Shown here: positions 1 to 59,809 of the stretch, piece by piece | Layout of the letters: each line of letters opens with the position of its first letter | How positions within the stretch are numbered: the stretch's first letter is position 1 | DNA from: an uncultured Clostridia bacterium | Lineage (GTDB): Bacteria; Bacillota; Clostridia; Christensenellales; DTU072 | Direction: 5' to 3' | Assembly: GCA_944349735.1 (NCBI GenBank) | Contig: CALVNM010000003.1 | Coordinates: 1 to 59,809 of the forward strand | Length of the DNA: 59,809 bases | Made by a program: the position numbers and the translations under genes | Notes under the pieces: model-generated | What the model saw: the letters and a program-made list of their open reading frames with translations, nothing else | Told to the model about the DNA's origin: nothing | The model's database searches: none

Positions 1-1
1 T

Positions 2-1951
<1,950 letters not shown>

Positions 1952-1986
1952 CGCGCCTCCCGGCGAACCGGGTTCCCGAACAAAAA

Positions 1987-2014
1987 AGGAGCGGCAACGC
2001 TCCTTTCTTTTTTA
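1987..2014. terminator. Bidirectional rho-independent terminator between convergent ftsH and the radical SAM gene
   Basis: Stem AGGAGCG / loop GCAA / CGCTCCT, flanked by an A-tract upstream and TTTCTTTTTT downstream. Confidence 0.6.
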
Positions 2015-2056
2015 CTTATATCTCCGTTTCTCGCGGTATTTTGCGTGCCGTTATCC

Positions 2057-2902
2057 TTATTTTTCCCATTTGGGAATGAACTCTTCGGACGCGGAGTCGG
2101 CGGTCTGAATGTATATGTCCGCTATACCGAGTTTTTCGGCGTGAGCGACGACCGCTTTGTATTCGATAGGCTTGAGCTTTCGTGTTATCGTCCTGCCCGT
2201 AACGGGAGTGAACTGAGACATGAGGCTTAAGGTTATATCCTTGCCGAATCGCTCCGCGAGCATGTCGAGCGCCTCTATACTGTTCCGAACGAACCCGGGC
2301 AAAACGAGGTGCCTTATAATCACGCCCCGCTTTATAAGCCCGTTTTCGTAGACCGGAGGCTTCGCTTTAAGCATTTCTTCTATCGCGTCGAGCGCTGTCC
2401 GCGGATAGTCGGCGCGTAAAGAAAGTTTCCTCCCGAGCGATTCGTCCGAATATTTGAAATCGGGAAGAAAGACGTCCGCATAGTCCGACATTTCGCGTAT
2501 TATCTCTCTCCTCTCGTATCCCGACGTGTTATACACCACCGGAACGGAGGGACGGTAAATGTCGAGAGAGGCTCTTATCTCCAGGCTCCACTGCGTAGGC
2601 GTTACGAGATTTATGTTATGCGCGCCCTCTGCTTCGAGCCTTCGGTAGATGCCCGCGAGTTCCTCCGGCGCGTATTCCTTGCCCTCCGGCATGCGGCTTA
2701 TCTCGTAATTCTGGCAGAATTCGCATCTCATCACACAACCGCCGAAAAAGACCGTTCCAGAGCCTTTTACGCCGCTTATCGGCGGCTCTTCGTAGAAGTG
2801 GAGCGCCGCCCTGTTTACGACGGCTTTTTCGCCGGCAAGGCATTTGCCTCTCTCGAAGGCGCGATCGACGCCGCACATATTGGGACAAAGATAGCATTTC
2901 AT
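2057..2902 (-). CDS. Radical SAM protein, PflX-like (pyruvate formate-lyase activase-related)
   Basis: CVMRCEFC (CxxxCxxC) cluster after an N-terminal Cys-rich segment MKCYLCPNMCGV. Length 281 aa. Confidence 0.8.
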   Translation of the reverse strand: MKCYLCPNMCGVDRAFERGKCLAGEKAVVNRAALHFYEEPPISGVKGSGTVFFGGCVMRCEFCQNYEISRMPEGKEYAPEELAGIYRRLEAEGAHNINLVTPTQWSLEIRASLDIYRPSVPVVYNTSGYERREIIREMSDYADVFLPDFKYSDESLGRKLSLRADYPRTALDAIEEMLKAKPPVYENGLIKRGVIIRHLVLPGFVRNSIEALDMLAERFGKDITLSLMSQFTPVTGRTITRKLKPIEYKAVVAHAEKLGIADIYIQTADSASEEFIPKWEK

Positions 2903-2906
2903 CGGC

Positions 2907-3788
2907 TTATCCGAAAAAATAGATCTCGCCGGTCACGGCGTACGTCACTACCCATAACACGCTTACGGCGACCACCTGTATCAAAAGATATATATATATG
3001 GAATACCTGCCCGGAACGGTGAGGAACCTGTTCCACTTCCCGTCGAGCCCGGGAAGAAGGGACTTCTTCTCGTTATAGAGTATCGGCGCTATGGCGGCGC
3101 CTGTCATAAAGAAACCGAAGAAAGGAAGCAGCGGGAAGTAGTCCGCCGTCCACCAGCCCTCGGTATAGAAGAACATACCCGTGACGGGAGTCGTATCCGG
3201 CACCGTGGTATATGAAGTATTGACCTCGTACAGGGTGACGTTGCAGGTATAGTTGACGATGAGGAGCGCCACGGCGCAGGCGGCGTAAACGCCCGCCTTG
3301 ATAAACCTATAATATTTACTGCGCGAAGCGGTGAGTTTCAGGAAGGCTTCGAGCACCGCGAAAAGGAGTATGCAGAGGGCAAGGCAATGCAAGACGCCGA
3401 ATTGTATATAGACGGAACCCATGTCCAGCCATTCCTGAAGAAGGTACGTTACCCCCGAAACGGCGAGCGCGACGAAAGCGAGCCTTAACCCTCGCCAAAA
3501 ATTGTTTCTGCTGAACGCCGTACAAGTTCCGGATACGAAAAAGAAAATGAACACGAATACCGGCCAGCCGAAAAGCCTCCAGTCGCTGCCCCAGTAATCG
3601 AGCGCGAATTTGCCTAACTTTATCAACGCTTCGCTTGCGGAATATTCCCAGCCGCCGGAATAGAAGATGTACCCGATAGCGTACATCGTGTGATCCCATA
3701 CGACGAGCAGTATCGCCAATCCGCGGAGCGCGTCCAATTCCCACGCGCGCGGTTTTCTCTTTTTCGTCTTCAGGGTGTCTTCGTTCAT
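2907..3788 (-). CDS. DUF1624 / acyltransferase-3-like integral membrane protein
   Basis: N-terminal ELDALRGLAILLVVWDHT motif followed by multiple hydrophobic helices. Confidence 0.65.
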   Translation of the reverse strand: MNEDTLKTKKRKPRAWELDALRGLAILLVVWDHTMYAIGYIFYSGGWEYSASEALIKLGKFALDYWGSDWRLFGWPVFVFIFFFVSGTCTAFSRNNFWRGLRLAFVALAVSGVTYLLQEWLDMGSVYIQFGVLHCLALCILLFAVLEAFLKLTASRSKYYRFIKAGVYAACAVALLIVNYTCNVTLYEVNTSYTTVPDTTPVTGMFFYTEGWWTADYFPLLPFFGFFMTGAAIAPILYNEKKSLLPGLDGKWNRFLTVPGRYSIYIYLLIQVVAVSVLWVVTYAVTGEIYFFG

Positions 3789-4579
3789 CGCCGTTCGTCT
3801 TTGTACTCTATGCTTCGGAGAGTCTTTTTCCCGCCGTCCAGATCGTACACTTCGAATCTGTCGGAGTACTCGTGTATAAGTGTGTCCGCTTCCACCGCGG
3901 AAAGGTATATCTTGGGTTCTTCCTTTATGCTTACCGCGTCGTAACCGTATACGTCGTCATAGAACGGATCGTATTCCTTCTCTTTGGCTGCGCTCGTCTT
4001 TCGGTATCCGTATATGTCGTCAAGGGTTCCCGAACTTTCGTTTTCGTCGTATACGCTTCTTCCGGCGCGCCTTCTCTGCGGGCTGTCGCTCTCTTCCCGA
4101 TACGCCTCTTTTCCCGCTTCCTTGCGAGCGCGTTCCTCGGTTATCTTCCTGCCGCGTTCTATCGCTTTACGTCTCCGTTTTTCTTCGTGTTTCTTCTCCC
4201 ACTCTGATATCTCCTCTTTTTCCTTTTCCTTCTTCTTCGCCTCGTCGTCCTGCTTTTTCCATATCGGATTGCGGAAGCCTTCGGCTACGCTCCTGAAAGG
4301 TTTGACCACCGCGTTACGCCCGAGAATTATGAGGAATATGACTACGCAGAGCGCAAAGCCCACGAGATACAGCGTCTCGTACACGCCGCCCGCGAACGGA
4401 TTAAACTGCCATACGAGATACAGCACGCCGCCGAACAGCGCGTATAAGGCGGGTACCCACAGTCCCGTGTACCACAGGATCGCCGCCACCGCCTTGGCTA
4501 TACCGAAAAGCACCGAAACCAACGCCCGCAATATCGACCCCAAAAGGAGTCCTGCGGCGCATCCCTTGACGTTTACCAT
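3785..4579 (-). CDS. Hypothetical membrane protein with a K/E/R-rich charged central region
   Basis: ORF with N-terminal TM helices. ATGA start/stop overlap with the downstream gene. No recognisable family. Confidence 0.5.
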   Translation of the reverse strand: MVNVKGCAAGLLLGSILRALVSVLFGIAKAVAAILWYTGLWVPALYALFGGVLYLVWQFNPFAGGVYETLYLVGFALCVVIFLIILGRNAVVKPFRSVAEGFRNPIWKKQDDEAKKKEKEKEEISEWEKKHEEKRRRKAIERGRKITEERARKEAGKEAYREESDSPQRRRAGRSVYDENESSGTLDDIYGYRKTSAAKEKEYDPFYDDVYGYDAVSIKEEPKIYLSAVEADTLIHEYSDRFEVYDLDGGKKTLRSIEYKDERR

Positions 4580-5863
4580 TTAACGGGTTATCTTCTCTAT
4601 GCCGCCCAGATATTTCCTCAATACTTCGGGCACGGTCACGCTGCCGTCGGCGTTCTGGAATTGTTCCACGATGGCGGGTATTACCCTGCTCGTGGCGAGT
4701 CCGGAGCCGTTCAGCGTATGGACGAACGCCGTTTTGCCGGTGGCGGAATCGCGGTAACGCGTATTGTTGCGGCGCGCCTGATAATCGTTGGCGTTGGATA
4801 CGGAGCTTACTTCCTTGTATATACCCATGCTCGGTATCCATACCTCTATGTCGTAAGTCCTCGCCATAGATGCGCTGCAATCGCCCGCGGCAAGCTTGCT
4901 GACGCGGAAATGCAATCCGAGTCCTTCAACGAGCTTTGCCGCCTTCGCGACAAGCTCTTCGAAGGCTTTGCCCGATTCGGAGGGCTTGGCGTACTGCACC
5001 ATTTCCACCTTGTTGAACTGATGTCCGCGTATCATGCCGCGCTCTTCGCTCCTGTAACTGCCCGCCTCTTTGCGGTAGCAGGGAGTGTATGCGAAAAGTT
5101 TGAGGGGAAGCATGCTTTCGTCCATTATCTCGCCTGCGTAAATATTGACGAGCGCCGTCTCCGCGGTAGGAAGCATGAAGCGGTTCTTTTTCCTGTCCTC
5201 TTCTCCCTCGAGCCAGTAAACTTCGTCCTGGAATTTCGGGAACTGCCCCGCGCCCAGTCCGCAGTTGTACCCGAGCTGATGGGGCGGCAGTATGAATTCG
5301 TAACCGTCTTTAAGATGTTCGTCGATGAAATAATTGAGGAGCGCCCATTCGAGCCTTGCTCCCATTCCGCGGTAAAGCCAGAAACCGCCGCCAGAGAGCT
5401 TGACGCCGCGTTCGTAGTCGATGAGTCCGAGATCGACGCACAGATCGACGTGGTTTTTCGGAGTAAAGGCGAATTCTGTGGGCTTGCCCACCACCTTAAT
5501 CACTTGGTTATTCTCCTTCTCGCCCGCGAGAAGATCGTCGTCGGGCATGTTGGGAAGCCCGAGAAGGAAGTCGTTTATCCTGACTTCGAGTTCAGCTATC
5601 TCCGCGTCCGCCTGCGCGATCCTGTCGCCCAGAGCGCGCATTTCCTCGAATATCTTTTCGACCGGTTCGCCGGCTTTCTTAAGCTTGGGTATCTCCGCGC
5701 TGACCTTGTTGCGCTTCGCTTTCAGCTCCTCGACGGACTGCTTGGCCGCTTTCCGCGCGGCGTCCCAGCCGAGCATTTCCGTGAAGTCGACTTCGTAACC
5801 CTTCTTCGCAAGAGCCGCGCTGACTTTGCCGCTGTCGCTTCTTATGAGATTGATGTCCAACAT
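4580..5863 (-). CDS. serS: Seryl-tRNA synthetase
   Basis: MLDINLIR start, N-terminal coiled-coil arm, class II core motifs. 427 aa. Confidence 0.95.
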   Translation of the reverse strand: MLDINLIRSDSGKVSAALAKKGYEVDFTEMLGWDAARKAAKQSVEELKAKRNKVSAEIPKLKKAGEPVEKIFEEMRALGDRIAQADAEIAELEVRINDFLLGLPNMPDDDLLAGEKENNQVIKVVGKPTEFAFTPKNHVDLCVDLGLIDYERGVKLSGGGFWLYRGMGARLEWALLNYFIDEHLKDGYEFILPPHQLGYNCGLGAGQFPKFQDEVYWLEGEEDRKKNRFMLPTAETALVNIYAGEIMDESMLPLKLFAYTPCYRKEAGSYRSEERGMIRGHQFNKVEMVQYAKPSESGKAFEELVAKAAKLVEGLGLHFRVSKLAAGDCSASMARTYDIEVWIPSMGIYKEVSSVSNANDYQARRNNTRYRDSATGKTAFVHTLNGSGLATSRVIPAIVEQFQNADGSVTVPEVLRKYLGGIEKITR

Positions 5864-5923
5864 TTTTGCTTCCTCCGTATCGGTTTTCCGAATTGAAATT
5901 TATTTTTCCACCGGTGTGAACGG

Positions 5924-7024
5924 TCAGCCGTTCGCCTTGATGAGATAGTCGTATATGAAGCCGTCGAGATCGCCGTCCATGACGGCGTTCACGTCGGTGT
6001 TCTCGTAGCCCGTGCGGTGATCCTTGACGAGCGTGTAGGGGCAGAATACATAGCTCCTTATCTGCGAACCCCACTCTATTTTCTTGATCTCGCCTTTGAG
6101 ACTCATCGCCTCTTCCATCTGCTCGCGCTCCTTGAGCTCGACGAGCTTACTGTACAGCATGCGCATCGCCGTCTCCTTGTTCTGTACTTGGCTGCGTTCG
6201 TTCTGGCACCAGGTGACTATTCCGGTAGGTATATGCGTTATGCGTACAGCGGACTCGGTCTTATTGACGTGCTGACCGCCCGCGCCCGACGAACGGCAGG
6301 TGTCTATCTTAAGATCTTCGGGATTGATCTTTATCTCGTCGTCGTCGATTATCTCGGGCATCACTTCGAGAGAAGCGAAGCTCGTATGCCTTCTTTTGTT
6401 GGCGTCGAAAGGACTTATTCTTACGAGTCTGTGCACCCCTTTCTCGGCTTTCAGGAACCCGTATGCATTAGTTCCGGAAAGCGTAAAAGTCACGCTCTTG
6501 ATGCCCGCTTCGTCGCCGTCCTGATAATCCTGTACGCTGACGGCGTAGCCTTTACGCTCCGCATAGCGTCGGTACATACGGTAGAGCATCTCCGCCCAAT
6601 CCTGCGCTTCGGTGCCGCCCGCGCCCGCGTGAAGCGTGAGTATCGCGTTCAGTCCGTCGTATTTGCCGTTGAGGAGCGTTTCGAGGAAAAGCGTCTCCGA
6701 ATCTTTTCCGAGCGCGTCGAGCATGTCGGCTATTTCCGCCGCCGCGCCCTCTTCTTCCATCTCCTCCGCCATGTCCATGAGTTCGGCGGCGTCGGTCACT
6801 CTTTTGCGCAGTTCCGCTATTTCCGTAAGTTTGCGTTCGCTCGCCGCTATCTGCATGTTGACCGCTTTCGCCTTGTTGAGATCGAGCCAGAAGCCTTCCT
6901 TTTCCTGCTCCGCGCGAAGGTCGCCTAGCTCTCTTTCGAGCTTGTCCGTGTCGAGAGCTTTAGCCGATCTCTCTATAGAGTCTTTAAGCTCTCCGAGCCT
7001 TATTCTCTCAGAATAAAAATCCAT
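5924..7024 (-). CDS. prfB: Peptide chain release factor 2, encoded in a single frame (no +1 frameshift site)
   Basis: SPF tripeptide (RISPFDANKRRHTSF) and GGQ (SGAGGQHVNK). 366 aa, continuous through the usual frameshift position (GCT CTC GAC = A L D). Confidence 0.95.
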   Translation of the reverse strand: MDFYSERIRLGELKDSIERSAKALDTDKLERELGDLRAEQEKEGFWLDLNKAKAVNMQIAASERKLTEIAELRKRVTDAAELMDMAEEMEEEGAAAEIADMLDALGKDSETLFLETLLNGKYDGLNAILTLHAGAGGTEAQDWAEMLYRMYRRYAERKGYAVSVQDYQDGDEAGIKSVTFTLSGTNAYGFLKAEKGVHRLVRISPFDANKRRHTSFASLEVMPEIIDDDEIKINPEDLKIDTCRSSGAGGQHVNKTESAVRITHIPTGIVTWCQNERSQVQNKETAMRMLYSKLVELKEREQMEEAMSLKGEIKKIEWGSQIRSYVFCPYTLVKDHRTGYENTDVNAVMDGDLDGFIYDYLIKANG

Positions 7025-7028
7025 ATTC

Positions 7029-9686
<2,658 letters not shown>

Positions 9687-9761
9687 TTTTGCCTCATTGT
9701 TGCCGCGCGCGCGGATATTGCCCGTGCGGGCGCGTTGCGCGGTTAATATATAATCTTACAC

Positions 9762-9790
9762 ATTATAGCATAAGGTAAACGGTTCCGCAA
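9762..9790 (-). promoter_or_regulatory. Candidate sigma-A promoter for secA (TTGCGG-17-TATAAT with TGn extended -10)
   Basis: Minus strand reads cTTGCGGaaccgtttaccttaTGcTATAAT, about 75 nt upstream of the secA ATG. Confidence 0.4.
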
Positions 9791-9910
9791 GCGTTAGTCG
9801 CGTTCCGCGCCGATTTGCGAAAACAGGCGCGAAATCGGCGCGCTCCCCTCTTACGCGACAAAAGTCGCGCCGCCGCGCAAAGCGCGGTAAGAGGTTTGCC
9901 TCCGTAAGGC

Positions 9911-9938
9911 ATAAAAAACGCGGCGGAATACCGCCGCG
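9911..9938 (-). terminator. Rho-independent terminator downstream of lgt
   Basis: Minus strand: CGCGGCGG TATT CCGCCGCG followed by TTTTTTAT. Confidence 0.7.
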
Positions 9939-9952
9939 TCTGTCGGAACAAC

Positions 9953-10774
9953 CTAATTTTGTTTCGCCGTTTTTTTCTTTTCTTGCGGTTCGACGATCGG
10001 ATGTTCTTTGAGATACGCCTGTCTCTTGTCCCACAGCTTCTTGAGTATCGGAATGAGTATCGCGCCGCCTATAACGAGTATCACCGACCAGAACTGCGAC
10101 GGGCTCATACCGGGTACGAACTCCCCTCTGTCGTCGTCGCGGAAGTACTCGATAACGAAACGGAATATGCCGTAAAGTATCATATACAAGGGAAGGTTAT
10201 AGGGATGCGCTTTTTTGAGATATACGGCGATCAGGATACCGAAAACAATGAAAAGGAATACCGCTTCTATCAAATTGGTAGGAATGACCTTCTCGGTCAG
10301 ACCGCCCGTCTCGAGGTCTATGAACTGTACTCCTATGGGACTGTCGGTAGGTTTGCCGTAACAGCAGCCTGCCATGAAACAGCCCACTCTGCCGAAGGCG
10401 TGGCCTATGAGGATGCCGAGTGGAACGTTGCTGACGATGTCTATCATCTTGCTCTGATAGCGGTTGCGGAAAATGTATGCGAGGAGTATGAATACCGCCG
10501 CTCCGCCGATGAGTCCGCCGTAAAACGTCAGCCCGTTATAGCCGAAACCCGCCTCGGGATTTTCGATATAGCTGTAAACCGACTGGAAGAGCGCCGCAAA
10601 GCCGAAACCCGCCGCCGCGGTAACCACTCCGTCGACGGTAATGAATTCGACGTAACGGCTCTCGATCTTATCGCGTTTTGCGAGGCACCAGAAAACAATG
10701 AAGCACGCGAGTACGCCCGCGCCGAGTAAAATTCCGTACAGGGTTATGAACCCGCCTATTTCGTAAGGATACAC
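9953..10774 (-). CDS. lgt: Prolipoprotein diacylglyceryl transferase
   Basis: Polytopic membrane protein with HAFGRVGCFMAGCCYGKPT, the Lgt signature region. Confidence 0.9.
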   Translation of the reverse strand: MYPYEIGGFITLYGILLGAGVLACFIVFWCLAKRDKIESRYVEFITVDGVVTAAAGFGFAALFQSVYSYIENPEAGFGYNGLTFYGGLIGGAAVFILLAYIFRNRYQSKMIDIVSNVPLGILIGHAFGRVGCFMAGCCYGKPTDSPIGVQFIDLETGGLTEKVIPTNLIEAVFLFIVFGILIAVYLKKAHPYNLPLYMILYGIFRFVIEYFRDDDRGEFVPGMSPSQFWSVILVIGGAILIPILKKLWDKRQAYLKEHPIVEPQEKKKTAKQN

Positions 10775-10897
10775 GTACGACCTCCGTCTTACCGTCTGTT
10801 ATCGTAATATTATACAACTTCCGTGAAGATAATTCAATAATAATATACCTTATAGGCGCGATCCGTGTTATAATGGTGAAAAATCCAAGGAGCGGGT

Positions 10898-11752
10898 ATG
10901 TTCGACAGGAGCAGAAGGACGCGGCGCGCGGGATACGACGTGGAAGGCATCGGAGAAGGCGTGTACCGCATTAACGAATATAACGTGGCGAATTGCTATC
11001 TCGTGATCGGAAGCGAAAAGGCGCTCCTTATCGACACCGGCGCGGGTGTAAACGATCTCGGTAATATAGTGACTTCGCTTGCGGGCAACAAGCCCGTGGA
11101 AGTCGCCCTTACCACGGCGCTGCCGTGGCACGCGGGCGGAAGGAGCCGCTTCGGGAAGATATATCTGTCCGAAAAAGAAATCCCCCTCCTCAAAAGATGC
11201 ACTCTCGCCGCACGCAAGGCTTATCTTGCCGGTCTCAAATTCTTCTTCCGACTCAAGGTGATACGCTTCCGTAACTGCCGATGGGTGCGCGGAGAAGAGC
11301 CGGAACGCGTGTTCGTGAAAGAAGGCGACGCCATAGACCTCGGCGGCAAGACCGTACGCGTGTACGAATCCAAAGGTATAACGCGCGGTGCGCTGAGCTA
11401 TCTAGCAGAAGAAAACAGGCTGCTTTTCGTAGGCGACACTTACAATCCCTGCACCTATCTGGGCATAAAGCGTGCGGCAAAAACGGAAGAGCTCAAAACC
11501 ACGTTGCAACGCATATTGCGCGGCAATACGTACGACGCGATATTCGCCACGCATTTCGTGGCTCCGGTGCCGCGCGACAAAGTGCAGGACGCGGTGGACT
11601 GTATCGAAAGGATAGTGCGTCACACCAACGGTCTGCCCTTTCCGCACGTCTCGAGTTACCGCGGCTACACGGTGGTGAACTGGGGACACAAGCGCAGAGT
11701 TCGCAGACACCGCCCGAAAAAATCGGAATCGGACGACTTCGCCGGCGAATAA
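10898..11752 (+). CDS. MBL-fold (metallo-beta-lactamase-like) protein with a degenerate metal-binding motif
   Basis: NCYLVIGSEKALLIDTGAG resembles MBL motif 1. The HxHxDH position reads TTALPWHAGG. SD aaggag lies upstream of the ATG. Confidence 0.55.
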   Translation: MFDRSRRTRRAGYDVEGIGEGVYRINEYNVANCYLVIGSEKALLIDTGAGVNDLGNIVTSLAGNKPVEVALTTALPWHAGGRSRFGKIYLSEKEIPLLKRCTLAARKAYLAGLKFFFRLKVIRFRNCRWVRGEEPERVFVKEGDAIDLGGKTVRVYESKGITRGALSYLAEENRLLFVGDTYNPCTYLGIKRAAKTEELKTTLQRILRGNTYDAIFATHFVAPVPRDKVQDAVDCIERIVRHTNGLPFPHVSSYRGYTVVNWGHKRRVRRHRPKKSESDDFAGE

Positions 11753-11761
11753 AAGAGATAG

Positions 11762-11792
11762 GCTCCCGCACAAACGGGAGCTTTTATTTTTT
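11762..11792 (+). terminator. Rho-independent terminator after the MBL-like gene
   Basis: GCTCCCG cacaaa CGGGAGC followed by TTTTATTTTTT. It abuts the stop codon of the convergent gene. Confidence 0.6.
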
Positions 11793-13128
11793 AACGCCGT
11801 ATATCCTTCCCGGTCACGGCTTTAACGAGCTTTCTTTCCCACTTTCCGACGGCGCGCGGCGTGTAAACCGCAGGGATCCTCCGCGCTGTCTTTATCGCGC
11901 GCTTGCCGCGCGTGAGCATCGCGTTCACCCTGAGGAGCGCGGGAAGTTTTTTAAGTCCCGCCGCTTTTACTTTCCTCAACGCTTCCTTTACTCCTATATT
12001 AAGGAAGTGACCTTTCGCAAGCGCGCAAACGTCGTCGTTTGTAAGCACTTTCGACGTTAATAACCACCCGAGCAGTTCGTCGGGAAACTCCAGAACTCCC
12101 CTTTTCGTAACGTCCACGCCGCAGAATTCGGCTCCGAAAGCAAGATAAAAATCCCTCTCGTAATTCCAGAGATTTTTTACGGAAACGGCTTCTTCCGCTC
12201 CCTTTCCGGCGGCTTCCGTAAGGCATTTCGCGAGCATTCCGGCAGCCGCGAGCGAGGTCGCTATACCGCTGCCGAGCATAGGCACGGTCATATACGCCGC
12301 GTCGCCTATCGCGGCGTAACCGTCCGCGACCATCCGCGTCGCGGGATACCTTACCGGTATGCGGTACATGCCGCCGCCTCTCACCGTTTCCGCGCCTATA
12401 GTCGGATTTTCTTTTTCGAGTTGCGCTATCGCGGAAGCGAATTCCTCTTCGTTCGCGCCGCCCAGTCTTCCCGCCAATACGTCCACTTCGTCGCCGTCCT
12501 GTATCGCCCACGCTATCCCGCGCTCGCCCTTATGCTTCAGATAAACTTTGTTCGTATACTCCGCTTCGGGGGCGTCCGCGTTCTTCCTGCGGAAGGCGCG
12601 ATAGGTAACGAATATCTCGTCCGCTTCGTGTACCGTCACGCCGGGAACGTCCTTTTTCAGCGAGGAAAAGGCGCCGAGCGAATCCACCACGAGATCCGCG
12701 TAAATCTTTTCGCCGTTCGCGATTATCCCTTTGACGCGCCCGTTTTCCGCGATCGCGCCCTCTACTGCGGTCGAAAACTTAATTTCGGCGTATTCTTCGG
12801 CGCTTTTGACGAGTTCCCTGTTGAGAGCCCTTCTCCATACCGAAAAATCGGCTTTTTCTTCGGCTTCGTACATACGGCGCACCGCGCCGTCGGGTGTAAC
12901 GAACGTCCAGTTTTTCTTGCGGAAACTCCCTTCGGGCACGTCGAGCCCCGCCCGCGCGAAAGCTTCCGGCTGAACGTCGTCGTGCCACGGGTAACGCATG
13001 TCGTCCACGGAATCCGCCCTCTCGTAAACGGTCACCTCCGCGCCCGCTTTGCCGAGCTCCTTCGCCGCCGCGAGCCCGCCTATGCCCGCGCCCGCGACTA
13101 TTACTTTCATTCCTTCGAGTTCCTTCAT
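11791..13128 (-). CDS. NAD(P)/FAD-dependent oxidoreductase (geranylgeranyl-reductase-like fold)
   Basis: Rossmann motif KVIVAGAGIGGLAAAKEL...VTVYER. Start chosen at the ATG preceded by GGGAGG. The ORF extends to 13146 via a TTG. Confidence 0.75.
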   Translation of the reverse strand: MKELEGMKVIVAGAGIGGLAAAKELGKAGAEVTVYERADSVDDMRYPWHDDVQPEAFARAGLDVPEGSFRKKNWTFVTPDGAVRRMYEAEEKADFSVWRRALNRELVKSAEEYAEIKFSTAVEGAIAENGRVKGIIANGEKIYADLVVDSLGAFSSLKKDVPGVTVHEADEIFVTYRAFRRKNADAPEAEYTNKVYLKHKGERGIAWAIQDGDEVDVLAGRLGGANEEEFASAIAQLEKENPTIGAETVRGGGMYRIPVRYPATRMVADGYAAIGDAAYMTVPMLGSGIATSLAAAGMLAKCLTEAAGKGAEEAVSVKNLWNYERDFYLAFGAEFCGVDVTKRGVLEFPDELLGWLLTSKVLTNDDVCALAKGHFLNIGVKEALRKVKAAGLKKLPALLRVNAMLTRGKRAIKTARRIPAVYTPRAVGKWERKLVKAVTGKDIRR

Positions 13129-13197
13129 CTCCTGCGCCTCCCGCAAAAACGGTATATTCGGATTTTACTATTTCCCGCGCCTTTTTTCAATACCCGA

Positions 13198-13224
13198 CTT
13201 AAAAAAACGGCTCTTCCAAGCCGT
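13198..13224 (-). terminator. Rho-independent terminator downstream of mnmG
   Basis: Minus strand: ACGGCT tggaag AGCCGT followed by TTTTTTTAAG. Confidence 0.6.
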
Positions 13225-13237
13225 CGTCGCGTTGCGT

Positions 13238-15142
13238 TTATTCGCCGTCCTTTCCGTTCTCTTCGCTTTTCGCGCTTACGGCTGTCGCCGCTTCGCGCTT
13301 CCTAAGCCACAGAAGAAGGACGGTGACGTCCGCCGAATTCACCCCGCTTATGCGCGCCGCCTGCGCTACAGTCATAGGCTTGACCGCGTCGAGCTTTTCG
13401 CGCGCCTCCTTGCGGATCCCTTCTATCGACGAATAATCGATGTCGGGCGAAAGCCTCTTCTCTTCCATGCGCTGAGCTTCCTTTATCGTGCGCTGTTCCT
13501 TGACGAGATAGCCTTCGTAGCGGATCTCGGTTGCGACGTTGAAAAAGGCGTCGTAATCGTACTTCGAAAAGGCGGGATCTATCATGAGAAGCTCCCGCGC
13601 GGATAGCCTTCCGCGTCTTAATATCTCCTCTCCGGATATGCTGCCGCCGGGGAGCGTTTCTCCTTTCGCGGTAAAAACTTCCTCCACTTCTTCGGGCTTG
13701 TATCTATGTTTGAGCGCTTCGCGTATTTCTGCTATTTCGGCTACCTTTTTGATATATTTGGAATACCGTTCGTCGTCTACCGTTCCGAGTTCTCTGCCTT
13801 TCGCGGTGAGTCTCAGGTCGGCGTTATCCTGCCTTAAATGCAATCTGTATTCGGCGCGCGAGGTCATCATGCGGTAAGGCTCCTCGGTGCCTTTTGTGAC
13901 TAAATCGTCGATGAGTACGCCTATGTAGGACTCGTCTCTGCGCATGACGAAAGGCTCTTTTCCGTCGAGATAACGGGATGCGTTGATACCTGCCACAAGC
14001 CCCTGCGCCGCCGCCTCCTCGTACCCGCTGCTGCCGTTGATCTGACCTGCGGAATACAGTCCCTTGTACTTCTTCACGCCTAGCCCGGCGTTGAGTTCGA
14101 GAGGATTGAGGCAGTCGTACTCTATCGCGTAGCCGTAACGCGTTATCTTCGCTTTCTCGAGCCCGCGTATCGAATGCACCATCTCTTCCTGCACGTCGTA
14201 CGGAAGCGACGTGCTCAGACCCTGAGCGTACATTTCCTCGGTGTCCGCTCCTTCCGGCTCTATGAATACCTGATGTCTCTCCTTATCCGCGAAGCGCACC
14301 ACTTTTGTCTCTATCGAGGGACAATACCTCGGTCCCACGCCGCTGATCTCGCCGTTATACATGGGCGCGCGCGAAAGATTGTCCAATATGATCTTGTGCG
14401 TGCGCGCGTTCGTATACGTCAGCCAGCATTTCTTGTCGTTGCGGACTTCGTCTTCCGTAAGCATCGAGAATGCGGGAAGCCCCTCTTCTCCGCACTGCTC
14501 CTCCATCGCGCCGTAGTCGATAGACGACGACAGGATGCGCATGGGCGTACCGGTCTTGAATCTCCTGATGTCGAGACCGAGCGCAAGGAGATTCGCGGTA
14601 AGCGCGGTACTCCTCATGAACCCTGCGGGGCCCGTGGCGCGCACGTATTCTCCGGTTATTATCCTCGCGTCGAGATATACTCCCGTCGCCATTACGACGG
14701 CGCGCGCGGAGTACGTCTTGCCCATTGCGGTCTTTACTCCGCATACGGCTCCGTTGTCGATAAGTATCTCCGCGGCTTCCGCTTCGGTTATGTCGAGGCC
14801 GTCGGTAAGTTCGAGCTTCCGCTTCATGAGACGATGATAGAGGTTCTTATCCACCTGCGCCCTCAGACTGTGTACGGCGGGTCCGTTGCCCGCGTTGAGC
14901 ATCCTCCGCTGTATCGTCGCCCGATCGGCTATTTCGCCCATTATGCCGCCCAATGCGTCCACTTCCTTCACGAGGTGTCCTTTCGCCGTGCCTCCCACGT
15001 TCGGATTGCACGCCATAAAAGCCACCGCTTCGAGCGACAGCGAGAGGAGCAAAGTCCTTTTGCCCGTTTTTGCAAGTACGTGCGCCGCTTCCGCTCCCGC
15101 ATGCCCCGCGCCTATCACTATTGCGTCGTAATCGTAAATCAC
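13238..15142 (-). CDS. mnmG: tRNA uridine 5-carboxymethylaminomethyl modification enzyme MnmG (GidA)
   Basis: YDAIVIGAGHAGAEAA FAD motif. Likely GTG start at 15142 with AGGAAA upstream, 2 nt after the mnmE stop. The track ORF reaches 15232 by overlapping mnmE. Confidence 0.95.
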   Translation of the reverse strand: MIYDYDAIVIGAGHAGAEAAHVLAKTGKRTLLLSLSLEAVAFMACNPNVGGTAKGHLVKEVDALGGIMGEIADRATIQRRMLNAGNGPAVHSLRAQVDKNLYHRLMKRKLELTDGLDITEAEAAEILIDNGAVCGVKTAMGKTYSARAVVMATGVYLDARIITGEYVRATGPAGFMRSTALTANLLALGLDIRRFKTGTPMRILSSSIDYGAMEEQCGEEGLPAFSMLTEDEVRNDKKCWLTYTNARTHKIILDNLSRAPMYNGEISGVGPRYCPSIETKVVRFADKERHQVFIEPEGADTEEMYAQGLSTSLPYDVQEEMVHSIRGLEKAKITRYGYAIEYDCLNPLELNAGLGVKKYKGLYSAGQINGSSGYEEAAAQGLVAGINASRYLDGKEPFVMRRDESYIGVLIDDLVTKGTEEPYRMMTSRAEYRLHLRQDNADLRLTAKGRELGTVDDERYSKYIKKVAEIAEIREALKHRYKPEEVEEVFTAKGETLPGGSISGEEILRRGRLSARELLMIDPAFSKYDYDAFFNVATEIRYEGYLVKEQRTIKEAQRMEEKRLSPDIDYSSIEGIRKEAREKLDAVKPMTVAQAARISGVNSADVTVLLLWLRKREAATAVSAKSEENGKDGE

Positions 15143-15144
15143 TT

Positions 15145-16470
15145 CTATTTTCCTACGCAGAATCTCGAGAATATTTCGTCCACCACGCTCTCCGCCACGT
15201 CCTCTCCGGTGAGAGAACAAAGCTCCGCCCACGCCGCCTTGACGTCTACGGCAAGACAGTCAAGCCCTGCCGCGCCGATTGCGCCGAGCGCGGAATCCAC
15301 GTGGTCCGCCGCGGCTTTCACCGCGAATATCTGTCTTTCTCTTGTTAAAATCGGCGTTTCCAGTCTCTTTTTAAGCTCCAGTTTGTCCGCTATCAAGGCG
15401 GTTAGCGCGTCGATATTCGCTCCCGTTTTCGCCTCGGTCACGATGTCCGCTTCGCGGGGATATTTCTCCGCGTCGCCTTTGTTAGCCACGCGAATATGCT
15501 TCTTGTGCCTGATCTTGGCGTACAGCGCGCGTTCCTCTTCGCTCTCGGGTACCGAGCAGTCCGTCACGAATATAACGAGATCCGCTCCTTCTATCGCGCG
15601 CTCCGCACGCGCGATACCTATGCGTTCCACTTCGTCGGATCCTTCGCGTATCCCCGCCGTGTCGGATACGTTTATCGTCACGCCTTCGAGTTCGAAGCTC
15701 TCGCGCAAAACGTCCCGCGTCGTTCCCGCAATGTCGGTCACTATCGCGCGGTCGTCCCGGAGAAGAGCGTTCATGAGACTCGATTTCCCTACGTTGGTAA
15801 GCCCAGCAAGCACGAGACTCAGCCCTTCTTTAAGCATGCGTCTGTCTTTGCTGCCCTCGTAAAGCCTCGTAAGTTCCGCTTTCGCTTCGGTGAGCGCGGC
15901 TTCTATGAGCGGCATATTGTCGTCGGTAAGCTCCTCGGGATAATCGAGAACGGCGTCGATATTCGCGGCGGCTTCGATAAGGAATTCCTTGACGCGTTCG
16001 ATGCCTTTGCTGACCTCTCCGCCCATCATGCGGTATGCCTGCATGGCTTCCGCTTCCGAGCCCGCCGAGATCATGTCTTCGATGCCTTCGGCTTCGGCGA
16101 GATCGAGTTTTCCGTTGAGATACGCCCTTTTAGTAAATTCGCCGGGAAGCGCTGGGCGCGCGCCGAGCGCGACCAGTCTTCTCAGAAGTCCGTCGAGCAC
16201 GACTTTGCCGCCGTGCAGATGGAATTCGACCACGTCTTCTCCGGTATATGATTTAGGCGCTTTGCAATACATGCAAAACGCCTTGTCCGCGAAATTTCCG
16301 GCATCCGCTTTGCCGAGATACATCCTGTAAGGTTCCGCGGTCTCCGCGCTCCAGCCCTTCGCGGCGAATACTTTAGCCGCGACGGAGAGCGCGTCTTCTC
16401 CGCTCAATCTCAGTATTCCGACAGCGGCTGTCCCCGCTGCGGTCGCCGGCGCCACGATCGTGTCTTTCAT
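15145..16470 (-). CDS. mnmE: tRNA modification GTPase MnmE (TrmE)
   Basis: G-domain GLTNVGKSSLMN, DTAG, and the C-terminal CVGK tetrapeptide. Confidence 0.95.
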   Translation of the reverse strand: MKDTIVAPATAAGTAAVGILRLSGEDALSVAAKVFAAKGWSAETAEPYRMYLGKADAGNFADKAFCMYCKAPKSYTGEDVVEFHLHGGKVVLDGLLRRLVALGARPALPGEFTKRAYLNGKLDLAEAEGIEDMISAGSEAEAMQAYRMMGGEVSKGIERVKEFLIEAAANIDAVLDYPEELTDDNMPLIEAALTEAKAELTRLYEGSKDRRMLKEGLSLVLAGLTNVGKSSLMNALLRDDRAIVTDIAGTTRDVLRESFELEGVTINVSDTAGIREGSDEVERIGIARAERAIEGADLVIFVTDCSVPESEEERALYAKIRHKKHIRVANKGDAEKYPREADIVTEAKTGANIDALTALIADKLELKKRLETPILTRERQIFAVKAAADHVDSALGAIGAAGLDCLAVDVKAAWAELCSLTGEDVAESVVDEIFSRFCVGK

Positions 16471-16484
16471 ACCCTATAATATTT

Positions 16485-17342
16485 CTAATACGGCTTCTTG
16501 GATGGAGCGCCGTAAGACTTGGTCTTCACCGCGCCTTTGCGGCGGAACTTCGCGCTCGTCCCGTAAGTCATCTTAGGCGCTTCATCGTATCCTTCTTCGC
16601 GCCTTCTCTGTCTCTCGGGCGCTTCGTTCTTAGGAATTATCACGATGTGACGGTAGCTTCCCTCGCCTTCCGACTCGGTGCGTACGAATTTGTCTCCGTG
16701 AAGCGCGGTGTGTATAACTCTGCGCTCGAAGGGATTCATCGCTTCGAGAGATACCCTGCGCCCCGTGCGCGCGGCTTTGCGCGCGAGCCTCAAGGCAAGG
16801 TTGGTAAGGGTTTCGTTCCTCTTCATCCTGTAATTCTCCGCGTCGAGAGAAACGCGTATGAATTCTTTTACGGAATTGTTGGCTATCCAGAGCGCCATGT
16901 ACTGAACGGCATCGAGCACGTCGCCTCTGTATCCTATTATCGCGCCCGCGCCTTTTCCGCTGATGCGGACGTCGATCTCTTCGCCTTTACGGCTGACCTC
17001 GGCGGTACAATCGAGCCTCATTTCGGCAAGAAGCCCGTCTATGAAGTTCCTCACTCTTTCTTCCGCCGCCGCGCATTCTTCTTCCGTAAGCGCGGGTTTG
17101 CCGGCTTCGTCCGAAGCGCTTACCGCGCTGTCTTCGGCCTCTTCGCCGATTTCCGCAGCGTCTTCCTCCGCGTCCGACGCGATTTTCTCTTTAACGGTTA
17201 TCTCTACGGTGGGCTTAGTGAAAAATCCCCCTTTGCTTTTGACTTTGATCTCCGCTTCTTCTTCCGTTATGCCGAGCGCCGCTAGTCCTTTTTCTATAGC
17301 GTCACGCACGCTCGCGCCTTCGAATACGTTCTCCTTCTTCAT
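16485..17342 (-). CDS. jag: Jag/KhpB RNA-binding protein (Jag_N, KH, R3H)
   Basis: Position between yidC and mnmE. KH-like GAIIGYRGDVLDAVQY and R3H-like FERRVIHTALH segments. Confidence 0.85.
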   Translation of the reverse strand: MKKENVFEGASVRDAIEKGLAALGITEEEAEIKVKSKGGFFTKPTVEITVKEKIASDAEEDAAEIGEEAEDSAVSASDEAGKPALTEEECAAAEERVRNFIDGLLAEMRLDCTAEVSRKGEEIDVRISGKGAGAIIGYRGDVLDAVQYMALWIANNSVKEFIRVSLDAENYRMKRNETLTNLALRLARKAARTGRRVSLEAMNPFERRVIHTALHGDKFVRTESEGEGSYRHIVIIPKNEAPERQRRREEGYDEAPKMTYGTSAKFRRKGAVKTKSYGAPSKKPY

Positions 17343-17379
17343 CTCTTACTCCTTATGATCCTCTTTCCCCCGTCCCCTT

Positions 17380-18450
17380 CTATTTCTTGACAGTAGTACT
17401 CATGATGTATTCGCGCTCTTTGGTGTCGCGCTTCTTCTGCACGATGTTCCATGTCATGTTGAACGCAAGGTTCAAAAAGCTCCTTATGAACATGTACAGC
17501 GAGAACGCCGTACTGTAGAAGAGCGAGAACACGCCCATGATAACGGGCATGACGAAAGACATCATCTTCATCTGATTCTGCTGCATCTTGACCTGCTCTT
17601 CGCTCTGTCCCGCCATCTGCGGCTGGTCGGGCGACTTGATGAGCTTGGAAGATACAAAGCTCAGTACGAGAACCAATACCGGCAATATAAGATACCCGTT
17701 CCAGGCGCTTTTGCCTTTTTCGGTAACGTTATATTTCTCGATCAACGGCTTCATCACCTTCTCGTAGACAGCCGAATCGACGTCGGTTATCCCGAGCTTG
17801 CCCATACCCGTACCGGCATACGTGGAGGCGTCCGGTATAGGATCCGCCCAGGTGTCCGGCATGAATATGTTCTGCGTAAGCAGGAATTTTTCGGGCTTAT
17901 ACGCTTCGGCGACTGCATTCTCCGCTGCGGCGGTCGCGGCGGCGACTGCTTCTTCCGCAGAAAGTCCGGAGCCTGTGGCGGAGTTGTAATTTTCGGCGTA
18001 AGTGGTCTCGTACACGTTCTGAAGATTGTCGAACACGACGCTGTTGTAATGTTTGACCGCCGAATTGAAACCGCCGAAAACGACGAAGAACAATATCATC
18101 GTCACAAGCATCGGCAGACAGGCTTTGGTCGCGGAATACTTATACTTCGAATACAGCTCGCGCTGCTTCTGCATAAGCGTCGCTTTGTCGTTAGCGTACA
18201 GCGCGTTGACCTTCTCGAGTTCGGGCTTCATCGCCTCCATCTTGCGGGCGTTGCTTCTCGAAATAAGCTTCTGCCAGATGTCGAGCGGCATCGTGAGCAG
18301 CGTCAGGAATACCGTGAAAACGATGACCGTCAGCGCGAAAGGTCCGATAAGATCGCTCTCCACGCCCCAGGACAGCACCCACTTGTAAAGGACGTTGTAA
18401 ACGAGCTTACCGATAAGGTTCAGATCTGTTGCCAGACTCATAAAGTCCAT
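17380..18450 (-). CDS. yidC: Membrane protein insertase YidC/Oxa1 family
   Basis: Polytopic protein in the rnpA-yidD-yidC-jag context. ATG at 18450 preceded by AGGAG. The upstream part of the track ORF is an out-of-context R-rich extension. Confidence 0.9.
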   Translation of the reverse strand: MDFMSLATDLNLIGKLVYNVLYKWVLSWGVESDLIGPFALTVIVFTVFLTLLTMPLDIWQKLISRSNARKMEAMKPELEKVNALYANDKATLMQKQRELYSKYKYSATKACLPMLVTMILFFVVFGGFNSAVKHYNSVVFDNLQNVYETTYAENYNSATGSGLSAEEAVAAATAAAENAVAEAYKPEKFLLTQNIFMPDTWADPIPDASTYAGTGMGKLGITDVDSAVYEKVMKPLIEKYNVTEKGKSAWNGYLILPVLVLVLSFVSSKLIKSPDQPQMAGQSEEQVKMQQNQMKMMSFVMPVIMGVFSLFYSTAFSLYMFIRSFLNLAFNMTWNIVQKKRDTKEREYIMSTTVKK

Positions 18451-18683
18451 TTTGCGGCTCCTCTTAAATTCTCTTTGACGGGGTCGAAACCGCCCCTGCG
18501 GAAAGGATTGCAACGCAGAATCCTCATCGCGCCTTTGCAACAGCCGACGACGAAACCGTATTTGTTGATGGCGTCCAAAGTGTACATCGAACAGGTCGGG
18601 GTATAGATACAATCTCTTCCCATGACGGGCGAAAGCACCTTCTTATACCCGAGTATTAACCATCTCGAAACCGTCTTAAACAT
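18438..18683 (-). CDS. yidD: Membrane protein insertion efficiency factor YidD
   Basis: 81 aa with the LSPVMGRDCIYTPTCSMY and RCNPF motifs typical of YidD. Confidence 0.85.
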   Translation of the reverse strand: MFKTVSRWLILGYKKVLSPVMGRDCIYTPTCSMYTLDAINKYGFVVGCCKGAMRILRCNPFRRGGFDPVKENLRGAAKWTL

Positions 18684-19014
18684 TTGCCTCGATGTGTCCC
18701 GCCCTGACCAGCAGAGAGCGGATGGCTTCGCCTATTTCCGCAAAAGACGCTTCGGCTATCGGGTTCCTTGCGACCACCACGTACGTGTATTCGCCGCGGA
18801 TGTCGGGGATAAAACGCGCGAAATTCTCGTATATCCTTCTTTTTGCCAAATTTCTTACGACGCTTTTGCCTACTTTTTTACTTACGCTCACGCCGACTTT
18901 GATACCTTTAGCGGGTACGAACTCGAGTACGAGAAGCGGATGAGCGTAAGACTGACCCTTGCGATAAACGTAGCCGAAACTTGCGTTCTTTTTGAGTCTG
19001 TAGGCTCTCTGCAT
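18676..19014 (-). CDS. rnpA: Ribonuclease P protein component
   Basis: 112 aa basic protein. RLKKNASF and VSVSKKVGKSVVRNLAKRR motifs. Located directly after rpmH. Confidence 0.9.
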   Translation of the reverse strand: MQRAYRLKKNASFGYVYRKGQSYAHPLLVLEFVPAKGIKVGVSVSKKVGKSVVRNLAKRRIYENFARFIPDIRGEYTYVVVARNPIAEASFAEIGEAIRSLLVRAGHIEANV

Positions 19015-19148
19015 TACGCGGAGATCACGGCTCTGCCCTTTCTTCTGCGGCGAGAAAGCACCTTTCTGCCGCCCTTAGTGGACATTCTCTGACGGAAACC
19101 GTGGACTTTGCTCTTTTGTCTTTTTTTGGGTTGATAAGTTCTTTTCAT
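19014..19148 (-). CDS. rpmH: 50S ribosomal protein L34 (not in the ORF track because it is under 60 aa)
   Basis: Manual translation gives [49 protein letters not shown] stop/start overlap with rnpA. SD GAGGAG upstream. Confidence 0.95.
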
Positions 19149-19216
19149 GATGATTCACTCCTCAATCGATGGATTTATTCGTTTTTATGCGCGCGTAAAA
19201 GAAAACGCGCTTTAGT

Positions 19217-19245
19217 ATTATAATTGAAAAGGCTATGCCTGTCAA
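19217..19245 (-). promoter_or_regulatory. Consensus sigma-A promoter of the rpmH operon (TTGACA-17-TATAAT)
   Basis: Minus strand reads gcTTGACAggcatagccttttcaatTATAATacta, about 70 nt upstream of the rpmH ATG. Confidence 0.6.
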
Positions 19246-19346
19246 GCAAAAACGCCGCCATATCTTCAATGTGCTTCCTTCTCGCGGGCTATGCCCTACA
19301 GACAGCCGTTTAAGCGAATATCACACGCACTCCGGGCATAGAATAC

Positions 19347-19387
19347 TGTGGACAACTCTGTGGAAAAGCGCTACTCATTGTGGATAA
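19347..19387 (-). promoter_or_regulatory. Three tandem same-orientation DnaA boxes
   Basis: TGTGGACAA (19347, 1 mismatch), TGTGGAAAA (19359, 1 mismatch), TGTGGATAA (19379, perfect reverse complement of TTATCCACA). Confidence 0.55.
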
Positions 19388-20192
19388 CCGCCTGCGGAGA
19401 TTGTCGAATTTTGACGTAAAGGCGTATTTCGGGAACCCGTATCGGCTGCCCGCCTGCGCCGTGGAGAGAGCCTTGATAATCGTAGTAGGAAAAAAGAAAC
19501 TGTGGACAGCGGCGATAGCGCTTCTGGTACTGGCGGCTATAGCCGCTATAAGCGTAGCGGCGGCATACGCCTATTCTCCCGGAATAAGGAAAGTCATCGT
19601 GATAGACGCCGGACACGGCGGAGCCGACGGCGGCGTTACCGGAGTAAATACGGGAGTTACGGAAGCCGAAATAAATCTTACGGTTGCCCGATTGGTGGCA
19701 ACAGAGCTTAAAGCGCTCGGCTACGAAACCGTGCTAACGCGCGACGACGAAGGCGAAGCGGGAGTCTTCGCGGAGAATGACGAAGCGGCTTTATACAACA
19801 AGCGCGAAGAGATGCAACGCCGCAGAGACATCATTTCCGCAGCCGATCCGCTGTGCGTAATAAGCATCCACTGCAATAATTTTCCGTCGCCATCGAGACG
19901 CGGCGCGCAGGTTTTCTATTCGGCGGGTTCCTCGGGAGGTAAGGCTCTCGCGGCAATCGTACAATCGGCACTCAACAAACTGAATACCGAAAAAACGGGC
20001 AGAACATATTCCGCCCTCGGCGGAGACTATTATATTCTTAACTGCACGGCGTACCCTTCCGCGATAGTGGAATGCGGTTTCCTGTCCAATCCCGAGGACG
20101 AAAAGCTGCTTACGGACGACGGCTACCGCGCTCTTCTTGCCGTTACGATAGCCCGCGCCGTCAACGAGTACGTTTCCTCTTCGCTGAAATAA
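19380..20192 (+). CDS. cwlD: N-acetylmuramoyl-L-alanine amidase, CwlD-like. The true start is probably internal (GTG 19461 or TTG 19473).
   Basis: VIVIDAGHGGADGG, ISIHCN and ECGFLSNPEDE amidase_3 motifs after one TM helix. GGAGAG lies just upstream of the TTG at 19473, which would give about 239 aa. Confidence 0.75.
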   Translation: MDNRLRRLSNFDVKAYFGNPYRLPACAVERALIIVVGKKKLWTAAIALLVLAAIAAISVAAAYAYSPGIRKVIVIDAGHGGADGGVTGVNTGVTEAEINLTVARLVATELKALGYETVLTRDDEGEAGVFAENDEAALYNKREEMQRRRDIISAADPLCVISIHCNNFPSPSRRGAQVFYSAGSSGGKALAAIVQSALNKLNTEKTGRTYSALGGDYYILNCTAYPSAIVECGFLSNPEDEKLLTDDGYRALLAVTIARAVNEYVSSSLK

Positions 20193-20214
20193 AAAATACC
20201 GGCTGCGCCGGTAT
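20190..20214 (-). terminator. Rho-independent terminator downstream of radC (between convergent genes)
   Basis: ATACCGGC tgc GCCGGTAT. On the minus strand it is followed by TTTTTTATTT. Confidence 0.55.
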
Positions 20215-20215
20215 G

Positions 20216-20938
20216 TCATCTTTCCGTTGTCATGTCTTCGCCGTCGTACGTGAACGGCGCGCCCGATTCGTTGAGCGACGATCTCTCTCCTCTCACTCCG
20301 AAAGTTCCGCCGCGCAACATACTGTGATAATTCCCTCCCGACACGACCAGATGATCGAGAAGAGCAACGCCTAACGGACTCAGTATCTTCCCGATAAACT
20401 CGGTGCTTCGTACGTCGCTTTCGGAGGGCGTTACGTCGCCCGAAGGGTGATTGTGTCCGAGTATCACCGCCGCGGCGTTGGTGTTGAGAGCTGCGGACGC
20501 GATCTTTCTTATCTCAACGTCGGTCTCAACGGGCGTTCCCGAATTCATCTCCCGCGTGCAGATGATCTTACCCCTGTTCGTAAGGAACACGGCTACTGTC
20601 TTTTCGATTTTCTCCCCGCCTATCAGGGCGTTGAAATACTTGGCGGCAGAGGCGGCGTCGGTTATCTTGCCGCGGTCCAGCGCGGCGTCCGTGGCGGCGC
20701 GCGTCACTATATGCCTCAGCTGCGGAAAAGTGAGCGCCGCAAGCTTGGGCATCCCCGGAACGTTGAGGAGTGCGTCTTCCGACGCGTGCAGAACGTTGTC
20801 GAGCGAACCGAATTCGTCGAGAAGCGCGTGCGCAATCGGCACGGTATCCTTCTGCGGCACGTACGGATACAGCATGAATTCCAGTATCTCGTGCGGAGCA
20901 AGTCCCTCGATACCGTTAAGATGCACCTTTTCTCTCAT
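20216..20938 (-). CDS. radC: RadC-like JAB-domain protein
   Basis: HhH-like N-terminal region and JAMM-like GHNHPSGDVTPSESD motif. Start taken at MREKVHLNG. An alternative ATG is at 20962 and the ORF extends to 21070. Confidence 0.85.
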   Translation of the reverse strand: MREKVHLNGIEGLAPHEILEFMLYPYVPQKDTVPIAHALLDEFGSLDNVLHASEDALLNVPGMPKLAALTFPQLRHIVTRAATDAALDRGKITDAASAAKYFNALIGGEKIEKTVAVFLTNRGKIICTREMNSGTPVETDVEIRKIASAALNTNAAAVILGHNHPSGDVTPSESDVRSTEFIGKILSPLGVALLDHLVVSGGNYHSMLRGGTFGVRGERSSLNESGAPFTYDGEDMTTER

Positions 20939-21084
20939 GCGTTGTCTTCTGCCTGCTCCCATAGAAGTATTCCCCGATTTACAAAATACGCCCGAATTCC
21001 TCAAGGCTACCGAAATAAATAATAACACATCGCGGTCAAAGTGTGTATAATATTTATATAATTTTCTCAAATCGGAGGTTTGCC

Positions 21085-22392
21085 GTGGATTATTTCGACG
21101 AAGCCGTCAATTGTCTTCGTGAGTTGATCGGGATCGATTCGGTACAGTCCGCTCCCGCAGCGGGCGCGCCTTTCGGCAAAGGCGTGAGAGAAGCGCTCGA
21201 CTATATGCTTAGCGTTATGGAAAAGGCGGGTTTCCGTACCTTCGTCAAAGACGGATACTACGGTTACGCCGAGATCGGCTCTGCCGATAAACCGCTTTTC
21301 GGGGTACTCAATCACCTTGACGTAGTGCCCGTAACCGAAGGATGGAGTCACGATCCTTTCGGCGGAGAGATCGACGGCGGCTGTATATGGGGAAGAGGCG
21401 CCGAGGACGACAAGGGTCCCGCGGTAGCTGCTTTTTTCGCTGCAAAAGAGCTGCTCGACGAAGGGCGCGTACCCAAAGTAAGGTTACGTTTCATACTCGG
21501 GACAAACGAGGAAAGCGGATGGAAATGCATGGATAAGTATAAAGCGAACGAGGAAATGCCCGAGACGGGATTTTCTCCCGACGCGGATTTCCCCGTAATC
21601 AACTGCGAAAAGGGCGTCGCATTCTACAACGTCCGTATGCCGCTTCCCGAAGGCATCGTATTCGTGACGAGCGGGACGCGCGCCAACATTGTGCCCGACT
21701 ACGCCGAAGCCTTGGTGAAAAGCTCCGGGTATACGACGTCCGCGGCCGAAAAAGCGGGCGCCGAATGTAGCGCTTCGGACGGCATGACCAAAATAGTCAC
21801 TCGCGGAGTTAGCGCACACGGAAGTTCGCCCCGATCCGGAGTCAACGCGCTCGTAGGTCTGTTGACAGCGCTCGGCGCGGTAAATCCGGACATAAAAAAG
21901 CTTGCCGACGCGCTCGGAAAAAGCGACGGATCCGGCTCGGGTCTTGCCTGTTCCGACAAGGAATCGGGAGCGCTCACGCTGAATGCGGGAGCCGCGCGCA
22001 CCGTAAACGGCGTGCTTTCGCTGGATCTAGATATACGTCATCCCGTCACGGTGAAGCGCGACGACGTCACCGCAAAACTCGCGGCGGCGTTGCCGTATGC
22101 GGAAGTGTCGCTCGTATCATACCACGATCCTCTGTTCGTTCCCAAAGATCATCCCCTAGTCCGCGGTCTTCTCGAAGCGTACAGAAAAGTAACGGGAGAT
22201 AAGGACGCCGAACCTATATCGATAGGCGGCGCGACATACGCGAGAGTTCTTCCGGTAGGCGTCGGATTCGGTCCCGTATTCCCGGGAGAAAAATCGTATA
22301 TACACATGCGGGACGAGCGTCTCCCGCTGGAAAGCTTCCGCAAAATGAAAGCGGTCTATAAAGAAGCGCTGTCTTTACTTTGCTTCGAGTAA
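21085..22392 (+). CDS. M20-family dipeptidase (PepV/Sapep-like)
   Basis: HLDVVPV...GWSHDPFGG...GRGAEDDKGP motifs. GTG start at 21085 preceded by GGAGG. Confidence 0.85.
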   Translation: MDYFDEAVNCLRELIGIDSVQSAPAAGAPFGKGVREALDYMLSVMEKAGFRTFVKDGYYGYAEIGSADKPLFGVLNHLDVVPVTEGWSHDPFGGEIDGGCIWGRGAEDDKGPAVAAFFAAKELLDEGRVPKVRLRFILGTNEESGWKCMDKYKANEEMPETGFSPDADFPVINCEKGVAFYNVRMPLPEGIVFVTSGTRANIVPDYAEALVKSSGYTTSAAEKAGAECSASDGMTKIVTRGVSAHGSSPRSGVNALVGLLTALGAVNPDIKKLADALGKSDGSGSGLACSDKESGALTLNAGAARTVNGVLSLDLDIRHPVTVKRDDVTAKLAAALPYAEVSLVSYHDPLFVPKDHPLVRGLLEAYRKVTGDKDAEPISIGGATYARVLPVGVGFGPVFPGEKSYIHMRDERLPLESFRKMKAVYKEALSLLCFE

Positions 22393-22415
22393 GCGACAGA
22401 ATAACTTAAAAAATT

Positions 22416-22440
22416 AACCGCCCTCCGGGGCGGTTTTAAT
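22416..22440 (+). terminator. Rho-independent terminator after the dipeptidase gene
   Basis: AACCGCCC tccg GGGCGGTT followed by TTAAT. Confidence 0.6.
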
Positions 22441-22755
22441 TACGAATACCCATAACGGACGATTGCGTACGGAAAGGAGAACCTTACGTTTTCAATTACG
22501 TTAAGCCGGTTTGCCGTCTGTCCTTATGCCGATACGGCATTACTCCCGGGAATTTCGCGCGTAGAGCGAGACCGGGGGCAAATCTACGTAAAAATCACGA
22601 GAAAACGGCTTTAAACATTGCATTTTCAGATCATTTAAAGATGTCCTATAAATCGTACTTTTATGCGATTTTGTATCAATCATCACGAATAATACCGATT
22701 TTTCAAAAACGTCGAAATTAGGCTTCAAATTGCGGCATTTTTCAAGTAAAAATTA

Positions 22756-22771
22756 TGTTCCACGTGGAACA
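22756..22771. promoter_or_regulatory. parS-like ParB-binding palindrome (site 1)
   Basis: TGTTCCACGTGGAACA is a perfect 16-bp palindrome with 1 mismatch to TGTTNCACGTGAAACA. Confidence 0.75.
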
Positions 22772-22966
22772 CTTATGTGCTTTAAATATTCGGACGAAGT
22801 TTCCCGAGGCAGTGCTTTGACCCGTAAATGAGCTGAATTATGGCTGTTTTCGTGCAAATTCATGCATTTTCAGGCACTTTTTTAAACGCAGATTTTTCGG
22901 GAGATATATGAGAAACATTCTATGAAAATCTTACCCTTTATCCCTGTTTTTTCGGCGCTTTTCCGA

Positions 22967-22982
22967 TGTTTCATATGGAACA
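22967..22982. promoter_or_regulatory. Degenerate parS-like site (site 2)
   Basis: TGTTTCATATGGAACA. The arms are conserved, but the central CACGTG is replaced by CATATG. Confidence 0.4.
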
Positions 22983-23183
22983 CGGCTCGACGCTTGTTCC
23001 GCATATTTCTTTCGCGCCGGATTTCTCTACTGTCATTCAAGCGCAAACATACAGGAAGCTATCCCTGTCCCGAATCGGGTTGATCGTTTCTTGCTCCGAC
23101 TCTCTTACGCTCCGATCTCTTCTCACGGCTCTATATATAAGATCTAACACTTTGCGGGTCTCTCCGTACGCGTGCGCGAGGCG

Positions 23184-23192
23184 TTATCCACA
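23184..23192 (+). promoter_or_regulatory. Perfect DnaA box
   Basis: TTATCCACA. Confidence 0.55.
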
Positions 23193-23313
23193 AGTTTCGG
23201 TGTTCCGCGTGTTTACATTCCTTTTTGTTTATAAATGATAATATATTCTCTTTTAAGTGTAATATTTTAACGTTTTTCTCCGTTTTATGCGTCTTTTCTT
23301 AACAATATTTTGT

Positions 23314-23329
23314 TGTTTCACGTGAAACA
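23314..23329. promoter_or_regulatory. parS site (site 3), perfect consensus
   Basis: TGTTTCACGTGAAACA. Confidence 0.85.
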
Positions 23330-23331
23330 AT

Positions 23332-23340
23332 TTATCCACA
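23332..23340 (+). promoter_or_regulatory. Perfect DnaA box, 2 bp from parS site 3
   Basis: TTATCCACA. Confidence 0.55.
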
Positions 23341-24382
23341 TTGTTTTATATCACTGCCGTTCTATGCCTTTTATCTCTTGTTATCGACTGTCTGAGGGCT
23401 AAATCATTGTACGTTCGGCGCATTGCTCGCAACGTAAGTGTATGCAAATATATTCACTTCCCCTATCCGTTCAGACTGAAAATATAATTAGCCTTTCTCT
23501 CTTTCCTTATCACGACGCACGCCGTTGATGATCGACACATCTTGCATGCCTTTATATCTTTGACGACCTATGATCCTTAAGCGAAGAAGCCGTTTACATG
23601 CCTCGAGCTGCTATTTGAATATTCAAATTTTTCCTTTTACATTGTTCGCCGCAGCCGCAGGTTATATTTACTTATATAAACATTTGACCTACGACATCAG
23701 CACTTACGGTAAAGCTTCAGCCTGTCCTTCCTGATGCGCAGTCAGTAGCGCTTGTTTATCCGGTTAACAATCAACAGGCGATCACGATAACGGCTTACAT
23801 ATAAGCCGACCTACTCTTCATTCCCCGATGTTCAGATCCGCCCTCTATCGGTTCGGTACGCGGTTATTTTCCGCATTATTTAGTGTGCATGCGCTTGCGC
23901 GCTCCGAGCTTTGTTTTCCTCCTCCGTCAGCCGACCACGGCGACGGCGAACATTCATGAATGTGCGCTACAATATAATAACTCAAAATCCCATGAGCAAT
24001 TATGCCGAGTTAAGTCGATAGCAAGTCACGGATTATCTATCGGTCGACGCCGAGTCCGTTCGTGCTTCTTACTGCGGTATCGGTCTAATGACTTCTCGAC
24101 AGACCGCGAGTATTACTTAATATGTCGGTTGAGCTTCTCAACTTATGAATCACAGCGGTACGAGAATATATAAAAACGCACGAAATCAAATACAGACCAT
24201 ACGTAATAAAGAATATCAGATCGGTTGTCAAGCATAGTACGCACCGGACATTGTCTCGGCATAAGCTAAGACCTATAGCTTATACATGGAAAGCAGCTGA
24301 AATTCTTATATAAAATCTGAAGATATTTCTATAAAAAGCAGCACCGTCCTTAGCAATTCCTCCGCGTACGCATGTAAACATT

Positions 24383-24391
24383 TTATCCACG
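24383..24391 (+). promoter_or_regulatory. DnaA box, 1 mismatch
   Basis: TTATCCACG. Confidence 0.35.
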
Positions 24392-24641
24392 GGATACAAC
24401 GTCAGAGCAAAACAACGTCTGAATACTCCCTGCATTGTGCGGCACTCTTTTATCATATATACCGGTTATAAAAGCATTCTTGCTTCTTATGTAGGCATGT
24501 AAAGTCCGAAGCCAGTATATACGCGTACCGATAGACATTATTTGTAAAGCTATATTATAGCAATTCTGCATATTTATATCAAATATGCTCTATATTATAA
24601 TAATTATGTATATATCTCATAATATATGTATAATTATACAT

Positions 24642-24657
24642 TGTTTCACGTGGAACA
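24642..24657. promoter_or_regulatory. parS site (site 4)
   Basis: TGTTTCACGTGGAACA (1 mismatch to consensus). Confidence 0.8.
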
Positions 24658-24707
24658 CTGCGACTTATATATCAAAACTATCAAATTCTGAAGATAAAAA
24701 TGACTGA

Positions 24708-24723
24708 TGTTTCACGTGGAACA
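24708..24723. promoter_or_regulatory. parS site (site 5)
   Basis: TGTTTCACGTGGAACA, 50 bp after site 4. Confidence 0.8.
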
Positions 24724-24990
24724 ATTATAATATAATCACAGAACTTGTATTTTACATTATAACAATAACGGCATAATAGTATTACTACCGTTATGATAAT
24801 AAAGAATCTGTACTCGGTTATAGATCTATACCATATGTGAAGAAAAATATAGATATACGGTTCATTTAAATAAACGCGTTATCCAATCAAAATAAGTAAA
24901 AACAACTAAAACTATATATCGTAGTCTCCATTATATTATAACACTTAAAAGTCTGACAAATTGATATGAAACACTATGTGAATTACTCAT

Positions 24991-25006
24991 TGTTTCACGT
25001 AAAACA
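24991..25006. promoter_or_regulatory. parS-like site (site 6)
   Basis: TGTTTCACGTAAAACA (1 mismatch in the core). Confidence 0.65.
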
Positions 25007-25440
25007 TCGCGTTTTTAACACTGTATGATTCATCTTAATATAAACGGTATGAAAGACGTACATAAATTTTTTTACCGGTTTTGTAATATGTGCCGAATCG
25101 TTAAACATAAACAGACTATCCGATATGCGGGTTATAAGCATATTATATTTATTTATCAACTATCCTACATATTTGATTTATTGTCTCATATAAATTAAAG
25201 TCTATACCGCATAATTAGATTGCGCGATTATATCTATACCTATTTCTATATCCATATAAAACATACAATAAATCTTGTCAGCTACTGTGATTAAACTATA
25301 GAATGATCGTCTGATAAGTATTAATATTTATCTGTAATTCTTTGTACGCTGTATTTATACTTAAAGAATATTTATCTATCAATATACATAAATTGAATTT
25401 ACACCCGTATATTATTGGCAACTAATAAAAATTTAACGAA

Positions 25441-25456
25441 TGTTTCACGTGAAACA
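25441..25456. promoter_or_regulatory. parS site (site 7), perfect consensus
   Basis: TGTTTCACGTGAAACA. Confidence 0.85.
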
Positions 25457-25657
25457 ATATAGTATTACCGGTATAATATATTAAATGAATGCTATTCTAT
25501 GATAACGTCTATACCTATAGCAAGCGTATAGACATATATAATATTATAATCGATTATAGCCGGCGACAGAAGCTGTTGAAATATTAAGAACTTTTACTTT
25601 ATAATACAATCGTTATTTTAAGTGTAGGATAAGTGAAAATTACAATTTCTGTTGCGC

Positions 25658-25673
25658 TGTTTCACGTGAAACA
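25658..25673. promoter_or_regulatory. parS site (site 8), perfect consensus
   Basis: TGTTTCACGTGAAACA. Confidence 0.85.
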
Positions 25674-25763
25674 TTTGGCGATTCTATGACGCAAGTAAAT
25701 TCACACCTTTATATCTTATAGATCAGATCTGTATACAGATATTCTGTTTACGCTGCTCAGCAT

Positions 25764-25779
25764 TGTTTCACGTGAAACA
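25764..25779. promoter_or_regulatory. parS site (site 9), perfect consensus
   Basis: TGTTTCACGTGAAACA. Confidence 0.85.
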
Positions 25780-26518
25780 AAAAACTATTTAGCTTATTTC
25801 TATGACTTATGAAATTATATTTATGACCAAATAATCTATTTACATTGTCAGATTACTTAATTATAGATTTATTTACCGTGACTTTATATTGAAATGATAT
25901 ATTAACTCTTTTCTGTTTAAATGTTTTGTAAAACGCATAACAATTTCTGCTATTACCATATAAATGATGTATGATATGCGGATAAATTATATTTTCTGAA
26001 TAAGATACGCTTATTGACCGTATTATCTTAGGCATACAAAATTAATTTGATTATAGCTCATTGACATCGGATTCATCGTTAACGCTTGTCGTAATATCTG
26101 AGTTCTATTACAAACTCACAGCATATCATACATATACAGTCTATGAACAGTTTTTCGACTATACGGGTATATTATTATAAACCGCTGCATGTTACGTGCT
26201 TTTTAGATTCAACAAATAAATATGATCTTACTTTATGCTTGTCCATATGTATTTATGCACATTATGTTTCATATATCGAATAAGTATATATGCCATATAC
26301 ATGCATATACATATTTTAGATATAGTATTTGCATATAAATTAGTGTCGTATATAATTGAGATCGTAAGAATAGGGTAATCGGAAAACATATTCCGGTAAT
26401 CGATACACTTATTTTGCTTTTATATAAACACTGTCTTATGTTATAAAACTTGAGACGACAGATCTATATCTGCTTATCCTGTATTTTTCTTCAGAAATAC
26501 GTTTTTTCCTATATTTTA

Positions 26519-26566
26519 TGTTGATAACTTGTGTTTATTGTGGATAACTCATAGGGTTTATCCACA
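26519..26566. promoter_or_regulatory. Cluster of three DnaA boxes downstream of dnaN
   Basis: TGTTGATAA (26519, 1 mismatch), TGTGGATAA (26539, perfect), TTATCCACA (26558, perfect, inverted relative to the previous box). Confidence 0.6.
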
Positions 26567-26874
26567 ATTATACTGCATTTATGTATTTTAAAAGAGAATT
26601 ATATTACTCTTTTAATTACCTTAATTTCGCTGTTTTTACAATAAAATATCTCCTCATTCCGATTTTATATATAATGCTTGCGGTCTTCCTTGTTTCGGAG
26701 CTTCATTATTGATCGTTTCTTTTTTATCCCGTATAATAGCGTTAAGTACGCCTACTTATAAGCAGTATTCTTTTCTTGTTCATTCGATATAACCTTTTAC
26801 ATCATTATGCGCCTATGCCGCGCTCGGTAAACCGATATTTTTCGTCATAATAAAAATATGATTTTCTGTTTTTT

Positions 26875-26904
26875 GCATAAAAAACCCGGCATTCTCTGCC
26901 GGGT
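26875..26904 (-). terminator. Rho-independent terminator downstream of dnaN
   Basis: Minus strand: ACCCGGCA gagaa TGCCGGGT followed by TTTTTTAT. Confidence 0.65.
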
Positions 26905-26924
26905 CTTTATTTATCTTTAATTTT

Positions 26925-28025
26925 TCAGCCTATCATTCTCAGCGGAAGGACCAGATATATATACTTTTCTCCTTCTACCGGCTTTATGACTGCGGGAGCG
27001 TTGGAACCGGTAAGATCTATTTTGATGAAATCTTCCTTTATCCTGTTGAACGCGTCGAACAGATACCTCGAATTGAAAGCTATCTCTATATCCTTACCAT
27101 CTTGCTTGGCGTCTACGGTCTCGCGTATCCTGCCTACTTCGGACGCGGAATTTATCTCTATTTTTCCGCCTGAGAACGTGAGTTTGAGATAATTTTTCTT
27201 ATTCTTCGCTACTATTGTCGCTCTGTCGAGTCCCGCTTCCAAAGCGTTCTTGTCGACCGTTATTTCGGTATTCTTGGTCTGAGGAAGTATCTTTTCGTAT
27301 TGGATAAAATCTCCTTCGAGAAGCCTCGTTATTATCTTCGTGTGTCCCATGTCGAACATCACGAAGTTTTTCTGAACGGCAACTTTTACTTTCTCGTCGT
27401 TATCGCCGAATACTTTGGTTATCTCGTTGAGCGTTTTTCCGAGCACGACGATACTCATGTCTCCGATAGAATTGAAAACTTCGCTTTTCGTGATGCCGAG
27501 TCTGTATCCGTCGAGTGCCGCACAGGTCATTTCTTCGCCTTTTACGGCTATCTGGCAGCCTTTGAGTATCGGTCTCGTATCTTCCTGTGAAACGCAGAAT
27601 ATGACGCCTTCTATGGCTTCCTTGAGGTCTCTTTCTCTTACCAGGAAGCTGTTTTCGTCGCTTACCGTTTTTATCTCGGGATAAGTATCGTCCTCCATGC
27701 ACTGGAATTCCGATTCGTTGCCTTTATATCTCACTACCAGAGAAGTGGAATATTTCTCGAGTTCTATTTCCTCTACTTCGACGAGCTTCTTGACAAATTC
27801 GGTAAATAGTTTACCGGTTACGACCGTTTCTCCTTCCATTTTTACGCTCGCCTTTATTCTTGTCTCTATGAAGAGATCGAGATCGGTTGCGGAAAGGGTC
27901 ACTTCATCTCCCGAGGCGCTCATTTTGACGCCTTCTAGAATAGGAATATTGGTCTTACCGGAGATCGCCTTGCTTACAGTGATCAACGCTTCAGATAACT
28001 CTGTGGAATTGGCGATGAATTTCAT
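26925..28025 (-). CDS. dnaN: DNA polymerase III beta sliding clamp
   Basis: 366 aa. MKFIANSTELSEAL... three-domain clamp. Located directly downstream of dnaA. Confidence 0.95.
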   Translation of the reverse strand: MKFIANSTELSEALITVSKAISGKTNIPILEGVKMSASGDEVTLSATDLDLFIETRIKASVKMEGETVVTGKLFTEFVKKLVEVEEIELEKYSTSLVVRYKGNESEFQCMEDDTYPEIKTVSDENSFLVRERDLKEAIEGVIFCVSQEDTRPILKGCQIAVKGEEMTCAALDGYRLGITKSEVFNSIGDMSIVVLGKTLNEITKVFGDNDEKVKVAVQKNFVMFDMGHTKIITRLLEGDFIQYEKILPQTKNTEITVDKNALEAGLDRATIVAKNKKNYLKLTFSGGKIEINSASEVGRIRETVDAKQDGKDIEIAFNSRYLFDAFNRIKEDFIKIDLTGSNAPAVIKPVEGEKYIYLVLPLRMIG

Positions 28026-28071
28026 ATACTTCTCCTTATTTATAATTAAGTTTTATTATTATAATAACCGT

Positions 28072-28205
28072 TGTGGTTATGTGGATTACTTATCCGAAAC
28101 GGCGTCACCGATGCGAATAAAAGGCGAAACCGAGGGAATAAGAGGCATTTCGTATGGGAACGATGTTGATAAATGCGGTCGATATATGTTGATACGTTAT
28201 CCACA
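28072..28205. promoter_or_regulatory. DnaA-box cluster in the dnaA-dnaN intergenic region, next to an AT-rich tract (28033-28068)
   Basis: TGTGGTTAT (28072, 2 mismatches), TGTGGATTA (28080, 1 mismatch), TTATCCGAA (28090, 2 mismatches), TGTTGATAA (28164, 1 mismatch), TTATCCACA (28197, perfect). Confidence 0.55.
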
Positions 28206-28281
28206 TCCTCACATTTGTCCCGAAAGGGGTTTTTTACCTGCGGTAAAAGACTCTTTCCGATAACGCCGTCACAGAGAAAAA

Positions 28282-29667
28282 TCACGCGTTAAGGGAATTC
28301 TTGATGTCCTTGACCGCTTTGGCAGTCTCGGCGTTTTCCTTTATAAGTCCTGCTATTTTGTCTCTTGCGTGTATTATTGTGGTATGATCCCTCCCGCCGA
28401 ATATCTGTCCGATCGAAACGAGCGGAAGCGACAGCATATCGTTGATTATATAGATAGCTATCATTCGGGCTTCGACGAGGTTTTTGGTCTTTTTCTTACT
28501 GATTATATCCGCCTGCGAAATATTGAAATATGAGCACGTTGCGGCTATTATGTCCGAAGAGTCGATTCCCGTCTTTTTCTGAACTGTATTTTTGAGAGCT
28601 TCCTTAGCCGTCTCGAGGTCGGGATAAGGCAGACCTTTAAGCTTCGCGTAGAAGATGACTTTAGCAAGGCTTCCTTCGAGTTCCCTGATGTTGGAGTCTA
28701 TCTTTTCGGCAAGATAATTGACTACGTCGTCGTTGACGGCGATTTTCTCGAGTATCATCTTTTTGCGGATTATGGCTATCCTCATCTCGAGATTCGGTGC
28801 CCCGATGTCGGCAATCAGTCCTCCTTCAAATCTCGAACGCAAACGGTCTTCGAGAGTAGCTATCTCCGACGGAGGTCTGTCCGAAGTAAGTACTATCTGT
28901 TTTCCTGCCTGGTATAAATCGTTGAAAATATGGAATACGACTTCCTGGAGTCCTACGCGCTTCTGGAGAAACTGAACGTCGTCGAGCATGAGCATATCGA
29001 CGGAACGGTATTTCTCGCGGAAGGAGTGGAGATTGAAAGCGCCTTTGTCGGTGCGGTTATTGGAAATAGCTTCTACGTAGTCGTTAGTGAGCTTTTCCGT
29101 AGGGGTGTATAAGACCTTGAGATGGGGAAGATGCTCGCTTACGTAATTTCCTATCGAATGGAGAAGATGCGTTTTTCCTAGTCCCACTCCGCCGTAGAGG
29201 AAAAGAGGATTGAACGAGAGATATACGTTATCGGATACTCCCGGAGATTGTGCGACCGATTGAGCCGCGTGGAATGCGAGTTTATTGGATTCTCCCACTA
29301 CGAAGTTGTCGAAAGTATATCTCGAGATGAATTGACTTTTACTCTCGCCGGATTGCTCGGACGCATTGTCTTCCGAGCTGTATTCTTCTATCTCTTTGGA
29401 ATAAAATTCCTTCTCTTCCTCGGTGATAACTGCAAATTCCGTTATCATGCTGCCCGTGCGCTCGAGAGCGGTGCGGATAGCGTCTTTATATGTTTTATTA
29501 ACGGTGAGTTTGTTATTCGACGAAGGAGCGAGCAGGATAAGAGTATTATCCTTAACGCAAACCGGGGTGAGAGAATCTATCCATACGGAATAAGCGATAG
29601 CGTTCACACCTTTTATCCCAATGATATTCGAGCAGGCGTCCTGCCATAATTTACGGATGTCGATCAT
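28282..29667 (-). CDS. dnaA: Chromosomal replication initiator protein DnaA
   Basis: 461 aa. AAA+ Walker A GGVGLGKTHL, and the C-terminal DNA-binding signature IGQIFGGRDHTTIIHA. Confidence 0.97.
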   Translation of the reverse strand: MIDIRKLWQDACSNIIGIKGVNAIAYSVWIDSLTPVCVKDNTLILLAPSSNNKLTVNKTYKDAIRTALERTGSMITEFAVITEEEKEFYSKEIEEYSSEDNASEQSGESKSQFISRYTFDNFVVGESNKLAFHAAQSVAQSPGVSDNVYLSFNPLFLYGGVGLGKTHLLHSIGNYVSEHLPHLKVLYTPTEKLTNDYVEAISNNRTDKGAFNLHSFREKYRSVDMLMLDDVQFLQKRVGLQEVVFHIFNDLYQAGKQIVLTSDRPPSEIATLEDRLRSRFEGGLIADIGAPNLEMRIAIIRKKMILEKIAVNDDVVNYLAEKIDSNIRELEGSLAKVIFYAKLKGLPYPDLETAKEALKNTVQKKTGIDSSDIIAATCSYFNISQADIISKKKTKNLVEARMIAIYIINDMLSLPLVSIGQIFGGRDHTTIIHARDKIAGLIKENAETAKAVKDIKNSLNA

Positions 29668-29675
29668 ATGGAAAT

Positions 29676-29684
29676 ATTATATCA
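29676..29684 (-). promoter_or_regulatory. Candidate extended -10 element (TGaTATAAT) ending 8 nt before the dnaA ATG
   Basis: Minus strand reads ttaTGaTATAATatttccatATG. No Shine-Dalgarno sequence is visible upstream of dnaA. Confidence 0.35.
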
Positions 29685-29789
29685 TAAAGCTCTAAGGAAT
29701 ACAAGGAAAAAAGAGAGTATAAGAGTATCGGTAAAACTCGCGGCGCGCGCATGCGCCCGTGCAATTCGTCCGCGCCGGATAAAAGCGTA

Positions 29790-29818
29790 TTTACAATATT
29801 TACGCCGTGTGGTAAAAT
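29790..29818 (+). promoter_or_regulatory. Candidate promoter TTTACA-17-TAAAAT (with TGg extended -10) ending 6 nt before the ATG at 29825
   Basis: TTTACAatatttacgccgtgTGgTAAAATcggattATG. Confidence 0.4.
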
Positions 29819-29824
29819 CGGATT

Positions 29825-31534
29825 ATGGTAGATATAAAAAAGATAAAAAGAAAGCTCGTAAAAGCGGGATACCCTCTGATAGAAGCGAGCCTTAAGAACG
29901 GGAGCGTCGTCCTGAGCGGAGAACTGGAAGATTACGAAGGGATACTCGAATGCGGAACCATAGCGGTATGCAAAGAATCTCGCGGAGTCGTAAACGATAT
30001 AAGGCTGAAAGGATACGCGCCGGAGAAGATGAGAATATGTCCCGTCGAAGACAAAGCATACGACGGGGAATCGCCTGACGTACTAGTCATAGGCGGCGGA
30101 ATAGTTGGAGCCGCCATCGCAAGGGAACTGACAAAATACGCGCTCACCGTCACCGTTCTCGAGAAGGAATACGATATAGCGACCGGTCAATCGGCTCGAA
30201 ACGACGGAATGATACACGCCGGAATCGACCTTAAGCCGAGCAGTATAAAAGTAAAATATAACGCGCGCGGTAACGCGATGTATCCCCGGATAAGCAAGGA
30301 ACTCGACGTACCCATAGAGATGTGCGGGCAATGCGTGCTTTATACCAAGAGATGGCAGAAGCTGCTTTTCCCGTTCATCAAAGCGCGCGGAGCGAAAAAC
30401 AACATCCCGGTAGAGAAACTCGGCCCCGAAGAAGTTAAAAAATACGTCCCCGAACCCGGGATAAAATACGGAGGATTCATGTGTCCTTCTGCGGGTATCC
30501 TGAGTCCTTATCAGATGACGGTGGCTTTTATGGAAAACGCCGTAAATAACGGGGCAGTACTCCATACGGATACGGCGGTCACGGGAATAGATAACGACGG
30601 GGAGAAGATAACCGCCGTAAGGACGAACCGCGGTACATTTTATCCCAAAGCGGTGGTGAACGCGGCGGGCATATATTCCGACGTGATAGCGGAATGGGCG
30701 GGAGACAGGCATTTCACGATACATCCGAGGAGAGGAGTGGAAGCCGTTCTCGACAAGAAGGCGAAGAAAGCGACTTCCGCCGTCATCGGAAAATTCGTCA
30801 TAAAAAGCAGTACCGGCAAAGGGCATACCAAAGGCGGCGGCGTGATAGTCACCGTAGACGGGAATATTCTGCTCGGACCGAGCGCGAAAGAAACGCCCGA
30901 AAGAGAGAACGAAGCCACTGTGCCCGAGGAATTCGAGGAGATGATAGCAAAGCAGTTCAAGCTTGCGCCGAAGCTGAAGAGGTCTGATATAATCACATAT
31001 TTCGCGGGGACGAGAGCGGCTACTTACGAGGAAGAATTCGTAGTGGAAAAAAGCCCCGTCGTCAGGAACTTCGTACAGGCTGCGGGGATACAGTCTCCCG
31101 GCGTCACTGCGGCTCCCGCGATAGCGGAAGACGTGGGAAAATGGGTCGCGGAGATAGTGTTCGGCAGCGACGTAAAATATAATACAAATTTCGATCCGAT
31201 AAGAAAAAGAATCCCGAAACCTTCTGAAATGTTACCCGAAGAAAGGAAAAAACTTATTGCGGAAGATCCGGATTACGGCGTCGTGATATGTCGGTGCGAG
31301 GAAGTGACCAAAGGAGAGATCAAAGAGGCTCTCCGCCGTCCGGCGTCGGTACCCGCCGTCGACGCGGTGAAGAGAAGAGTACGCGCGGGAATGGGTCGTT
31401 GTCAGGGAGGATTCTGCAGTCCTCTTGTCATGAAGATAATATCCGAAGAGTGCGGAATACCTCTCGATAAAGTAAGGAAGAAAGGTGCCGGAAGCGAAAT
31501 AGCGTTCCGCTACACCAAAGGCGGAGACAGATGA
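29825..31534 (+). CDS. FAD-dependent oxidoreductase, GlpA/LhgO-like, with a C-terminal BFD-like [2Fe-2S] domain and a ~67-aa N-terminal extension
   Basis: DVLVIGGGIVGAAIARELTKY dinucleotide motif. CRCEEVT...GMGRCQGGFC BFD-like Cys pattern. Alternative internal start at MRICPVED. Confidence 0.8.
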   Translation: MVDIKKIKRKLVKAGYPLIEASLKNGSVVLSGELEDYEGILECGTIAVCKESRGVVNDIRLKGYAPEKMRICPVEDKAYDGESPDVLVIGGGIVGAAIARELTKYALTVTVLEKEYDIATGQSARNDGMIHAGIDLKPSSIKVKYNARGNAMYPRISKELDVPIEMCGQCVLYTKRWQKLLFPFIKARGAKNNIPVEKLGPEEVKKYVPEPGIKYGGFMCPSAGILSPYQMTVAFMENAVNNGAVLHTDTAVTGIDNDGEKITAVRTNRGTFYPKAVVNAAGIYSDVIAEWAGDRHFTIHPRRGVEAVLDKKAKKATSAVIGKFVIKSSTGKGHTKGGGVIVTVDGNILLGPSAKETPERENEATVPEEFEEMIAKQFKLAPKLKRSDIITYFAGTRAATYEEEFVVEKSPVVRNFVQAAGIQSPGVTAAPAIAEDVGKWVAEIVFGSDVKYNTNFDPIRKRIPKPSEMLPEERKKLIAEDPDYGVVICRCEEVTKGEIKEALRRPASVPAVDAVKRRVRAGMGRCQGGFCSPLVMKIISEECGIPLDKVRKKGAGSEIAFRYTKGGDR

Positions 31535-32775
31535 GATACGCGGCGATAGTGATAGGCGGCGGTCCCGCGGGTATGGCGGCGGCATGCGCCGTTAAGGAAA
31601 GCGAAAAGGTACTTATCATAGAGCGCGAAGCGCGGCTCGGAGGAATTCTCAAGCAATGCGTTCACGACGGATTCGGAGTGATACGTTTCGGCGAAAAGCT
31701 GTCGGGACCGGAATATGCGGACAGATTCATAGACGAGGTTTATTCCCGTAAAAACATAGACGTCAGGACGTTGACGTTCGTTACCGATATAGAAAAGCGC
31801 AACGGGTATTTCGTCGTGACCACCACGTCGGGCAAGGGAATAGTAAGTTACGAGGGAGAAAATCTCATACTTGCCAACGGCTGCAGGGAGCGTACGGCGC
31901 GGCAGGTGAATATACACGGCACGCGTCCCGCGGGGCTTATGACCGCCGGAACGGCGCAGAATCTCGTCAATCTCATGGGGATCATGCCCGCGAAAAGGTG
32001 CGTGATACTCGGATCGGGAGACATAGGTCTCATCATGGCGAGGAGGCTCACGCTCGAAGGCGCGGAAGTCGTGGGAGTGTACGAGGCTAAAGCTACTCCG
32101 AGCGGGCTTCAGCGCAATCTTCAGCAGTGCCTTTACGATTTCGGGATACCCGTCAGTCTCAAAAAAACGGTCACGCTCGTGCACGGGAGAGACAGAGTGG
32201 AAGGAGTTACTGTCTCCGACGTGGACGACGACATGCGCCCTATATCGGGTACAGAAGAATACATACCGTGCGACGCGCTGATAGTATCGGTCGGACTCAT
32301 TCCCGAGAATGAACTTGCCGAAAATCTCGGCGTTCCGATCGATCCGAGGACGAAGGGTCCCGTGGTGGACCAATATATGATGACTGCCGTGGACGGAGTA
32401 TATTCGGTCGGCAACGCTTTACACGTACACGATCTCGTTGACTATGTAAGCGAAGTCGCCGAGACCGCGGGAAAAGACGTAGGCAGACGTAAGTCGCGCG
32501 CGTCGATAGAGGTGACTCAGAAGGGGTTTGCATATCTCGTACCGCAGAGGATAGACGCCGCGAACGTAGAGAAAGAAACGACATTTTATTTCCGCGCTTC
32601 TCACGATACAGAGAGAGCCAAACTCACGGTAACGATCAACGGAAAAACCGCGGTAACGAAGAAGTATTCGATGCTGAAGCCGCCCGAAGCGGTGCGGGTG
32701 AAACTCGCTTTGCCCGTAAAAGCGGGAGACGACGTAAAATTCGTGCTGGAGGACGACGATGACGGAAACGTTTGA
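31531..32775 (+). CDS. NAD(P)/FAD-dependent (pyridine nucleotide-disulfide family) oxidoreductase
   Basis: AAIVIGGGPAGMAAA and VILGSGDIGLIMA double Rossmann motifs. ATGA overlap with the upstream gene. Confidence 0.8.
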   Translation: MRYAAIVIGGGPAGMAAACAVKESEKVLIIEREARLGGILKQCVHDGFGVIRFGEKLSGPEYADRFIDEVYSRKNIDVRTLTFVTDIEKRNGYFVVTTTSGKGIVSYEGENLILANGCRERTARQVNIHGTRPAGLMTAGTAQNLVNLMGIMPAKRCVILGSGDIGLIMARRLTLEGAEVVGVYEAKATPSGLQRNLQQCLYDFGIPVSLKKTVTLVHGRDRVEGVTVSDVDDDMRPISGTEEYIPCDALIVSVGLIPENELAENLGVPIDPRTKGPVVDQYMMTAVDGVYSVGNALHVHDLVDYVSEVAETAGKDVGRRKSRASIEVTQKGFAYLVPQRIDAANVEKETTFYFRASHDTERAKLTVTINGKTAVTKKYSMLKPPEAVRVKLALPVKAGDDVKFVLEDDDDGNV

Positions 32776-33133
32776 GATGATATGTATCGTATGCCCGCGC
32801 GGCTGCCGGCTCAAAGCGGAGAGGACTGCCGACGGTATCGCCGTAACCGGCAACAAGTGTCCGCGCGGAGCAAAATTCGCAGAGGAAGAGATCGTCGCGC
32901 CGAAAAGGAGCTTTACCGGTACGGTGCGCTCGGTGTTTCCCGAGATGCCCGTCGTTCCTGTGAGGACCGCGGGAGAAGTACCGAAGGATAAGGTAAAAGA
33001 GGTTGCGCTTCTTACCCGCGACGTTCTTCTTACGAGGGCGTACGGCGTGGGCGAAGTCGCCGTCGATAACGTATGCGGTACGGGAGTAGATCTCATCGTT
33101 ACCGCCGACATGCGTAAAGTGATCGGCAGTTAG
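32759..33133 (+). CDS. DUF1667 domain-containing protein
   Basis: 124 aa. CIVCPRGCRL...GNKCPRG Cys pattern typical of DUF1667. It sits as the third gene of the GlpA-like trio. Confidence 0.8.
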   Translation: MTETFEMICIVCPRGCRLKAERTADGIAVTGNKCPRGAKFAEEEIVAPKRSFTGTVRSVFPEMPVVPVRTAGEVPKDKVKEVALLTRDVLLTRAYGVGEVAVDNVCGTGVDLIVTADMRKVIGS

Positions 33134-33148
33134 CCGAACGGAGGAAGT

Positions 33149-34693
33149 ATGATGCCGATAGTACTCGCATTGGATTGCGGCACACAGTCTATACGGGCGA
33201 TGTTGTTCGACGCGGACGGCAATCTCGTCGACAAGGTAAAGGAAACGTATGAACCGTACTTCTCCGTCAAAGAGGGTTACTGCGAGCAGTACGTCGAACT
33301 TTACTGGGAAAAACTCTGTTCCGCCACCCGCAGGCTGAAAGCCAATAACAGAGGACTTTGGGCTGCCGTAAAAGCGGTTACGGTCACCACAATGCGCGAC
33401 GTAGGTATATGCGTAGATAAAGAGATGAAGCCTTTGAGACCTGCGGTGCTGTGGCTCGACAGAAGAGAAGCGGTCGTAAATTACTACAGCCTTCCGCTGA
33501 AATCGAGACTTGCTTTCGGCGTCGCGGGAATGAAGGAAACGGTCGAAAAAACGGTTGCGGAATGCAAGTGTCTCTGGATTCAGCAGAACGAACCCGAGAT
33601 CTGGAAAAACACCTATAAGTATCTTCAGTATTCCACTTATCTTACATACAGACTGTGCGGAGAGACGGTAGATTCCGTGGCTTCGATGATCGGGCATATA
33701 CCCTTCGACTACAAACACAAGAGGTGGATGGGAGAAAAGCATATACAGAAGCCGTGCTTCAGAGATTTCCCGAGCGACAAGCTGTTTCCGCTCGTGGAAC
33801 CGGGTACGGTGATGGGAAAGATCACCGCCGAATGCGCGCACGAGACCGGTATACCCGAGGGACTGCCGCTCATTGCTTCGGGTTCGGACAAAGGCTGCGA
33901 GACGCTCGGCACGGGAGCGGTCTACCGCGACACGGCGGCGATAAGCTTCGGAACGACCGCCACGATACAGCTTACGACGCGTAAGTATGTCGAACCCGAA
34001 AAATTCCTGCCCGCATATCCTGCGGTATATCCCGAGATGTACAATCCCGAGACCATAGTTTACAGGGGCTACTGGATGCTCACCTGGTTCGTCAACGAAT
34101 TCGTGAAGAGAGCGGGCGGCTCGACGAACGCGGAACACGACTTCGACAAGAAGTTGCCCGCGGTGCCTCCGGGCTGCGAAGGGCTTATCGTGGAGCCGTA
34201 CTGGTCTCCGTCCTTAAAGCGCACCGAAGCGTGCGGAGCGATGCTCGGATTCACCGAGAAACACACGATTTATCATATTTATCGCGCTATAATAGAAGGA
34301 GTCAATTTCGCGCTCATAGAAGGGCTTAAAGGCATGGAGAAAAGAGCGCATGCGCGCGTGATGAAACTCACGGTCTCGGGCGGCGGCGCGCAGTCCGACG
34401 AAGTGTGTCAGATAGCGGCGGACATGTTCGGACTGCCCGTTCAGCGCGTGCAGACGTACGAGACGAGCGGCCTGGGAGCGGCGATATGCGCGTTCGTGGG
34501 ACTCGGCGTCTATTCCGATTACGACGAAGCCATCCGCAAAATGGTGAAGGTGACGAGGGTCTTCAAGCCGGACAGGAACAATCACGCCAAATATGCCGTG
34601 TTATACAGGAAAGTTTACGAGCCTATTTACAGAAGGATAAAACCTGTCAATAAAACGATAAAAAAACTTAAAAAAGGAGATATTTATGTCTAA
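33149..34693 (+). CDS. FGGY-family carbohydrate kinase (glycerol/xylulose-kinase-like)
   Basis: N-terminal LALDCGTQSIRAMLFD and C-terminal VSGGGAQSDEVCQIAADMFG FGGY signatures. Confidence 0.85.
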   Translation: MMPIVLALDCGTQSIRAMLFDADGNLVDKVKETYEPYFSVKEGYCEQYVELYWEKLCSATRRLKANNRGLWAAVKAVTVTTMRDVGICVDKEMKPLRPAVLWLDRREAVVNYYSLPLKSRLAFGVAGMKETVEKTVAECKCLWIQQNEPEIWKNTYKYLQYSTYLTYRLCGETVDSVASMIGHIPFDYKHKRWMGEKHIQKPCFRDFPSDKLFPLVEPGTVMGKITAECAHETGIPEGLPLIASGSDKGCETLGTGAVYRDTAAISFGTTATIQLTTRKYVEPEKFLPAYPAVYPEMYNPETIVYRGYWMLTWFVNEFVKRAGGSTNAEHDFDKKLPAVPPGCEGLIVEPYWSPSLKRTEACGAMLGFTEKHTIYHIYRAIIEGVNFALIEGLKGMEKRAHARVMKLTVSGGGAQSDEVCQIAADMFGLPVQRVQTYETSGLGAAICAFVGLGVYSDYDEAIRKMVKVTRVFKPDRNNHAKYAVLYRKVYEPIYRRIKPVNKTIKKLKKGDIYV

Positions 34694-36461
34694 ACCCTAC
34701 AAAGGCTTCCGTCCTCCGTGGATAGAGGAACGCGCACCCGAAGGTTCGTACAGAGAGATCTTCAAATGGGGCGATCACACCGAAACGAAGATACCCAAGG
34801 AATCGCTGTACAAGATGATGAAGGAGATCTTCAAGATGACCGACGACGACTTCAAAGAGCCGCGCGAGACCGGTTACGACAAAGTATCTTACGACGTGCC
34901 GGTGGGTCTGAAGGAATACCAACTCGAAGCTCTGAGAGCCATCGTGGGCGAGAAGAACGTGAGAACGGACGATTACGCGAGGCTGTCCGTGGCGTACGGA
35001 AAGACGATGCACGACCTCATGCGTTTACGCAAGAAAGTCATCGAGAATATCCCCGACGTCGTGCTGTATCCCGAGAACAAGGAGCAGATAGAGAAGATAG
35101 TGGCATACGCGAGCGCTGAGAAGATACCGCTGTACGTCTACGGCGGCGGCTCGTCCGTCACGCGCGGCGTGGAGTGCATGAAAGGGGGTATCTCCCTCGA
35201 CATGCGCCTCAACTTCAACAAGGTCATCGCCTTCAACGAGATCAACCAGACCATAACCGTGGAAGCGGGCATGAGCGGTCCTCAGCTCGAAGCGCACCTC
35301 AATAACGCCGTGGAAGAATTCGGAGCGAAGCGCGCTTACACCTGCGGACATTTCCCTCAATCGTTCGAGTACAGCTCGGTAGGCGGCTGGACGGTAACGC
35401 GCGGCGCGGGACAGAATTCCACCTATTACGGGAAGATAGAGCATATCGTGCTGGGGCAGGAATACGCCACGCCGATAGGCATAATCAAGACGGACGACTA
35501 CGCCGCCAAGGCGTGCGGACCGGACATCAATCAGATAATGATGGGTTCGGAAGGGGCTTTCGGAGTGCTTACCCACGTTACCCTCCGCTTCTTCCGCTAT
35601 ATGCCGAAAAACAGAGTCAAGTTCAGCTACCTTTTCAAGAGCTGGGCTGACGGTCAGGCGGCGGCGAGAGAGATAATGCAAGGGGAATTCGGAATGCCCT
35701 CGGTATTCAGGCTCTCCGACCCCGAGGAAACCGAACTCATGCTCCGTCTGTACGGAGTGGACGAGATCCCGGGCGCGCTCAAGATATTCAACGCTCTGGG
35801 CTTCCCGCAGTTCGACATAGCCAAATCGCTCGACGGCGAAGTCAACGGAGAGGGCAAATGCCTCTTCCTCGGCTGGTCGGAAGGCGAGAAGGGCTTTGCG
35901 CGCAATCAGGCGAGGCAGGTACGCAAGATATGTACGGCATACGGCGCGCTTCCTTTAGGCTCCTTCCCCGTCAAGGGCTGGGAGAAGGGAAGGTTCAAGG
36001 ATCCCTACCTGAGGGACGCGATGCAGGACTTCGGTATTATGACCGACACTCTCGAATGCACCGTCAACTGGGACAATATGGACAAGGTGCATAAATACGT
36101 GCGCGCATATTGCAAGTCCCGACCCAATACGATATGCACGACGCACCTTTCGCACGCGTATCCGCAGGGCGCGAACCTCTACTTTATATTCATAACCAAG
36201 ATGAGCGAGCTGGACGACTATCTTCAGTATCACCGCGGGATCCTCGATCACATCCAGGCTTCGGGCGCCGCCATCAGCCATCACCACGGCATCGGCAAGA
36301 TGTTCGCGCCGTGGCTCGAAGGCTTCCTCGGCAGCAATCAGATGGACATACTGAGGTGTCTCAAGAACCACTTCGACCCCGACGACGTGATGAATCCCGG
36401 CGGGACGATCGCCGTCGATCTCGACGAGTCCGAGAAGCGTTATCTGCGCGAGAAATGGTAA
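34686..36461 (+). CDS. FAD-linked (PCMH-type) oxidase, alkyl-DHAP-synthase/GlcD-like
   Basis: 591 aa. FAD-binding region PLYVYGGGSSVTRG. N-terminal FKWGD segment resembles the AGPS N-terminal region. C-terminal HHHGIG. Confidence 0.7.
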   Translation: MSKPYKGFRPPWIEERAPEGSYREIFKWGDHTETKIPKESLYKMMKEIFKMTDDDFKEPRETGYDKVSYDVPVGLKEYQLEALRAIVGEKNVRTDDYARLSVAYGKTMHDLMRLRKKVIENIPDVVLYPENKEQIEKIVAYASAEKIPLYVYGGGSSVTRGVECMKGGISLDMRLNFNKVIAFNEINQTITVEAGMSGPQLEAHLNNAVEEFGAKRAYTCGHFPQSFEYSSVGGWTVTRGAGQNSTYYGKIEHIVLGQEYATPIGIIKTDDYAAKACGPDINQIMMGSEGAFGVLTHVTLRFFRYMPKNRVKFSYLFKSWADGQAAAREIMQGEFGMPSVFRLSDPEETELMLRLYGVDEIPGALKIFNALGFPQFDIAKSLDGEVNGEGKCLFLGWSEGEKGFARNQARQVRKICTAYGALPLGSFPVKGWEKGRFKDPYLRDAMQDFGIMTDTLECTVNWDNMDKVHKYVRAYCKSRPNTICTTHLSHAYPQGANLYFIFITKMSELDDYLQYHRGILDHIQASGAAISHHHGIGKMFAPWLEGFLGSNQMDILRCLKNHFDPDDVMNPGGTIAVDLDESEKRYLREKW

Positions 36462-36849
36462 AACGCTTTTTGAAAAATGCTTTAACGGCGTTCCTAAAAT
36501 TCGTTTTCGGGACGCCGTTTTCTTGTTTACGCATAAAAGGCTTTTTGATAGCGGCGACTGTTTTCGCGGAGGGAATATCCGCAAGACGCAGTACTTCTAT
36601 CCATAGCGCGGAAGCCGCGACGTATACCGCGACATTCGGGAAAGTTATCGCGCCGCCGAAAAGTCCGTCGGTAGCGGCGAGGAATATCGCCCCCGACGCG
36701 AGACCGACAGCGAGGTCCGTGAATAACCTTACGGCTTTGGGCGCGCCCTCTGCGAGAGCGCACATAAAGCGGAACGCAGCCGCGAAAAGAAGCCCGCCCG
36801 TCGTGAAATACACTAGGGCGGCTATTTCCGGCCAAACGCCGTGTATCAT
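36361..36849 (-). CDS. yabQ: Spore cortex biosynthesis protein YabQ-like membrane protein
   Basis: Hydrophobic N-terminal ~95 aa immediately after yabP (ATGA-type overlap). The R-rich tail is encoded antisense to the 3' end of the convergent gene. Confidence 0.55.
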   Translation of the reverse strand: MIHGVWPEIAALVYFTTGGLLFAAAFRFMCALAEGAPKAVRLFTDLAVGLASGAIFLAATDGLFGGAITFPNVAVYVAASALWIEVLRLADIPSAKTVAAIKKPFMRKQENGVPKTNFRNAVKAFFKKRFTISRADNASRTRRDRRRSSRRDSSRRRGRSGS

Positions 36850-37109
36850 TACTTGAGGAGACGTTTGAGGAAGCTTCCGCCGCCTCCGCCGCCGTATTGG
36901 AGGGAGTGCAGTTCGCCGCTCGCTTTCATGACGCCCGCGGAGACGTCGATGTCCGTGATCTTGAGGTCGGCTCCGCGTATCGTCATGCCGGTTCCCGCTA
37001 TTTCCGCGAGTATCTCCCGATCGGAAAATTCCCTTACGTTGAGTACTCCCGTCGCCGTTATTTCGTTGTTTTCGTATCGGAAAGAATGTTTCAGCTGTTC
37101 TTTTTCCAT
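36849..37109 (-). CDS. yabP: Sporulation protein YabP
   Basis: 86 aa. Pattern ...TATGVLNVREFSDREILAEIAGTGMTIRGADLKITDIDVSAG... matches the YabP family architecture. Confidence 0.8.
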   Translation of the reverse strand: MEKEQLKHSFRYENNEITATGVLNVREFSDREILAEIAGTGMTIRGADLKITDIDVSAGVMKASGELHSLQYGGGGGGSFLKRLLK

Positions 37110-37177
37110 ATAATATCCTCCTTAAAATATATGTTCCGCGTTGACGGATATGCAGTTAACGGGTATAATGATTCCGT

Positions 37178-38485
37178 ATGAAAAGATCGGTAGAACAATC
37201 GGGTAAGTGGTACAGGATGGACAACTCGGCGGATATTTATCCGATGAGCAGTACTCTTACGACGATGAGCATATTCCGTCTGTCCGCCGAAATGGAAGAG
37301 TACGTCGACGGCGACAATCTCGAGGCAGCCGTAGCCGCCGTACTCAAACGTTTCCCGACCTTCGCCGTAACTTTGCGCAGAGGCTTTTTCAGGTATTATT
37401 TCGACTCCAACGAACTTCCGCCAGTAGTAAGACAGGATAACGGTATTCTTTTCGACAAGATCGATTCCGTGAGGAACAACCGTTATCTTTTCCGCGTGCA
37501 GTATTACAAGAAGCGCATCTCGGTGGATTTTTTCCACGGGCTGTGCGACGCGAGCGGCGCGATGGAATTCATGAGATCGCTCGTATACCGCTATCTCGAC
37601 GAATGCGGCAAGACGCTCCCCGATCACGGCGACGTCAAGATAGAAGGGGAGCCGGTACGCGAAACGGAACTCGAGGACAGCATTTCCAAGTATTACACTC
37701 AATACAGTATTTTCGGCGGCGTGGTAGGCAAAATGGCGGGTAAAAACTGCTTCGGTATCCGCGCAAGGAAATTCCGCTCCATAGGCTACGGACTCATACA
37801 CGGATACGTATCGCAGGAGGAACTTCATTCGCTTGCGCGGAGCATGGATTGCACCGTCACGGTGCTTATCGCGGCGATAGCCCTGCTGAGTATCTGCAAA
37901 GTTTACTGCAAGCGCGACACGAGCCGCGATCTCGTCGCCATGATACCCGTCAACCTCCGTAAAATATTCCCCTCGGAAACGCTTCTCAATTTCACCACGC
38001 TCACGAAGTGCGCCGTGAATCCCGCAAGCACCCCGAGAGAGCTTAAGTATTACGTCAGGCTTTGTAAAGCGCAGCTTGCCGAGAGTTTGTCCGCAAGACG
38101 CGAACTCGCCGAAAAGCTCTCCCTTTCCGCCTTCTATTCGACCAACAAGCTGATGAAGATACTTCCGGTATGGCTCAAGGAATTTTTCATCAAATTCGGC
38201 AAAGCCGTAACCACTCAGACCAAACAGACGCTCATTATATCTAATCTCGGCGTGGTGAAGATGCCCGAAGGCATGGAAAAATTCCTCAGGAGGTTCACTT
38301 TCAACATAAACATAAGCAAGAAAGTCCCCGTGAATATAGGCGTAGTGAGTTATAACGGCGTCACGGCTATAAGCTTTACGCGCATGCTCGTGTCGACGGA
38401 ACTGGAGAGGGAGTTTTTCACCACGCTTACGGACGCGGGACTGAAAGTGGAGATCTCCGGCAACCTGAGAGAGCGCGCGAACTGA
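37178..38485 (+). CDS. Condensation/alcohol-acetyltransferase-like acyltransferase (HxxxD superfamily)
   Basis: FFHGLCDASGAMEF resembles the HHxxxDG catalytic motif. 435 aa. The start is uncertain (no clear SD). Confidence 0.5.
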   Translation: MKRSVEQSGKWYRMDNSADIYPMSSTLTTMSIFRLSAEMEEYVDGDNLEAAVAAVLKRFPTFAVTLRRGFFRYYFDSNELPPVVRQDNGILFDKIDSVRNNRYLFRVQYYKKRISVDFFHGLCDASGAMEFMRSLVYRYLDECGKTLPDHGDVKIEGEPVRETELEDSISKYYTQYSIFGGVVGKMAGKNCFGIRARKFRSIGYGLIHGYVSQEELHSLARSMDCTVTVLIAAIALLSICKVYCKRDTSRDLVAMIPVNLRKIFPSETLLNFTTLTKCAVNPASTPRELKYYVRLCKAQLAESLSARRELAEKLSLSAFYSTNKLMKILPVWLKEFFIKFGKAVTTQTKQTLIISNLGVVKMPEGMEKFLRRFTFNINISKKVPVNIGVVSYNGVTAISFTRMLVSTELEREFFTTLTDAGLKVEISGNLRERAN

Positions 38486-38511
38486 TAAGGCGATCGCAAA
38501 GGCTGTAAGCG

Positions 38512-38536
38512 CCGCTCCGTAAGGGGCGGTTTTTTA
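38512..38536 (+). terminator. Rho-independent terminator after the acyltransferase gene
   Basis: CCGCTCC gtaa GGGGCGG (one G-U pair) followed by TTTTTTATT. Confidence 0.6.
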
Positions 38537-38720
38537 TTCGGGTATTTCTTGCGTCTCGGCGGAACGGATTCTCGCGTGTGCGCTACGTACGCGAGCGCGC
38601 GCGTTCTTAATATATACTAATTACTAAAATTTACTATACAATATTTTATTTATGTGATATTATATCCGTATGCGGGGTATCCTTTAGTGACGCCCGGCAA
38701 AAAGAAAGAGGAGCATTTAT

Positions 38721-40628
38721 ATGGCCGAAAAAATAAATCACAGTTACGGCGAATCCGATATTCAGGTCCTCGAAGGACTCGAACCCGTCCGTAAGAGACC
38801 GGGCATGTATATCGGCACCACCGACGTAAAAGGTCTGCATCATCTCGTGACCGAAGTCGTCGACAACTCGATAGACGAAGCGCTTGCGGGATATTGCACG
38901 CATATCGAAGTCACCATTCTTCCCGACGGCGCCTGCCGCGTGAGAGACAACGGAAGAGGTATCCCTACCGGTATCATTCCCAAGGAAGGCAAATCCGCCG
39001 TCGAGGTAGTGCTCACCAAGCTTCACGCGGGCGGTAAATTCGGCGCGGGCGGCTACAAGATCTCCGGAGGACTCCACGGCGTGGGCGTATCCTGCGTCAA
39101 CGCGTTGAGCGAATGGCTCGAAGTGGTCGTCTATCAGAACGGCAAGATCCATAAACAGGTCTTTAACCGCGGCGTGCCGCAGACCGATCTCAAAGTGATA
39201 GGCGACACCGACGAGACGGGTACGGAGGTCACGTTCTTCCCCGACGACGAGATATTCGATTCGATAGTCTTCCAGTACGACATGATGCGTCTCCGCTTGA
39301 GAGAGCTTGCCTATCTCAACAAGGGACTGCGCATTTCGATAGAGGACAAGCGCGAAGGACAGGAGCGTAAGGAAGTATTCTGCTACGAGGGCGGTATCGT
39401 GCATTTCGTCGAACAGATGAACGTCGGCAAAGAAGTGGTATTCCCCGAGATATTCTATATCGAGGAGACCTCGGGAGACAACATCGTCGAAATAGCGATG
39501 CAGTACAACACCGGTTACGACGAGAAGATCTACACCTACGCCAACAACATCAACACCGAGGAAGGCGGCATGCACCTCGAGGGCTTCAAGGCGGCGCTAA
39601 CGAAGGTATTGAACGATTACGGTCAGTCCAGCAAGACCTTGAAGGAGAACGAGAAGCTTTCGGGCGACGACGTGCGTGAGGGTCTTACCTGCGTATTGAG
39701 CGTCAAGCTTCCCGAACCGCAATTCGAAGGTCAGACCAAGACCAAGCTCGGCAACTCCGAGATACGTACCCTCGTAAACCGCGTGCTTCAGACCAAGCTC
39801 GGCGAATATCTCGAGGAGAACCCCAAGGTCGCCAAGGAGCTTATCACGAAAGCCATAACCGCACAACGCGCGAGAGAGGCTGCGCGTAAGGCGCGCGAGA
39901 GCTTCCGCAAGGGCGTTATGGAAGGCACTTCGCTTCCCGGAAAGCTTGCGGACTGCTCCGACACCAATCCCGAGAACTGCGAAATATTCCTCGTGGAGGG
40001 CGATTCGGCAGGCGGCACCGCCATTAACGGCAGAGACCGTCAGATACAGGCGATACTTCCTCTGCGCGGTAAGATACTCAACGTCGAGAAAGCAAGACTT
40101 CACCGCATACTCGACAACGAGGAGATCAAGGCGATGATCAAGGCGTTCGGCTGCGGCTACAAGGACGACTTCGACATCACCAAGCGCCGTTACGACAGGA
40201 TCATCTGCATGACGGATGCCGACGTCGACGGCAGCCATATAAGGATATTGCTTCTTACGTTCTTCTACCGCTTCATGCGCCCGCTCGTCGAAGGCGGACA
40301 CGTCTATATTGCGCTTCCGCCCCTTTACAAAGTGACGAAAGGCAAGGACGAGAAATATTTCTACTCCGATATCGAACTCAAGGAATTCCAGGAAGCCAAC
40401 GGCGGCGCGCGTTACGATCTCCAGCGTTATAAAGGCTTGGGCGAGATGAACGCCGTACAGCTTTTCGAGACGACTATGGACCCCGAGACGCGTACTCTTC
40501 TCAGAGTGACCGTCGACGACGCCGAAGCCGCAGATCAGATATTCAGCCTGCTCATGGGCGAGAACCCCGAACTCAGACGGGCGTTCATCGAGCAGAACGC
40601 GACACTTGTAAAGGAGCTTGACGTATAA
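38721..40628 (+). CDS. gyrB: DNA gyrase subunit B
   Basis: 635 aa. GHKL ATPase motifs ([14 protein letters not shown]), Toprim [17 protein letters not shown]. Confidence 0.97.
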
Positions 40629-43234
40629 TGGGCAGCAAACAGAGACTGGATATTAAAAACATAAAAGACATACTCTCAAAGACCAAGGTCATACCCACGC
40701 CCTTGCTCGACGAGATGAGTAAATCTTTCATCGCCTACGCGATGGCGGTCAACGTAAGCCGCGCGATACCGGACGTGAGGGACGGTCTTAAACCCGTTCA
40801 CCGCAGAATACTTTTCGCGATGAACGATCTCGGCAATACCTACGATCACCCGCATAAGAAATGCGCCCGTATCGTCGGTGAAGTCCTCGGTAAATATCAC
40901 CCCCACGGCGACTTGAGCGTTTACGACGCTTTGGTAAGGCTTGCGCAGGACTTCTCGATACGCTGCCCTCTCGTGGACGGACACGGTAACTTCGGCTCGG
41001 TGGACGGACATCCCGCCGCGGCGCAGAGGTACACCGAAGCGAGACTTTCGAGAATAGCGGGAGAGATGCTACGCGACCTCGACAAGGATACCGTCGATTT
41101 CTATCCCAACTTCGACGACACGCTCATGCAGCCCACGGTGCTTCCGTCGCGTTTCCCCAACCTTCTCGTCAACGGCTCCGAAGGTATAGCCGTCGGCATG
41201 GCTACGAGCATACCGCCTCACAACCTCGGAGAGGTCATAGACGGCACGATAGCGCTTCTCGACAACCCCGACATCACGGTGGACGAACTTATCGAATACA
41301 TACCCGCTCCCGACTATCCCACGGGCGCTCTGGTGCTCGGAAGAGCCGCCGTCAAGCAGGCGTACCGCACCGGTAAAGGCGGCGTGGTGATACGTTCGCG
41401 CTGCGAGATAGAGGAGATCGGCGGCAGGAACTGCATCGTGGTCACCGAGATACCTTACCAGGTCAACAAAGCGGTGCTCATCAAGAGCATAGCCGACCAG
41501 GTCAAGGACAAGAAGATAGACGGCATTTCCAATATCCGCGAGGAATCCGACCGTTTCGGAATGCGTATCGTCATAGAGCTTAAGCGCGACGCAAGCCCGC
41601 AGGTGGTATTAAATACGCTTTATAAGCAGACCAATCTTCAGGTATCGACGGGCATCACCTTCCTTGCGCTCGACGAGGGCAAGCCGAAGATAATGAATTT
41701 GAAGGAGATACTCGAAGCGTACGTGAAACACCAGAAAGAGGTCATCACGAGGCGCACGCAATTCCTTTTGAATAAAGCTCTCGACCGCGAACACATATTG
41801 AAGGGACTGGTGATAGCGCAGGCGAATATCGACGAAGTCATCCGCATCATCCGTACTTCGAAGGACAACACCGAGTCGAAACCGAGACTGATGGAAGCCT
41901 TCCTGCTCAGCGAGAAACAGGCGATAGCCATTCTCGAAATGAAGCTCGGCAGGCTGAACGCTCTCGAGGTGGAAAAACTCAAAGAAGAACTCGACGAGAT
42001 AGAGAAATCGATAGCGGAATACAGAGACATACTCGCCCGTCCCGAGAGAGTGCGCGACATCATCAAATCGGAGCTTAGCGAAATTAAAGACAAATACAAC
42101 GAGCCTCGTCGTTCCGAATTGAGCTACGACGCGGGCGAGATAGACATCGAAGACCTTATCCCGAAAGAAGAAGTGGTCATAACCATGACTTACCAGGGAT
42201 ACGTGAAGAGGACTCCCGTAGCGGAGTACAAGGCGCAGAACCGCGGCGGCGTGGGCGTTACGGCGCACAAGGCGAAGGACGAAGACTTCGTGGTCAAAAT
42301 GTTCGTATGTAACTCTCACGACGAGCTTCTGTTCTTCACCAACCTCGGCAAAGTATATTGCATCAAGGCGTACGAGATCCCCGAAGCCCAGAGAGCGGCG
42401 AAAGGAAGGGCGATGGTCAATCTCCTTGCTCTAGGCGAAGGAGAGAAGGTGACGGCGTTTTTGAGCGTCAAGGACTATTCGGGCGGCTATATGGTGATGG
42501 CGACGAGACAGGGACTCATCAAGAAGTGCGATCTTACCGAATTCGAACATATCCGTAAGACGGGCAAGATCGCCATCACGCTTACCGAGGGCGACGAGAT
42601 GTTCACCGCCGACGTGACCGACGGCGACTCCGAAATAATCATGGCGGGCTCTTCGGGCAAGTGCATCCGCTTCAACGAGAAGGACATCCGCAAGACCGGC
42701 AGAGGTTCGATGGGCGTAAGGAGCATGAAGCTTGACGAAGGCGAGATAATCGTCGACATGGCTGTCATAAGGACGGGCGAAGAAGAAGTTCTCACCGTTA
42801 CCGAGAAGGGCTTCGGCAAGCGCAGTTCGCTCGAAGAATACCGCGTACAGGGCAGAGCCGGCAAGGGTATCAAAGCGGGTAACTTCAGCGAAGTTACCGG
42901 AGGACTCGCGGGACTCAAGCTCGTCTCGGGAGACGAAGATCTCATCATCATCGCCGACTCCGGAATAATGATCCGTACTCCCGTCAAGGATATAAGCGTG
43001 ATAGGCAGAGCCACGAAGGGAGTTATAGTGATGAGGCTGCGCGACGGCGGCAAGGTGGCGGCGGTAGCGATAGCGCCACACGAAGAAGCAGAAGAAGACG
43101 ACGCCAAAGACGGCGGCGCGACCGAAAGCGTCGAAACGGCGACCGAAACCGAAGAAACGGTAACCGAAAGCGTGATGACCGAGGCGAAAGCGGCGGAAAC
43201 CGAAAGCGCGGCGGAGCCGGAAGGCGACGAGTAG
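40628..43234 (+). CDS. gyrA: DNA gyrase subunit A with an acidic C-terminal tail
   Basis: 868 aa. Catalytic [10 protein letters not shown] region, GyrA-box beta-pinwheel repeats. ATGA-type overlap with gyrB. Confidence 0.97.
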
Positions 43235-43252
43235 ACGGAGGACATATAAAGT

Positions 43253-44119
43253 ATGTTCATAGCGATAAACGGACAACTCGGCAGCGGTAAGAGCGAGCTT
43301 TGCAAGAGGCTCGAGGAGGAATACGGGTTCGACGTTTTCCATACCGGGAAGATACAGCGCGAGTACGCCGCGGAACTCGGGATAAGCACCCTCGAGCTGA
43401 ACAGGCTCTGTAAGACAGACAAGAGGTTTGACAAGATAATCGACACTAAGCTCGTGGAATACGCGGAGCGCGTCAGGGGCAAGGACGTCGTATTCGATTC
43501 GCGCATGGCGTGGCACTTCGTGCCCGGAGTGTTCAAAGTGCATCTTCTCGTTTCGCCGGACATAGCGGCGGACAGGGTGTACGGGAAGCGCGAGTCCGTG
43601 GAGGAGACCTATTCGAGCAGAGAAGAGGCGATGGCGGAGCTTGTAGAACGCAGCATGCTCGAGAACGACAGATATCAGAGCGTCTACGGAGTCAGAATGA
43701 ACGACTATCGCAACTACGACCTCATACTCGATACTTCGCTCCTTACCGTGAAAGAGGAACTCGACATTATCCTCGACGCGGCGAAAAAGCAGGAGCAGAG
43801 CGGAAATTATAAGGGAATATTCGTCTCTCCCGTAAGTCTGTATCCCACCGCGCCGTATGACGCGGGAGACAAAGAGACGAGCGTCGTCAAGAGAGGCGAG
43901 AGCCTGTATATCGTCGGAGGGCACAGGAGAGTGCGCGAAGCGGTACTGCGCGGCGAGCGTCTCATGGAAGTGAAACTCGCTGCGGACGACAGCGCCGTTA
44001 CGGGCGCGGACGGCTCCGTCAATACCGACCGCGAAATACTGAAAGACTGGGAAGAGATGTGCGGTTTCCGTTACGGATACATTCCCCTCGAGGTTCGCGC
44101 GGCAGGCATAAAAGACTGA
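43253..44119 (+). CDS. Cytidylate-kinase-like P-loop protein fused to a C-terminal ParB/Srx-like domain (inferred)
   Basis: The N-terminal ~185 aa align by eye to Cmk (IAINGQLGSGKS; VVFDSR...KVHLLVS...R; LILDTS). The C-terminal ~100 aa contain SLYIVGGHRRVREAVLRGERLMEVKL, reminiscent of the ParB/sulfiredoxin GxHR core. Confidence 0.55.
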   Translation: MFIAINGQLGSGKSELCKRLEEEYGFDVFHTGKIQREYAAELGISTLELNRLCKTDKRFDKIIDTKLVEYAERVRGKDVVFDSRMAWHFVPGVFKVHLLVSPDIAADRVYGKRESVEETYSSREEAMAELVERSMLENDRYQSVYGVRMNDYRNYDLILDTSLLTVKEELDIILDAAKKQEQSGNYKGIFVSPVSLYPTAPYDAGDKETSVVKRGESLYIVGGHRRVREAVLRGERLMEVKLAADDSAVTGADGSVNTDREILKDWEEMCGFRYGYIPLEVRAAGIKD

Positions 44120-44133
44120 TATTCAAGGAAAAG

Positions 44134-44161
44134 AACGACGCTTTACCGAGCGTCGTTTTTC
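44134..44161 (+). terminator. Rho-independent terminator
   Basis: AACGACGCT ttaccg AGCGTCGTT followed by TTTT. Confidence 0.65.
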
Positions 44162-44216
44162 GGAAAAAGCGGAAATACCGCTTCCCTCCCGTCGGGAAGG
44201 GAAAAGGAGTTTATAT

Positions 44217-45026
44217 ATGGAATACGTAACTTTGACCAACGGGAACAAACTGCCTATATTAGGCTACGGCACCTACAAAATAACCGAAGACGAAGTATGC
44301 AAATGCGTGCTCGAAGCTTTAGGCAGGGGTTATCGCAGGATAGACACGGCGACCTTCTACGCGAACGAAGCGGGTATCGGCGAAGCCTACGAGAATTCGG
44401 GGCTTAATAGGAGCGAAATATACCTTGCCACGAAGCTGTGGACGAACGTGACGAGTTACGCGAAGGCGCGCGAGAGTGCGGAACGCTCGCTGAAGGCGCT
44501 CCGTACCGATTACCTCGACATGCTTCTCATACATTGGCCGACCGCGGCGAACGCCGAAGTGTGGCGGGCGATGGAAGACATGTATTTCGAAGGGATATTG
44601 AAGGGGATAGGGGTATCGAACTTCAAAGAGCACCACATAGACGAACTTAACGCCGTAAGCCGCATATCTCCGATGTGGAATCAGATAGAACTGCACCCGT
44701 ATTTCCGTCAGCAGGCGCTGAGGGACTATTGTAAAGGGAAAGGCATAGTCGTCGAGGCGTGGTCGCCGCTTATGCGCGGAAGCGTTCTCGACGAACCCGT
44801 TCTCAAAGAGATAGCGGCGAAATACGGTAAGTCCGTTGCGGCGGTGATACTGCGCGCCGACGTCGAGGAGGGTATTGCCGTGATACCCAAGACCGTCTCC
44901 CCGGAGAGGATGAGCGAAAACATAGACATATTCGATTTCTCGCTTACCGCCGATGAACTTCAGGCGATAGCCGCGCTCGACAGAGGAGCGAGGCAGTACC
45001 GCGATCCCGACAATCACGGGTTTTGA
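44217..45026 (+). CDS. Aldo/keto reductase (2,5-diketo-D-gluconate-reductase-like)
   Basis: 269 aa. GYRRIDTA, LDMLLIHWP, and IPKT...R AKR signatures. Confidence 0.9.
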   Translation: MEYVTLTNGNKLPILGYGTYKITEDEVCKCVLEALGRGYRRIDTATFYANEAGIGEAYENSGLNRSEIYLATKLWTNVTSYAKARESAERSLKALRTDYLDMLLIHWPTAANAEVWRAMEDMYFEGILKGIGVSNFKEHHIDELNAVSRISPMWNQIELHPYFRQQALRDYCKGKGIVVEAWSPLMRGSVLDEPVLKEIAAKYGKSVAAVILRADVEEGIAVIPKTVSPERMSENIDIFDFSLTADELQAIAALDRGARQYRDPDNHGF

Positions 45027-45071
45027 TAATTACAAGCGTCCGGTGAAAAAGCGTTCGAGGAGGGAACAGCC

Positions 45072-47108
45072 ATGTTGATAAAAGCCGATTTCAATGCCGC
45101 GAAGAAAATTAGCCCCCGCTTTTACGGGATATTTTTCGAGGACATCAATTTCTCGATAGACGGCGGCATGAACAACAATCAGATAGTCAATAAGTCCTGC
45201 GGAGCAACGCATATGGAATTCCGTAAGGATCTCGCATATCTTTATGCCGCGATTTTCCACGCGAGAAGGCGTTACCGCACGCGCGTGGAGAAAGCCGATC
45301 CTTTAAGATACTGGGAGATGAGCGGAGAAGGAGAGCTCGGCGCCTCGGACGACGCGCCGGTGGCTACCGAAAATCCCGTCTATATGACGGTGAACGTTGC
45401 GGGCAAAGCTTATCTCAGGAACAGGGGCTATAACGGCGGCGACAGCACGGAGAGAAAGGGAAGGTATCTCCGCAGGAATTCCCTTAAGCCCGCGATAGGC
45501 GTGATCAGGGACGCGGGATACGACGTAGCGTTCTTCGTAAAGAACTCGAACTTTACCGGTACCTTAGAGTGCTATGTCGAGGATAAGGACGGTAAACCCG
45601 TCACCACGAAAGCCGAAGTAAAAGTGGCGCGCTCCGGAACGGACTGGGTCAAGGTGACCGCGAGCTGTCGAGCGCTCGAGACATGTATCGGGACTTTCGT
45701 CGCCTGTTTTGAAGGAAACGGGACGCTAAACCTGACAGAGTGGTATTTCGGAGCTTCCGAATACTGGGGCAAAGGAGATCCCAAATGGACGGGCGGCAGA
45801 CTCCGCAAAGACCTCGTGGAAGCTCTCCGCGAGCTGAAGCCGAAGTTCATGCGTTTTCCGGGCGGCTGTCTCGTCGAGGGCTGTACGCTCGACAATTCCT
45901 ACGACTGGAAACTCACCGTGGGACCCGTCGAAAAGAGGAAATCCAAATTCAACCTCTGGGGCGAAGGTCAGCGCGATCATACTTATATACAGAGCAACGA
46001 GATAGGCTTCTACGAATACTTCCTGTTGAGCGAGGATCTCGGAGCGGAGCCGCTGCCGATACTTAACGCGGGGCTCGCCTGTCAGGGCAGGTGCTTCGAG
46101 ACGGTGACGGAAGGCGACGCCGAATTCGAGCGGCGCAAGCAGAATATACTCGATCTCATCGAATACGCAAACGGCGATCCCGCTACGAGCAATTGGGCGA
46201 AGCTCAGGGCGGATTCGGGACACCCCGCGCCTTTCAACCTGAAGATGATAGGCATAGGCAACGAGAATTTCGGCGAGCTGTATAACAAGAACTTCGATAT
46301 AATGGCAAAAGCGGTCAAGGATAAATATCCCGAAATAGAGATCGTGTGGAGCGCGGGCTTCGACTGCTACAAGCATAAGAATTACGAGAACACCCGCTCC
46401 TGTTTCGACGGGAAGCACCCCGACGCCATCGTGGACGACCATTTCTACCGCACTCCGCAGTGGACTATAGAGAATGCGGGGCTGTACGACGATTATCCGA
46501 GAGACCGTAACCGTATATTCCTCGGAGAATACGCCGCCAACGAGCCGTGGAATTCCGAGGTGTTGTGGAACAACTACTGTTCCGCGCTCGCGGAAGCGGC
46601 GTTCCTTACGGGACTCGAGCGAAACGCGGACATAGTGGTGATGAGCTCGTACGCGCCTCTTTTCTCGAGAGTGGGCGGCGAACAGTGGAAACACAACCTC
46701 ATCAATTACAACAGCCTTTACGTGATGAAAACCGTTAATTATTTCGTACAGCAATATTATTCCGCTAACTTCGGCACGGAATACATACCCGTGGACTGTG
46801 CGGCGAAAGACGGAGTATATACGTCGGTCACTTCAGACGGAGAATACGCGTACGTGAAGGCGGTCAATATCAATCGCGCCGAGATGAATTACGCATTGGA
46901 GATCGCAGGAGCGCAATTTGCGGAGAAGGCGACGCATACCGTGATACAATGCGACGACGACGAAGCGCGCAACGATCTCGGATACGATACGGAACCGATA
47001 TACCGTATCGCGCCTATCACCTCGCCGAAGGAAGTTTCGGGCGCGATAGAACTCGTGCTCGCTCCGCGTTCGGTAAATATCGTGAAGGTCGCTTTGAAGA
47101 AGAACTGA
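45072..47108 (+). CDS. Alpha-L-arabinofuranosidase, GH51-like (long form)
   Basis: FYGIFFEDINFSIDGG, FMRFPGGCLVEG, and IGIGNENFG (acid/base Glu region). Confidence 0.75.
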   Translation: MLIKADFNAAKKISPRFYGIFFEDINFSIDGGMNNNQIVNKSCGATHMEFRKDLAYLYAAIFHARRRYRTRVEKADPLRYWEMSGEGELGASDDAPVATENPVYMTVNVAGKAYLRNRGYNGGDSTERKGRYLRRNSLKPAIGVIRDAGYDVAFFVKNSNFTGTLECYVEDKDGKPVTTKAEVKVARSGTDWVKVTASCRALETCIGTFVACFEGNGTLNLTEWYFGASEYWGKGDPKWTGGRLRKDLVEALRELKPKFMRFPGGCLVEGCTLDNSYDWKLTVGPVEKRKSKFNLWGEGQRDHTYIQSNEIGFYEYFLLSEDLGAEPLPILNAGLACQGRCFETVTEGDAEFERRKQNILDLIEYANGDPATSNWAKLRADSGHPAPFNLKMIGIGNENFGELYNKNFDIMAKAVKDKYPEIEIVWSAGFDCYKHKNYENTRSCFDGKHPDAIVDDHFYRTPQWTIENAGLYDDYPRDRNRIFLGEYAANEPWNSEVLWNNYCSALAEAAFLTGLERNADIVVMSSYAPLFSRVGGEQWKHNLINYNSLYVMKTVNYFVQQYYSANFGTEYIPVDCAAKDGVYTSVTSDGEYAYVKAVNINRAEMNYALEIAGAQFAEKATHTVIQCDDDEARNDLGYDTEPIYRIAPITSPKEVSGAIELVLAPRSVNIVKVALKKN

Positions 47109-47133
47109 CGTCGCGGTATTAAACCGCTAATAC

Positions 47134-47164
47134 AAAAAAAGAAGCGGCGTGCCGCTTCTTTTTG
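47134..47164. terminator. Bidirectional rho-independent terminator between convergent genes
   Basis: AAAAAAA GAAGCGGC gt GCCGCTTC TTTTTG. Confidence 0.7.
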
Positions 47165-47167
47165 CGT

Positions 47168-48418
47168 CTACGGATTGGCTTCTATTTCCTTGAGAGCGGG
47201 ATATTCGTTATACAGAGAAGAGGTTTTCTTTTTCCAGAAATATCGGAAATAGGCGTTCCCCTCGAATCGGAAGGGCTGTTCTCTGAGACGGCGGAGATAT
47301 TTGCGCACCAACTCTTCTTCGGCGGCGAAAGCTTCGAGAGAGACTTTGTCGACGGCGGAGTCGTCGGCGGCTGCGAGCGCGCGGTCGACGTATTTCTTTT
47401 CGAGCGCACGCGCCTTCTCGAGATATTCGGCGCGTATTTCGGGATTGCCCATGAGTTTGCGGTTAAGAAGTTCGCGCTTGAGCCAGAAATAGAGGGCGTC
47501 TTTTTCGCAGGAGCCTATCGCCGTCGCCTTTACGGAAAGCGGTTTGTATACCGACATGCACGGGAAAGAGCTGCCGGTCACGAAATAGCGTTTGCCTATC
47601 TCCGCTATATAGCTTCCCGTCGTCTGGTCTCCGAAGAGATTGCCCGCATGCATGCATGCGCTCGAGGTGGAAGCCTTGGTGACGTCCACGTCGGGCGAAG
47701 CGTGAGAGCGGAGCGCCGCCGTCATCGCTTCGAAGCCGTTATTTCCGGTGCCGAGCGCCGCGTAAGTCGCCTTCCGCCGCGCTTCCGCGCCGGCTATTTT
47801 CGTCACGAGAGCGTTTTCGTAACGCCTCTTGAAGTTGATCTTGGTCTCAGCGTCCGCGTCGTCGTAGTTGTCGGTAACGGAGATGCAGTTAGAGATGGAA
47901 GCTTTCTTGCGCACCTCCTTCACCGCCCAGTGCTTGCCCGCGGTCTCGAGTATGAAAGCGCTCTTGCCGTCCGCTATGAGATAACCGTTGTGATAGCGGA
48001 AGTTTTTGCCGTAACCGCAGTTCCCTTCCTGACCGTATTCTACGGCGAGCGCGACGATGAGTTTCCATGCTTCTTCCGCCGTGCGCGAGCGCTCGAGCGC
48101 GAGCCTGAGAAGGTCCATGCCTATGAGGCCGTTGCCGCCGCGATGACCGGCGTTGGTGAAGAGAGCTTCGTTGCCGATATTCAGACCGCATTCGTTATAA
48201 CCCATTTCCGCACCCCATATCCAGTGCGGCTTCATCAACACCACGGGTAGTGTTTCGGTAGCTTGTGCTACTGAAATGTAGGTTGTTTTAAGCTCTTCTC
48301 CGGTCGAATGCTTCTGTCCGCCGTAGCGGATGAGGAGATGGGCTTCGTTGGGCGAGCGGTCGGAATTTTTGCCGAACCAGCTCTTGCCGTCGCGCTTAAG
48401 AAAAACTGTGTCGCACAT
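47168..48418 (-). CDS. C69-family / secernin-like Ntn-hydrolase peptidase
   Basis: Starts MCDTVFLKRDGKSWFGKNSDRSPNE (nucleophile Cys at position 2, FGKNSDR motif). GGGAGG SD. Confidence 0.7.
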   Translation of the reverse strand: MCDTVFLKRDGKSWFGKNSDRSPNEAHLLIRYGGQKHSTGEELKTTYISVAQATETLPVVLMKPHWIWGAEMGYNECGLNIGNEALFTNAGHRGGNGLIGMDLLRLALERSRTAEEAWKLIVALAVEYGQEGNCGYGKNFRYHNGYLIADGKSAFILETAGKHWAVKEVRKKASISNCISVTDNYDDADAETKINFKRRYENALVTKIAGAEARRKATYAALGTGNNGFEAMTAALRSHASPDVDVTKASTSSACMHAGNLFGDQTTGSYIAEIGKRYFVTGSSFPCMSVYKPLSVKATAIGSCEKDALYFWLKRELLNRKLMGNPEIRAEYLEKARALEKKYVDRALAAADDSAVDKVSLEAFAAEEELVRKYLRRLREQPFRFEGNAYFRYFWKKKTSSLYNEYPALKEIEANP

Positions 48419-48508
48419 ATCGTCCTCCCGTGACGCGGATGGTCACGGAGAAATTATACCACGCATTACGCGAATAAAGAGATTTTAGGGAAAAATTTTA
48501 CTTAACTT

Positions 48509-48537
48509 TTGACAAATCCTCGCCCGCGCGCTATAAT
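48509..48537 (+). promoter_or_regulatory. Consensus sigma-A promoter (TTGACA-17-TATAAT) upstream of the amidohydrolase gene
   Basis: TTGACAaatcctcgcccgcgcgcTATAAT, 27 nt upstream of the ATG at 48564. Confidence 0.6.
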
Positions 48538-48563
48538 AGCGCCATTATTCTCGAAGGTGAACC

Positions 48564-49361
48564 ATGCATATAATAGACGTTCATTCGCATATATATCCGG
48601 AAAAGATCGCCGACAAGGCGTCGCATTCCATAGCGGATTTCTACCGTATAGACGCGCGTACCGAGGGTACGAGCGCGGTGCTTCTCGAAGAGGGGCGCGC
48701 CGCAGGCATAGACGTATACGTGGTTAATTCGGTAGCGACCAACGTAAGACAGGTAAGACGTATCAACGAATTTCTGCTCTCCGAGGTACGCGCGCATCCC
48801 GAATTCAGGGGGTTGATCGCGCTGCACCCCGACATGGACGAGGGCGCTATCCGCGACGAAATAGAATGGGGTATCCTCAACGGCTTCAAAGGCATTAAGC
48901 TTCACCCCGATTTTCAGCATTTCTATCTCGACGAGCCGAGGGCGAAGAAGATATACAGAGCGGCTTCGGGGAAGCTTCCGATACTTTTCCATACCGGCGA
49001 CAGCAGATTCAATTTCTCTTCTCCGGGGCGCATGGCGAAAGTGGCGGAGGAATTTCCGGATCTAATCTGTATCGCCGCACACTTCGGCGGCTGGTCGGAA
49101 TGGAATCAGGTAGGAGTGTATAAAGGTCTCGGTAACGTTTACGTCGATACTTCCTCCACGCTCGCGTTTATTTCTCCCGACGAAGCTAAGAGGTACATCG
49201 ATTATTTCGGCGCGGAATGGTTCCTTTTCGGCGTGGACTTCCCGATGTGGAACGCTTCCGAAGAACTGGAGCGGTTCATGAAGGTGGATATTTCCCTAGA
49301 GGAGAGGGAGATGATTCTATGGAAGAACGCTTCCGCGCTTATCGGTATAGATCTTGAATAG
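48564..49361 (+). CDS. Amidohydrolase-2 family TIM-barrel metal-dependent hydrolase
   Basis: MHIIDVHSHIYP N-terminal HxH metal motif. 265 aa. Confidence 0.7.
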   Translation: MHIIDVHSHIYPEKIADKASHSIADFYRIDARTEGTSAVLLEEGRAAGIDVYVVNSVATNVRQVRRINEFLLSEVRAHPEFRGLIALHPDMDEGAIRDEIEWGILNGFKGIKLHPDFQHFYLDEPRAKKIYRAASGKLPILFHTGDSRFNFSSPGRMAKVAEEFPDLICIAAHFGGWSEWNQVGVYKGLGNVYVDTSSTLAFISPDEAKRYIDYFGAEWFLFGVDFPMWNASEELERFMKVDISLEEREMILWKNASALIGIDLE

Positions 49362-49423
49362 CGGCATATTGACTTTGCGTAGCGCAAAATGGTAAAATGA
49401 CCGTATATTACGAGGAGCTATAA

Positions 49424-50341
49424 GTGGTCGATTTCTTGGAATTTGCGAGAAAACTTTTCAGACCCGCTGCGGAGAGGGAGATAAGGCACGGTACGGAAGG
49501 CGTAGTGTGCCGCAAAAACATATCTTACGGCGGGGGAGACAAGCGGCTTTACGATATGTATTCGCCCGACGCCGCGCTCGCAGCGGACGTTCCCGCGTCG
49601 CTTCCCGTCATCTATCTTCACGGCGAACTTTTCGGAGACGCGCAGAGGAAGGCGCGCGACGAATTCTGTAAGAGGCTCGCGTCTGAAGGTCTCGGAATAA
49701 TCAACGCGGGTTTCGGCGTGTGCAAGGATGGAGCTTCAAGCGCGTCCGATGCGCTCGACGCCCTCACCGATCATCTCGTTACGGAGCTTGCGGGATTCGC
49801 GCCCGACGGACGCGTGATATTCTGCGCCGACGGGTCGGGAGCGTGGCTTGCAGCCGATTTCATTTTGCGCGCGATGAAAGATCCCGCCTCGTTCCGCATA
49901 CATCCCGCCGGACTGGTGGCTTTTTCGGGATTGTACGATCTCGGTTATTTCGCGCAGTCTCCGGCGAAGAAGGGGTTCAAAGCGGAGGCGGTGCGCGCTT
50001 TCGCGGGACTCGATTATGCCAAGGGATTCACGCATGAGGAAAAAGAAATTCTTGCAAGTTACGACGTTACTCCGCGTCTGAACGGCGATTTCCCTCCGGT
50101 CTTCGTGGCTTATACGGTGCGCGACGACTATTACCCCGGGCAGGGGGAGAGAATGGTGAAGGCTCTCGACGCTTGCGGCGCGACATTCCGAGAATATAAA
50201 GCGGTACACGCGTCGTGCAAACATAATTGGCAGCTCGGGCAGGACGAAAACCTTGCCGCGGCGGTCACTGCGAGTGCGGTAAGATTTATCCGCGACATAG
50301 CTTCGGGCGGCGCGGTGCGCGGCGAATATACCGAGGTCTGA
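49424..50341 (+). CDS. Alpha/beta-hydrolase-like protein (esterase-like, atypical motifs)
   Basis: Overall layout resembles HSL-type esterases (VIYLHGE..., CADGSGAWLAA), but the oxyanion and nucleophile-elbow motifs are non-canonical. GTG start. Confidence 0.4.
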   Translation: MVDFLEFARKLFRPAAEREIRHGTEGVVCRKNISYGGGDKRLYDMYSPDAALAADVPASLPVIYLHGELFGDAQRKARDEFCKRLASEGLGIINAGFGVCKDGASSASDALDALTDHLVTELAGFAPDGRVIFCADGSGAWLAADFILRAMKDPASFRIHPAGLVAFSGLYDLGYFAQSPAKKGFKAEAVRAFAGLDYAKGFTHEEKEILASYDVTPRLNGDFPPVFVAYTVRDDYYPGQGERMVKALDACGATFREYKAVHASCKHNWQLGQDENLAAAVTASAVRFIRDIASGGAVRGEYTEV

Positions 50342-50392
50342 CGTACGGGCGCGCCGAACGCGCGGCGTTAAAGATATATTAAGGTAAAGGAT

Positions 50393-53300
50393 ATGCTTCC
50401 GAACAGACTTTTACCGGAACGGATAGGCGGCGATTACGCCGCGATGAAGTCCGCCGTAGGGTCGGGTAAGCCGACGGCGGTTTTTTACGCTACCCAGAAC
50501 GCAAGATACTGGCTCGCCGCGGCTACGGGTAAATTTTTCCTTTACGTCACCGCGGACAGAATGGCGGCGAGGAGCGCGAAGGAGATACTCGAGAGTTATT
50601 GCGGTAGGGAAGTCGCTCTCGTACCGGAACGGGACGACGTGCTTTACAACGTCAAGGTAAACACTTCCACCACGGTCGCGGAGAGAACTTCCGCGCTTGC
50701 CGCGATACTGACGGGTAAGGTCGCGGGAGCCGTAGTCTCTGCCGAAGGCGTATTGCAGAGATACCCGTCCCGCAGTCTTTTCTTAAAGGCGCTTACCTTA
50801 CTCAAAAAAGGCGCGTATATTCCTCCCGAGGAGCTTGCCGAACGCCTCGTGTCTGGCGGCTACCGTCCCTCGGAACAGGTGCTGAAAGAGGGCGATTTTG
50901 CCCGACGCGGAGACGTATTCGATATATGGAACGCAGGCGCGGAGCTGCCGGTAAGGCTCGAATTTTTCGGCGACGAAATAGAGAGTATCAGGCTTTTCGC
51001 GCCAGAATCGATGCTCTCGGTAAGAGAGACAGACGAGGTGACCGTTGCGCCGGTAAGTGATATTTTGGTATCCCGAGAAGTGGCGGATAGCGCCCTGAAA
51101 CGCCTGTTTGCGTTGAAGAAAAAAGCTTTCCGCGAGCTTAGCGACAATATCGATTCGGTAGCGGAGAGACTGGAAGCGGATCCCGGCGATCCTTCCCTGG
51201 TATGGGCGCTTCCCTTCGTGAAAGAATGCACCGACGACATCGTAAGTTATCTTCCCGAGGACGCGGTGGTGGTGCTGGACGAGCCGCGCGCTATAGACGA
51301 GAAACTCAAGCTGTATCGCAACGCGCATACCGTTCGCGTGAAAAGTCTGGCAGAGTCGGGCGCGGTTACCGCCGAGCATGCGGAAAGCATTTATACCGCG
51401 GAAGAAGCGGTCGCGCTTTTCGGAGCGAGAACGATACTCGGATTCCAGCAGATAACTTCTTCAAACCCCGTATTCGAGCCGAAAGCGATATTCAGCCTGA
51501 AGTCGCTTCCGCTCACGCGCTACAGCTCCAATTACGAAGCGCTCGCCGCCGACGTGAAAAATCTGTGCATAGGCGGATCGCATACGATGATCTATGCGGG
51601 CAACGAGGGGACGGCGGAGACGCTTGCCGAATTTTTCCGCGAGCACGACATAGGGGTTCGGATCACCGCCGATACCGAGGACGAATATCCCGTCGTCATA
51701 ATTCCCGAAAGACTGGCGCGAGGGTTCGTCTGTCCCGCGGCAAAGCTCGCGCTGATAGGTACCGACGACGTGGTGCGCAGATCCGGCGCGCCGAGAAAGA
51801 GCGCCGCGCGTAAGCGGCAGGCGTTCGTGATGCCCGAGAAGGGAGATTACGTCGTCCACGAGCGGCACGGCATAGGTATGAGCGAAGGACTGGTCACGCT
51901 GACTACTTCGCTCGGCACCAAGGATTATTACTGTATCCTGTACCGCGGGGGAGACAGGCTGTATCTTCCCACGGACAGGCTCGACGAGGTGGACAAATAC
52001 ACCGGAGGCGGTACGCCGCAACTCAACAAGCTCGGCAGCAAGGAATTCGAAAGAGTCAAGGAACGCGTGCGCGGCTCGGTGAAGAAGATGGCTACCGATC
52101 TCGTCGCCCTTTACGAGAAGCGTCTCCGCGCCAAAGGATATAAGTACTCCGCCGACACCGTATGGCAGAAGGAGCTTGAGGATAACTTCCCTTACGACGA
52201 GACCGACGACCAGCTTATAGCGATAGCGGAGATAAAAGAAGACATGGAGAAGGGCAAGGTCATGGACCGTCTTCTGTGCGGCGACGTGGGTTTCGGCAAG
52301 ACGGAAGTAGCTGTACGCGCCATATTCAAGACCATAATCGAAGGGAAGCAGGCGGCGTTTCTTTCGCCCACCACTATACTCGCTCAGCAACACTACAACA
52401 CGCTGTCCGAGCGCTTTGCGCCGTTCGGCATCAAAATAGATCTTTTGTCACGTTTGGTATCCCGAGAAGGGATAAAGAATGCCCTCGAACGCATAAAATC
52501 GGGCGAGACAAGCGTCATAGTGGCGACCCACAGACTGCTCGGGAAAGACGTCGTTTTCAAGGACCTCGGGCTGCTAGTGCTCGACGAGGAACAGCGGTTC
52601 GGAGTGGAGCATAAAGAGAAGATCAAAATCCTCAAGAACAACGTCAACGTACTGAGCATGTCCGCTACTCCGATACCGCGTACTCTTCATATGGCTTTGA
52701 GCGGGATACGCGACATCTCCACGCTCGAGACCCCTCCTGAGAGCCGTCTGCCCGTCGAGACCTACGTGGTCGAATGCTCGGACGCGCTTATCAGAGACGC
52801 CTGTACGCGAGAGCTTGCGCGCGGCGGGCAGGTATTCATTCTTTTCAACAGGGTGCAGGGCATAGAGAAATTCCATAGAGAAATATCCGATCTTCTCGGC
52901 GACGAAGCGCGGGTCATATATGCCCACGGACAGATGGACGACGCGCTTCTCGAGGAGAGGATAAGGGCTTTTTATAACAAAGAAGCGGACGTGCTGATAG
53001 CCACTACTATCATCGAGAACGGCATAGACATTCCGGACGCGAACACTCTCATCGTGATAGACGCCGACAGACTCGGACTCGGCGAACTGTATCAGCTGCG
53101 CGGCAGAGTGGGCAGAAGCCACAACCTCGCGTACGCATATTTTACGGTACGCGAAGGGAAAGTGCTTACGGAGAACGCGGGCAAGCGTCTCGACGCGCTT
53201 ATGCGCTATACGGAGCTGGGCAGCGGATTCAAGATAGCGATGCAGGATCTCGAGATCCGCGGCGCGGGCAACGTGCTGGGCAGAGAACAGCACGGCAACA

Positions 53301-53863
53301 TGGAGAAAGTGGGATACGACCTTTACTGCAAGATCCTGCGCGAATGCGTGGGAGAAATGCGAGGGGAAAAGATCAACGTCCTTAGGGAAGTGGAGATCGT
53401 AGTGGAGGGCGATACCGCTCTGCCCGCCGATTACATTCCCGAAGGCAGCGGCAGGGTCGCTTTCTATAAGAGGATCTCTTCGCTCGGCGGGCAGAAGGAA
53501 TACGAGGAATGCGTGCGCGAAGTGCGCGACGTCTACGGACCGCTTCCGCAGGCTGCCGAGAACCTCGTCAAAGTGGGTCTGATCAAAAATCTGGCAAGGA
53601 AGCTCGACATAAAGAAAGTGACCGTCGCGGAAAGGGGCTACGGCATAGTTTTCTACGAGGACGCGAGCCTGAAGAACGCGGGTCTTCTCGCGGCGCTCGA
53701 CAAATTCCGTTCCGACGCCGTGCTCATACCCTCGTCTCCCGTGCAGGTGATATTCTCTCCCAAGATATACGGCGCGAGCGCGCGTCTCGATTTCGTAACG
53801 GAGTTTCTTGCCGCCGCCGAAGAGGCGGGGAAAAAGTCCGACGCCGATCCTTTCGGCTGCTGA
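50393..53863 (+). CDS. mfd: Transcription-repair coupling factor Mfd
   Basis: 1156 aa. RNAP-interacting CarD-like region, superfamily-2 helicase motifs (GDVGFGKTEVA, DEEQRFG), TRG motif region. Confidence 0.97.
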   Translation: MLPNRLLPERIGGDYAAMKSAVGSGKPTAVFYATQNARYWLAAATGKFFLYVTADRMAARSAKEILESYCGREVALVPERDDVLYNVKVNTSTTVAERTSALAAILTGKVAGAVVSAEGVLQRYPSRSLFLKALTLLKKGAYIPPEELAERLVSGGYRPSEQVLKEGDFARRGDVFDIWNAGAELPVRLEFFGDEIESIRLFAPESMLSVRETDEVTVAPVSDILVSREVADSALKRLFALKKKAFRELSDNIDSVAERLEADPGDPSLVWALPFVKECTDDIVSYLPEDAVVVLDEPRAIDEKLKLYRNAHTVRVKSLAESGAVTAEHAESIYTAEEAVALFGARTILGFQQITSSNPVFEPKAIFSLKSLPLTRYSSNYEALAADVKNLCIGGSHTMIYAGNEGTAETLAEFFREHDIGVRITADTEDEYPVVIIPERLARGFVCPAAKLALIGTDDVVRRSGAPRKSAARKRQAFVMPEKGDYVVHERHGIGMSEGLVTLTTSLGTKDYYCILYRGGDRLYLPTDRLDEVDKYTGGGTPQLNKLGSKEFERVKERVRGSVKKMATDLVALYEKRLRAKGYKYSADTVWQKELEDNFPYDETDDQLIAIAEIKEDMEKGKVMDRLLCGDVGFGKTEVAVRAIFKTIIEGKQAAFLSPTTILAQQHYNTLSERFAPFGIKIDLLSRLVSREGIKNALERIKSGETSVIVATHRLLGKDVVFKDLGLLVLDEEQRFGVEHKEKIKILKNNVNVLSMSATPIPRTLHMALSGIRDISTLETPPESRLPVETYVVECSDALIRDACTRELARGGQVFILFNRVQGIEKFHREISDLLGDEARVIYAHGQMDDALLEERIRAFYNKEADVLIATTIIENGIDIPDANTLIVIDADRLGLGELYQLRGRVGRSHNLAYAYFTVREGKVLTENAGKRLDALMRYTELGSGFKIAMQDLEIRGAGNVLGREQHGNMEKVGYDLYCKILRECVGEMRGEKINVLREVEIVVEGDTALPADYIPEGSGRVAFYKRISSLGGQKEYEECVREVRDVYGPLPQAAENLVKVGLIKNLARKLDIKKVTVAERGYGIVFYEDASLKNAGLLAALDKFRSDAVLIPSSPVQVIFSPKIYGASARLDFVTEFLAAAEEAGKKSDADPFGC

Positions 53864-54040
53864 CGAACGGAGAAAAAGGGCGTTTCGGAGCCTTATCCTA
53901 CTTTCTTCACATTACGTACACGCGCCCGTATAAAAATTTTACCCTTATTTCCTTGTCTTTTGCCCGAGTATAGGGTATAATGCATATTACTTATGGAAAC
54001 TTTCCGAACGGAGTTTCGACGGATAAGGAGTTTAACCCGG

Positions 54041-56230
54041 ATGTTAAAGAAAAGAATTTTCGGCTTGCTCGCCGTTCTTCTCATCGCTTCTCTTCTCGCC
54101 GCCTGCGCGGTGGGATGCACTTTCGTTAAGAAGAACGAGGACAGAGCCGCCAACGAAAACTACGTCACCATCAACAACAAGGGCATCACGCTTACCGTAT
54201 CCTATAACGAGCTGATGGATTATTTCAACAGCATGGGATACTATTACATCAATTATTACGGCTATTCCGTGGAGGACACACTCGACGTCTGCATCAGCAC
54301 CAAGATACAGACCAAATATCTCCTCACGGAAGCCATGGTATATCTTACGGGAGACGCGGTAAGCGCGGCGCGTAAGAGCGTGCTCGTAGGCGGCGGCGCG
54401 AAAGTCAATCCCGTGGACGTTCTCACCGTAGCCGAGAAATACGCGGCGATATACGCGGTCAATTCGAGCATCGATTCCAGTATCGAGACCGCCGAAGAGG
54501 AAGCTTATCAGGAAGATCTCAACCGCATCATGAACGCCATCCCCGCGGAAAACGTGAAAGAGATAGTTTTCGCGGAGGAAACTGAGGCGTATTTCGCGAA
54601 GTTTTTCCATGACGGCGAAGGTTGTTACGTCGGCAACGAGTTTGACACCGACCGCGTGAAGATCAGAGTCGTCTACGACAACGGCGAGAAGTCGGAAGCG
54701 TTCATAGTGCCTACCGGCGCATACACCACCGCTTTCTCTTCGGAAGCCACAGAGGATTACGCAGAGCGCACCGAGGACAAGAATTTCGTCATCTCTTTCA
54801 CCGAGAACGTGACCGACAAAGACGGCAACGTGACCGAGGAAGCGCACACTCTTACCTACGATTACAAACTCGTTTATCCGCGCGAGACTCTCGAGGAAGT
54901 CGAAGAGCCTACCGATTACGCGGAGATCACGATAGGGGATTTCGATCCCATATCGAGATATGCCAAAGAATCCGAGATCCCCGACGAGATCAAAGCCGCA
55001 TGCCGCATCCGCAACCTCGAGCAAGAATACGCGGACGCCGAGAAGAGCGGCAACAAATACAAGACCGAAGCCTACCGCGTCACTCTCGAGAACATGAAGA
55101 ATTCCTATAAGACCATGGAATACTTCTATAATTCCCAGTACGAGAGCACGGTGCTCAGCGCGCTCCAGGCGGAAATATATCTTGCGGCGGACAATTCCGC
55201 GGGAGCGGACGGCGTCATATCCGACGCCAAGATAGCGGAGGAATACCGTTATCTCTATACTACCGGCAAAAATTCTTACGGAACGGACGCCGACACCAAT
55301 AAGAGCGCGTTCATCACCGCGATCAAGAACGGTATGGACACCGTATATTATTATCCCTCCGTCACCGACATCGACGAATACTATTACGTTTACCAGATCC
55401 TCTTCTCGTTCACCGACGAGATGGAGGCATTCCTCGAAGAAGCGGGCGACGACGAGGAGACGATCAAGGAATTTACCGATTATTTCTACACCATCCTCGA
55501 GACGCAGCCTTCGAACGCCGACTATGACGCGGAGAAGTACGATCCCGAGGACGCCGAAACCGTCGAGCCTTTCGGAGACGAAGTGCTTGTGAAGGACGTT
55601 ATCGCGGAGCTCGAAACGAAGCTTGCGGAGATCTATGGCGGAACGAGCGAGAACAAGGCTTCGGAAGCCACGGAGCTCTTCCTCGAATATCTCTACAAAT
55701 ACAACGACGACCCCGGCATCTTCAATAACGCATACGGCTATCTCATGACCGCGGATCCTGAGGATTCGGGCTGGGTAGACGCCTTCAACGAACTCGGAGA
55801 AGCGATATTCACTTATAACAACGCCGCTCTCGGCGGCGCGGGCAAAGTCGGCAACGCGTTCGACGCGGACGGACATCTCGCGTATAAAGCTTCCAATTAC
55901 GGCATACATCTTATGATGATCAGCTCGACGCCTTTCGCGGGAGTGAACGACGAGGAGCTCGCGCTTATGGGAACCGACGCCGAGATAATCGCATATCTCA
56001 AGAGCCGCGTCAATCCTTCGACCGGCAAGAGCCTGTACGAAACGCTCCGCGACGGTCTGAAGACCGAGAACCGCACACTTAAGTATAACGCGTTCGTATC
56101 CAAAGTTCCCGAAGACATTTTCGAACGAGACGATAAGAACAATCTTACCGTGAACGAATCCGTCAAGGGCTTTATCGACATCAACGTCAAGAAGATCAAG
56201 AAAGAAATATACGACGTGTATTTGGGTTAA
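54041..56230 (+). CDS. Acidic lipoprotein, possibly PrsA/SurA-like chaperone
   Basis: Signal peptide with lipobox LLAAC. AAGGAG SD 10 nt upstream of the ATG at 54041. Weak parvulin-like YGIHLMMIS near the C-terminus. Position after mfd is typical for prsA-like genes in Clostridia. Confidence 0.5.
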   Translation: MLKKRIFGLLAVLLIASLLAACAVGCTFVKKNEDRAANENYVTINNKGITLTVSYNELMDYFNSMGYYYINYYGYSVEDTLDVCISTKIQTKYLLTEAMVYLTGDAVSAARKSVLVGGGAKVNPVDVLTVAEKYAAIYAVNSSIDSSIETAEEEAYQEDLNRIMNAIPAENVKEIVFAEETEAYFAKFFHDGEGCYVGNEFDTDRVKIRVVYDNGEKSEAFIVPTGAYTTAFSSEATEDYAERTEDKNFVISFTENVTDKDGNVTEEAHTLTYDYKLVYPRETLEEVEEPTDYAEITIGDFDPISRYAKESEIPDEIKAACRIRNLEQEYADAEKSGNKYKTEAYRVTLENMKNSYKTMEYFYNSQYESTVLSALQAEIYLAADNSAGADGVISDAKIAEEYRYLYTTGKNSYGTDADTNKSAFITAIKNGMDTVYYYPSVTDIDEYYYVYQILFSFTDEMEAFLEEAGDDEETIKEFTDYFYTILETQPSNADYDAEKYDPEDAETVEPFGDEVLVKDVIAELETKLAEIYGGTSENKASEATELFLEYLYKYNDDPGIFNNAYGYLMTADPEDSGWVDAFNELGEAIFTYNNAALGGAGKVGNAFDADGHLAYKASNYGIHLMMISSTPFAGVNDEELALMGTDAEIIAYLKSRVNPSTGKSLYETLRDGLKTENRTLKYNAFVSKVPEDIFERDDKNNLTVNESVKGFIDINVKKIKKEIYDVYLG

Positions 56231-56296
56231 AACGGTTGCGTTTTACGGGGAATGCGATTATAATTATCGATAAATTGAAAATTAGGAGGTAACGAC

Positions 56297-56671
56297 ATGA
56301 ATTACAGTGAAGTGCAGACGCATCTCGATATAGTTAAATGGCACGAAAGCGAGGATCGCGGAATGGATATGTGCAGACATATGCCTTACTGCGAATACTG
56401 CCGCGGCGAAGAGGAATATCCCTGTGCCAAAGCTTACGAGAGAATGGAACAGGCGAAAGCGGAAGCGGAAGCAAAAGAAGTGAAGAAGGCGAAGAAAGCC
56501 GCCGCTCCCAAAGCGAAAGCCGCCCCTAAAGCGAAAGCCGCTCCCAAAGCGAAAGCCGAGGAAGTAAAAGCGGAGGCGAAAGCCGAAGAGAAAGCTCCCG
56601 CGAAAGCCGAAGAGAAGGCTCCCGCAGCGAAAGCCGCTCCCAAAGCGAAAGCCGCAAAGAAAAAAGCTTAA
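56297..56671 (+). CDS. Small protein with a Cys-rich N-terminal domain and a histone-H1-like A/K/P/E repeat tail
   Basis: CRHMPYCEYCRGEEEYPC followed by AAPKAKAAPKAKAAPKAKA... GGAGG SD upstream. Confidence 0.55.
   Translation: MNYSEVQTHLDIVKWHESEDRGMDMCRHMPYCEYCRGEEEYPCAKAYERMEQAKAEAEAKEVKKAKKAAAPKAKAAPKAKAAPKAKAEEVKAEAKAEEKAPAKAEEKAPAAKAAPKAKAAKKKA
56501..56554 (+). repeat. 3 x 18-bp in-frame tandem repeat encoding AAPKAK
   Basis: gccgctcccaaagcgaaa / gccgcccctaaagcgaaa / gccgctcccaaagcgaaa. A related 24-27-bp duplicated unit follows at 56581-56631. Confidence 0.8.
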
Positions 56672-56684
56672 CCGAAAGGAAAAG

Positions 56685-56710
56685 AAAAAAGCCCCGCGCG
56701 GGCTTTTTTC
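56685..56710 (+). terminator. Rho-independent terminator
   Basis: AAGCCC cgcgc GGGCTT followed by TTTTC. Confidence 0.55.
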
Positions 56711-56714
56711 GTAG

Positions 56715-57527
56715 GTGGAAATGCCGTACGAAGATATAGACGTTATCGCGGTCGCGGTAGCGGCGGGCGTTGCCGTCGCGGTGGCGGCGCTATCATTGTT
56801 CAAGAAGCTTTTAACTCCCGCGGCGACGGCAGTCGCCGCGGTCATTCTCGTTGCGGCAACGGTCTTTACGGGATACGCAGGGCTTGCGTTATACGCGGGC
56901 GCTTTCCTTATGTCGGGGATACTCTCCTTCGTCGGCAGAAAGACGAGGGCGGAGCGCGAAGCGGGTATCCATAAAAGAACGGGTACGCGCGGCGTCGTGC
57001 AGGTGATATGCAACGGGCTGCCCGCCCTCATTTTCTCTGCGGTGTGGTTTTCTACGGGCATATCCTCTTTCTATACCGCTTTCGTAGCTTCTCTCGCCGC
57101 GGGCTTTGCCGACTCCGCGGCTTCCGATATGGGCATCCTCTCACGCTGCACAGCGCGCAGTATTCTCACTTTCCGCCCCGTCAAAAGGGGATTGAGCGGG
57201 GGCGTCACCCCTTTAGGTACGCTGTCCGCTTTTTTGGGCGCGATATTCGTAGCCGCCGTCGCCCTTCCTTTCGGGAACGGCTACGGCATTGTTTCCTTCG
57301 CGGTAGCTTTCGCCGCGGCGTTCGCGGGCACTCTCGCGGATTCCGTTCTCGGCGCTTCTTTGCAGGCGCTGTACCGCTGCAACGAGTGCGGAGAACTTAC
57401 CGAAAAAGAGATCCATTGCGGCTCGCCCGCAACGCTCGTACGCGGAGCGCGCTTTATGGATAACGATCTGGTCAATCTCATCTCCCTTCTTTTCGCCGGC
57501 GCTTTCGCCGCGGCGATAGCGCTATGA
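56715..57527 (+). CDS. DUF92/TMEM19-family integral membrane protein
   Basis: Polytopic, Gly/Ala-rich helices, with an embedded CNECGELTEKEIHCG zinc-ribbon-like insert near the C-terminus. Confidence 0.55.
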   Translation: MEMPYEDIDVIAVAVAAGVAVAVAALSLFKKLLTPAATAVAAVILVAATVFTGYAGLALYAGAFLMSGILSFVGRKTRAEREAGIHKRTGTRGVVQVICNGLPALIFSAVWFSTGISSFYTAFVASLAAGFADSAASDMGILSRCTARSILTFRPVKRGLSGGVTPLGTLSAFLGAIFVAAVALPFGNGYGIVSFAVAFAAAFAGTLADSVLGASLQALYRCNECGELTEKEIHCGSPATLVRGARFMDNDLVNLISLLFAGAFAAAIAL

Positions 57528-57615
57528 ACGGCGATCCTCTCACGCGCGCCGTGCGCGCGCCGTTGTCCGGATATAAAATTATAGTCAAATAAATCAGAAA
57601 CAATATCTAAAGAAT

Positions 57616-57645
57616 TTGACATACGCGCGTGCGCGGTGATATATT
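57616..57645 (+). promoter_or_regulatory. Candidate guaA promoter TTGACA-18-TATATT with TGa extended -10
   Basis: TTGACAtacgcgcgtgcgcggTGaTATATT, about 57 nt upstream of the ATG at 57702. Confidence 0.45.
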
Positions 57646-57701
57646 TTTACCATAAAATACGCATCGCGTTTTTTATTTTCAAATACGAAAGGAGAGCAAC
57701 T

Positions 57702-58979
57702 ATGAAACAGGATATGATCGCCATCATCGATCTCGGCTCCGAGAACAATTCCGCCCTCGCGAGGGCTATCCGCGCTTACGGCGTGTATTCCGAGATATAC
57801 CCCCACGATATCACCGGCGCCGAATTCAAAGCGCTTTCCAACGTCAAAGGCGTTATACTGAACGGCGGACCCAACAACGTCGTGGACGGCGTAGCCATAG
57901 ACGTTTCCGACGAGATATACTCTGCGGGCGTTCCCGTAGTCGCTCTTAACCATAAAACCGATAAGTGCCCCGCGATCACCGAAGCGGAAGTCAAGAGCTT
58001 CGTATTCGACACCTGCAAGTGCGAAGCCAACTGGAACATGGCGAATTTCATCGACGATCAGGTGGAACTTCTCCGTAAGCAGATAGGGGACAAGAAGGTA
58101 TTGCTCGCTCTTTCGGGCGGCGTGGACTCCTCCGTCGTCGCGGCGCTTCTCATCAAAGCCATCGGCAAGCAGCTCGTCTGCGTGCACGTCAATCACGGAC
58201 TTCTCCGTAAAGGCGAACCCGAGCAGGTCATCAAGGTATTCCGCGAGGAGCTGGGAGCCACGCTCATCTATTCCGACTCCGTGGACAGGTTCCTCGATAA
58301 GCTCGCCGGAGTCAGCGATCCCGAGAAGAAGAGGAAGATAATAGGCGCCGAATTCATCCGCGTATTCGAGGAAGAAGCGCGCAAGCTCGACGGTATCGAC
58401 TTCCTCGCGCAGGGAACCATATATCCCGATATAGTGGAATCGGGAACCAAAACCAACAAAATAGTGAAATCTCATCACAATGTGGGCGGACTTCCCGACG
58501 ACCTTAAATTCGAGCTCGTGGAGCCCCTCAAGTACCTCTTCAAAGACGAAGTGCGTGCCTGCGGCAAGGCGCTCGGACTTCCTGACGACATGGTATACCG
58601 TCAACCCTTCCCCGGACCGGGACTGGGCGTAAGGTGCCTGGGAGCGATCACCCGCGACAGGCTGGAAGCGGTGAGAGAGAGCGACGCAATCCTGCGCGAA
58701 GAATTCGACAAAGCGGGACTTCGCGGCAAGGTATGGCAGTACTTCACGCTTATCCCCGACCTCAAGAGCGTGGGCGTCAAAGACAACGCGAGGTGCTTCG
58801 AGTGGCCCGTTATCATCCGTGCCGTCAACACGGTTGACGCGATGACCGCTACGATCGAACCCATCGACTATGCCGTGCTCAAGAAGATCACCGACAGGAT
58901 CCTTACGGAAGTGAAAGGCGTGAACCGCGTTCTTTACGACATCACCCCCAAGCCCACCGGCACGATAGAGTGGGAGTAA
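57702..58979 (+). CDS. guaA: GMP synthase. The ATP-pyrophosphatase and dimerisation domains are intact, and the N-terminal glutaminase domain is internally deleted.
   Basis: SGGVDSSV P-loop, KSHHNVGGLP, and the C-terminal KPTGTIEWE. AAAGGAG SD. 425 aa versus roughly 510-525 aa for canonical GuaA. Confidence 0.9.
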   Translation: MKQDMIAIIDLGSENNSALARAIRAYGVYSEIYPHDITGAEFKALSNVKGVILNGGPNNVVDGVAIDVSDEIYSAGVPVVALNHKTDKCPAITEAEVKSFVFDTCKCEANWNMANFIDDQVELLRKQIGDKKVLLALSGGVDSSVVAALLIKAIGKQLVCVHVNHGLLRKGEPEQVIKVFREELGATLIYSDSVDRFLDKLAGVSDPEKKRKIIGAEFIRVFEEEARKLDGIDFLAQGTIYPDIVESGTKTNKIVKSHHNVGGLPDDLKFELVEPLKYLFKDEVRACGKALGLPDDMVYRQPFPGPGLGVRCLGAITRDRLEAVRESDAILREEFDKAGLRGKVWQYFTLIPDLKSVGVKDNARCFEWPVIIRAVNTVDAMTATIEPIDYAVLKKITDRILTEVKGVNRVLYDITPKPTGTIEWE

Positions 58980-59004
58980 GGCGCAGAGCGTAATTCAAAA
59001 AGGA

Positions 59005-59029
59005 AACGCCCCGGAACGGGGCGTTTTTT
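59005..59029 (+). terminator. Rho-independent terminator after guaA
   Basis: AACGCCCCG gaa CGGGGCGTT followed by TTTT. Confidence 0.7.
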
Positions 59030-59294
59030 CGTGCGTTCCGCGAGGAAAGTCCGCGTTTCCTGCGCGTCGGGAAGGGGCGACGGCGCACGGGAAAAGTGTA
59101 CTATTGAATTTTATTTCCCGTGGGATTATAATTAAAGAAAGAATGCTTTTCCGACGCTAGTCGGACTTATAAGGAGGGCGAGAGTATGATTGTGAAATGA
59201 CCGGAGTCTATCGGGGTTAATGTCTGAGGCGCTGTCTTTGCGGAGCGCCCGTGTAAGGGGGAACGGCGTTAAATTTCATAAAGGAGAAACGACG

Positions 59295-59809
59295 ATGGAT
59301 ATTAAAGAATACAAGAAATATTTTTATGCAAACGAGCGTAATTACTCGATAGACGTTATAGACGATTATTATTCTAGCGAGAAGGGCGGCAAAAGGGCGG
59401 TCGATTCTGCGTTCAACGATATGGCGGTGCGCACACTGAAAAAGGTTTCCGACGACGAAGGCGGCGACGGCGCCGTCGAGAAAGAAAGGGCGCTTACCTA
59501 TCTCAGAGACTCCTTCTACGCATATTTCCATAAAGGCGGCGAGATAGACACCGTCGACGGCAGGAAAAGTTACGATGTTCTGTCGCGCGAAGGCTTCGAC
59601 GAGTGGCACAAGGCGGTGTGTACCGAATTCCTCACCCTTTTCAACGAGGACAACAGGAAAAGATATCAACCCGTAGCGTACGGCAAGGCGCAGAAAGCGG
59701 TCAATATGGTATTCAAATACCTATATTGCTACGACGGCGCGGATAAATATATCGACGAAGGTTATTTCGACTATTGCCACATGCCGATAGACAATCTGAC
59801 GCTTAACTG
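59295..59809 (+). CDS. Hypothetical protein, 3'-partial (runs off the window)
   Basis: ATG preceded by AAGGAG. The frame stays open to the window end (MDIKEYKKYFYANERNYSIDV...GKAQKAVNMVFKYLYCYDG...). No family recognised. Confidence 0.5.
   Translation, partial: MDIKEYKKYFYANERNYSIDVIDDYYSSEKGGKRAVDSAFNDMAVRTLKKVSDDEGGDGAVEKERALTYLRDSFYAYFHKGGEIDTVDGRKSYDVLSREGFDEWHKAVCTEFLTLFNEDNRKRYQPVAYGKAQKAVNMVFKYLYCYDGADKYIDEGYFDYCHMPIDNLTLN

Follow-up and report, generated by a model that had tools for sequence, protein, structure and literature searches.

A gene-free, AT-rich array of parS sites next to dnaN, a probable origin-adjacent centromere in an uncultured Clostridia bacterium

The window examined here is the whole of a 59,809-nt stretch of DNA from an uncultured Clostridia bacterium. 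Positions 22393-26924 of the window, 4,532 bp in all, are not covered by any open reading frame (ORF) of at least 100 aa. The tract extends from the stop codon of an M20 peptidase gene (22392) to that of dnaN (26925), two convergent genes; Pfam searches identified M20 peptidase, DnaN and DnaA among the products of the flanking genes. It is 16 times longer than the runner-up ORF-free gap in the window, which measures 287 bp. The ORFs inside it are 62, 90, 96, 62 and 60 aa long, exactly as listed in the original prediction, and the maximum of 96 aa is at chance level, as the longest ORF expected in shuffled tract sequence is 84 ± 17 aa. The G+C counts of 10/60 and 14/60 given for two lines of the tract were also exact on recount, and both terminator hairpins that had been named are present. 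A flip of gene orientation that had been placed at the tract proved to be adjacent to it and not on it, with the switch at 29668-29824, upstream of dnaA. The boundaries and the core of the tract are as follows.

22416..22435: intrinsic-terminator hairpin of the M20 peptidase gene, at the left tract boundary; 8-bp stem with 6 GC pairs, then a T run
24551..26874: AT-rich core, 27.5% GC, containing six parS sites and a DnaA-box triad (both described below)
26884..26904: intrinsic-terminator hairpin after dnaN, at the right tract boundary

The division of the tract into two modules suggested in the original prediction is real in terms of composition, with a GC content of 0.418 in 22441-24550 versus 0.275 in 24551-26874, and it recurs in relatives. 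Elsewhere in the window, ordinary intergenic spacers have a GC content of 0.43-0.57 and typical genes of about 0.55. The tract contains 12 of the 15 least stable 60-bp windows of the 59.8 kb, and 11 of these are in 24551-26874. Tandem Repeats Finder returned just four short arrays of 23-34 bp from the tract. Promoter-like hexamer pairs number 30 against 23 ± 5 expected from shuffles, which is within 1.4 sd and represents no depletion, so that it is the terminators and the absence of genes that point to transcriptional silence.

The z-score of period-3 power ranges from -1.4 to +1.4 across the tract, versus 27-31 in the flanking genes. A six-frame scan of the tract with Pfam profiles gave no match, its longest ORF (96 aa) has no real homolog among 1.84 billion representative proteins, and no ORF conservation was found: ORFs of the related genome L002 are split across frames in another relative, L008, and those of the window are without counterpart. 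A distant blastn search of the tract against phages and plasmids detected no similarity. With no protein similarity, no codon periodicity and no frame-preserving evolution, the tract was rejected as a pseudogene or gene relic. Decay of the genes that follow dnaN, as had been proposed, does not hold either, as the window has intact gyrB and gyrA genes at 38.7-43.2 kb and a more distant relative has the identical dnaN-peptidase junction with a spacer of 309 bp. Collinearity with the window was seen in three independent assemblies: L030 (Logan assembly, run ERR4096406) covers 20519-27057 in a single HSP at 98.85%, L016 covers 23946-30440 at 98.6%, and L031 covers 20789-23634 at 99.6%. L030 spans the whole tract, which is thus not a chimera. 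It is extremely improbable that the tract derives from decayed genes or from a mobile element that has degraded, or that it is an artifact of assembly. The left half has a GC content of 0.42 and strand skews resembling those of neighboring minus-strand genes, and many metagenome contigs break in the region, but against this reading stand the collinear assemblies, the negative coding and phage/plasmid searches, the intact gyrase genes with the short spacer in the relative, and the presence of the same layout in lineages with only 56-59% DnaN identity.

A search for the canonical ParB site TGTTTCACGTGAAACA, allowing up to 3 mismatches, returned nine matches in the 59.8-kb window, all of them within 22756-25779; 0.15 would be expected, and 0 of 100 shuffles reached nine. 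The tract motif is identical to the published consensus parS, TGTTNCACGTGAAACA, a 16-bp inverted repeat (PMC7383237). Four of the sites are perfect, three have one mismatch, one has two and one has three. Of the eight sites with at most two mismatches, seven depart from the consensus, if at all, just at positions 5 and 12, which are known to be permissive, and the eighth, at 24991, is altered at position 11. At the corresponding nucleotide, 25001, strain L016 has the consensus G and the window has A, which most simply would be a derived change in the window. In a comparison of four long tracts, just two k-mer families were enriched in every one, the parS site and the DnaA box.

22636..22960: conserved block ("module B"), with A-tracts phased at ~11 bp around the peptidase-proximal parS
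22756..22771: parS TGTTCCACGTGGAACA, variant at permissive positions 5 and 12
22967..22982: parS-like palindrome TGTTTCATATGGAACA, 3 mismatches, center CG changed to TA
23314..23340, plus strand: composite element, perfect parS at 23314-23329, 2 nt, perfect DnaA box at 23332-23340
23341..24641: parS-free segment of 1.3 kb, ~41% GC, with no coding periodicity and no Pfam relic
24642..24657: parS TGTTTCACGTGGAACA, identical in strain L016
24708..24723: parS TGTTTCACGTGGAACA, identical in strain L016
24991..25006: parS TGTTTCACGTAAAACA, 1 mismatch
25441..25456: parS TGTTTCACGTGAAACA, perfect motif match
25658..25673: parS, perfect motif match
25764..25779: parS, perfect motif match

L002, L008 and L017 have the TGTTCCACGTGGAACA variant at the orthologous position, and these are also the three genomes in which the pairing and orientation of the parS/DnaA-box composite are repeated, and the core TTCCATATGGAAC of the palindrome at 22967 is kept in L002 and L008. 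In the latter two genomes the counterpart of the parS-free segment measures 1.7 kb. The eight to nine sites occupy 3 kb, at a density of about one every 380 bp, with irregular spacing of 66-1328 bp, and the DNA flanking individual sites is 63-81% alike at best. The distance from the nearest parS is 1.1 kb to dnaN and ~2.3 kb to the dnaA-dnaN spacer. A motif scan for ParB and ParA signatures found none in the window or in any relative's locus examined.

Module B can be aligned with L002 and L008 at the nucleotide level, and its tblastx matches fall in all frames, indicating that it is not coding. The 11-bp periodicity of its AA/TT dinucleotides has a z-score of 13-14. RNAalifold found no RNA covariation in this block, the covariation terms being positive at +2.4 and +1.6 kcal/mol on the two strands. 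An Rfam 15 covariance search of the window gave 0 matches at gathering thresholds; the three matches by E-value are at chance level, the best with 32.7 bits versus a gathering score of 54 and another with 23.9 versus 51.8, and the tract was rejected as a known RNA family on the basis of the gathering scores. A tract that specifies at least one long non-coding RNA, as had been suggested, or small protein would fit the 30 promoter-like hexamer pairs and the conservation of the 320-bp module B between species. This reading is nevertheless very unlikely given the Rfam result, the promoter-like count near that of shuffles, the positive covariation terms of module B, and a tract with no conserved ORF and no period-3 signal, and for a long RNA also given that the tract cannot be aligned between species outside protein-binding motifs.

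The tract also contains four of the six perfect DnaA boxes of the window. These and the DnaA-box features outside the tract are listed here.

19347..19387, minus strand: three DnaA boxes upstream of rpmH (outside the tract), motif match
23184..23192, plus strand: perfect DnaA box TTATCCACA, motif match
24383..24391, plus strand: DnaA-like box TTATCCACG, 1 mismatch
26519..26566: DnaA-box triad, TTATCAACA (minus), TTATCCACA (minus) and TTATCCACA (plus), with fixed 10-11-nt spacing
26590..26614: inverted repeat AAAAGAG-N11-CTCTTTT adjoining the triad, its arm columns largely invariant in seven genomes
28026..28281, minus strand: dnaA-dnaN spacer (outside the tract), DnaA boxes at 28197, 28164 and 28080

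The triad is the core of "module A" (26507-26643), and its fixed spacing is kept in seven genomes, the most divergent with 56% DnaN identity. It has the at least three consensus-like boxes in ~50-100 bp, outside the unwinding element, that mark a DnaA-box cluster (DBC, or datA-like). The oriC unwinding module itself is most likely the dnaA-dnaN spacer, 1.1 kb from the tract. In this spacer, the DnaA boxes come first, then a short GC spacer and trinucleotide repeats (TAT/AAT), and finally an AT-rich run that precedes the start of dnaN, an architecture common to seven genomes. It matches the pattern of the basal unwinding system (BUS), namely a DnaA-box pair, a spacer of at most 16 bp, at least three NAN trinucleotides and adjoining AT-rich DNA (PMC8287927), although the NAN pattern is weak evidence in AT-rich DNA; the same check found no clear trinucleotide run beside the triad of the tract. 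One of the least stable 60-mers lies at 28007-28066, and the cumulative GC skew of the window reaches its minimum near 28.0 kb (27.9-28.1 kb at fine scale). No strand-compositional switch was found within the tract, where the skew is negative throughout, at a resolution of ~1 kb and with gene strand as a confounder. The adjoining dnaN and dnaA genes, the skew minimum beside the tract and the conserved dnaA-dnaN layout bear out the predicted position at or next to the origin. The boxes at 19347-19387 are probably the ancestral rpmH-side oriC cluster; the rpmH product is read on the minus strand at ~19.05-19.15 kb.

The tract could on these grounds be regarded as mainly replication-origin DNA, an oversized oriC in which the triad and the dispersed DnaA boxes organize an AT-rich core that serves for unwinding or helicase loading, the parS sites being secondary passengers. 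The share of perfect DnaA boxes in the tract, the conserved triad, the 12 of 15 least stable 60-mers (one of them, at 26567-26626, beside the triad) and the fact that no DnaA-box cluster was found upstream of dnaA are all in its favor, and parS sites are often near oriC anyway. It is an improbable reading, however, as a complete unwinding-type module conserved across the clade is present in the dnaA-dnaN spacer, the fine-scale skew minimum lies outside the tract, known origins need a few hundred bp and not 4.5 kb, and parS sites both outnumber the DnaA boxes and are the element whose count scales with tract length.

This scaling is seen in the seven lineages in which the synteny of dnaN, gap and M20 peptidase is kept. 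Their gaps measure 309, 1146, 1548, 2484, 4532, 5539 and 5706 bp, an 18-fold range, and contain 2, 2, 3, 5, 8, 9 and 9 parS sites with at most 2 mismatches, respectively (Spearman 0.98). Outside the gap these loci have no parS, apart from a single site with 1 mismatch that follows gyrA in L003 and L006. Tract position and layout recur at the dnaN-M20 junction, with the parts in a conserved order: the DnaA triad comes first, followed by the AT-rich zone with parS, the GC-richer zone without parS, the DnaA-box/parS composite, and a parS in phased A-tracts. In every lineage the gap lies 10-21 points below the remainder of the locus in GC, which suggests that its composition is constrained or that mutation follows a special local regime. 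Between L002 and L008, 125 of 128 columns are identical in eight aligned parS pairs, versus 78% across the tract, and the tract has accumulated ~80 indels, mostly of 1-2 bp, versus zero in the flanking genes. Between the window and L002 the flanks are 76-79% identical and the tract can be aligned just at parS, the DnaA module and module B. Spacer divergence between strains is 3-5 times that of the flanking genes, and a 55-bp perfect repeat gives L008 one more parS than L002. These patterns suggest that selection acts on the parS sites and DnaA modules and not on the spacer, and that the tract has expanded about 15-fold within its clade.

The spacer might accordingly be functionless filler, only the parS sites and DnaA boxes mattering and the rest being neutral DNA from duplication or insertion that has not yet been deleted. 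The failure of the spacer to align between species with well-conserved flanks, its many small indels and rapid divergence, the visible tandem duplications and the wide range of gap lengths are as expected for such DNA. We nonetheless consider this rather unlikely, as bacteria usually lose unconstrained DNA, yet at least five lineages have retained gaps of 1.1-5.7 kb at one junction; the GC deficit recurs in every lineage, and in the window GC is well under that of ordinary intergenic DNA; and the order of parts is conserved from the DnaA triad through to the parS in phased A-tracts.

Judged from its sequence, the tract is very probably the chromosome's origin-adjacent centromere, a parS array for an assumed cognate ParB in gene-free DNA fused to a DnaA-box module. 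This assignment is based on eight canonical parS palindromes and one conserved variant within 3.0 kb of non-coding DNA, on a terminator hairpin on each side, and on the conserved DnaA triad that caps the dnaN-proximal end, with further DnaA boxes interspersed. The consensus palindrome, the excess over chance together with purifying selection, and the location in the origin domain are as expected of a chromosomal centromere. The original prediction had listed an expanded oriC/centromere platform among the candidate roles, and this is supported by the DnaA-box clusters and by the nine parS sites, all in the tract, which had gone unseen there. If correct, this would be an unusually large, dedicated bacterial centromere.

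In ParABS systems, parS is the loading site for dimers of ParB (Spo0J), which then form closed, CTP-bound clamps that slide onto neighboring DNA. By analogy, loading at each parS would build one large partition complex, which ParA would move and which would recruit SMC to the origin region; SMC recruitment by ParB loaded on the tract is probable on the same basis. Many close loading sites in a transcription-free spacer could provide a high local ParB density without RNA polymerase collisions. The DnaA boxes of the tract may represent the second arm of a bipartite oriC flanking dnaN, with the dnaA-dnaN spacer, which contains the likely unwinding element, as its other arm; alternatively, they may be a DnaA-titrating cluster, which would link initiation control to the ParB complex. 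The array may have started as a ~0.3-kb spacer with 2 parS and grown through local duplications and the gain of spacer DNA, with a spacer sequence that evolves almost freely. The nine 16-bp sites total 144 bp, versus 4.5 kb for the tract. One parS suffices for segregation in studied species (PMC7022226, PMC7083940), and neither the number of sites nor the length of the spacer is thus explained by necessity.

Iterated centromeres are known from plasmids, such as sopC of F, with 12 tandem 43-bp repeats, and parC of R1. The tract resembles these in being a dedicated non-coding array of several binding sites for a partition protein, but they are short (at most 0.5 kb) with regular tandem repeats, whereas the spacing in the tract is irregular (66-1328 bp) and its site is of the chromosomal parS type. 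A plasmid-type iterated centromere was rejected, as the tract contains no regular head-to-tail array of identical units. Among chromosomal systems, nine of the ten parS that Corynebacterium glutamicum carries within 35 kb are intergenic (PMC7083940), and Pseudomonas aeruginosa has parS1-4 near the origin (PMC4368675). The tract shares with these clusters the 16-bp palindrome consensus and several copies near oriC, and by analogy would have the role expected of origin-proximal parS clusters in ParB nucleation, origin segregation and SMC loading. Their sites are scattered among genes over tens of kb, whereas the eight to nine sites of the tract lie in one unbroken 4.5-kb intergenic region, which is gene-free, terminator-bounded, strongly AT-rich, fused to a DnaA-box module and of 18-fold size range in its clade.

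The bipartite oriC of Bacillus subtilis with its BUS (PMC8287927, PMC6669920) is similar in the layout of the dnaA-dnaN spacer and in having a second DnaA-box cluster nearby. Here, however, the second cluster is downstream of dnaN at the tract edge and not upstream of dnaA, the boxes on the rpmH side lie beyond the tract at a distance of 9 kb, and the BUS model does not need the tract. In B. subtilis, oriC-proximal DBCs restrain initiation together with Spo0J/Soj and interact genetically with the ParB system (PMC3245932). The tract is like these in containing consensus DnaA-box clusters near oriC and outside the unwinding module, but its DnaA boxes are physically interleaved with parS, one of them lying 2 nt from a parS site.

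A recurring palindrome, TGTTTCACGTGAAACA, was found nine times at three or fewer mismatches in the whole window (0.15 expected), in every case between positions 22756 and 25779, inside the tract that separates the M20 peptidase gene from dnaN. This sequence is the published consensus parS, the binding site of ParB/Spo0J (PMC7383237). Four of the sites are perfect, three carry one mismatch, one carries two and one (22967) carries three; in seven of the eight sites with two or fewer mismatches the changes are confined to the permissive positions 5 and 12, the exception being 24991, which differs at position 11. The tract likewise holds four of the six perfect DnaA boxes (TTATCCACA) in the window. 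Two of the four make up, together with a one-mismatch box, the triad at 26519-26566; another is separated by 2 nt from the parS at 23314. In an unbiased k-mer comparison of this tract with its counterparts in the related loci L002, L008 and L017, the parS and DnaA box families were the only ones enriched in all four. Tandem Repeats Finder detected no regular array in the tract. In the same four lineages a DnaA box lies 2-10 nt from a parS site, its side and orientation unchanged throughout, an arrangement that suggests a conserved, putative composite DnaA/ParB binding element:

Window, 23314-23340: DnaA-box/parS composite
L002, 15645-15676: DnaA-box/parS composite
L008, 7933-7964, 4474-4506 and 4629-4661: DnaA-box/parS composites
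L017, 5183-5217: DnaA-box/parS composite

The neighbours of the tract, as identified by Pfam, are an amidase, RadC and the M20 peptidase on its left, preceded further left by YidC, Jag, MnmE and MnmG, and DnaN, DnaA and then a glycerol-3-phosphate-dehydrogenase-like gene on the plus strand on its right. Judged by its DnaN homologues, the organism belongs among uncultured Clostridia, close to Christensenella-like lineages. The order dnaA-dnaN-gap-M20 peptidase-radC-amidase-rnpA-yidC-jag-mnmE is shared by seven lineages, in which the gap varies widely in length.

Gap between dnaN and the M20 peptidase gene in the window and related loci, with the number of parS sites of two or fewer mismatches
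L003 and L006: gap 309-316 bp, 2 parS
L025: gap 1146 bp, 2 parS
L024: gap 1548 bp, 3 parS
L017: gap 2484 bp, 5 parS
Window: gap 4532 bp, 8 parS
L008: gap 5539 bp, 9 parS
L002: gap 5706 bp, 9 parS

Gap length and parS count are closely correlated across these lineages (Spearman 0.98), and in every lineage the gap has a GC content 10-21 points lower than the remainder of the locus. All parS of these loci lie within the gap, save for a one-mismatch site, TGTTTCACATGAAACA, just after gyrA in L003 (11286-11301) and L006 (10413-10428); in these two short-spacer loci the parS sites are more dispersed. A scan of metagenome contigs with DnaN returned two loci only, neither of them close.

The flanking genes of the window and L002 share 76-79% nucleotide identity, whereas the tract can be aligned only at the parS sites, at the DnaA module (26507-26643) and in a 320-bp block beside the peptidase gene (22636-22960). 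In the closer pair L002 and L008, the genes are 84-94% identical without indels; identity is 78% in the tract, which has accumulated ~80 indels, most of them 1-2 bp long. In the eight aligned parS pairs, 125 of 128 columns are identical. Between strains the tract diverges faster, at 1.95% between the window and L016 as against 0.4-0.7% in dnaA and dnaN, and the sole parS difference between these two is at position 25001 within the 24991 site, the base being the consensus G in L016 and A in the window. L008 carries a perfect 55-bp direct repeat (4458-4512 and 4613-4667, 155 bp apart) which gives it one more parS than L002 has, and this repeat-borne parS has an adjacent TGTGGACAA box. The repeat thus points to local duplication as one route of array growth, or else it is an assembly duplication.

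The original prediction described the tract as ORF-free, AT-rich in two parts and bounded by terminators, and the analysis agrees on each point. Between the M20 peptidase stop codon (22392) and the dnaN stop codon (26925) the longest ORF is 96 aa; the ORF sizes reported were correct, as were, exactly, the G+C counts of 10/60 and 14/60. The stretch lacking any ORF of at least 100 aa (22393-26924) measures 4,532 bp, the next longest such gap in the 59.8-kb window being 287 bp, and a 96-aa ORF is at the level of shuffled tract sequence (84 +/- 17 aa). The GC content is 0.418 at 22441-24550 and 0.275 at 24551-26874, with flanks at ~0.55; the right half, at 27.5% GC, compares with 43-57% in ordinary spacers of the window. 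Terminator hairpins were found on both flanks.

Two of the roles first proposed for this DNA, a decayed remnant of genes that once followed dnaN and a source of non-coding RNA, are not supported. In this group, gyrB and gyrA commonly follow dnaN, and both are intact at 38.7-43.2 kb of the window. Period-3 power reaches z = 27-31 in dnaN, dnaA and the peptidase gene, but none of the 600-bp windows of the tract leaves the range -1.4 to +1.4, and a six-frame Pfam scan with stops masked as X returned no real hit (a single chance hit to RanBP1, E = 0.22). A phmmer search of the 96-aa ORF against 1.84 billion representative proteins gave one spurious match, a translated tandem repeat. Tract ORFs searched between lineages by tblastn were absent or frame-broken, those of L002 being split across frames in L008, and tblastx of the tract against those of its relatives gave matches at the same places in all frames, indicating conservation of nucleotides and not of protein. 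Some relatives have a parS-bearing spacer of 0.3 kb, which is an argument for the long tract having expanded from an old spacer of this kind and against its being a ruin of genes. For RNA, Rfam gave no match at gathering thresholds in the whole window and three chance-level hits by E-value in the tract, a tRNA/tmRNA scan of the window found nothing, and the promoter count of the tract was no different from that of shuffles. RNAalifold found no covariation support on either strand of the 22636-22960 block, with three sequences and hence little power. Plasmids and phages showed no similarity to the tract in a distant blastn search.

Misassembly, a further concern of the original prediction, is countered by three independent assemblies from other samples that are collinear with the window: L030, a Logan assembly of run ERR4096406, spans the entire tract in one HSP (window 20519-27057, 98.85% identity), and L016 and L031 cover 23946-30440 (98.6%) and 20789-23634 (99.6%), respectively. 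At least nine other metagenome contigs of the clade (among L001, L009, L010, L011-L013, L016 and L027-L029) terminate within the AT-rich tract or at its edge, which may explain why such regions are easily missed; they are probably lost systematically from short-read MAGs and under-reported in metagenome-assembled genomes.

Seven parts can be recognized from dnaN outward, and their order is conserved:

1. Terminator after dnaN
2. Inverted repeat AAAAGAG-N11-CTCTTTT and fixed-spacing DnaA triad, present in seven genomes, down to 56% DnaN identity
3. AT-rich zone holding six to seven parS
4. Zone without parS, 1.3-1.7 kb long, ~41-50% GC
5. DnaA-box/parS composite
6. parS of the invariant form TGTTCCACGTGGAACA within A-tracts phased at ~11 bp
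7. Peptidase terminator

The inverted repeat of part 2 is located at 26590-26614, with ~24 nt between it and the DnaA triad; its arms vary little across the seven genomes, and it looks like a binding site for a dimeric protein. In the 22636-22960 block the ~11-bp A-tract phasing has a z of 13-14, and in the corresponding segments of L002, L008, L017 and L024 the AA/TT dinucleotides recur with a period of 10.5-12.75 bp. The DNA at this outer edge of the array may be intrinsically bent.

The tract had been placed at the point where gene orientation flips. It does adjoin that point, but lies between convergent genes and not on the switch itself, as the orientation switch is at 29668-29824, upstream of dnaA, and the cumulative GC-skew minimum of the window is at ~28.0 kb. 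In the dnaA-dnaN spacer (28026-28281), three DnaA boxes are accompanied by a short GC spacer and TAT/AAT trinucleotide repeats, and an AT-rich run precedes the start of dnaN. This layout is conserved in seven genomes and fits the published rule for the basal unwinding system (a box, a spacer of 16 bp or less and at least three NAN trinucleotides; PMC8287927). Because the fine-scale skew minimum also falls inside this spacer, and one of the least stable 60-mers lies at 28007-28066, the predicted unwinding site is placed there, 1.1 kb from the tract. The DnaA triad of the tract may supply a bipartite origin around dnaN with its second arm, or may act in titration in the manner of the B. subtilis DBCs (PMC3245932). 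Within 19050-19387, rpmH is encoded on the minus strand, and ~200 bp upstream of it are three further DnaA boxes (19347-19387), 9 kb from dnaA. These probably represent the ancestral rpmH-side oriC box cluster, and the canonical order, with rpmH beside dnaA-dnaN, would be regained by one inversion of ~19.4-29.7 kb.

The analysis shows that canonical parS sites and DnaA boxes form an array under selection next to the origin, in non-coding DNA with a terminator at each end. By analogy with established ParABS biology (PMC7333895, PMC7022226), ParB would load at each parS and slide over the spacer as a CTP-bound clamp, building one large partition complex that would be segregated by ParA and would recruit SMC. 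Neither ParA nor ParB was detected when the window and all the relatives' loci compared were scanned for motifs of the two proteins. That the absence of genes and the AT-richness are themselves selected is speculative. We regard as tentative, and on the whole doubtful, the fuller reading of the tract as a bacterial "regional centromere", in which the spacer itself is selected, tolerant of turnover and coupled to initiation control. The gene-free, AT-rich spacer would then be a reservoir of ParB-CTP clamps kept free of transcription, and an SMC loading pad whose capacity scales with parS number. Function and layout would be kept despite fast sequence turnover, as in eukaryotic centromeres, and despite growth from 0.3 to 5.7 kb in one clade. 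The DnaA-box/parS composites and the edge DnaA triad would physically couple initiation control to the segregation complex, making a single origin-centromere organelle flanking dnaN.

Sites for ParB are usually described as isolated 16-bp points among genes. Full-text literature searches retrieved no description of a multi-kb gene-free parS island, nor of the origin of this clade. The closest documented case found is C. glutamicum, with ten parS in 35 kb, nine of them intergenic (PMC7083940); in contrast, the sites described here are ~10-fold denser and all lie within one gene-free region fused to a DnaA module. A single parS suffices in the species tested (PMC7022226, PMC7083940), which raises the questions of why bacteria keep several and of what the DNA around them adds. 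The finding would gain in interest if the spacer is functional, because the clade supplies a natural size series at one fixed junction, with spacers of 0.3-5.7 kb and 2 to 9 parS, in which ParB loading capacity, clamp sliding distance and SMC recruitment could be tested against site number, spacer length and the absence of transcription.

Two sizeable ORFs of the window, 37178-38485 (435 aa, plus strand) and 3785-4579 (264 aa, minus strand), could be assigned to no family by Pfam at the thresholds applied. Outside the tract, the spacer preceding gyrB contains the 60-bp duplex (38606-38665) with the lowest stability in the window. The GC3 of dnaN and dnaA (26925-29667) is 0.53-0.54, compared to 0.57-0.71 in eight other genes checked (0.65-0.71 in six of them), and the AT drift appears to reach past the tract into these origin genes. 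At the other end, a 22-nt inverted repeat with TCCCGGGA cores (22278-22299 and 22532-22553) brackets the peptidase stop codon and terminator; this core is similar to the centre of the Noc-binding site TATTTCCCGGGAAATA (PMC7383237).

Follow-up and report, generated by a model that had tools for sequence, protein, structure and literature searches.

What does a bacterial chromosome do with several kilobases of DNA that hold no credible gene, adjoin dnaN and carry nine palindromes of the parS type? This is the question raised by a locus of an uncultured Clostridia bacterium, which we analysed in a window (the whole stretch of DNA under study) that is one entire contig of 59,809 bp. Our answer, held with considerable confidence, is that the chromosome of this Clostridia lineage has its centromere here, in the form of nine canonical parS on which ParB (Spo0J) dimers would nucleate. 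The features on which the argument is built are collected in Table 1.

Table 1. Features of the parS tract and its surroundings in the window, and their counterparts in relatives (positions for relatives refer to the locus named).
Feature	Position	Strand	Remarks
M20-family peptidase gene	21043-22392	+	Adjoins the parS end of the tract; kept clade-wide
Gene-free AT-rich tract	22393-26924		4,532 bp, from M20 peptidase stop to dnaN stop
Hairpin, likely terminator of peptidase gene	22416-22435	-	G+C-rich; directly past the peptidase stop; one tract border
parS-1	22756-22771		TGTTCCACGTGGAACA; perfect palindrome; "anchor" site closest to the peptidase gene
parS-2	22967-22982		TGTTTCATATGGAACA; degenerate CATATG core, 2 mismatches
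Second small module, within the array	23184-23340	+	DnaA box 23184-23192, ATTCTCTTTTAA 23245-23256, parS-3, DnaA box 23332-23340
parS-3	23314-23329		TGTTTCACGTGAAACA; perfect; 2 bp on, perfect DnaA box 23332-23340
parS-4	24642-24657		TGTTTCACGTGGAACA; kept in strain L032
parS-5	24708-24723		TGTTTCACGTGGAACA; 50 bp between parS-4 and parS-5
parS-6	24991-25006		TGTTTCACGTAAAACA; 1 mismatch
parS-7	25441-25456		TGTTTCACGTGAAACA; perfect; also in L006 and L032
parS-8	25658-25673		TGTTTCACGTGAAACA; perfect; also in L006 and L032
parS-9	25764-25779		TGTTTCACGTGAAACA; perfect; nearest site to the DnaA-box module (~740 bp); also in L006 and L032
Conserved oriC-type module	26519-26616	-	DnaA boxes 26519-26527, 26539-26547 and 26558-26566, preceded by inverted repeat
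Inverted repeat of oriC-type module	26588-26616		AAAAGAG-N-CTCTTTT
Hairpin, likely dnaN terminator	26884-26904	+	G+C-rich, T/A runs at flanks; other tract border
dnaN (DNA polymerase III beta clamp)	26925-28025	-
DnaA-box cluster, dnaA-dnaN spacer	28080-28205		Three boxes, at most 1 mismatch; cluster shared by relatives
dnaA	28282-29667	-
parS-1 counterpart, L002	16247
parS-1 counterpart, L029	8533
parS-1 counterpart and unit, L020	6182		Unit of 2.5 kb, 8 sites
parS-1 counterpart and unit, L028	15104		Unit of 1.55 kb, 5 sites
parS-1 counterpart and unit, L027	12207		Unit of 1.15 kb, 4 sites
Unit, L003/L010			0.31 kb, 2-3 degenerate sites

The chromosomal parS consensus, TGTTNCACGTGAAACA, derives from the Spo0J/parS system of B. 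subtilis, and the 16-bp inverted repeats of the tract fit it over the full 16-mer. The form TGTTNCACGTGNAACA is matched exactly at seven of the nine sites, with one mismatch at one of the others and two at the last. The first-pass annotation had listed these nine palindromes, and every one of them was recovered with its position and sequence unchanged. Dinucleotide shuffling of the whole window gave a mean of only 0.02 matches, compared to the nine observed. When the tract alone was shuffled, so that its own composition set the expectation, 0.000 matches were obtained at up to one mismatch, versus eight observed, and 0.023 at up to two mismatches, versus nine. Moreover, the other 55 kb of the window contain no match at up to two mismatches, in agreement with the earlier view that the motif is concentrated here, at least within this contig.

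The sites are spaced irregularly (211, 347, 1328, 66, 283, 450, 217 and 106 bp from one to the next), and repeat searches, including TRF, revealed neither a shared flanking repeat unit nor a periodicity among them: only the 16-mers recur. This was interpreted as meaning that each 16-mer is kept individually, rather than copied within a larger repeat. Two sites deserve comment. The core of parS-2 is degenerate, and this site may not bind ParB; since the same CATATG core is present at the orthologous position of the congeneric locus L002, the degeneracy is old. The mismatch in parS-6, on the other hand, is a strain polymorphism, the conspecific contig L032 having a perfect TGTTTCACGTGAAACA at that place.

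Palindromes of this kind could also be operators of another protein, for example a transcription factor whose target has CACGTG as its core, or Noc, KorB or another paralogue of ParB. Variation among relatives lends this some colour: L027 and L028 carry parS variants with a CACATG/CATGTG core and the outermost bases vary in L020, which indicates some drift in specificity. However, it is the full 16-mer, well beyond the core, that equals the chromosomal parS consensus at seven sites, and the tract holds no genes to be regulated. In addition, a location at the origin is a hallmark of chromosomal parS (PMC7333895), and Noc sites are distinct in sequence, the difference being due to specificity-switching mutations (PMC7383237). 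Operators of another protein are therefore a very improbable explanation.

The absence of genes, which had been claimed from the list of open reading frames, held up in every search that was applied. No credible gene was found between 22393 and 26924, where the longest ORF is of 96 aa and looks like junk; the tract ORFs gave nothing at threshold in Pfam (searched to E 0.1), a tRNA scan of the tract was empty, and no Rfam family reached its gathering threshold, the E-value threshold yielding only sub-threshold chance matches to STnc370, mir-7 and mir-466. The mir-7 match is formed by the parS-4 and parS-5 palindromes themselves. In the orthologous tract of L029, an independent gene caller placed a single ORF of 36 aa. 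A promoter/terminator scan of the tract returned 30 hits versus 23 ± 5 in shuffled sequences; as this is no excess, it provides no evidence of transcription units in the tract.

The tract also stands out by its composition, with 34.5% GC versus 53.9% in the remaining contig and a minimum of 27% in the 25-26 kb bin. It is not uniform, since the 1.3 kb without parS between 23330 and 24641 has 43-46% GC and a marked strand skew. Low GC content (34.5% against 54%), the lack of genes and a fast sequence turnover between species are what would be expected if the tract were decaying foreign DNA, a plasmid or phage remnant whose parS-like sites were relics or chance occurrences without present function. 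Yet distant blastn searches found no match in 72,556 plasmid or 50,697 phage records, and tblastx against the genes that relatives have between dnaN and the tract found no pseudogene remnant. Chance is further opposed by the tract-only shuffles, with their nearly zero sites, and relics are opposed by the comparison with relatives described below.

The relatives' set comprised 32 loci in all. The two congeneric lineages L002 and L029, whose DnaN proteins are 90% identical, possess syntenic tracts of 5.7 and 5.5 kb, respectively, with nine parS each. The window tract can be aligned with them only at the parS sites, at the DnaA-box module and over 320 bp beside the peptidase gene. L029 and L002 can be aligned to each other, and this made it possible to compare rates: the parS columns show 125 matches and 3 mismatches (2.3% divergence), whereas of the remaining tract columns 3935 match and 1218 do not (23.6% divergence), so that parS evolves about 10-fold more slowly than its surroundings (Fisher p = 3.4e-11). 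A NGTTCCACGTGGAACA site occupies the parS-1 position in every relative examined. In more distant relatives (DnaN identity 56-59%) the common unit consists of the DnaA-box module, an AT-rich spacer, a parS cluster and the M20 peptidase gene (Table 1); one of these loci, L010, was the only useful one added by a JGI metagenome scan with a DnaN alignment, and it belongs to the same species as L003. Array and DnaA-box module remain physically linked in all lineages, including L020 and L028, in which inserted genes separate dnaN from the tract. Overall, lineages with DnaN identities from 56 to 100% share the tract in synteny and by vertical inheritance. Turnover of sites is nevertheless visible, with one gain borne by a duplication, one site borne by an indel and one strain polymorphism, while the number of sites is nine in each of the three congeneric lineages.

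Whether relatives have a syntenic array had been left as a point to check; they do, with nine sites in L002 and L029 and clusters in four more distant lineages. The comparison shows that the parS sites are under strong purifying selection, in an array that is syntenic in relatives, and it supports the view that they are functional, evolutionarily conserved sites for ParB, a view that may be called well supported as judged from conservation. A foreign origin with loss of function is strongly disfavoured, given vertical inheritance and the slow parS columns, and we consider it most unlikely.

An assembly artefact, i.e. a chimeric join or a collapsed repeat in a metagenome-assembled contig, has an even smaller, practically negligible probability. 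Many contigs carrying this dnaN do stop at or inside the tract, which shows that it is hard to assemble. However, it recurs at 98-99% identity in assemblies made independently from other samples (L006 over 1.8 kb and L032 over 3.0 kb), and the contigs of L002 (140 kb) and L029 cross the equivalent tract into the same flanking genes.

The position of the array next to dnaN, as first annotated, is confirmed, dnaA following directly beyond it. The rpmH-rnpA-yidC-jag-mnmE-mnmG cluster lies on the opposite side of dnaA/dnaN from the tract. DnaA boxes (TTATCCACA) are frequent in the window (24 matches versus 7 expected), and clusters of them beside dnaA/dnaN, as expected of an oriC, are found at 26519-26566 and 28080-28205. 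The flanking DNA has 27-31% GC. The cumulative GC skew has its minimum at about 27-28 kb, a 60-kb contig giving a local view of the skew only. Origin proximity, which is characteristic of parS, is thus indicated by dnaN/dnaA, the DnaA-box clusters, the skew minimum and the rpmH-yidC-jag-mnmEG genes. In an alignment of six lineages, the oriC-type module proved to be the sole block of the AT-rich part that could be aligned clade-wide. Since each lineage's tract starts with this three-DnaA-box module, the array abuts a likely oriC component, and the tract lies beside the probable replication origin. The tract is, in fact, a combined oriC-type and parS island, the DnaA-box module having been overlooked in the first-pass annotation.

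A second, smaller association between the two kinds of sites exists within the array. The module around parS-3 is orthologous to L002 15645-15806, and its pairing of a parS with a DnaA box recurs in L002 (15645/15661) and L029; one parS has a DnaA box 2-7 bp away in three lineages. The ATTCTCTTTTAA motif of this module occurs twice in the window and twice in L002, in both cases close to DnaA boxes. It was considered as a separate binding site, but the statistics are weak, with 7 of 100 shuffles reaching two copies in the window, and the motif is recorded simply as an observation.

No gene for ParB, ParA or SMC, the proteins expected to act on the array, is present in the contig or in any of the 32 loci, and a search for contigs extending past its ends yielded no further sequence on the left and no record on the right. 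The earlier statement that the window contains no parA or parB was upheld, as neither ParB nor ParA domains were detected by Pfam in window ORFs of at least 120 aa and the ParB motifs GERRxRA and ENxQRxxL were absent from a six-frame scan of the window and of the relatives' loci then in the set. Over about 22 kb on the left of the array and about 33 kb on its right, there is no par gene. In Firmicutes, the usual arrangement is mnmG-rsmG-(noc)-soj-spo0J; it is absent here downstream of mnmG. We infer a cognate ParB solely because its site is conserved.

This lack of linked par genes is one reason to consider that the array mainly organises the origin and loads SMC, instead of serving ParA-driven segregation, and that it may also regulate DnaA-dependent initiation. 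As a variant of the main explanation, this proposal does not contradict it. Streptococcus pneumoniae and Staphylococcus aureus indeed have ParB-parS and SMC without ParA (reviewed in PMC7333895). As to initiation, the DnaA-box module is less than 1 kb away and would be engulfed by the ParB complex, through which the array may exert control; the linkage of array and module in every lineage, despite the insertions in L020 and L028, and the DnaA box 2-7 bp from one parS in three lineages point in the same direction. There is a precedent in Vibrio cholerae, where ParB2 spreads from parS into the origin of chromosome II and controls replication (PMC3688505). On the other hand, ParA of B. subtilis is reported to regulate initiation independently of parS location (PMC7614844). 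We regard a primarily SMC-loading or initiation-controlling role as possible, if on the unlikely side.

With the comparative conservation of the sites, the reading of the tract as a ParB loading array, or centromere, is well supported, and such an array is by far the best interpretation of the palindromes. This central proposal of the first-pass annotation is borne out by the canonical parS sequences, the proximity of the origin, the gene-free DNA, the purifying selection and the synteny. The centromere could work as follows. According to established ParB biochemistry, ParB dimers at parS would each take up CTP, turn into a closed clamp and move along the DNA nearby. With nine such loading points in 3 kb, a single, very dense partition complex would form; it would extend over the tract, the neighbouring DnaA-box module and both dnaN and dnaA, and would thereby mark the region of the origin for segregation and, probably, for the loading of SMC. 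The lack of genes may be tolerated, or even favoured as a transcription-free platform. Relaxed selection together with AT-biased mutation would also yield a gene-free, AT-rich tract. A single AT-rich island without genes, uniting the parS array and an oriC-type cluster of DnaA boxes, would be ancestral to a family-level clade. The island presumably lengthened, from about 0.3-1.5 kb holding 2-5 sites to the 4.5-5.7 kb and nine sites seen in this genus, sites being individually gained and lost while the total was held at nine.

One may go further and see in the tract a "regional centromere" that is dedicated to this role, evolvable and physically fused to the replication origin, the absence of genes being itself under selection. 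Here, the density of ParB-CTP clamps and of SMC loading would be incompatible with transcription units; within a single family, the island would have undergone a roughly 15-fold expansion (0.3 kb to 5.7 kb, 2-3 sites to 9); balanced gain and loss would hold the number of sites at nine; and, with parS and DnaA boxes so close together (2-7 bp at one conserved site, under 1 kb for the array as a whole), initiation would be directly coupled to segregation. We hold this extension of the centromere reading to be unlikely.

Bacterial centromeres are origin-proximal parS clusters whose sites vary in number and spacing, and what drives parS clustering and centromere expansion is a question posed in PMC7333895 and PMC5815017. 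The present locus adds a clean, well-conserved Firmicute example, unlinked to parAB, in which the array and a DnaA-box module share a gene-free AT-rich island. Within the clade, tracts of 0.3, 1.15, 1.55, 2.5, 4.5 and 5.5-5.7 kb, with 2-3, 4, 5, 8 and 9 sites, form a graded series that can be used for studying the expansion of a bacterial centromere; if the absence of genes were indeed selected, the clade would be a natural series for finding what drives parS clustering and that expansion. Experimental follow-up is limited, since the organisms are uncultured. In these gut Clostridia, the island is a useful landmark of the origin and a recurrent breakpoint in metagenome assemblies.

How does the array compare with known systems? 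Plasmid centromeres, such as sopC of F and parS of P1, are iterated repeats beside their own par operon. The tract resembles them in having multiple ParB-type sites in a short non-coding region near a replication origin, and it had been likened to a plasmid-style centromere. This part of the earlier description is not supported: the spacing is irregular (66-1328 bp), no tandem or regular repeat units are detected by TRF, the flanks are unrelated, no parAB operon is adjacent, there is no similarity to plasmid or phage DNA, and the sites have the chromosomal consensus. A plasmid-type iterated centromere was rejected on these grounds.

The B. subtilis system is close in several respects, namely an identical site consensus, membership of the Firmicutes/Bacillota, origin-proximal sites and, presumably, the ParB-CTP clamp and SMC loading function. 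However, the four strongest B. subtilis parS are separated by about 5, 13 and 39 kb (PMC5815017), with some parS located in genes, whereas here nine occupy 3 kb of dedicated non-coding DNA; and spo0J/soj are near oriC in B. subtilis but not within about 27-30 kb on either side of this array.

The density of sites, which had seemed exceptional, has precedents in three other chromosomes. Corynebacterium glutamicum has ten parS in 35 kb, nine of them intergenic (PMC7083940): the number of sites is similar, they are mostly intergenic and they lie on one side of oriC, but they are interspersed with genes at a roughly 10-fold lower density, 73 kb from oriC, and the ParB-dependent SMC loading that we infer here has been shown there. 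In Caulobacter crescentus, the five strongest parS fit into 5 kb, at a distance of about 8 kb from ori (PMC5815017). This is again a tight cluster of several sites near the origin, for which a higher local density of DNA-bound ParB has been proposed as the rationale; its parS, unlike those of the gene-free tract, are inside essential or high-fitness-cost genes (PMC5815017). The nearest parallel in density is Myxococcus xanthus, with 22-24 parS in about 3 kb, some 4 kb upstream of parAB and 30-35 kb from ori (PMC3899335, PMC3778016). Both are dense, origin-proximal arrays of canonical 16-bp parS spanning about 3 kb, made of individually recognisable palindromes with some variation in the outer bases, and the M. 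xanthus cluster acts as a single centromere, a likeness that we draw for the present tract from its sequence. The M. xanthus array is denser (22 versus 9 sites in 3 kb) and stands beside parAB, tens of kb from oriC, while the array described here has no par genes nearby, adjoins dnaN and is separated by under 1 kb from a DnaA-box module, its tract having a GC content 20 points lower than that of the genome. The locus offers a well-developed case of a bacterial centromere type that is already known; it is not a new kind and reveals no new mechanism.

The window is a whole metagenomic contig of an uncultured gut Clostridia bacterium; the named records nearest to it are 'uncultured Clostridia/Eubacteriales bacterium' MAGs and, with 56% identity in DnaN, 'Christensenella sp. 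UBA3944'. Its gene order (table below), a cumulative GC skew minimum at about 27-28 kb and the clusters of DnaA boxes (24 boxes at ≤1 mismatch, where 7 are expected) together indicate that the locus is the origin region. The rpmH gene retains its classical upstream DnaA-box cluster, and the spacer upstream of dnaA contains no DnaA box. The dnaA-dnaN pair lies 7.5 kb from rpmH, in the opposite orientation to that of the common rpmH, dnaA-dnaN arrangement, with the amidase, radC and M20 peptidase genes and a gene-free tract in between; this layout suggests that an ancient inversion took place at the origin. The genes that diverge from dnaA immediately upstream form an apparent glycerol-utilisation cluster (a GlpA-like FAD oxidoreductase with a BFD domain, a pyridine-nucleotide oxidoreductase, DUF1667, an FGGY kinase and an FAD-linked oxidase), a group rarely met right beside dnaA. 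No ParA, ParB or SMC domain was found in any ORF of the window and a six-frame ParB motif scan of it was equally negative, so that the first-pass annotation was right to report no parA or parB here.

Features of the window and, where named, of related dnaN loci
Feature	Position	Strand	Remark
ORF, 264 aa	3785-4579	-	no Pfam match at curated threshold
mnmG, mnmE, jag, yidC, rnpA, rpmH		-	first in gene order
ORF, 156 aa	18622-19092	+	no Pfam match at curated threshold
rpmH	19014-19148	-	
DnaA-box cluster	19347-19387		upstream of rpmH
Amidase		+	after rpmH, before tract
radC		-	after rpmH, before tract
M20 peptidase	21043-22392	+	after rpmH, before tract
Terminator-like G+C-rich hairpin	22416-22435		tract edge
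parS array, nine sites	22756-25779		inside tract
Degenerate parS	22967-22982		CATATG core
DnaA boxes	23184/23332		inside tract
Half-copy of inverted repeat	23245-23256		ATTCTCTTTTAA
parS/DnaA-box pair	23314-23340		2 bp apart
Segment without parS	23330-24641		inside array
DnaA boxes	26519-26566		inside tract
Inverted repeat	26588-26616		AAAAGAG/CTCTTTT
Terminator-like G+C-rich hairpin	26884-26904		tract edge
dnaN	26925-28025	-	other side of tract from peptidase
DnaA-box cluster	28080-28205		dnaA-dnaN spacer
dnaA	28282-29667	-	other side of tract from peptidase
dnaA upstream spacer	29668-29824		
Glycerol-utilisation-like cluster	29825-36461		
gyrB, gyrA and other genes		+	beyond dnaA
ORF, 745 aa	53993-56230	+	no Pfam match at curated threshold; largest unannotated gene of contig
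ORF, 259 aa	56282-57061	-	no Pfam match at curated threshold
L002 inverted repeat	11394-11425		AAAAGAG/CTCTTTT
L002 parS/DnaA-box pair	15645-15676		7 bp apart
L002 degenerate parS	~16051-16066		CATATG core, TGTTCCATATGGAACG
L029 parS/DnaA-box pair	4345-4376 of tract		7 bp apart
L003 split half-sites	3281-3304		TGTTTCAC-AAACCCC-GTGAAACA
L027 parS-like sites	11744-12222		mostly CACATG/CATGTG core
L028 parS-like sites	14254-15119		mostly CACATG/CATGTG core

The tract measures 4,532 bp from the peptidase stop to the dnaN stop; its GC content is 34.5% (minimum 27%, at 25-26 kb), that of the remaining contig 53.9%. Its description as non-coding holds: the longest ORF has 96 aa and none is protein-like, no Rfam family matches at gathering thresholds (below them, matches are at chance level), and neither a tRNA nor a pseudogene remnant of the genes that relatives carry nearby was detected. 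In the orthologous tract of L029, a congeneric locus, the sole call of an independent gene caller is a 36-aa ORF. Misassembly is ruled out, since two contigs of the same species match the tract at 98-99% identity, L006 over 1.8 kb and L032 over 3.0 kb. The tract is also a recurrent assembly breakpoint: among independent metagenome contigs with this dnaN or a related one, many stop at the tract or within it (L001, L006, L007, L008, L016/L017, L030, L031 and L032), probably as a result of low GC or low coverage.

The consensus TGTTNCACGTGAAACA, at ≤2 mismatches, has exactly nine matches in the 59,809 bp, all inside the tract; these are the nine parS sites of the first-pass annotation, with the same sequences and no addition. 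Whole-window dinucleotide-preserving shuffles give a mean of 0.02 matches. Because the sites sit in unusually AT-rich DNA, the test was redone on the tract alone, where 0.000 are expected at ≤1 mismatch (8 observed) and 0.023 at ≤2 mismatches (9 observed). A plasmid-style array had been proposed. The spacings, however, are uneven (211, 347, 1328, 66, 283, 450, 217 and 106 bp), the sequences on either side of each site differ from one site to the next, the 16-mers alone recurring, and the tract resembles no plasmid or phage record. The irregular spacing and unrelated flanks rule out a plasmid-type tandem iteron array, and a search of the tract for tandem arrays found none. Each of the nine sites is thus maintained individually.

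Two sites depart from the consensus in different ways. The site at 24991, TGTTTCACGTAAAACA, carries one mismatch where the conspecific L032 has a perfect site, and this mismatch is therefore a strain polymorphism. The degenerate site has a CATATG core in both the window and the congeneric L002, beside a conserved flank (AAAAAACAGGGA-AAAGG); this form is therefore old, and is possibly constrained for another reason. The 1.3-kb segment of the array that lacks parS has a higher GC content (43-46%), and searches for ORFs, Pfam and Rfam families and homologous sequence in it were negative; strand skew is marked at 23-24 kb (GC skew -0.18, AT skew -0.21).

A syntenic array was sought in relatives, over 10 kb on either side of dnaN, and found in both congeneric loci, L002 and L029, whose DnaN proteins are 90% identical to that of the window. 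Their contigs run from dnaA-dnaN through a gene-free tract (5,706 and 5,539 bp) into peptidase-radC-amidase, as in the window, and each tract contains nine parS. In L029, an additional site lies on a duplication of ~155 bp, and in L002 one lies inside an indel, the total still being nine in each case. The flanking genes of L002 have 76-78% DNA identity to those of the window, and the window tract can be aligned to L002 and L029 only at the parS sites, at a DnaA-box block of ~110 bp and over ~320 bp by the peptidase gene. Between L029 and L002 the whole tract can be aligned, and this pair was used to compare columns. Within parS, 125 columns match and 3 differ (2.3% divergence), two of the three falling at the degenerate fifth base, against 3935 matching and 1218 differing columns elsewhere (23.6%; Fisher p = 3.4e-11). 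The difference shows that the parS sites are under strong purifying selection within otherwise fast-evolving DNA. The gene-free, AT-rich state may keep transcription away from the platform on which ParB and SMC load, so that the two do not interfere, or the DNA around the selected 16-mers may be free of constraint and have become AT-rich by drift.

Beyond the genus, DnaN identity falls from 90% straight to 61%, which shows that the genus is isolated. Several lineages at 56-59% identity retain an AT-rich tract with a parS cluster beside the M20 peptidase gene: L020 (2.5 kb, GC 26% versus 41% in the flanks, 8 parS-like sites within 1 kb), L028 (1.55 kb, 26% versus 39%, 5 sites), L027 (1.15 kb, 24% versus 38%, 4 sites) and L003/L010, two loci of one species (0.31 kb, 29% versus 50%, 2-3 degenerate sites). 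Except in L003/L010, an 'anchor' parS, NGTTCCACGTGGAACA, is found at a distance of 31-545 bp from the peptidase stop. Other Clostridia loci retrieved with the same DnaN probe have 0 or 1 parS near dnaN. In L003, two perfect half-sites separated by 7 nt adjoin two degenerate full sites and look like a disrupted parS. In the lower-GC relatives L027 and L028, the core of most sites is CACATG/CATGTG (TGTTTCACATGAAACA), CACGTG being retained at the anchor site only; either an altered ParB specificity or CpG-type decay may be the cause.

The tract end opposite the peptidase opens, in these distant relatives other than L003, with a conserved module in which three DnaA boxes, TGTGGATAA, TTATCCACA and TTATC(A/C)ACA in that order, come after the inverted repeat AAAAGAG-N-CTCTTTT. 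No DnaA box was found in the L003 spacer. In L020 and L028 the module stays with the tract despite genes inserted between it and dnaN. Since relatives share the parS cluster and the module, the island is an ancestral unit in which an oriC-type DnaA-box cluster is joined to a cluster of parS sites, apparently expanded in the genus of the window to its largest known size. The inverted repeat (arms 9-10 nt apart, 20-25 nt from the first DnaA box) is kept in six lineages (the window, L002, L029, L020, L027 and L028; DnaN 56-100% identical) within otherwise unalignable AT-rich DNA, and could be a protein-binding site or an origin hairpin. Its half-copy lies near a second DnaA-box/parS module, in which a perfect DnaA box stands beside a perfect parS; the relative orientation of this pair is identical in the window, L002 and L029, and DnaA and ParB bound to it would nearly touch on the DNA.

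According to established ParB biology, ParB dimers would nucleate at each parS, bind CTP, close and slide. Spreading is reported to reach ~2 kb per site for Caulobacter ParB and ~10 kb for B. subtilis Spo0J (PMC5815017). With such distances, nine loading sites in 3 kb would give a single dense ParB complex, covering the tract, the DnaA-box module ~740 bp away, dnaN and dnaA. In other species, ParB is documented to load SMC at parS sites close to the origin (PMC7083940, PMC7333895), and the same is assumed here. The array is real and functional, and very probably an origin-adjacent parS centromere, at which ParB loading is predicted from what is known of ParB. It reveals no new mechanism; it is a well-developed case of a known centromere type, and the series of relatives behind it is of comparative interest.

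As a rule, parS sites cluster near the origin. The contrast drawn by the first-pass annotation with B. subtilis was fair; the unprecedented density that it implied does not hold, dense arrays being known elsewhere. In M. xanthus, 22 parS (24 with two outliers) are packed into 3 kb, in a cluster situated 30-35 kb from ori and ~4 kb upstream of parA (PMC3899335, PMC3778016), the five strongest sites of Caulobacter lie inside 5 kb (PMC5815017), and C. glutamicum has ten in 35 kb, 9/10 of them intergenic (PMC7083940). Most species have 1-4 parS, several 5-8 and a few at least 20, as Livny et al. (2007) are cited in PMC3899335. No equivalent description of a gene-free or AT-rich parS island was found in open-access full text. 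What distinguishes the present array is its setting: the sites have a gene-free island of 4.5 kb to themselves, with a GC content 20 points lower than that of the genome; this island is fused, next to dnaN, to a conserved DnaA-box module, with no linked parAB in the window, and with relatives that form a graded series of island sizes and parS numbers.
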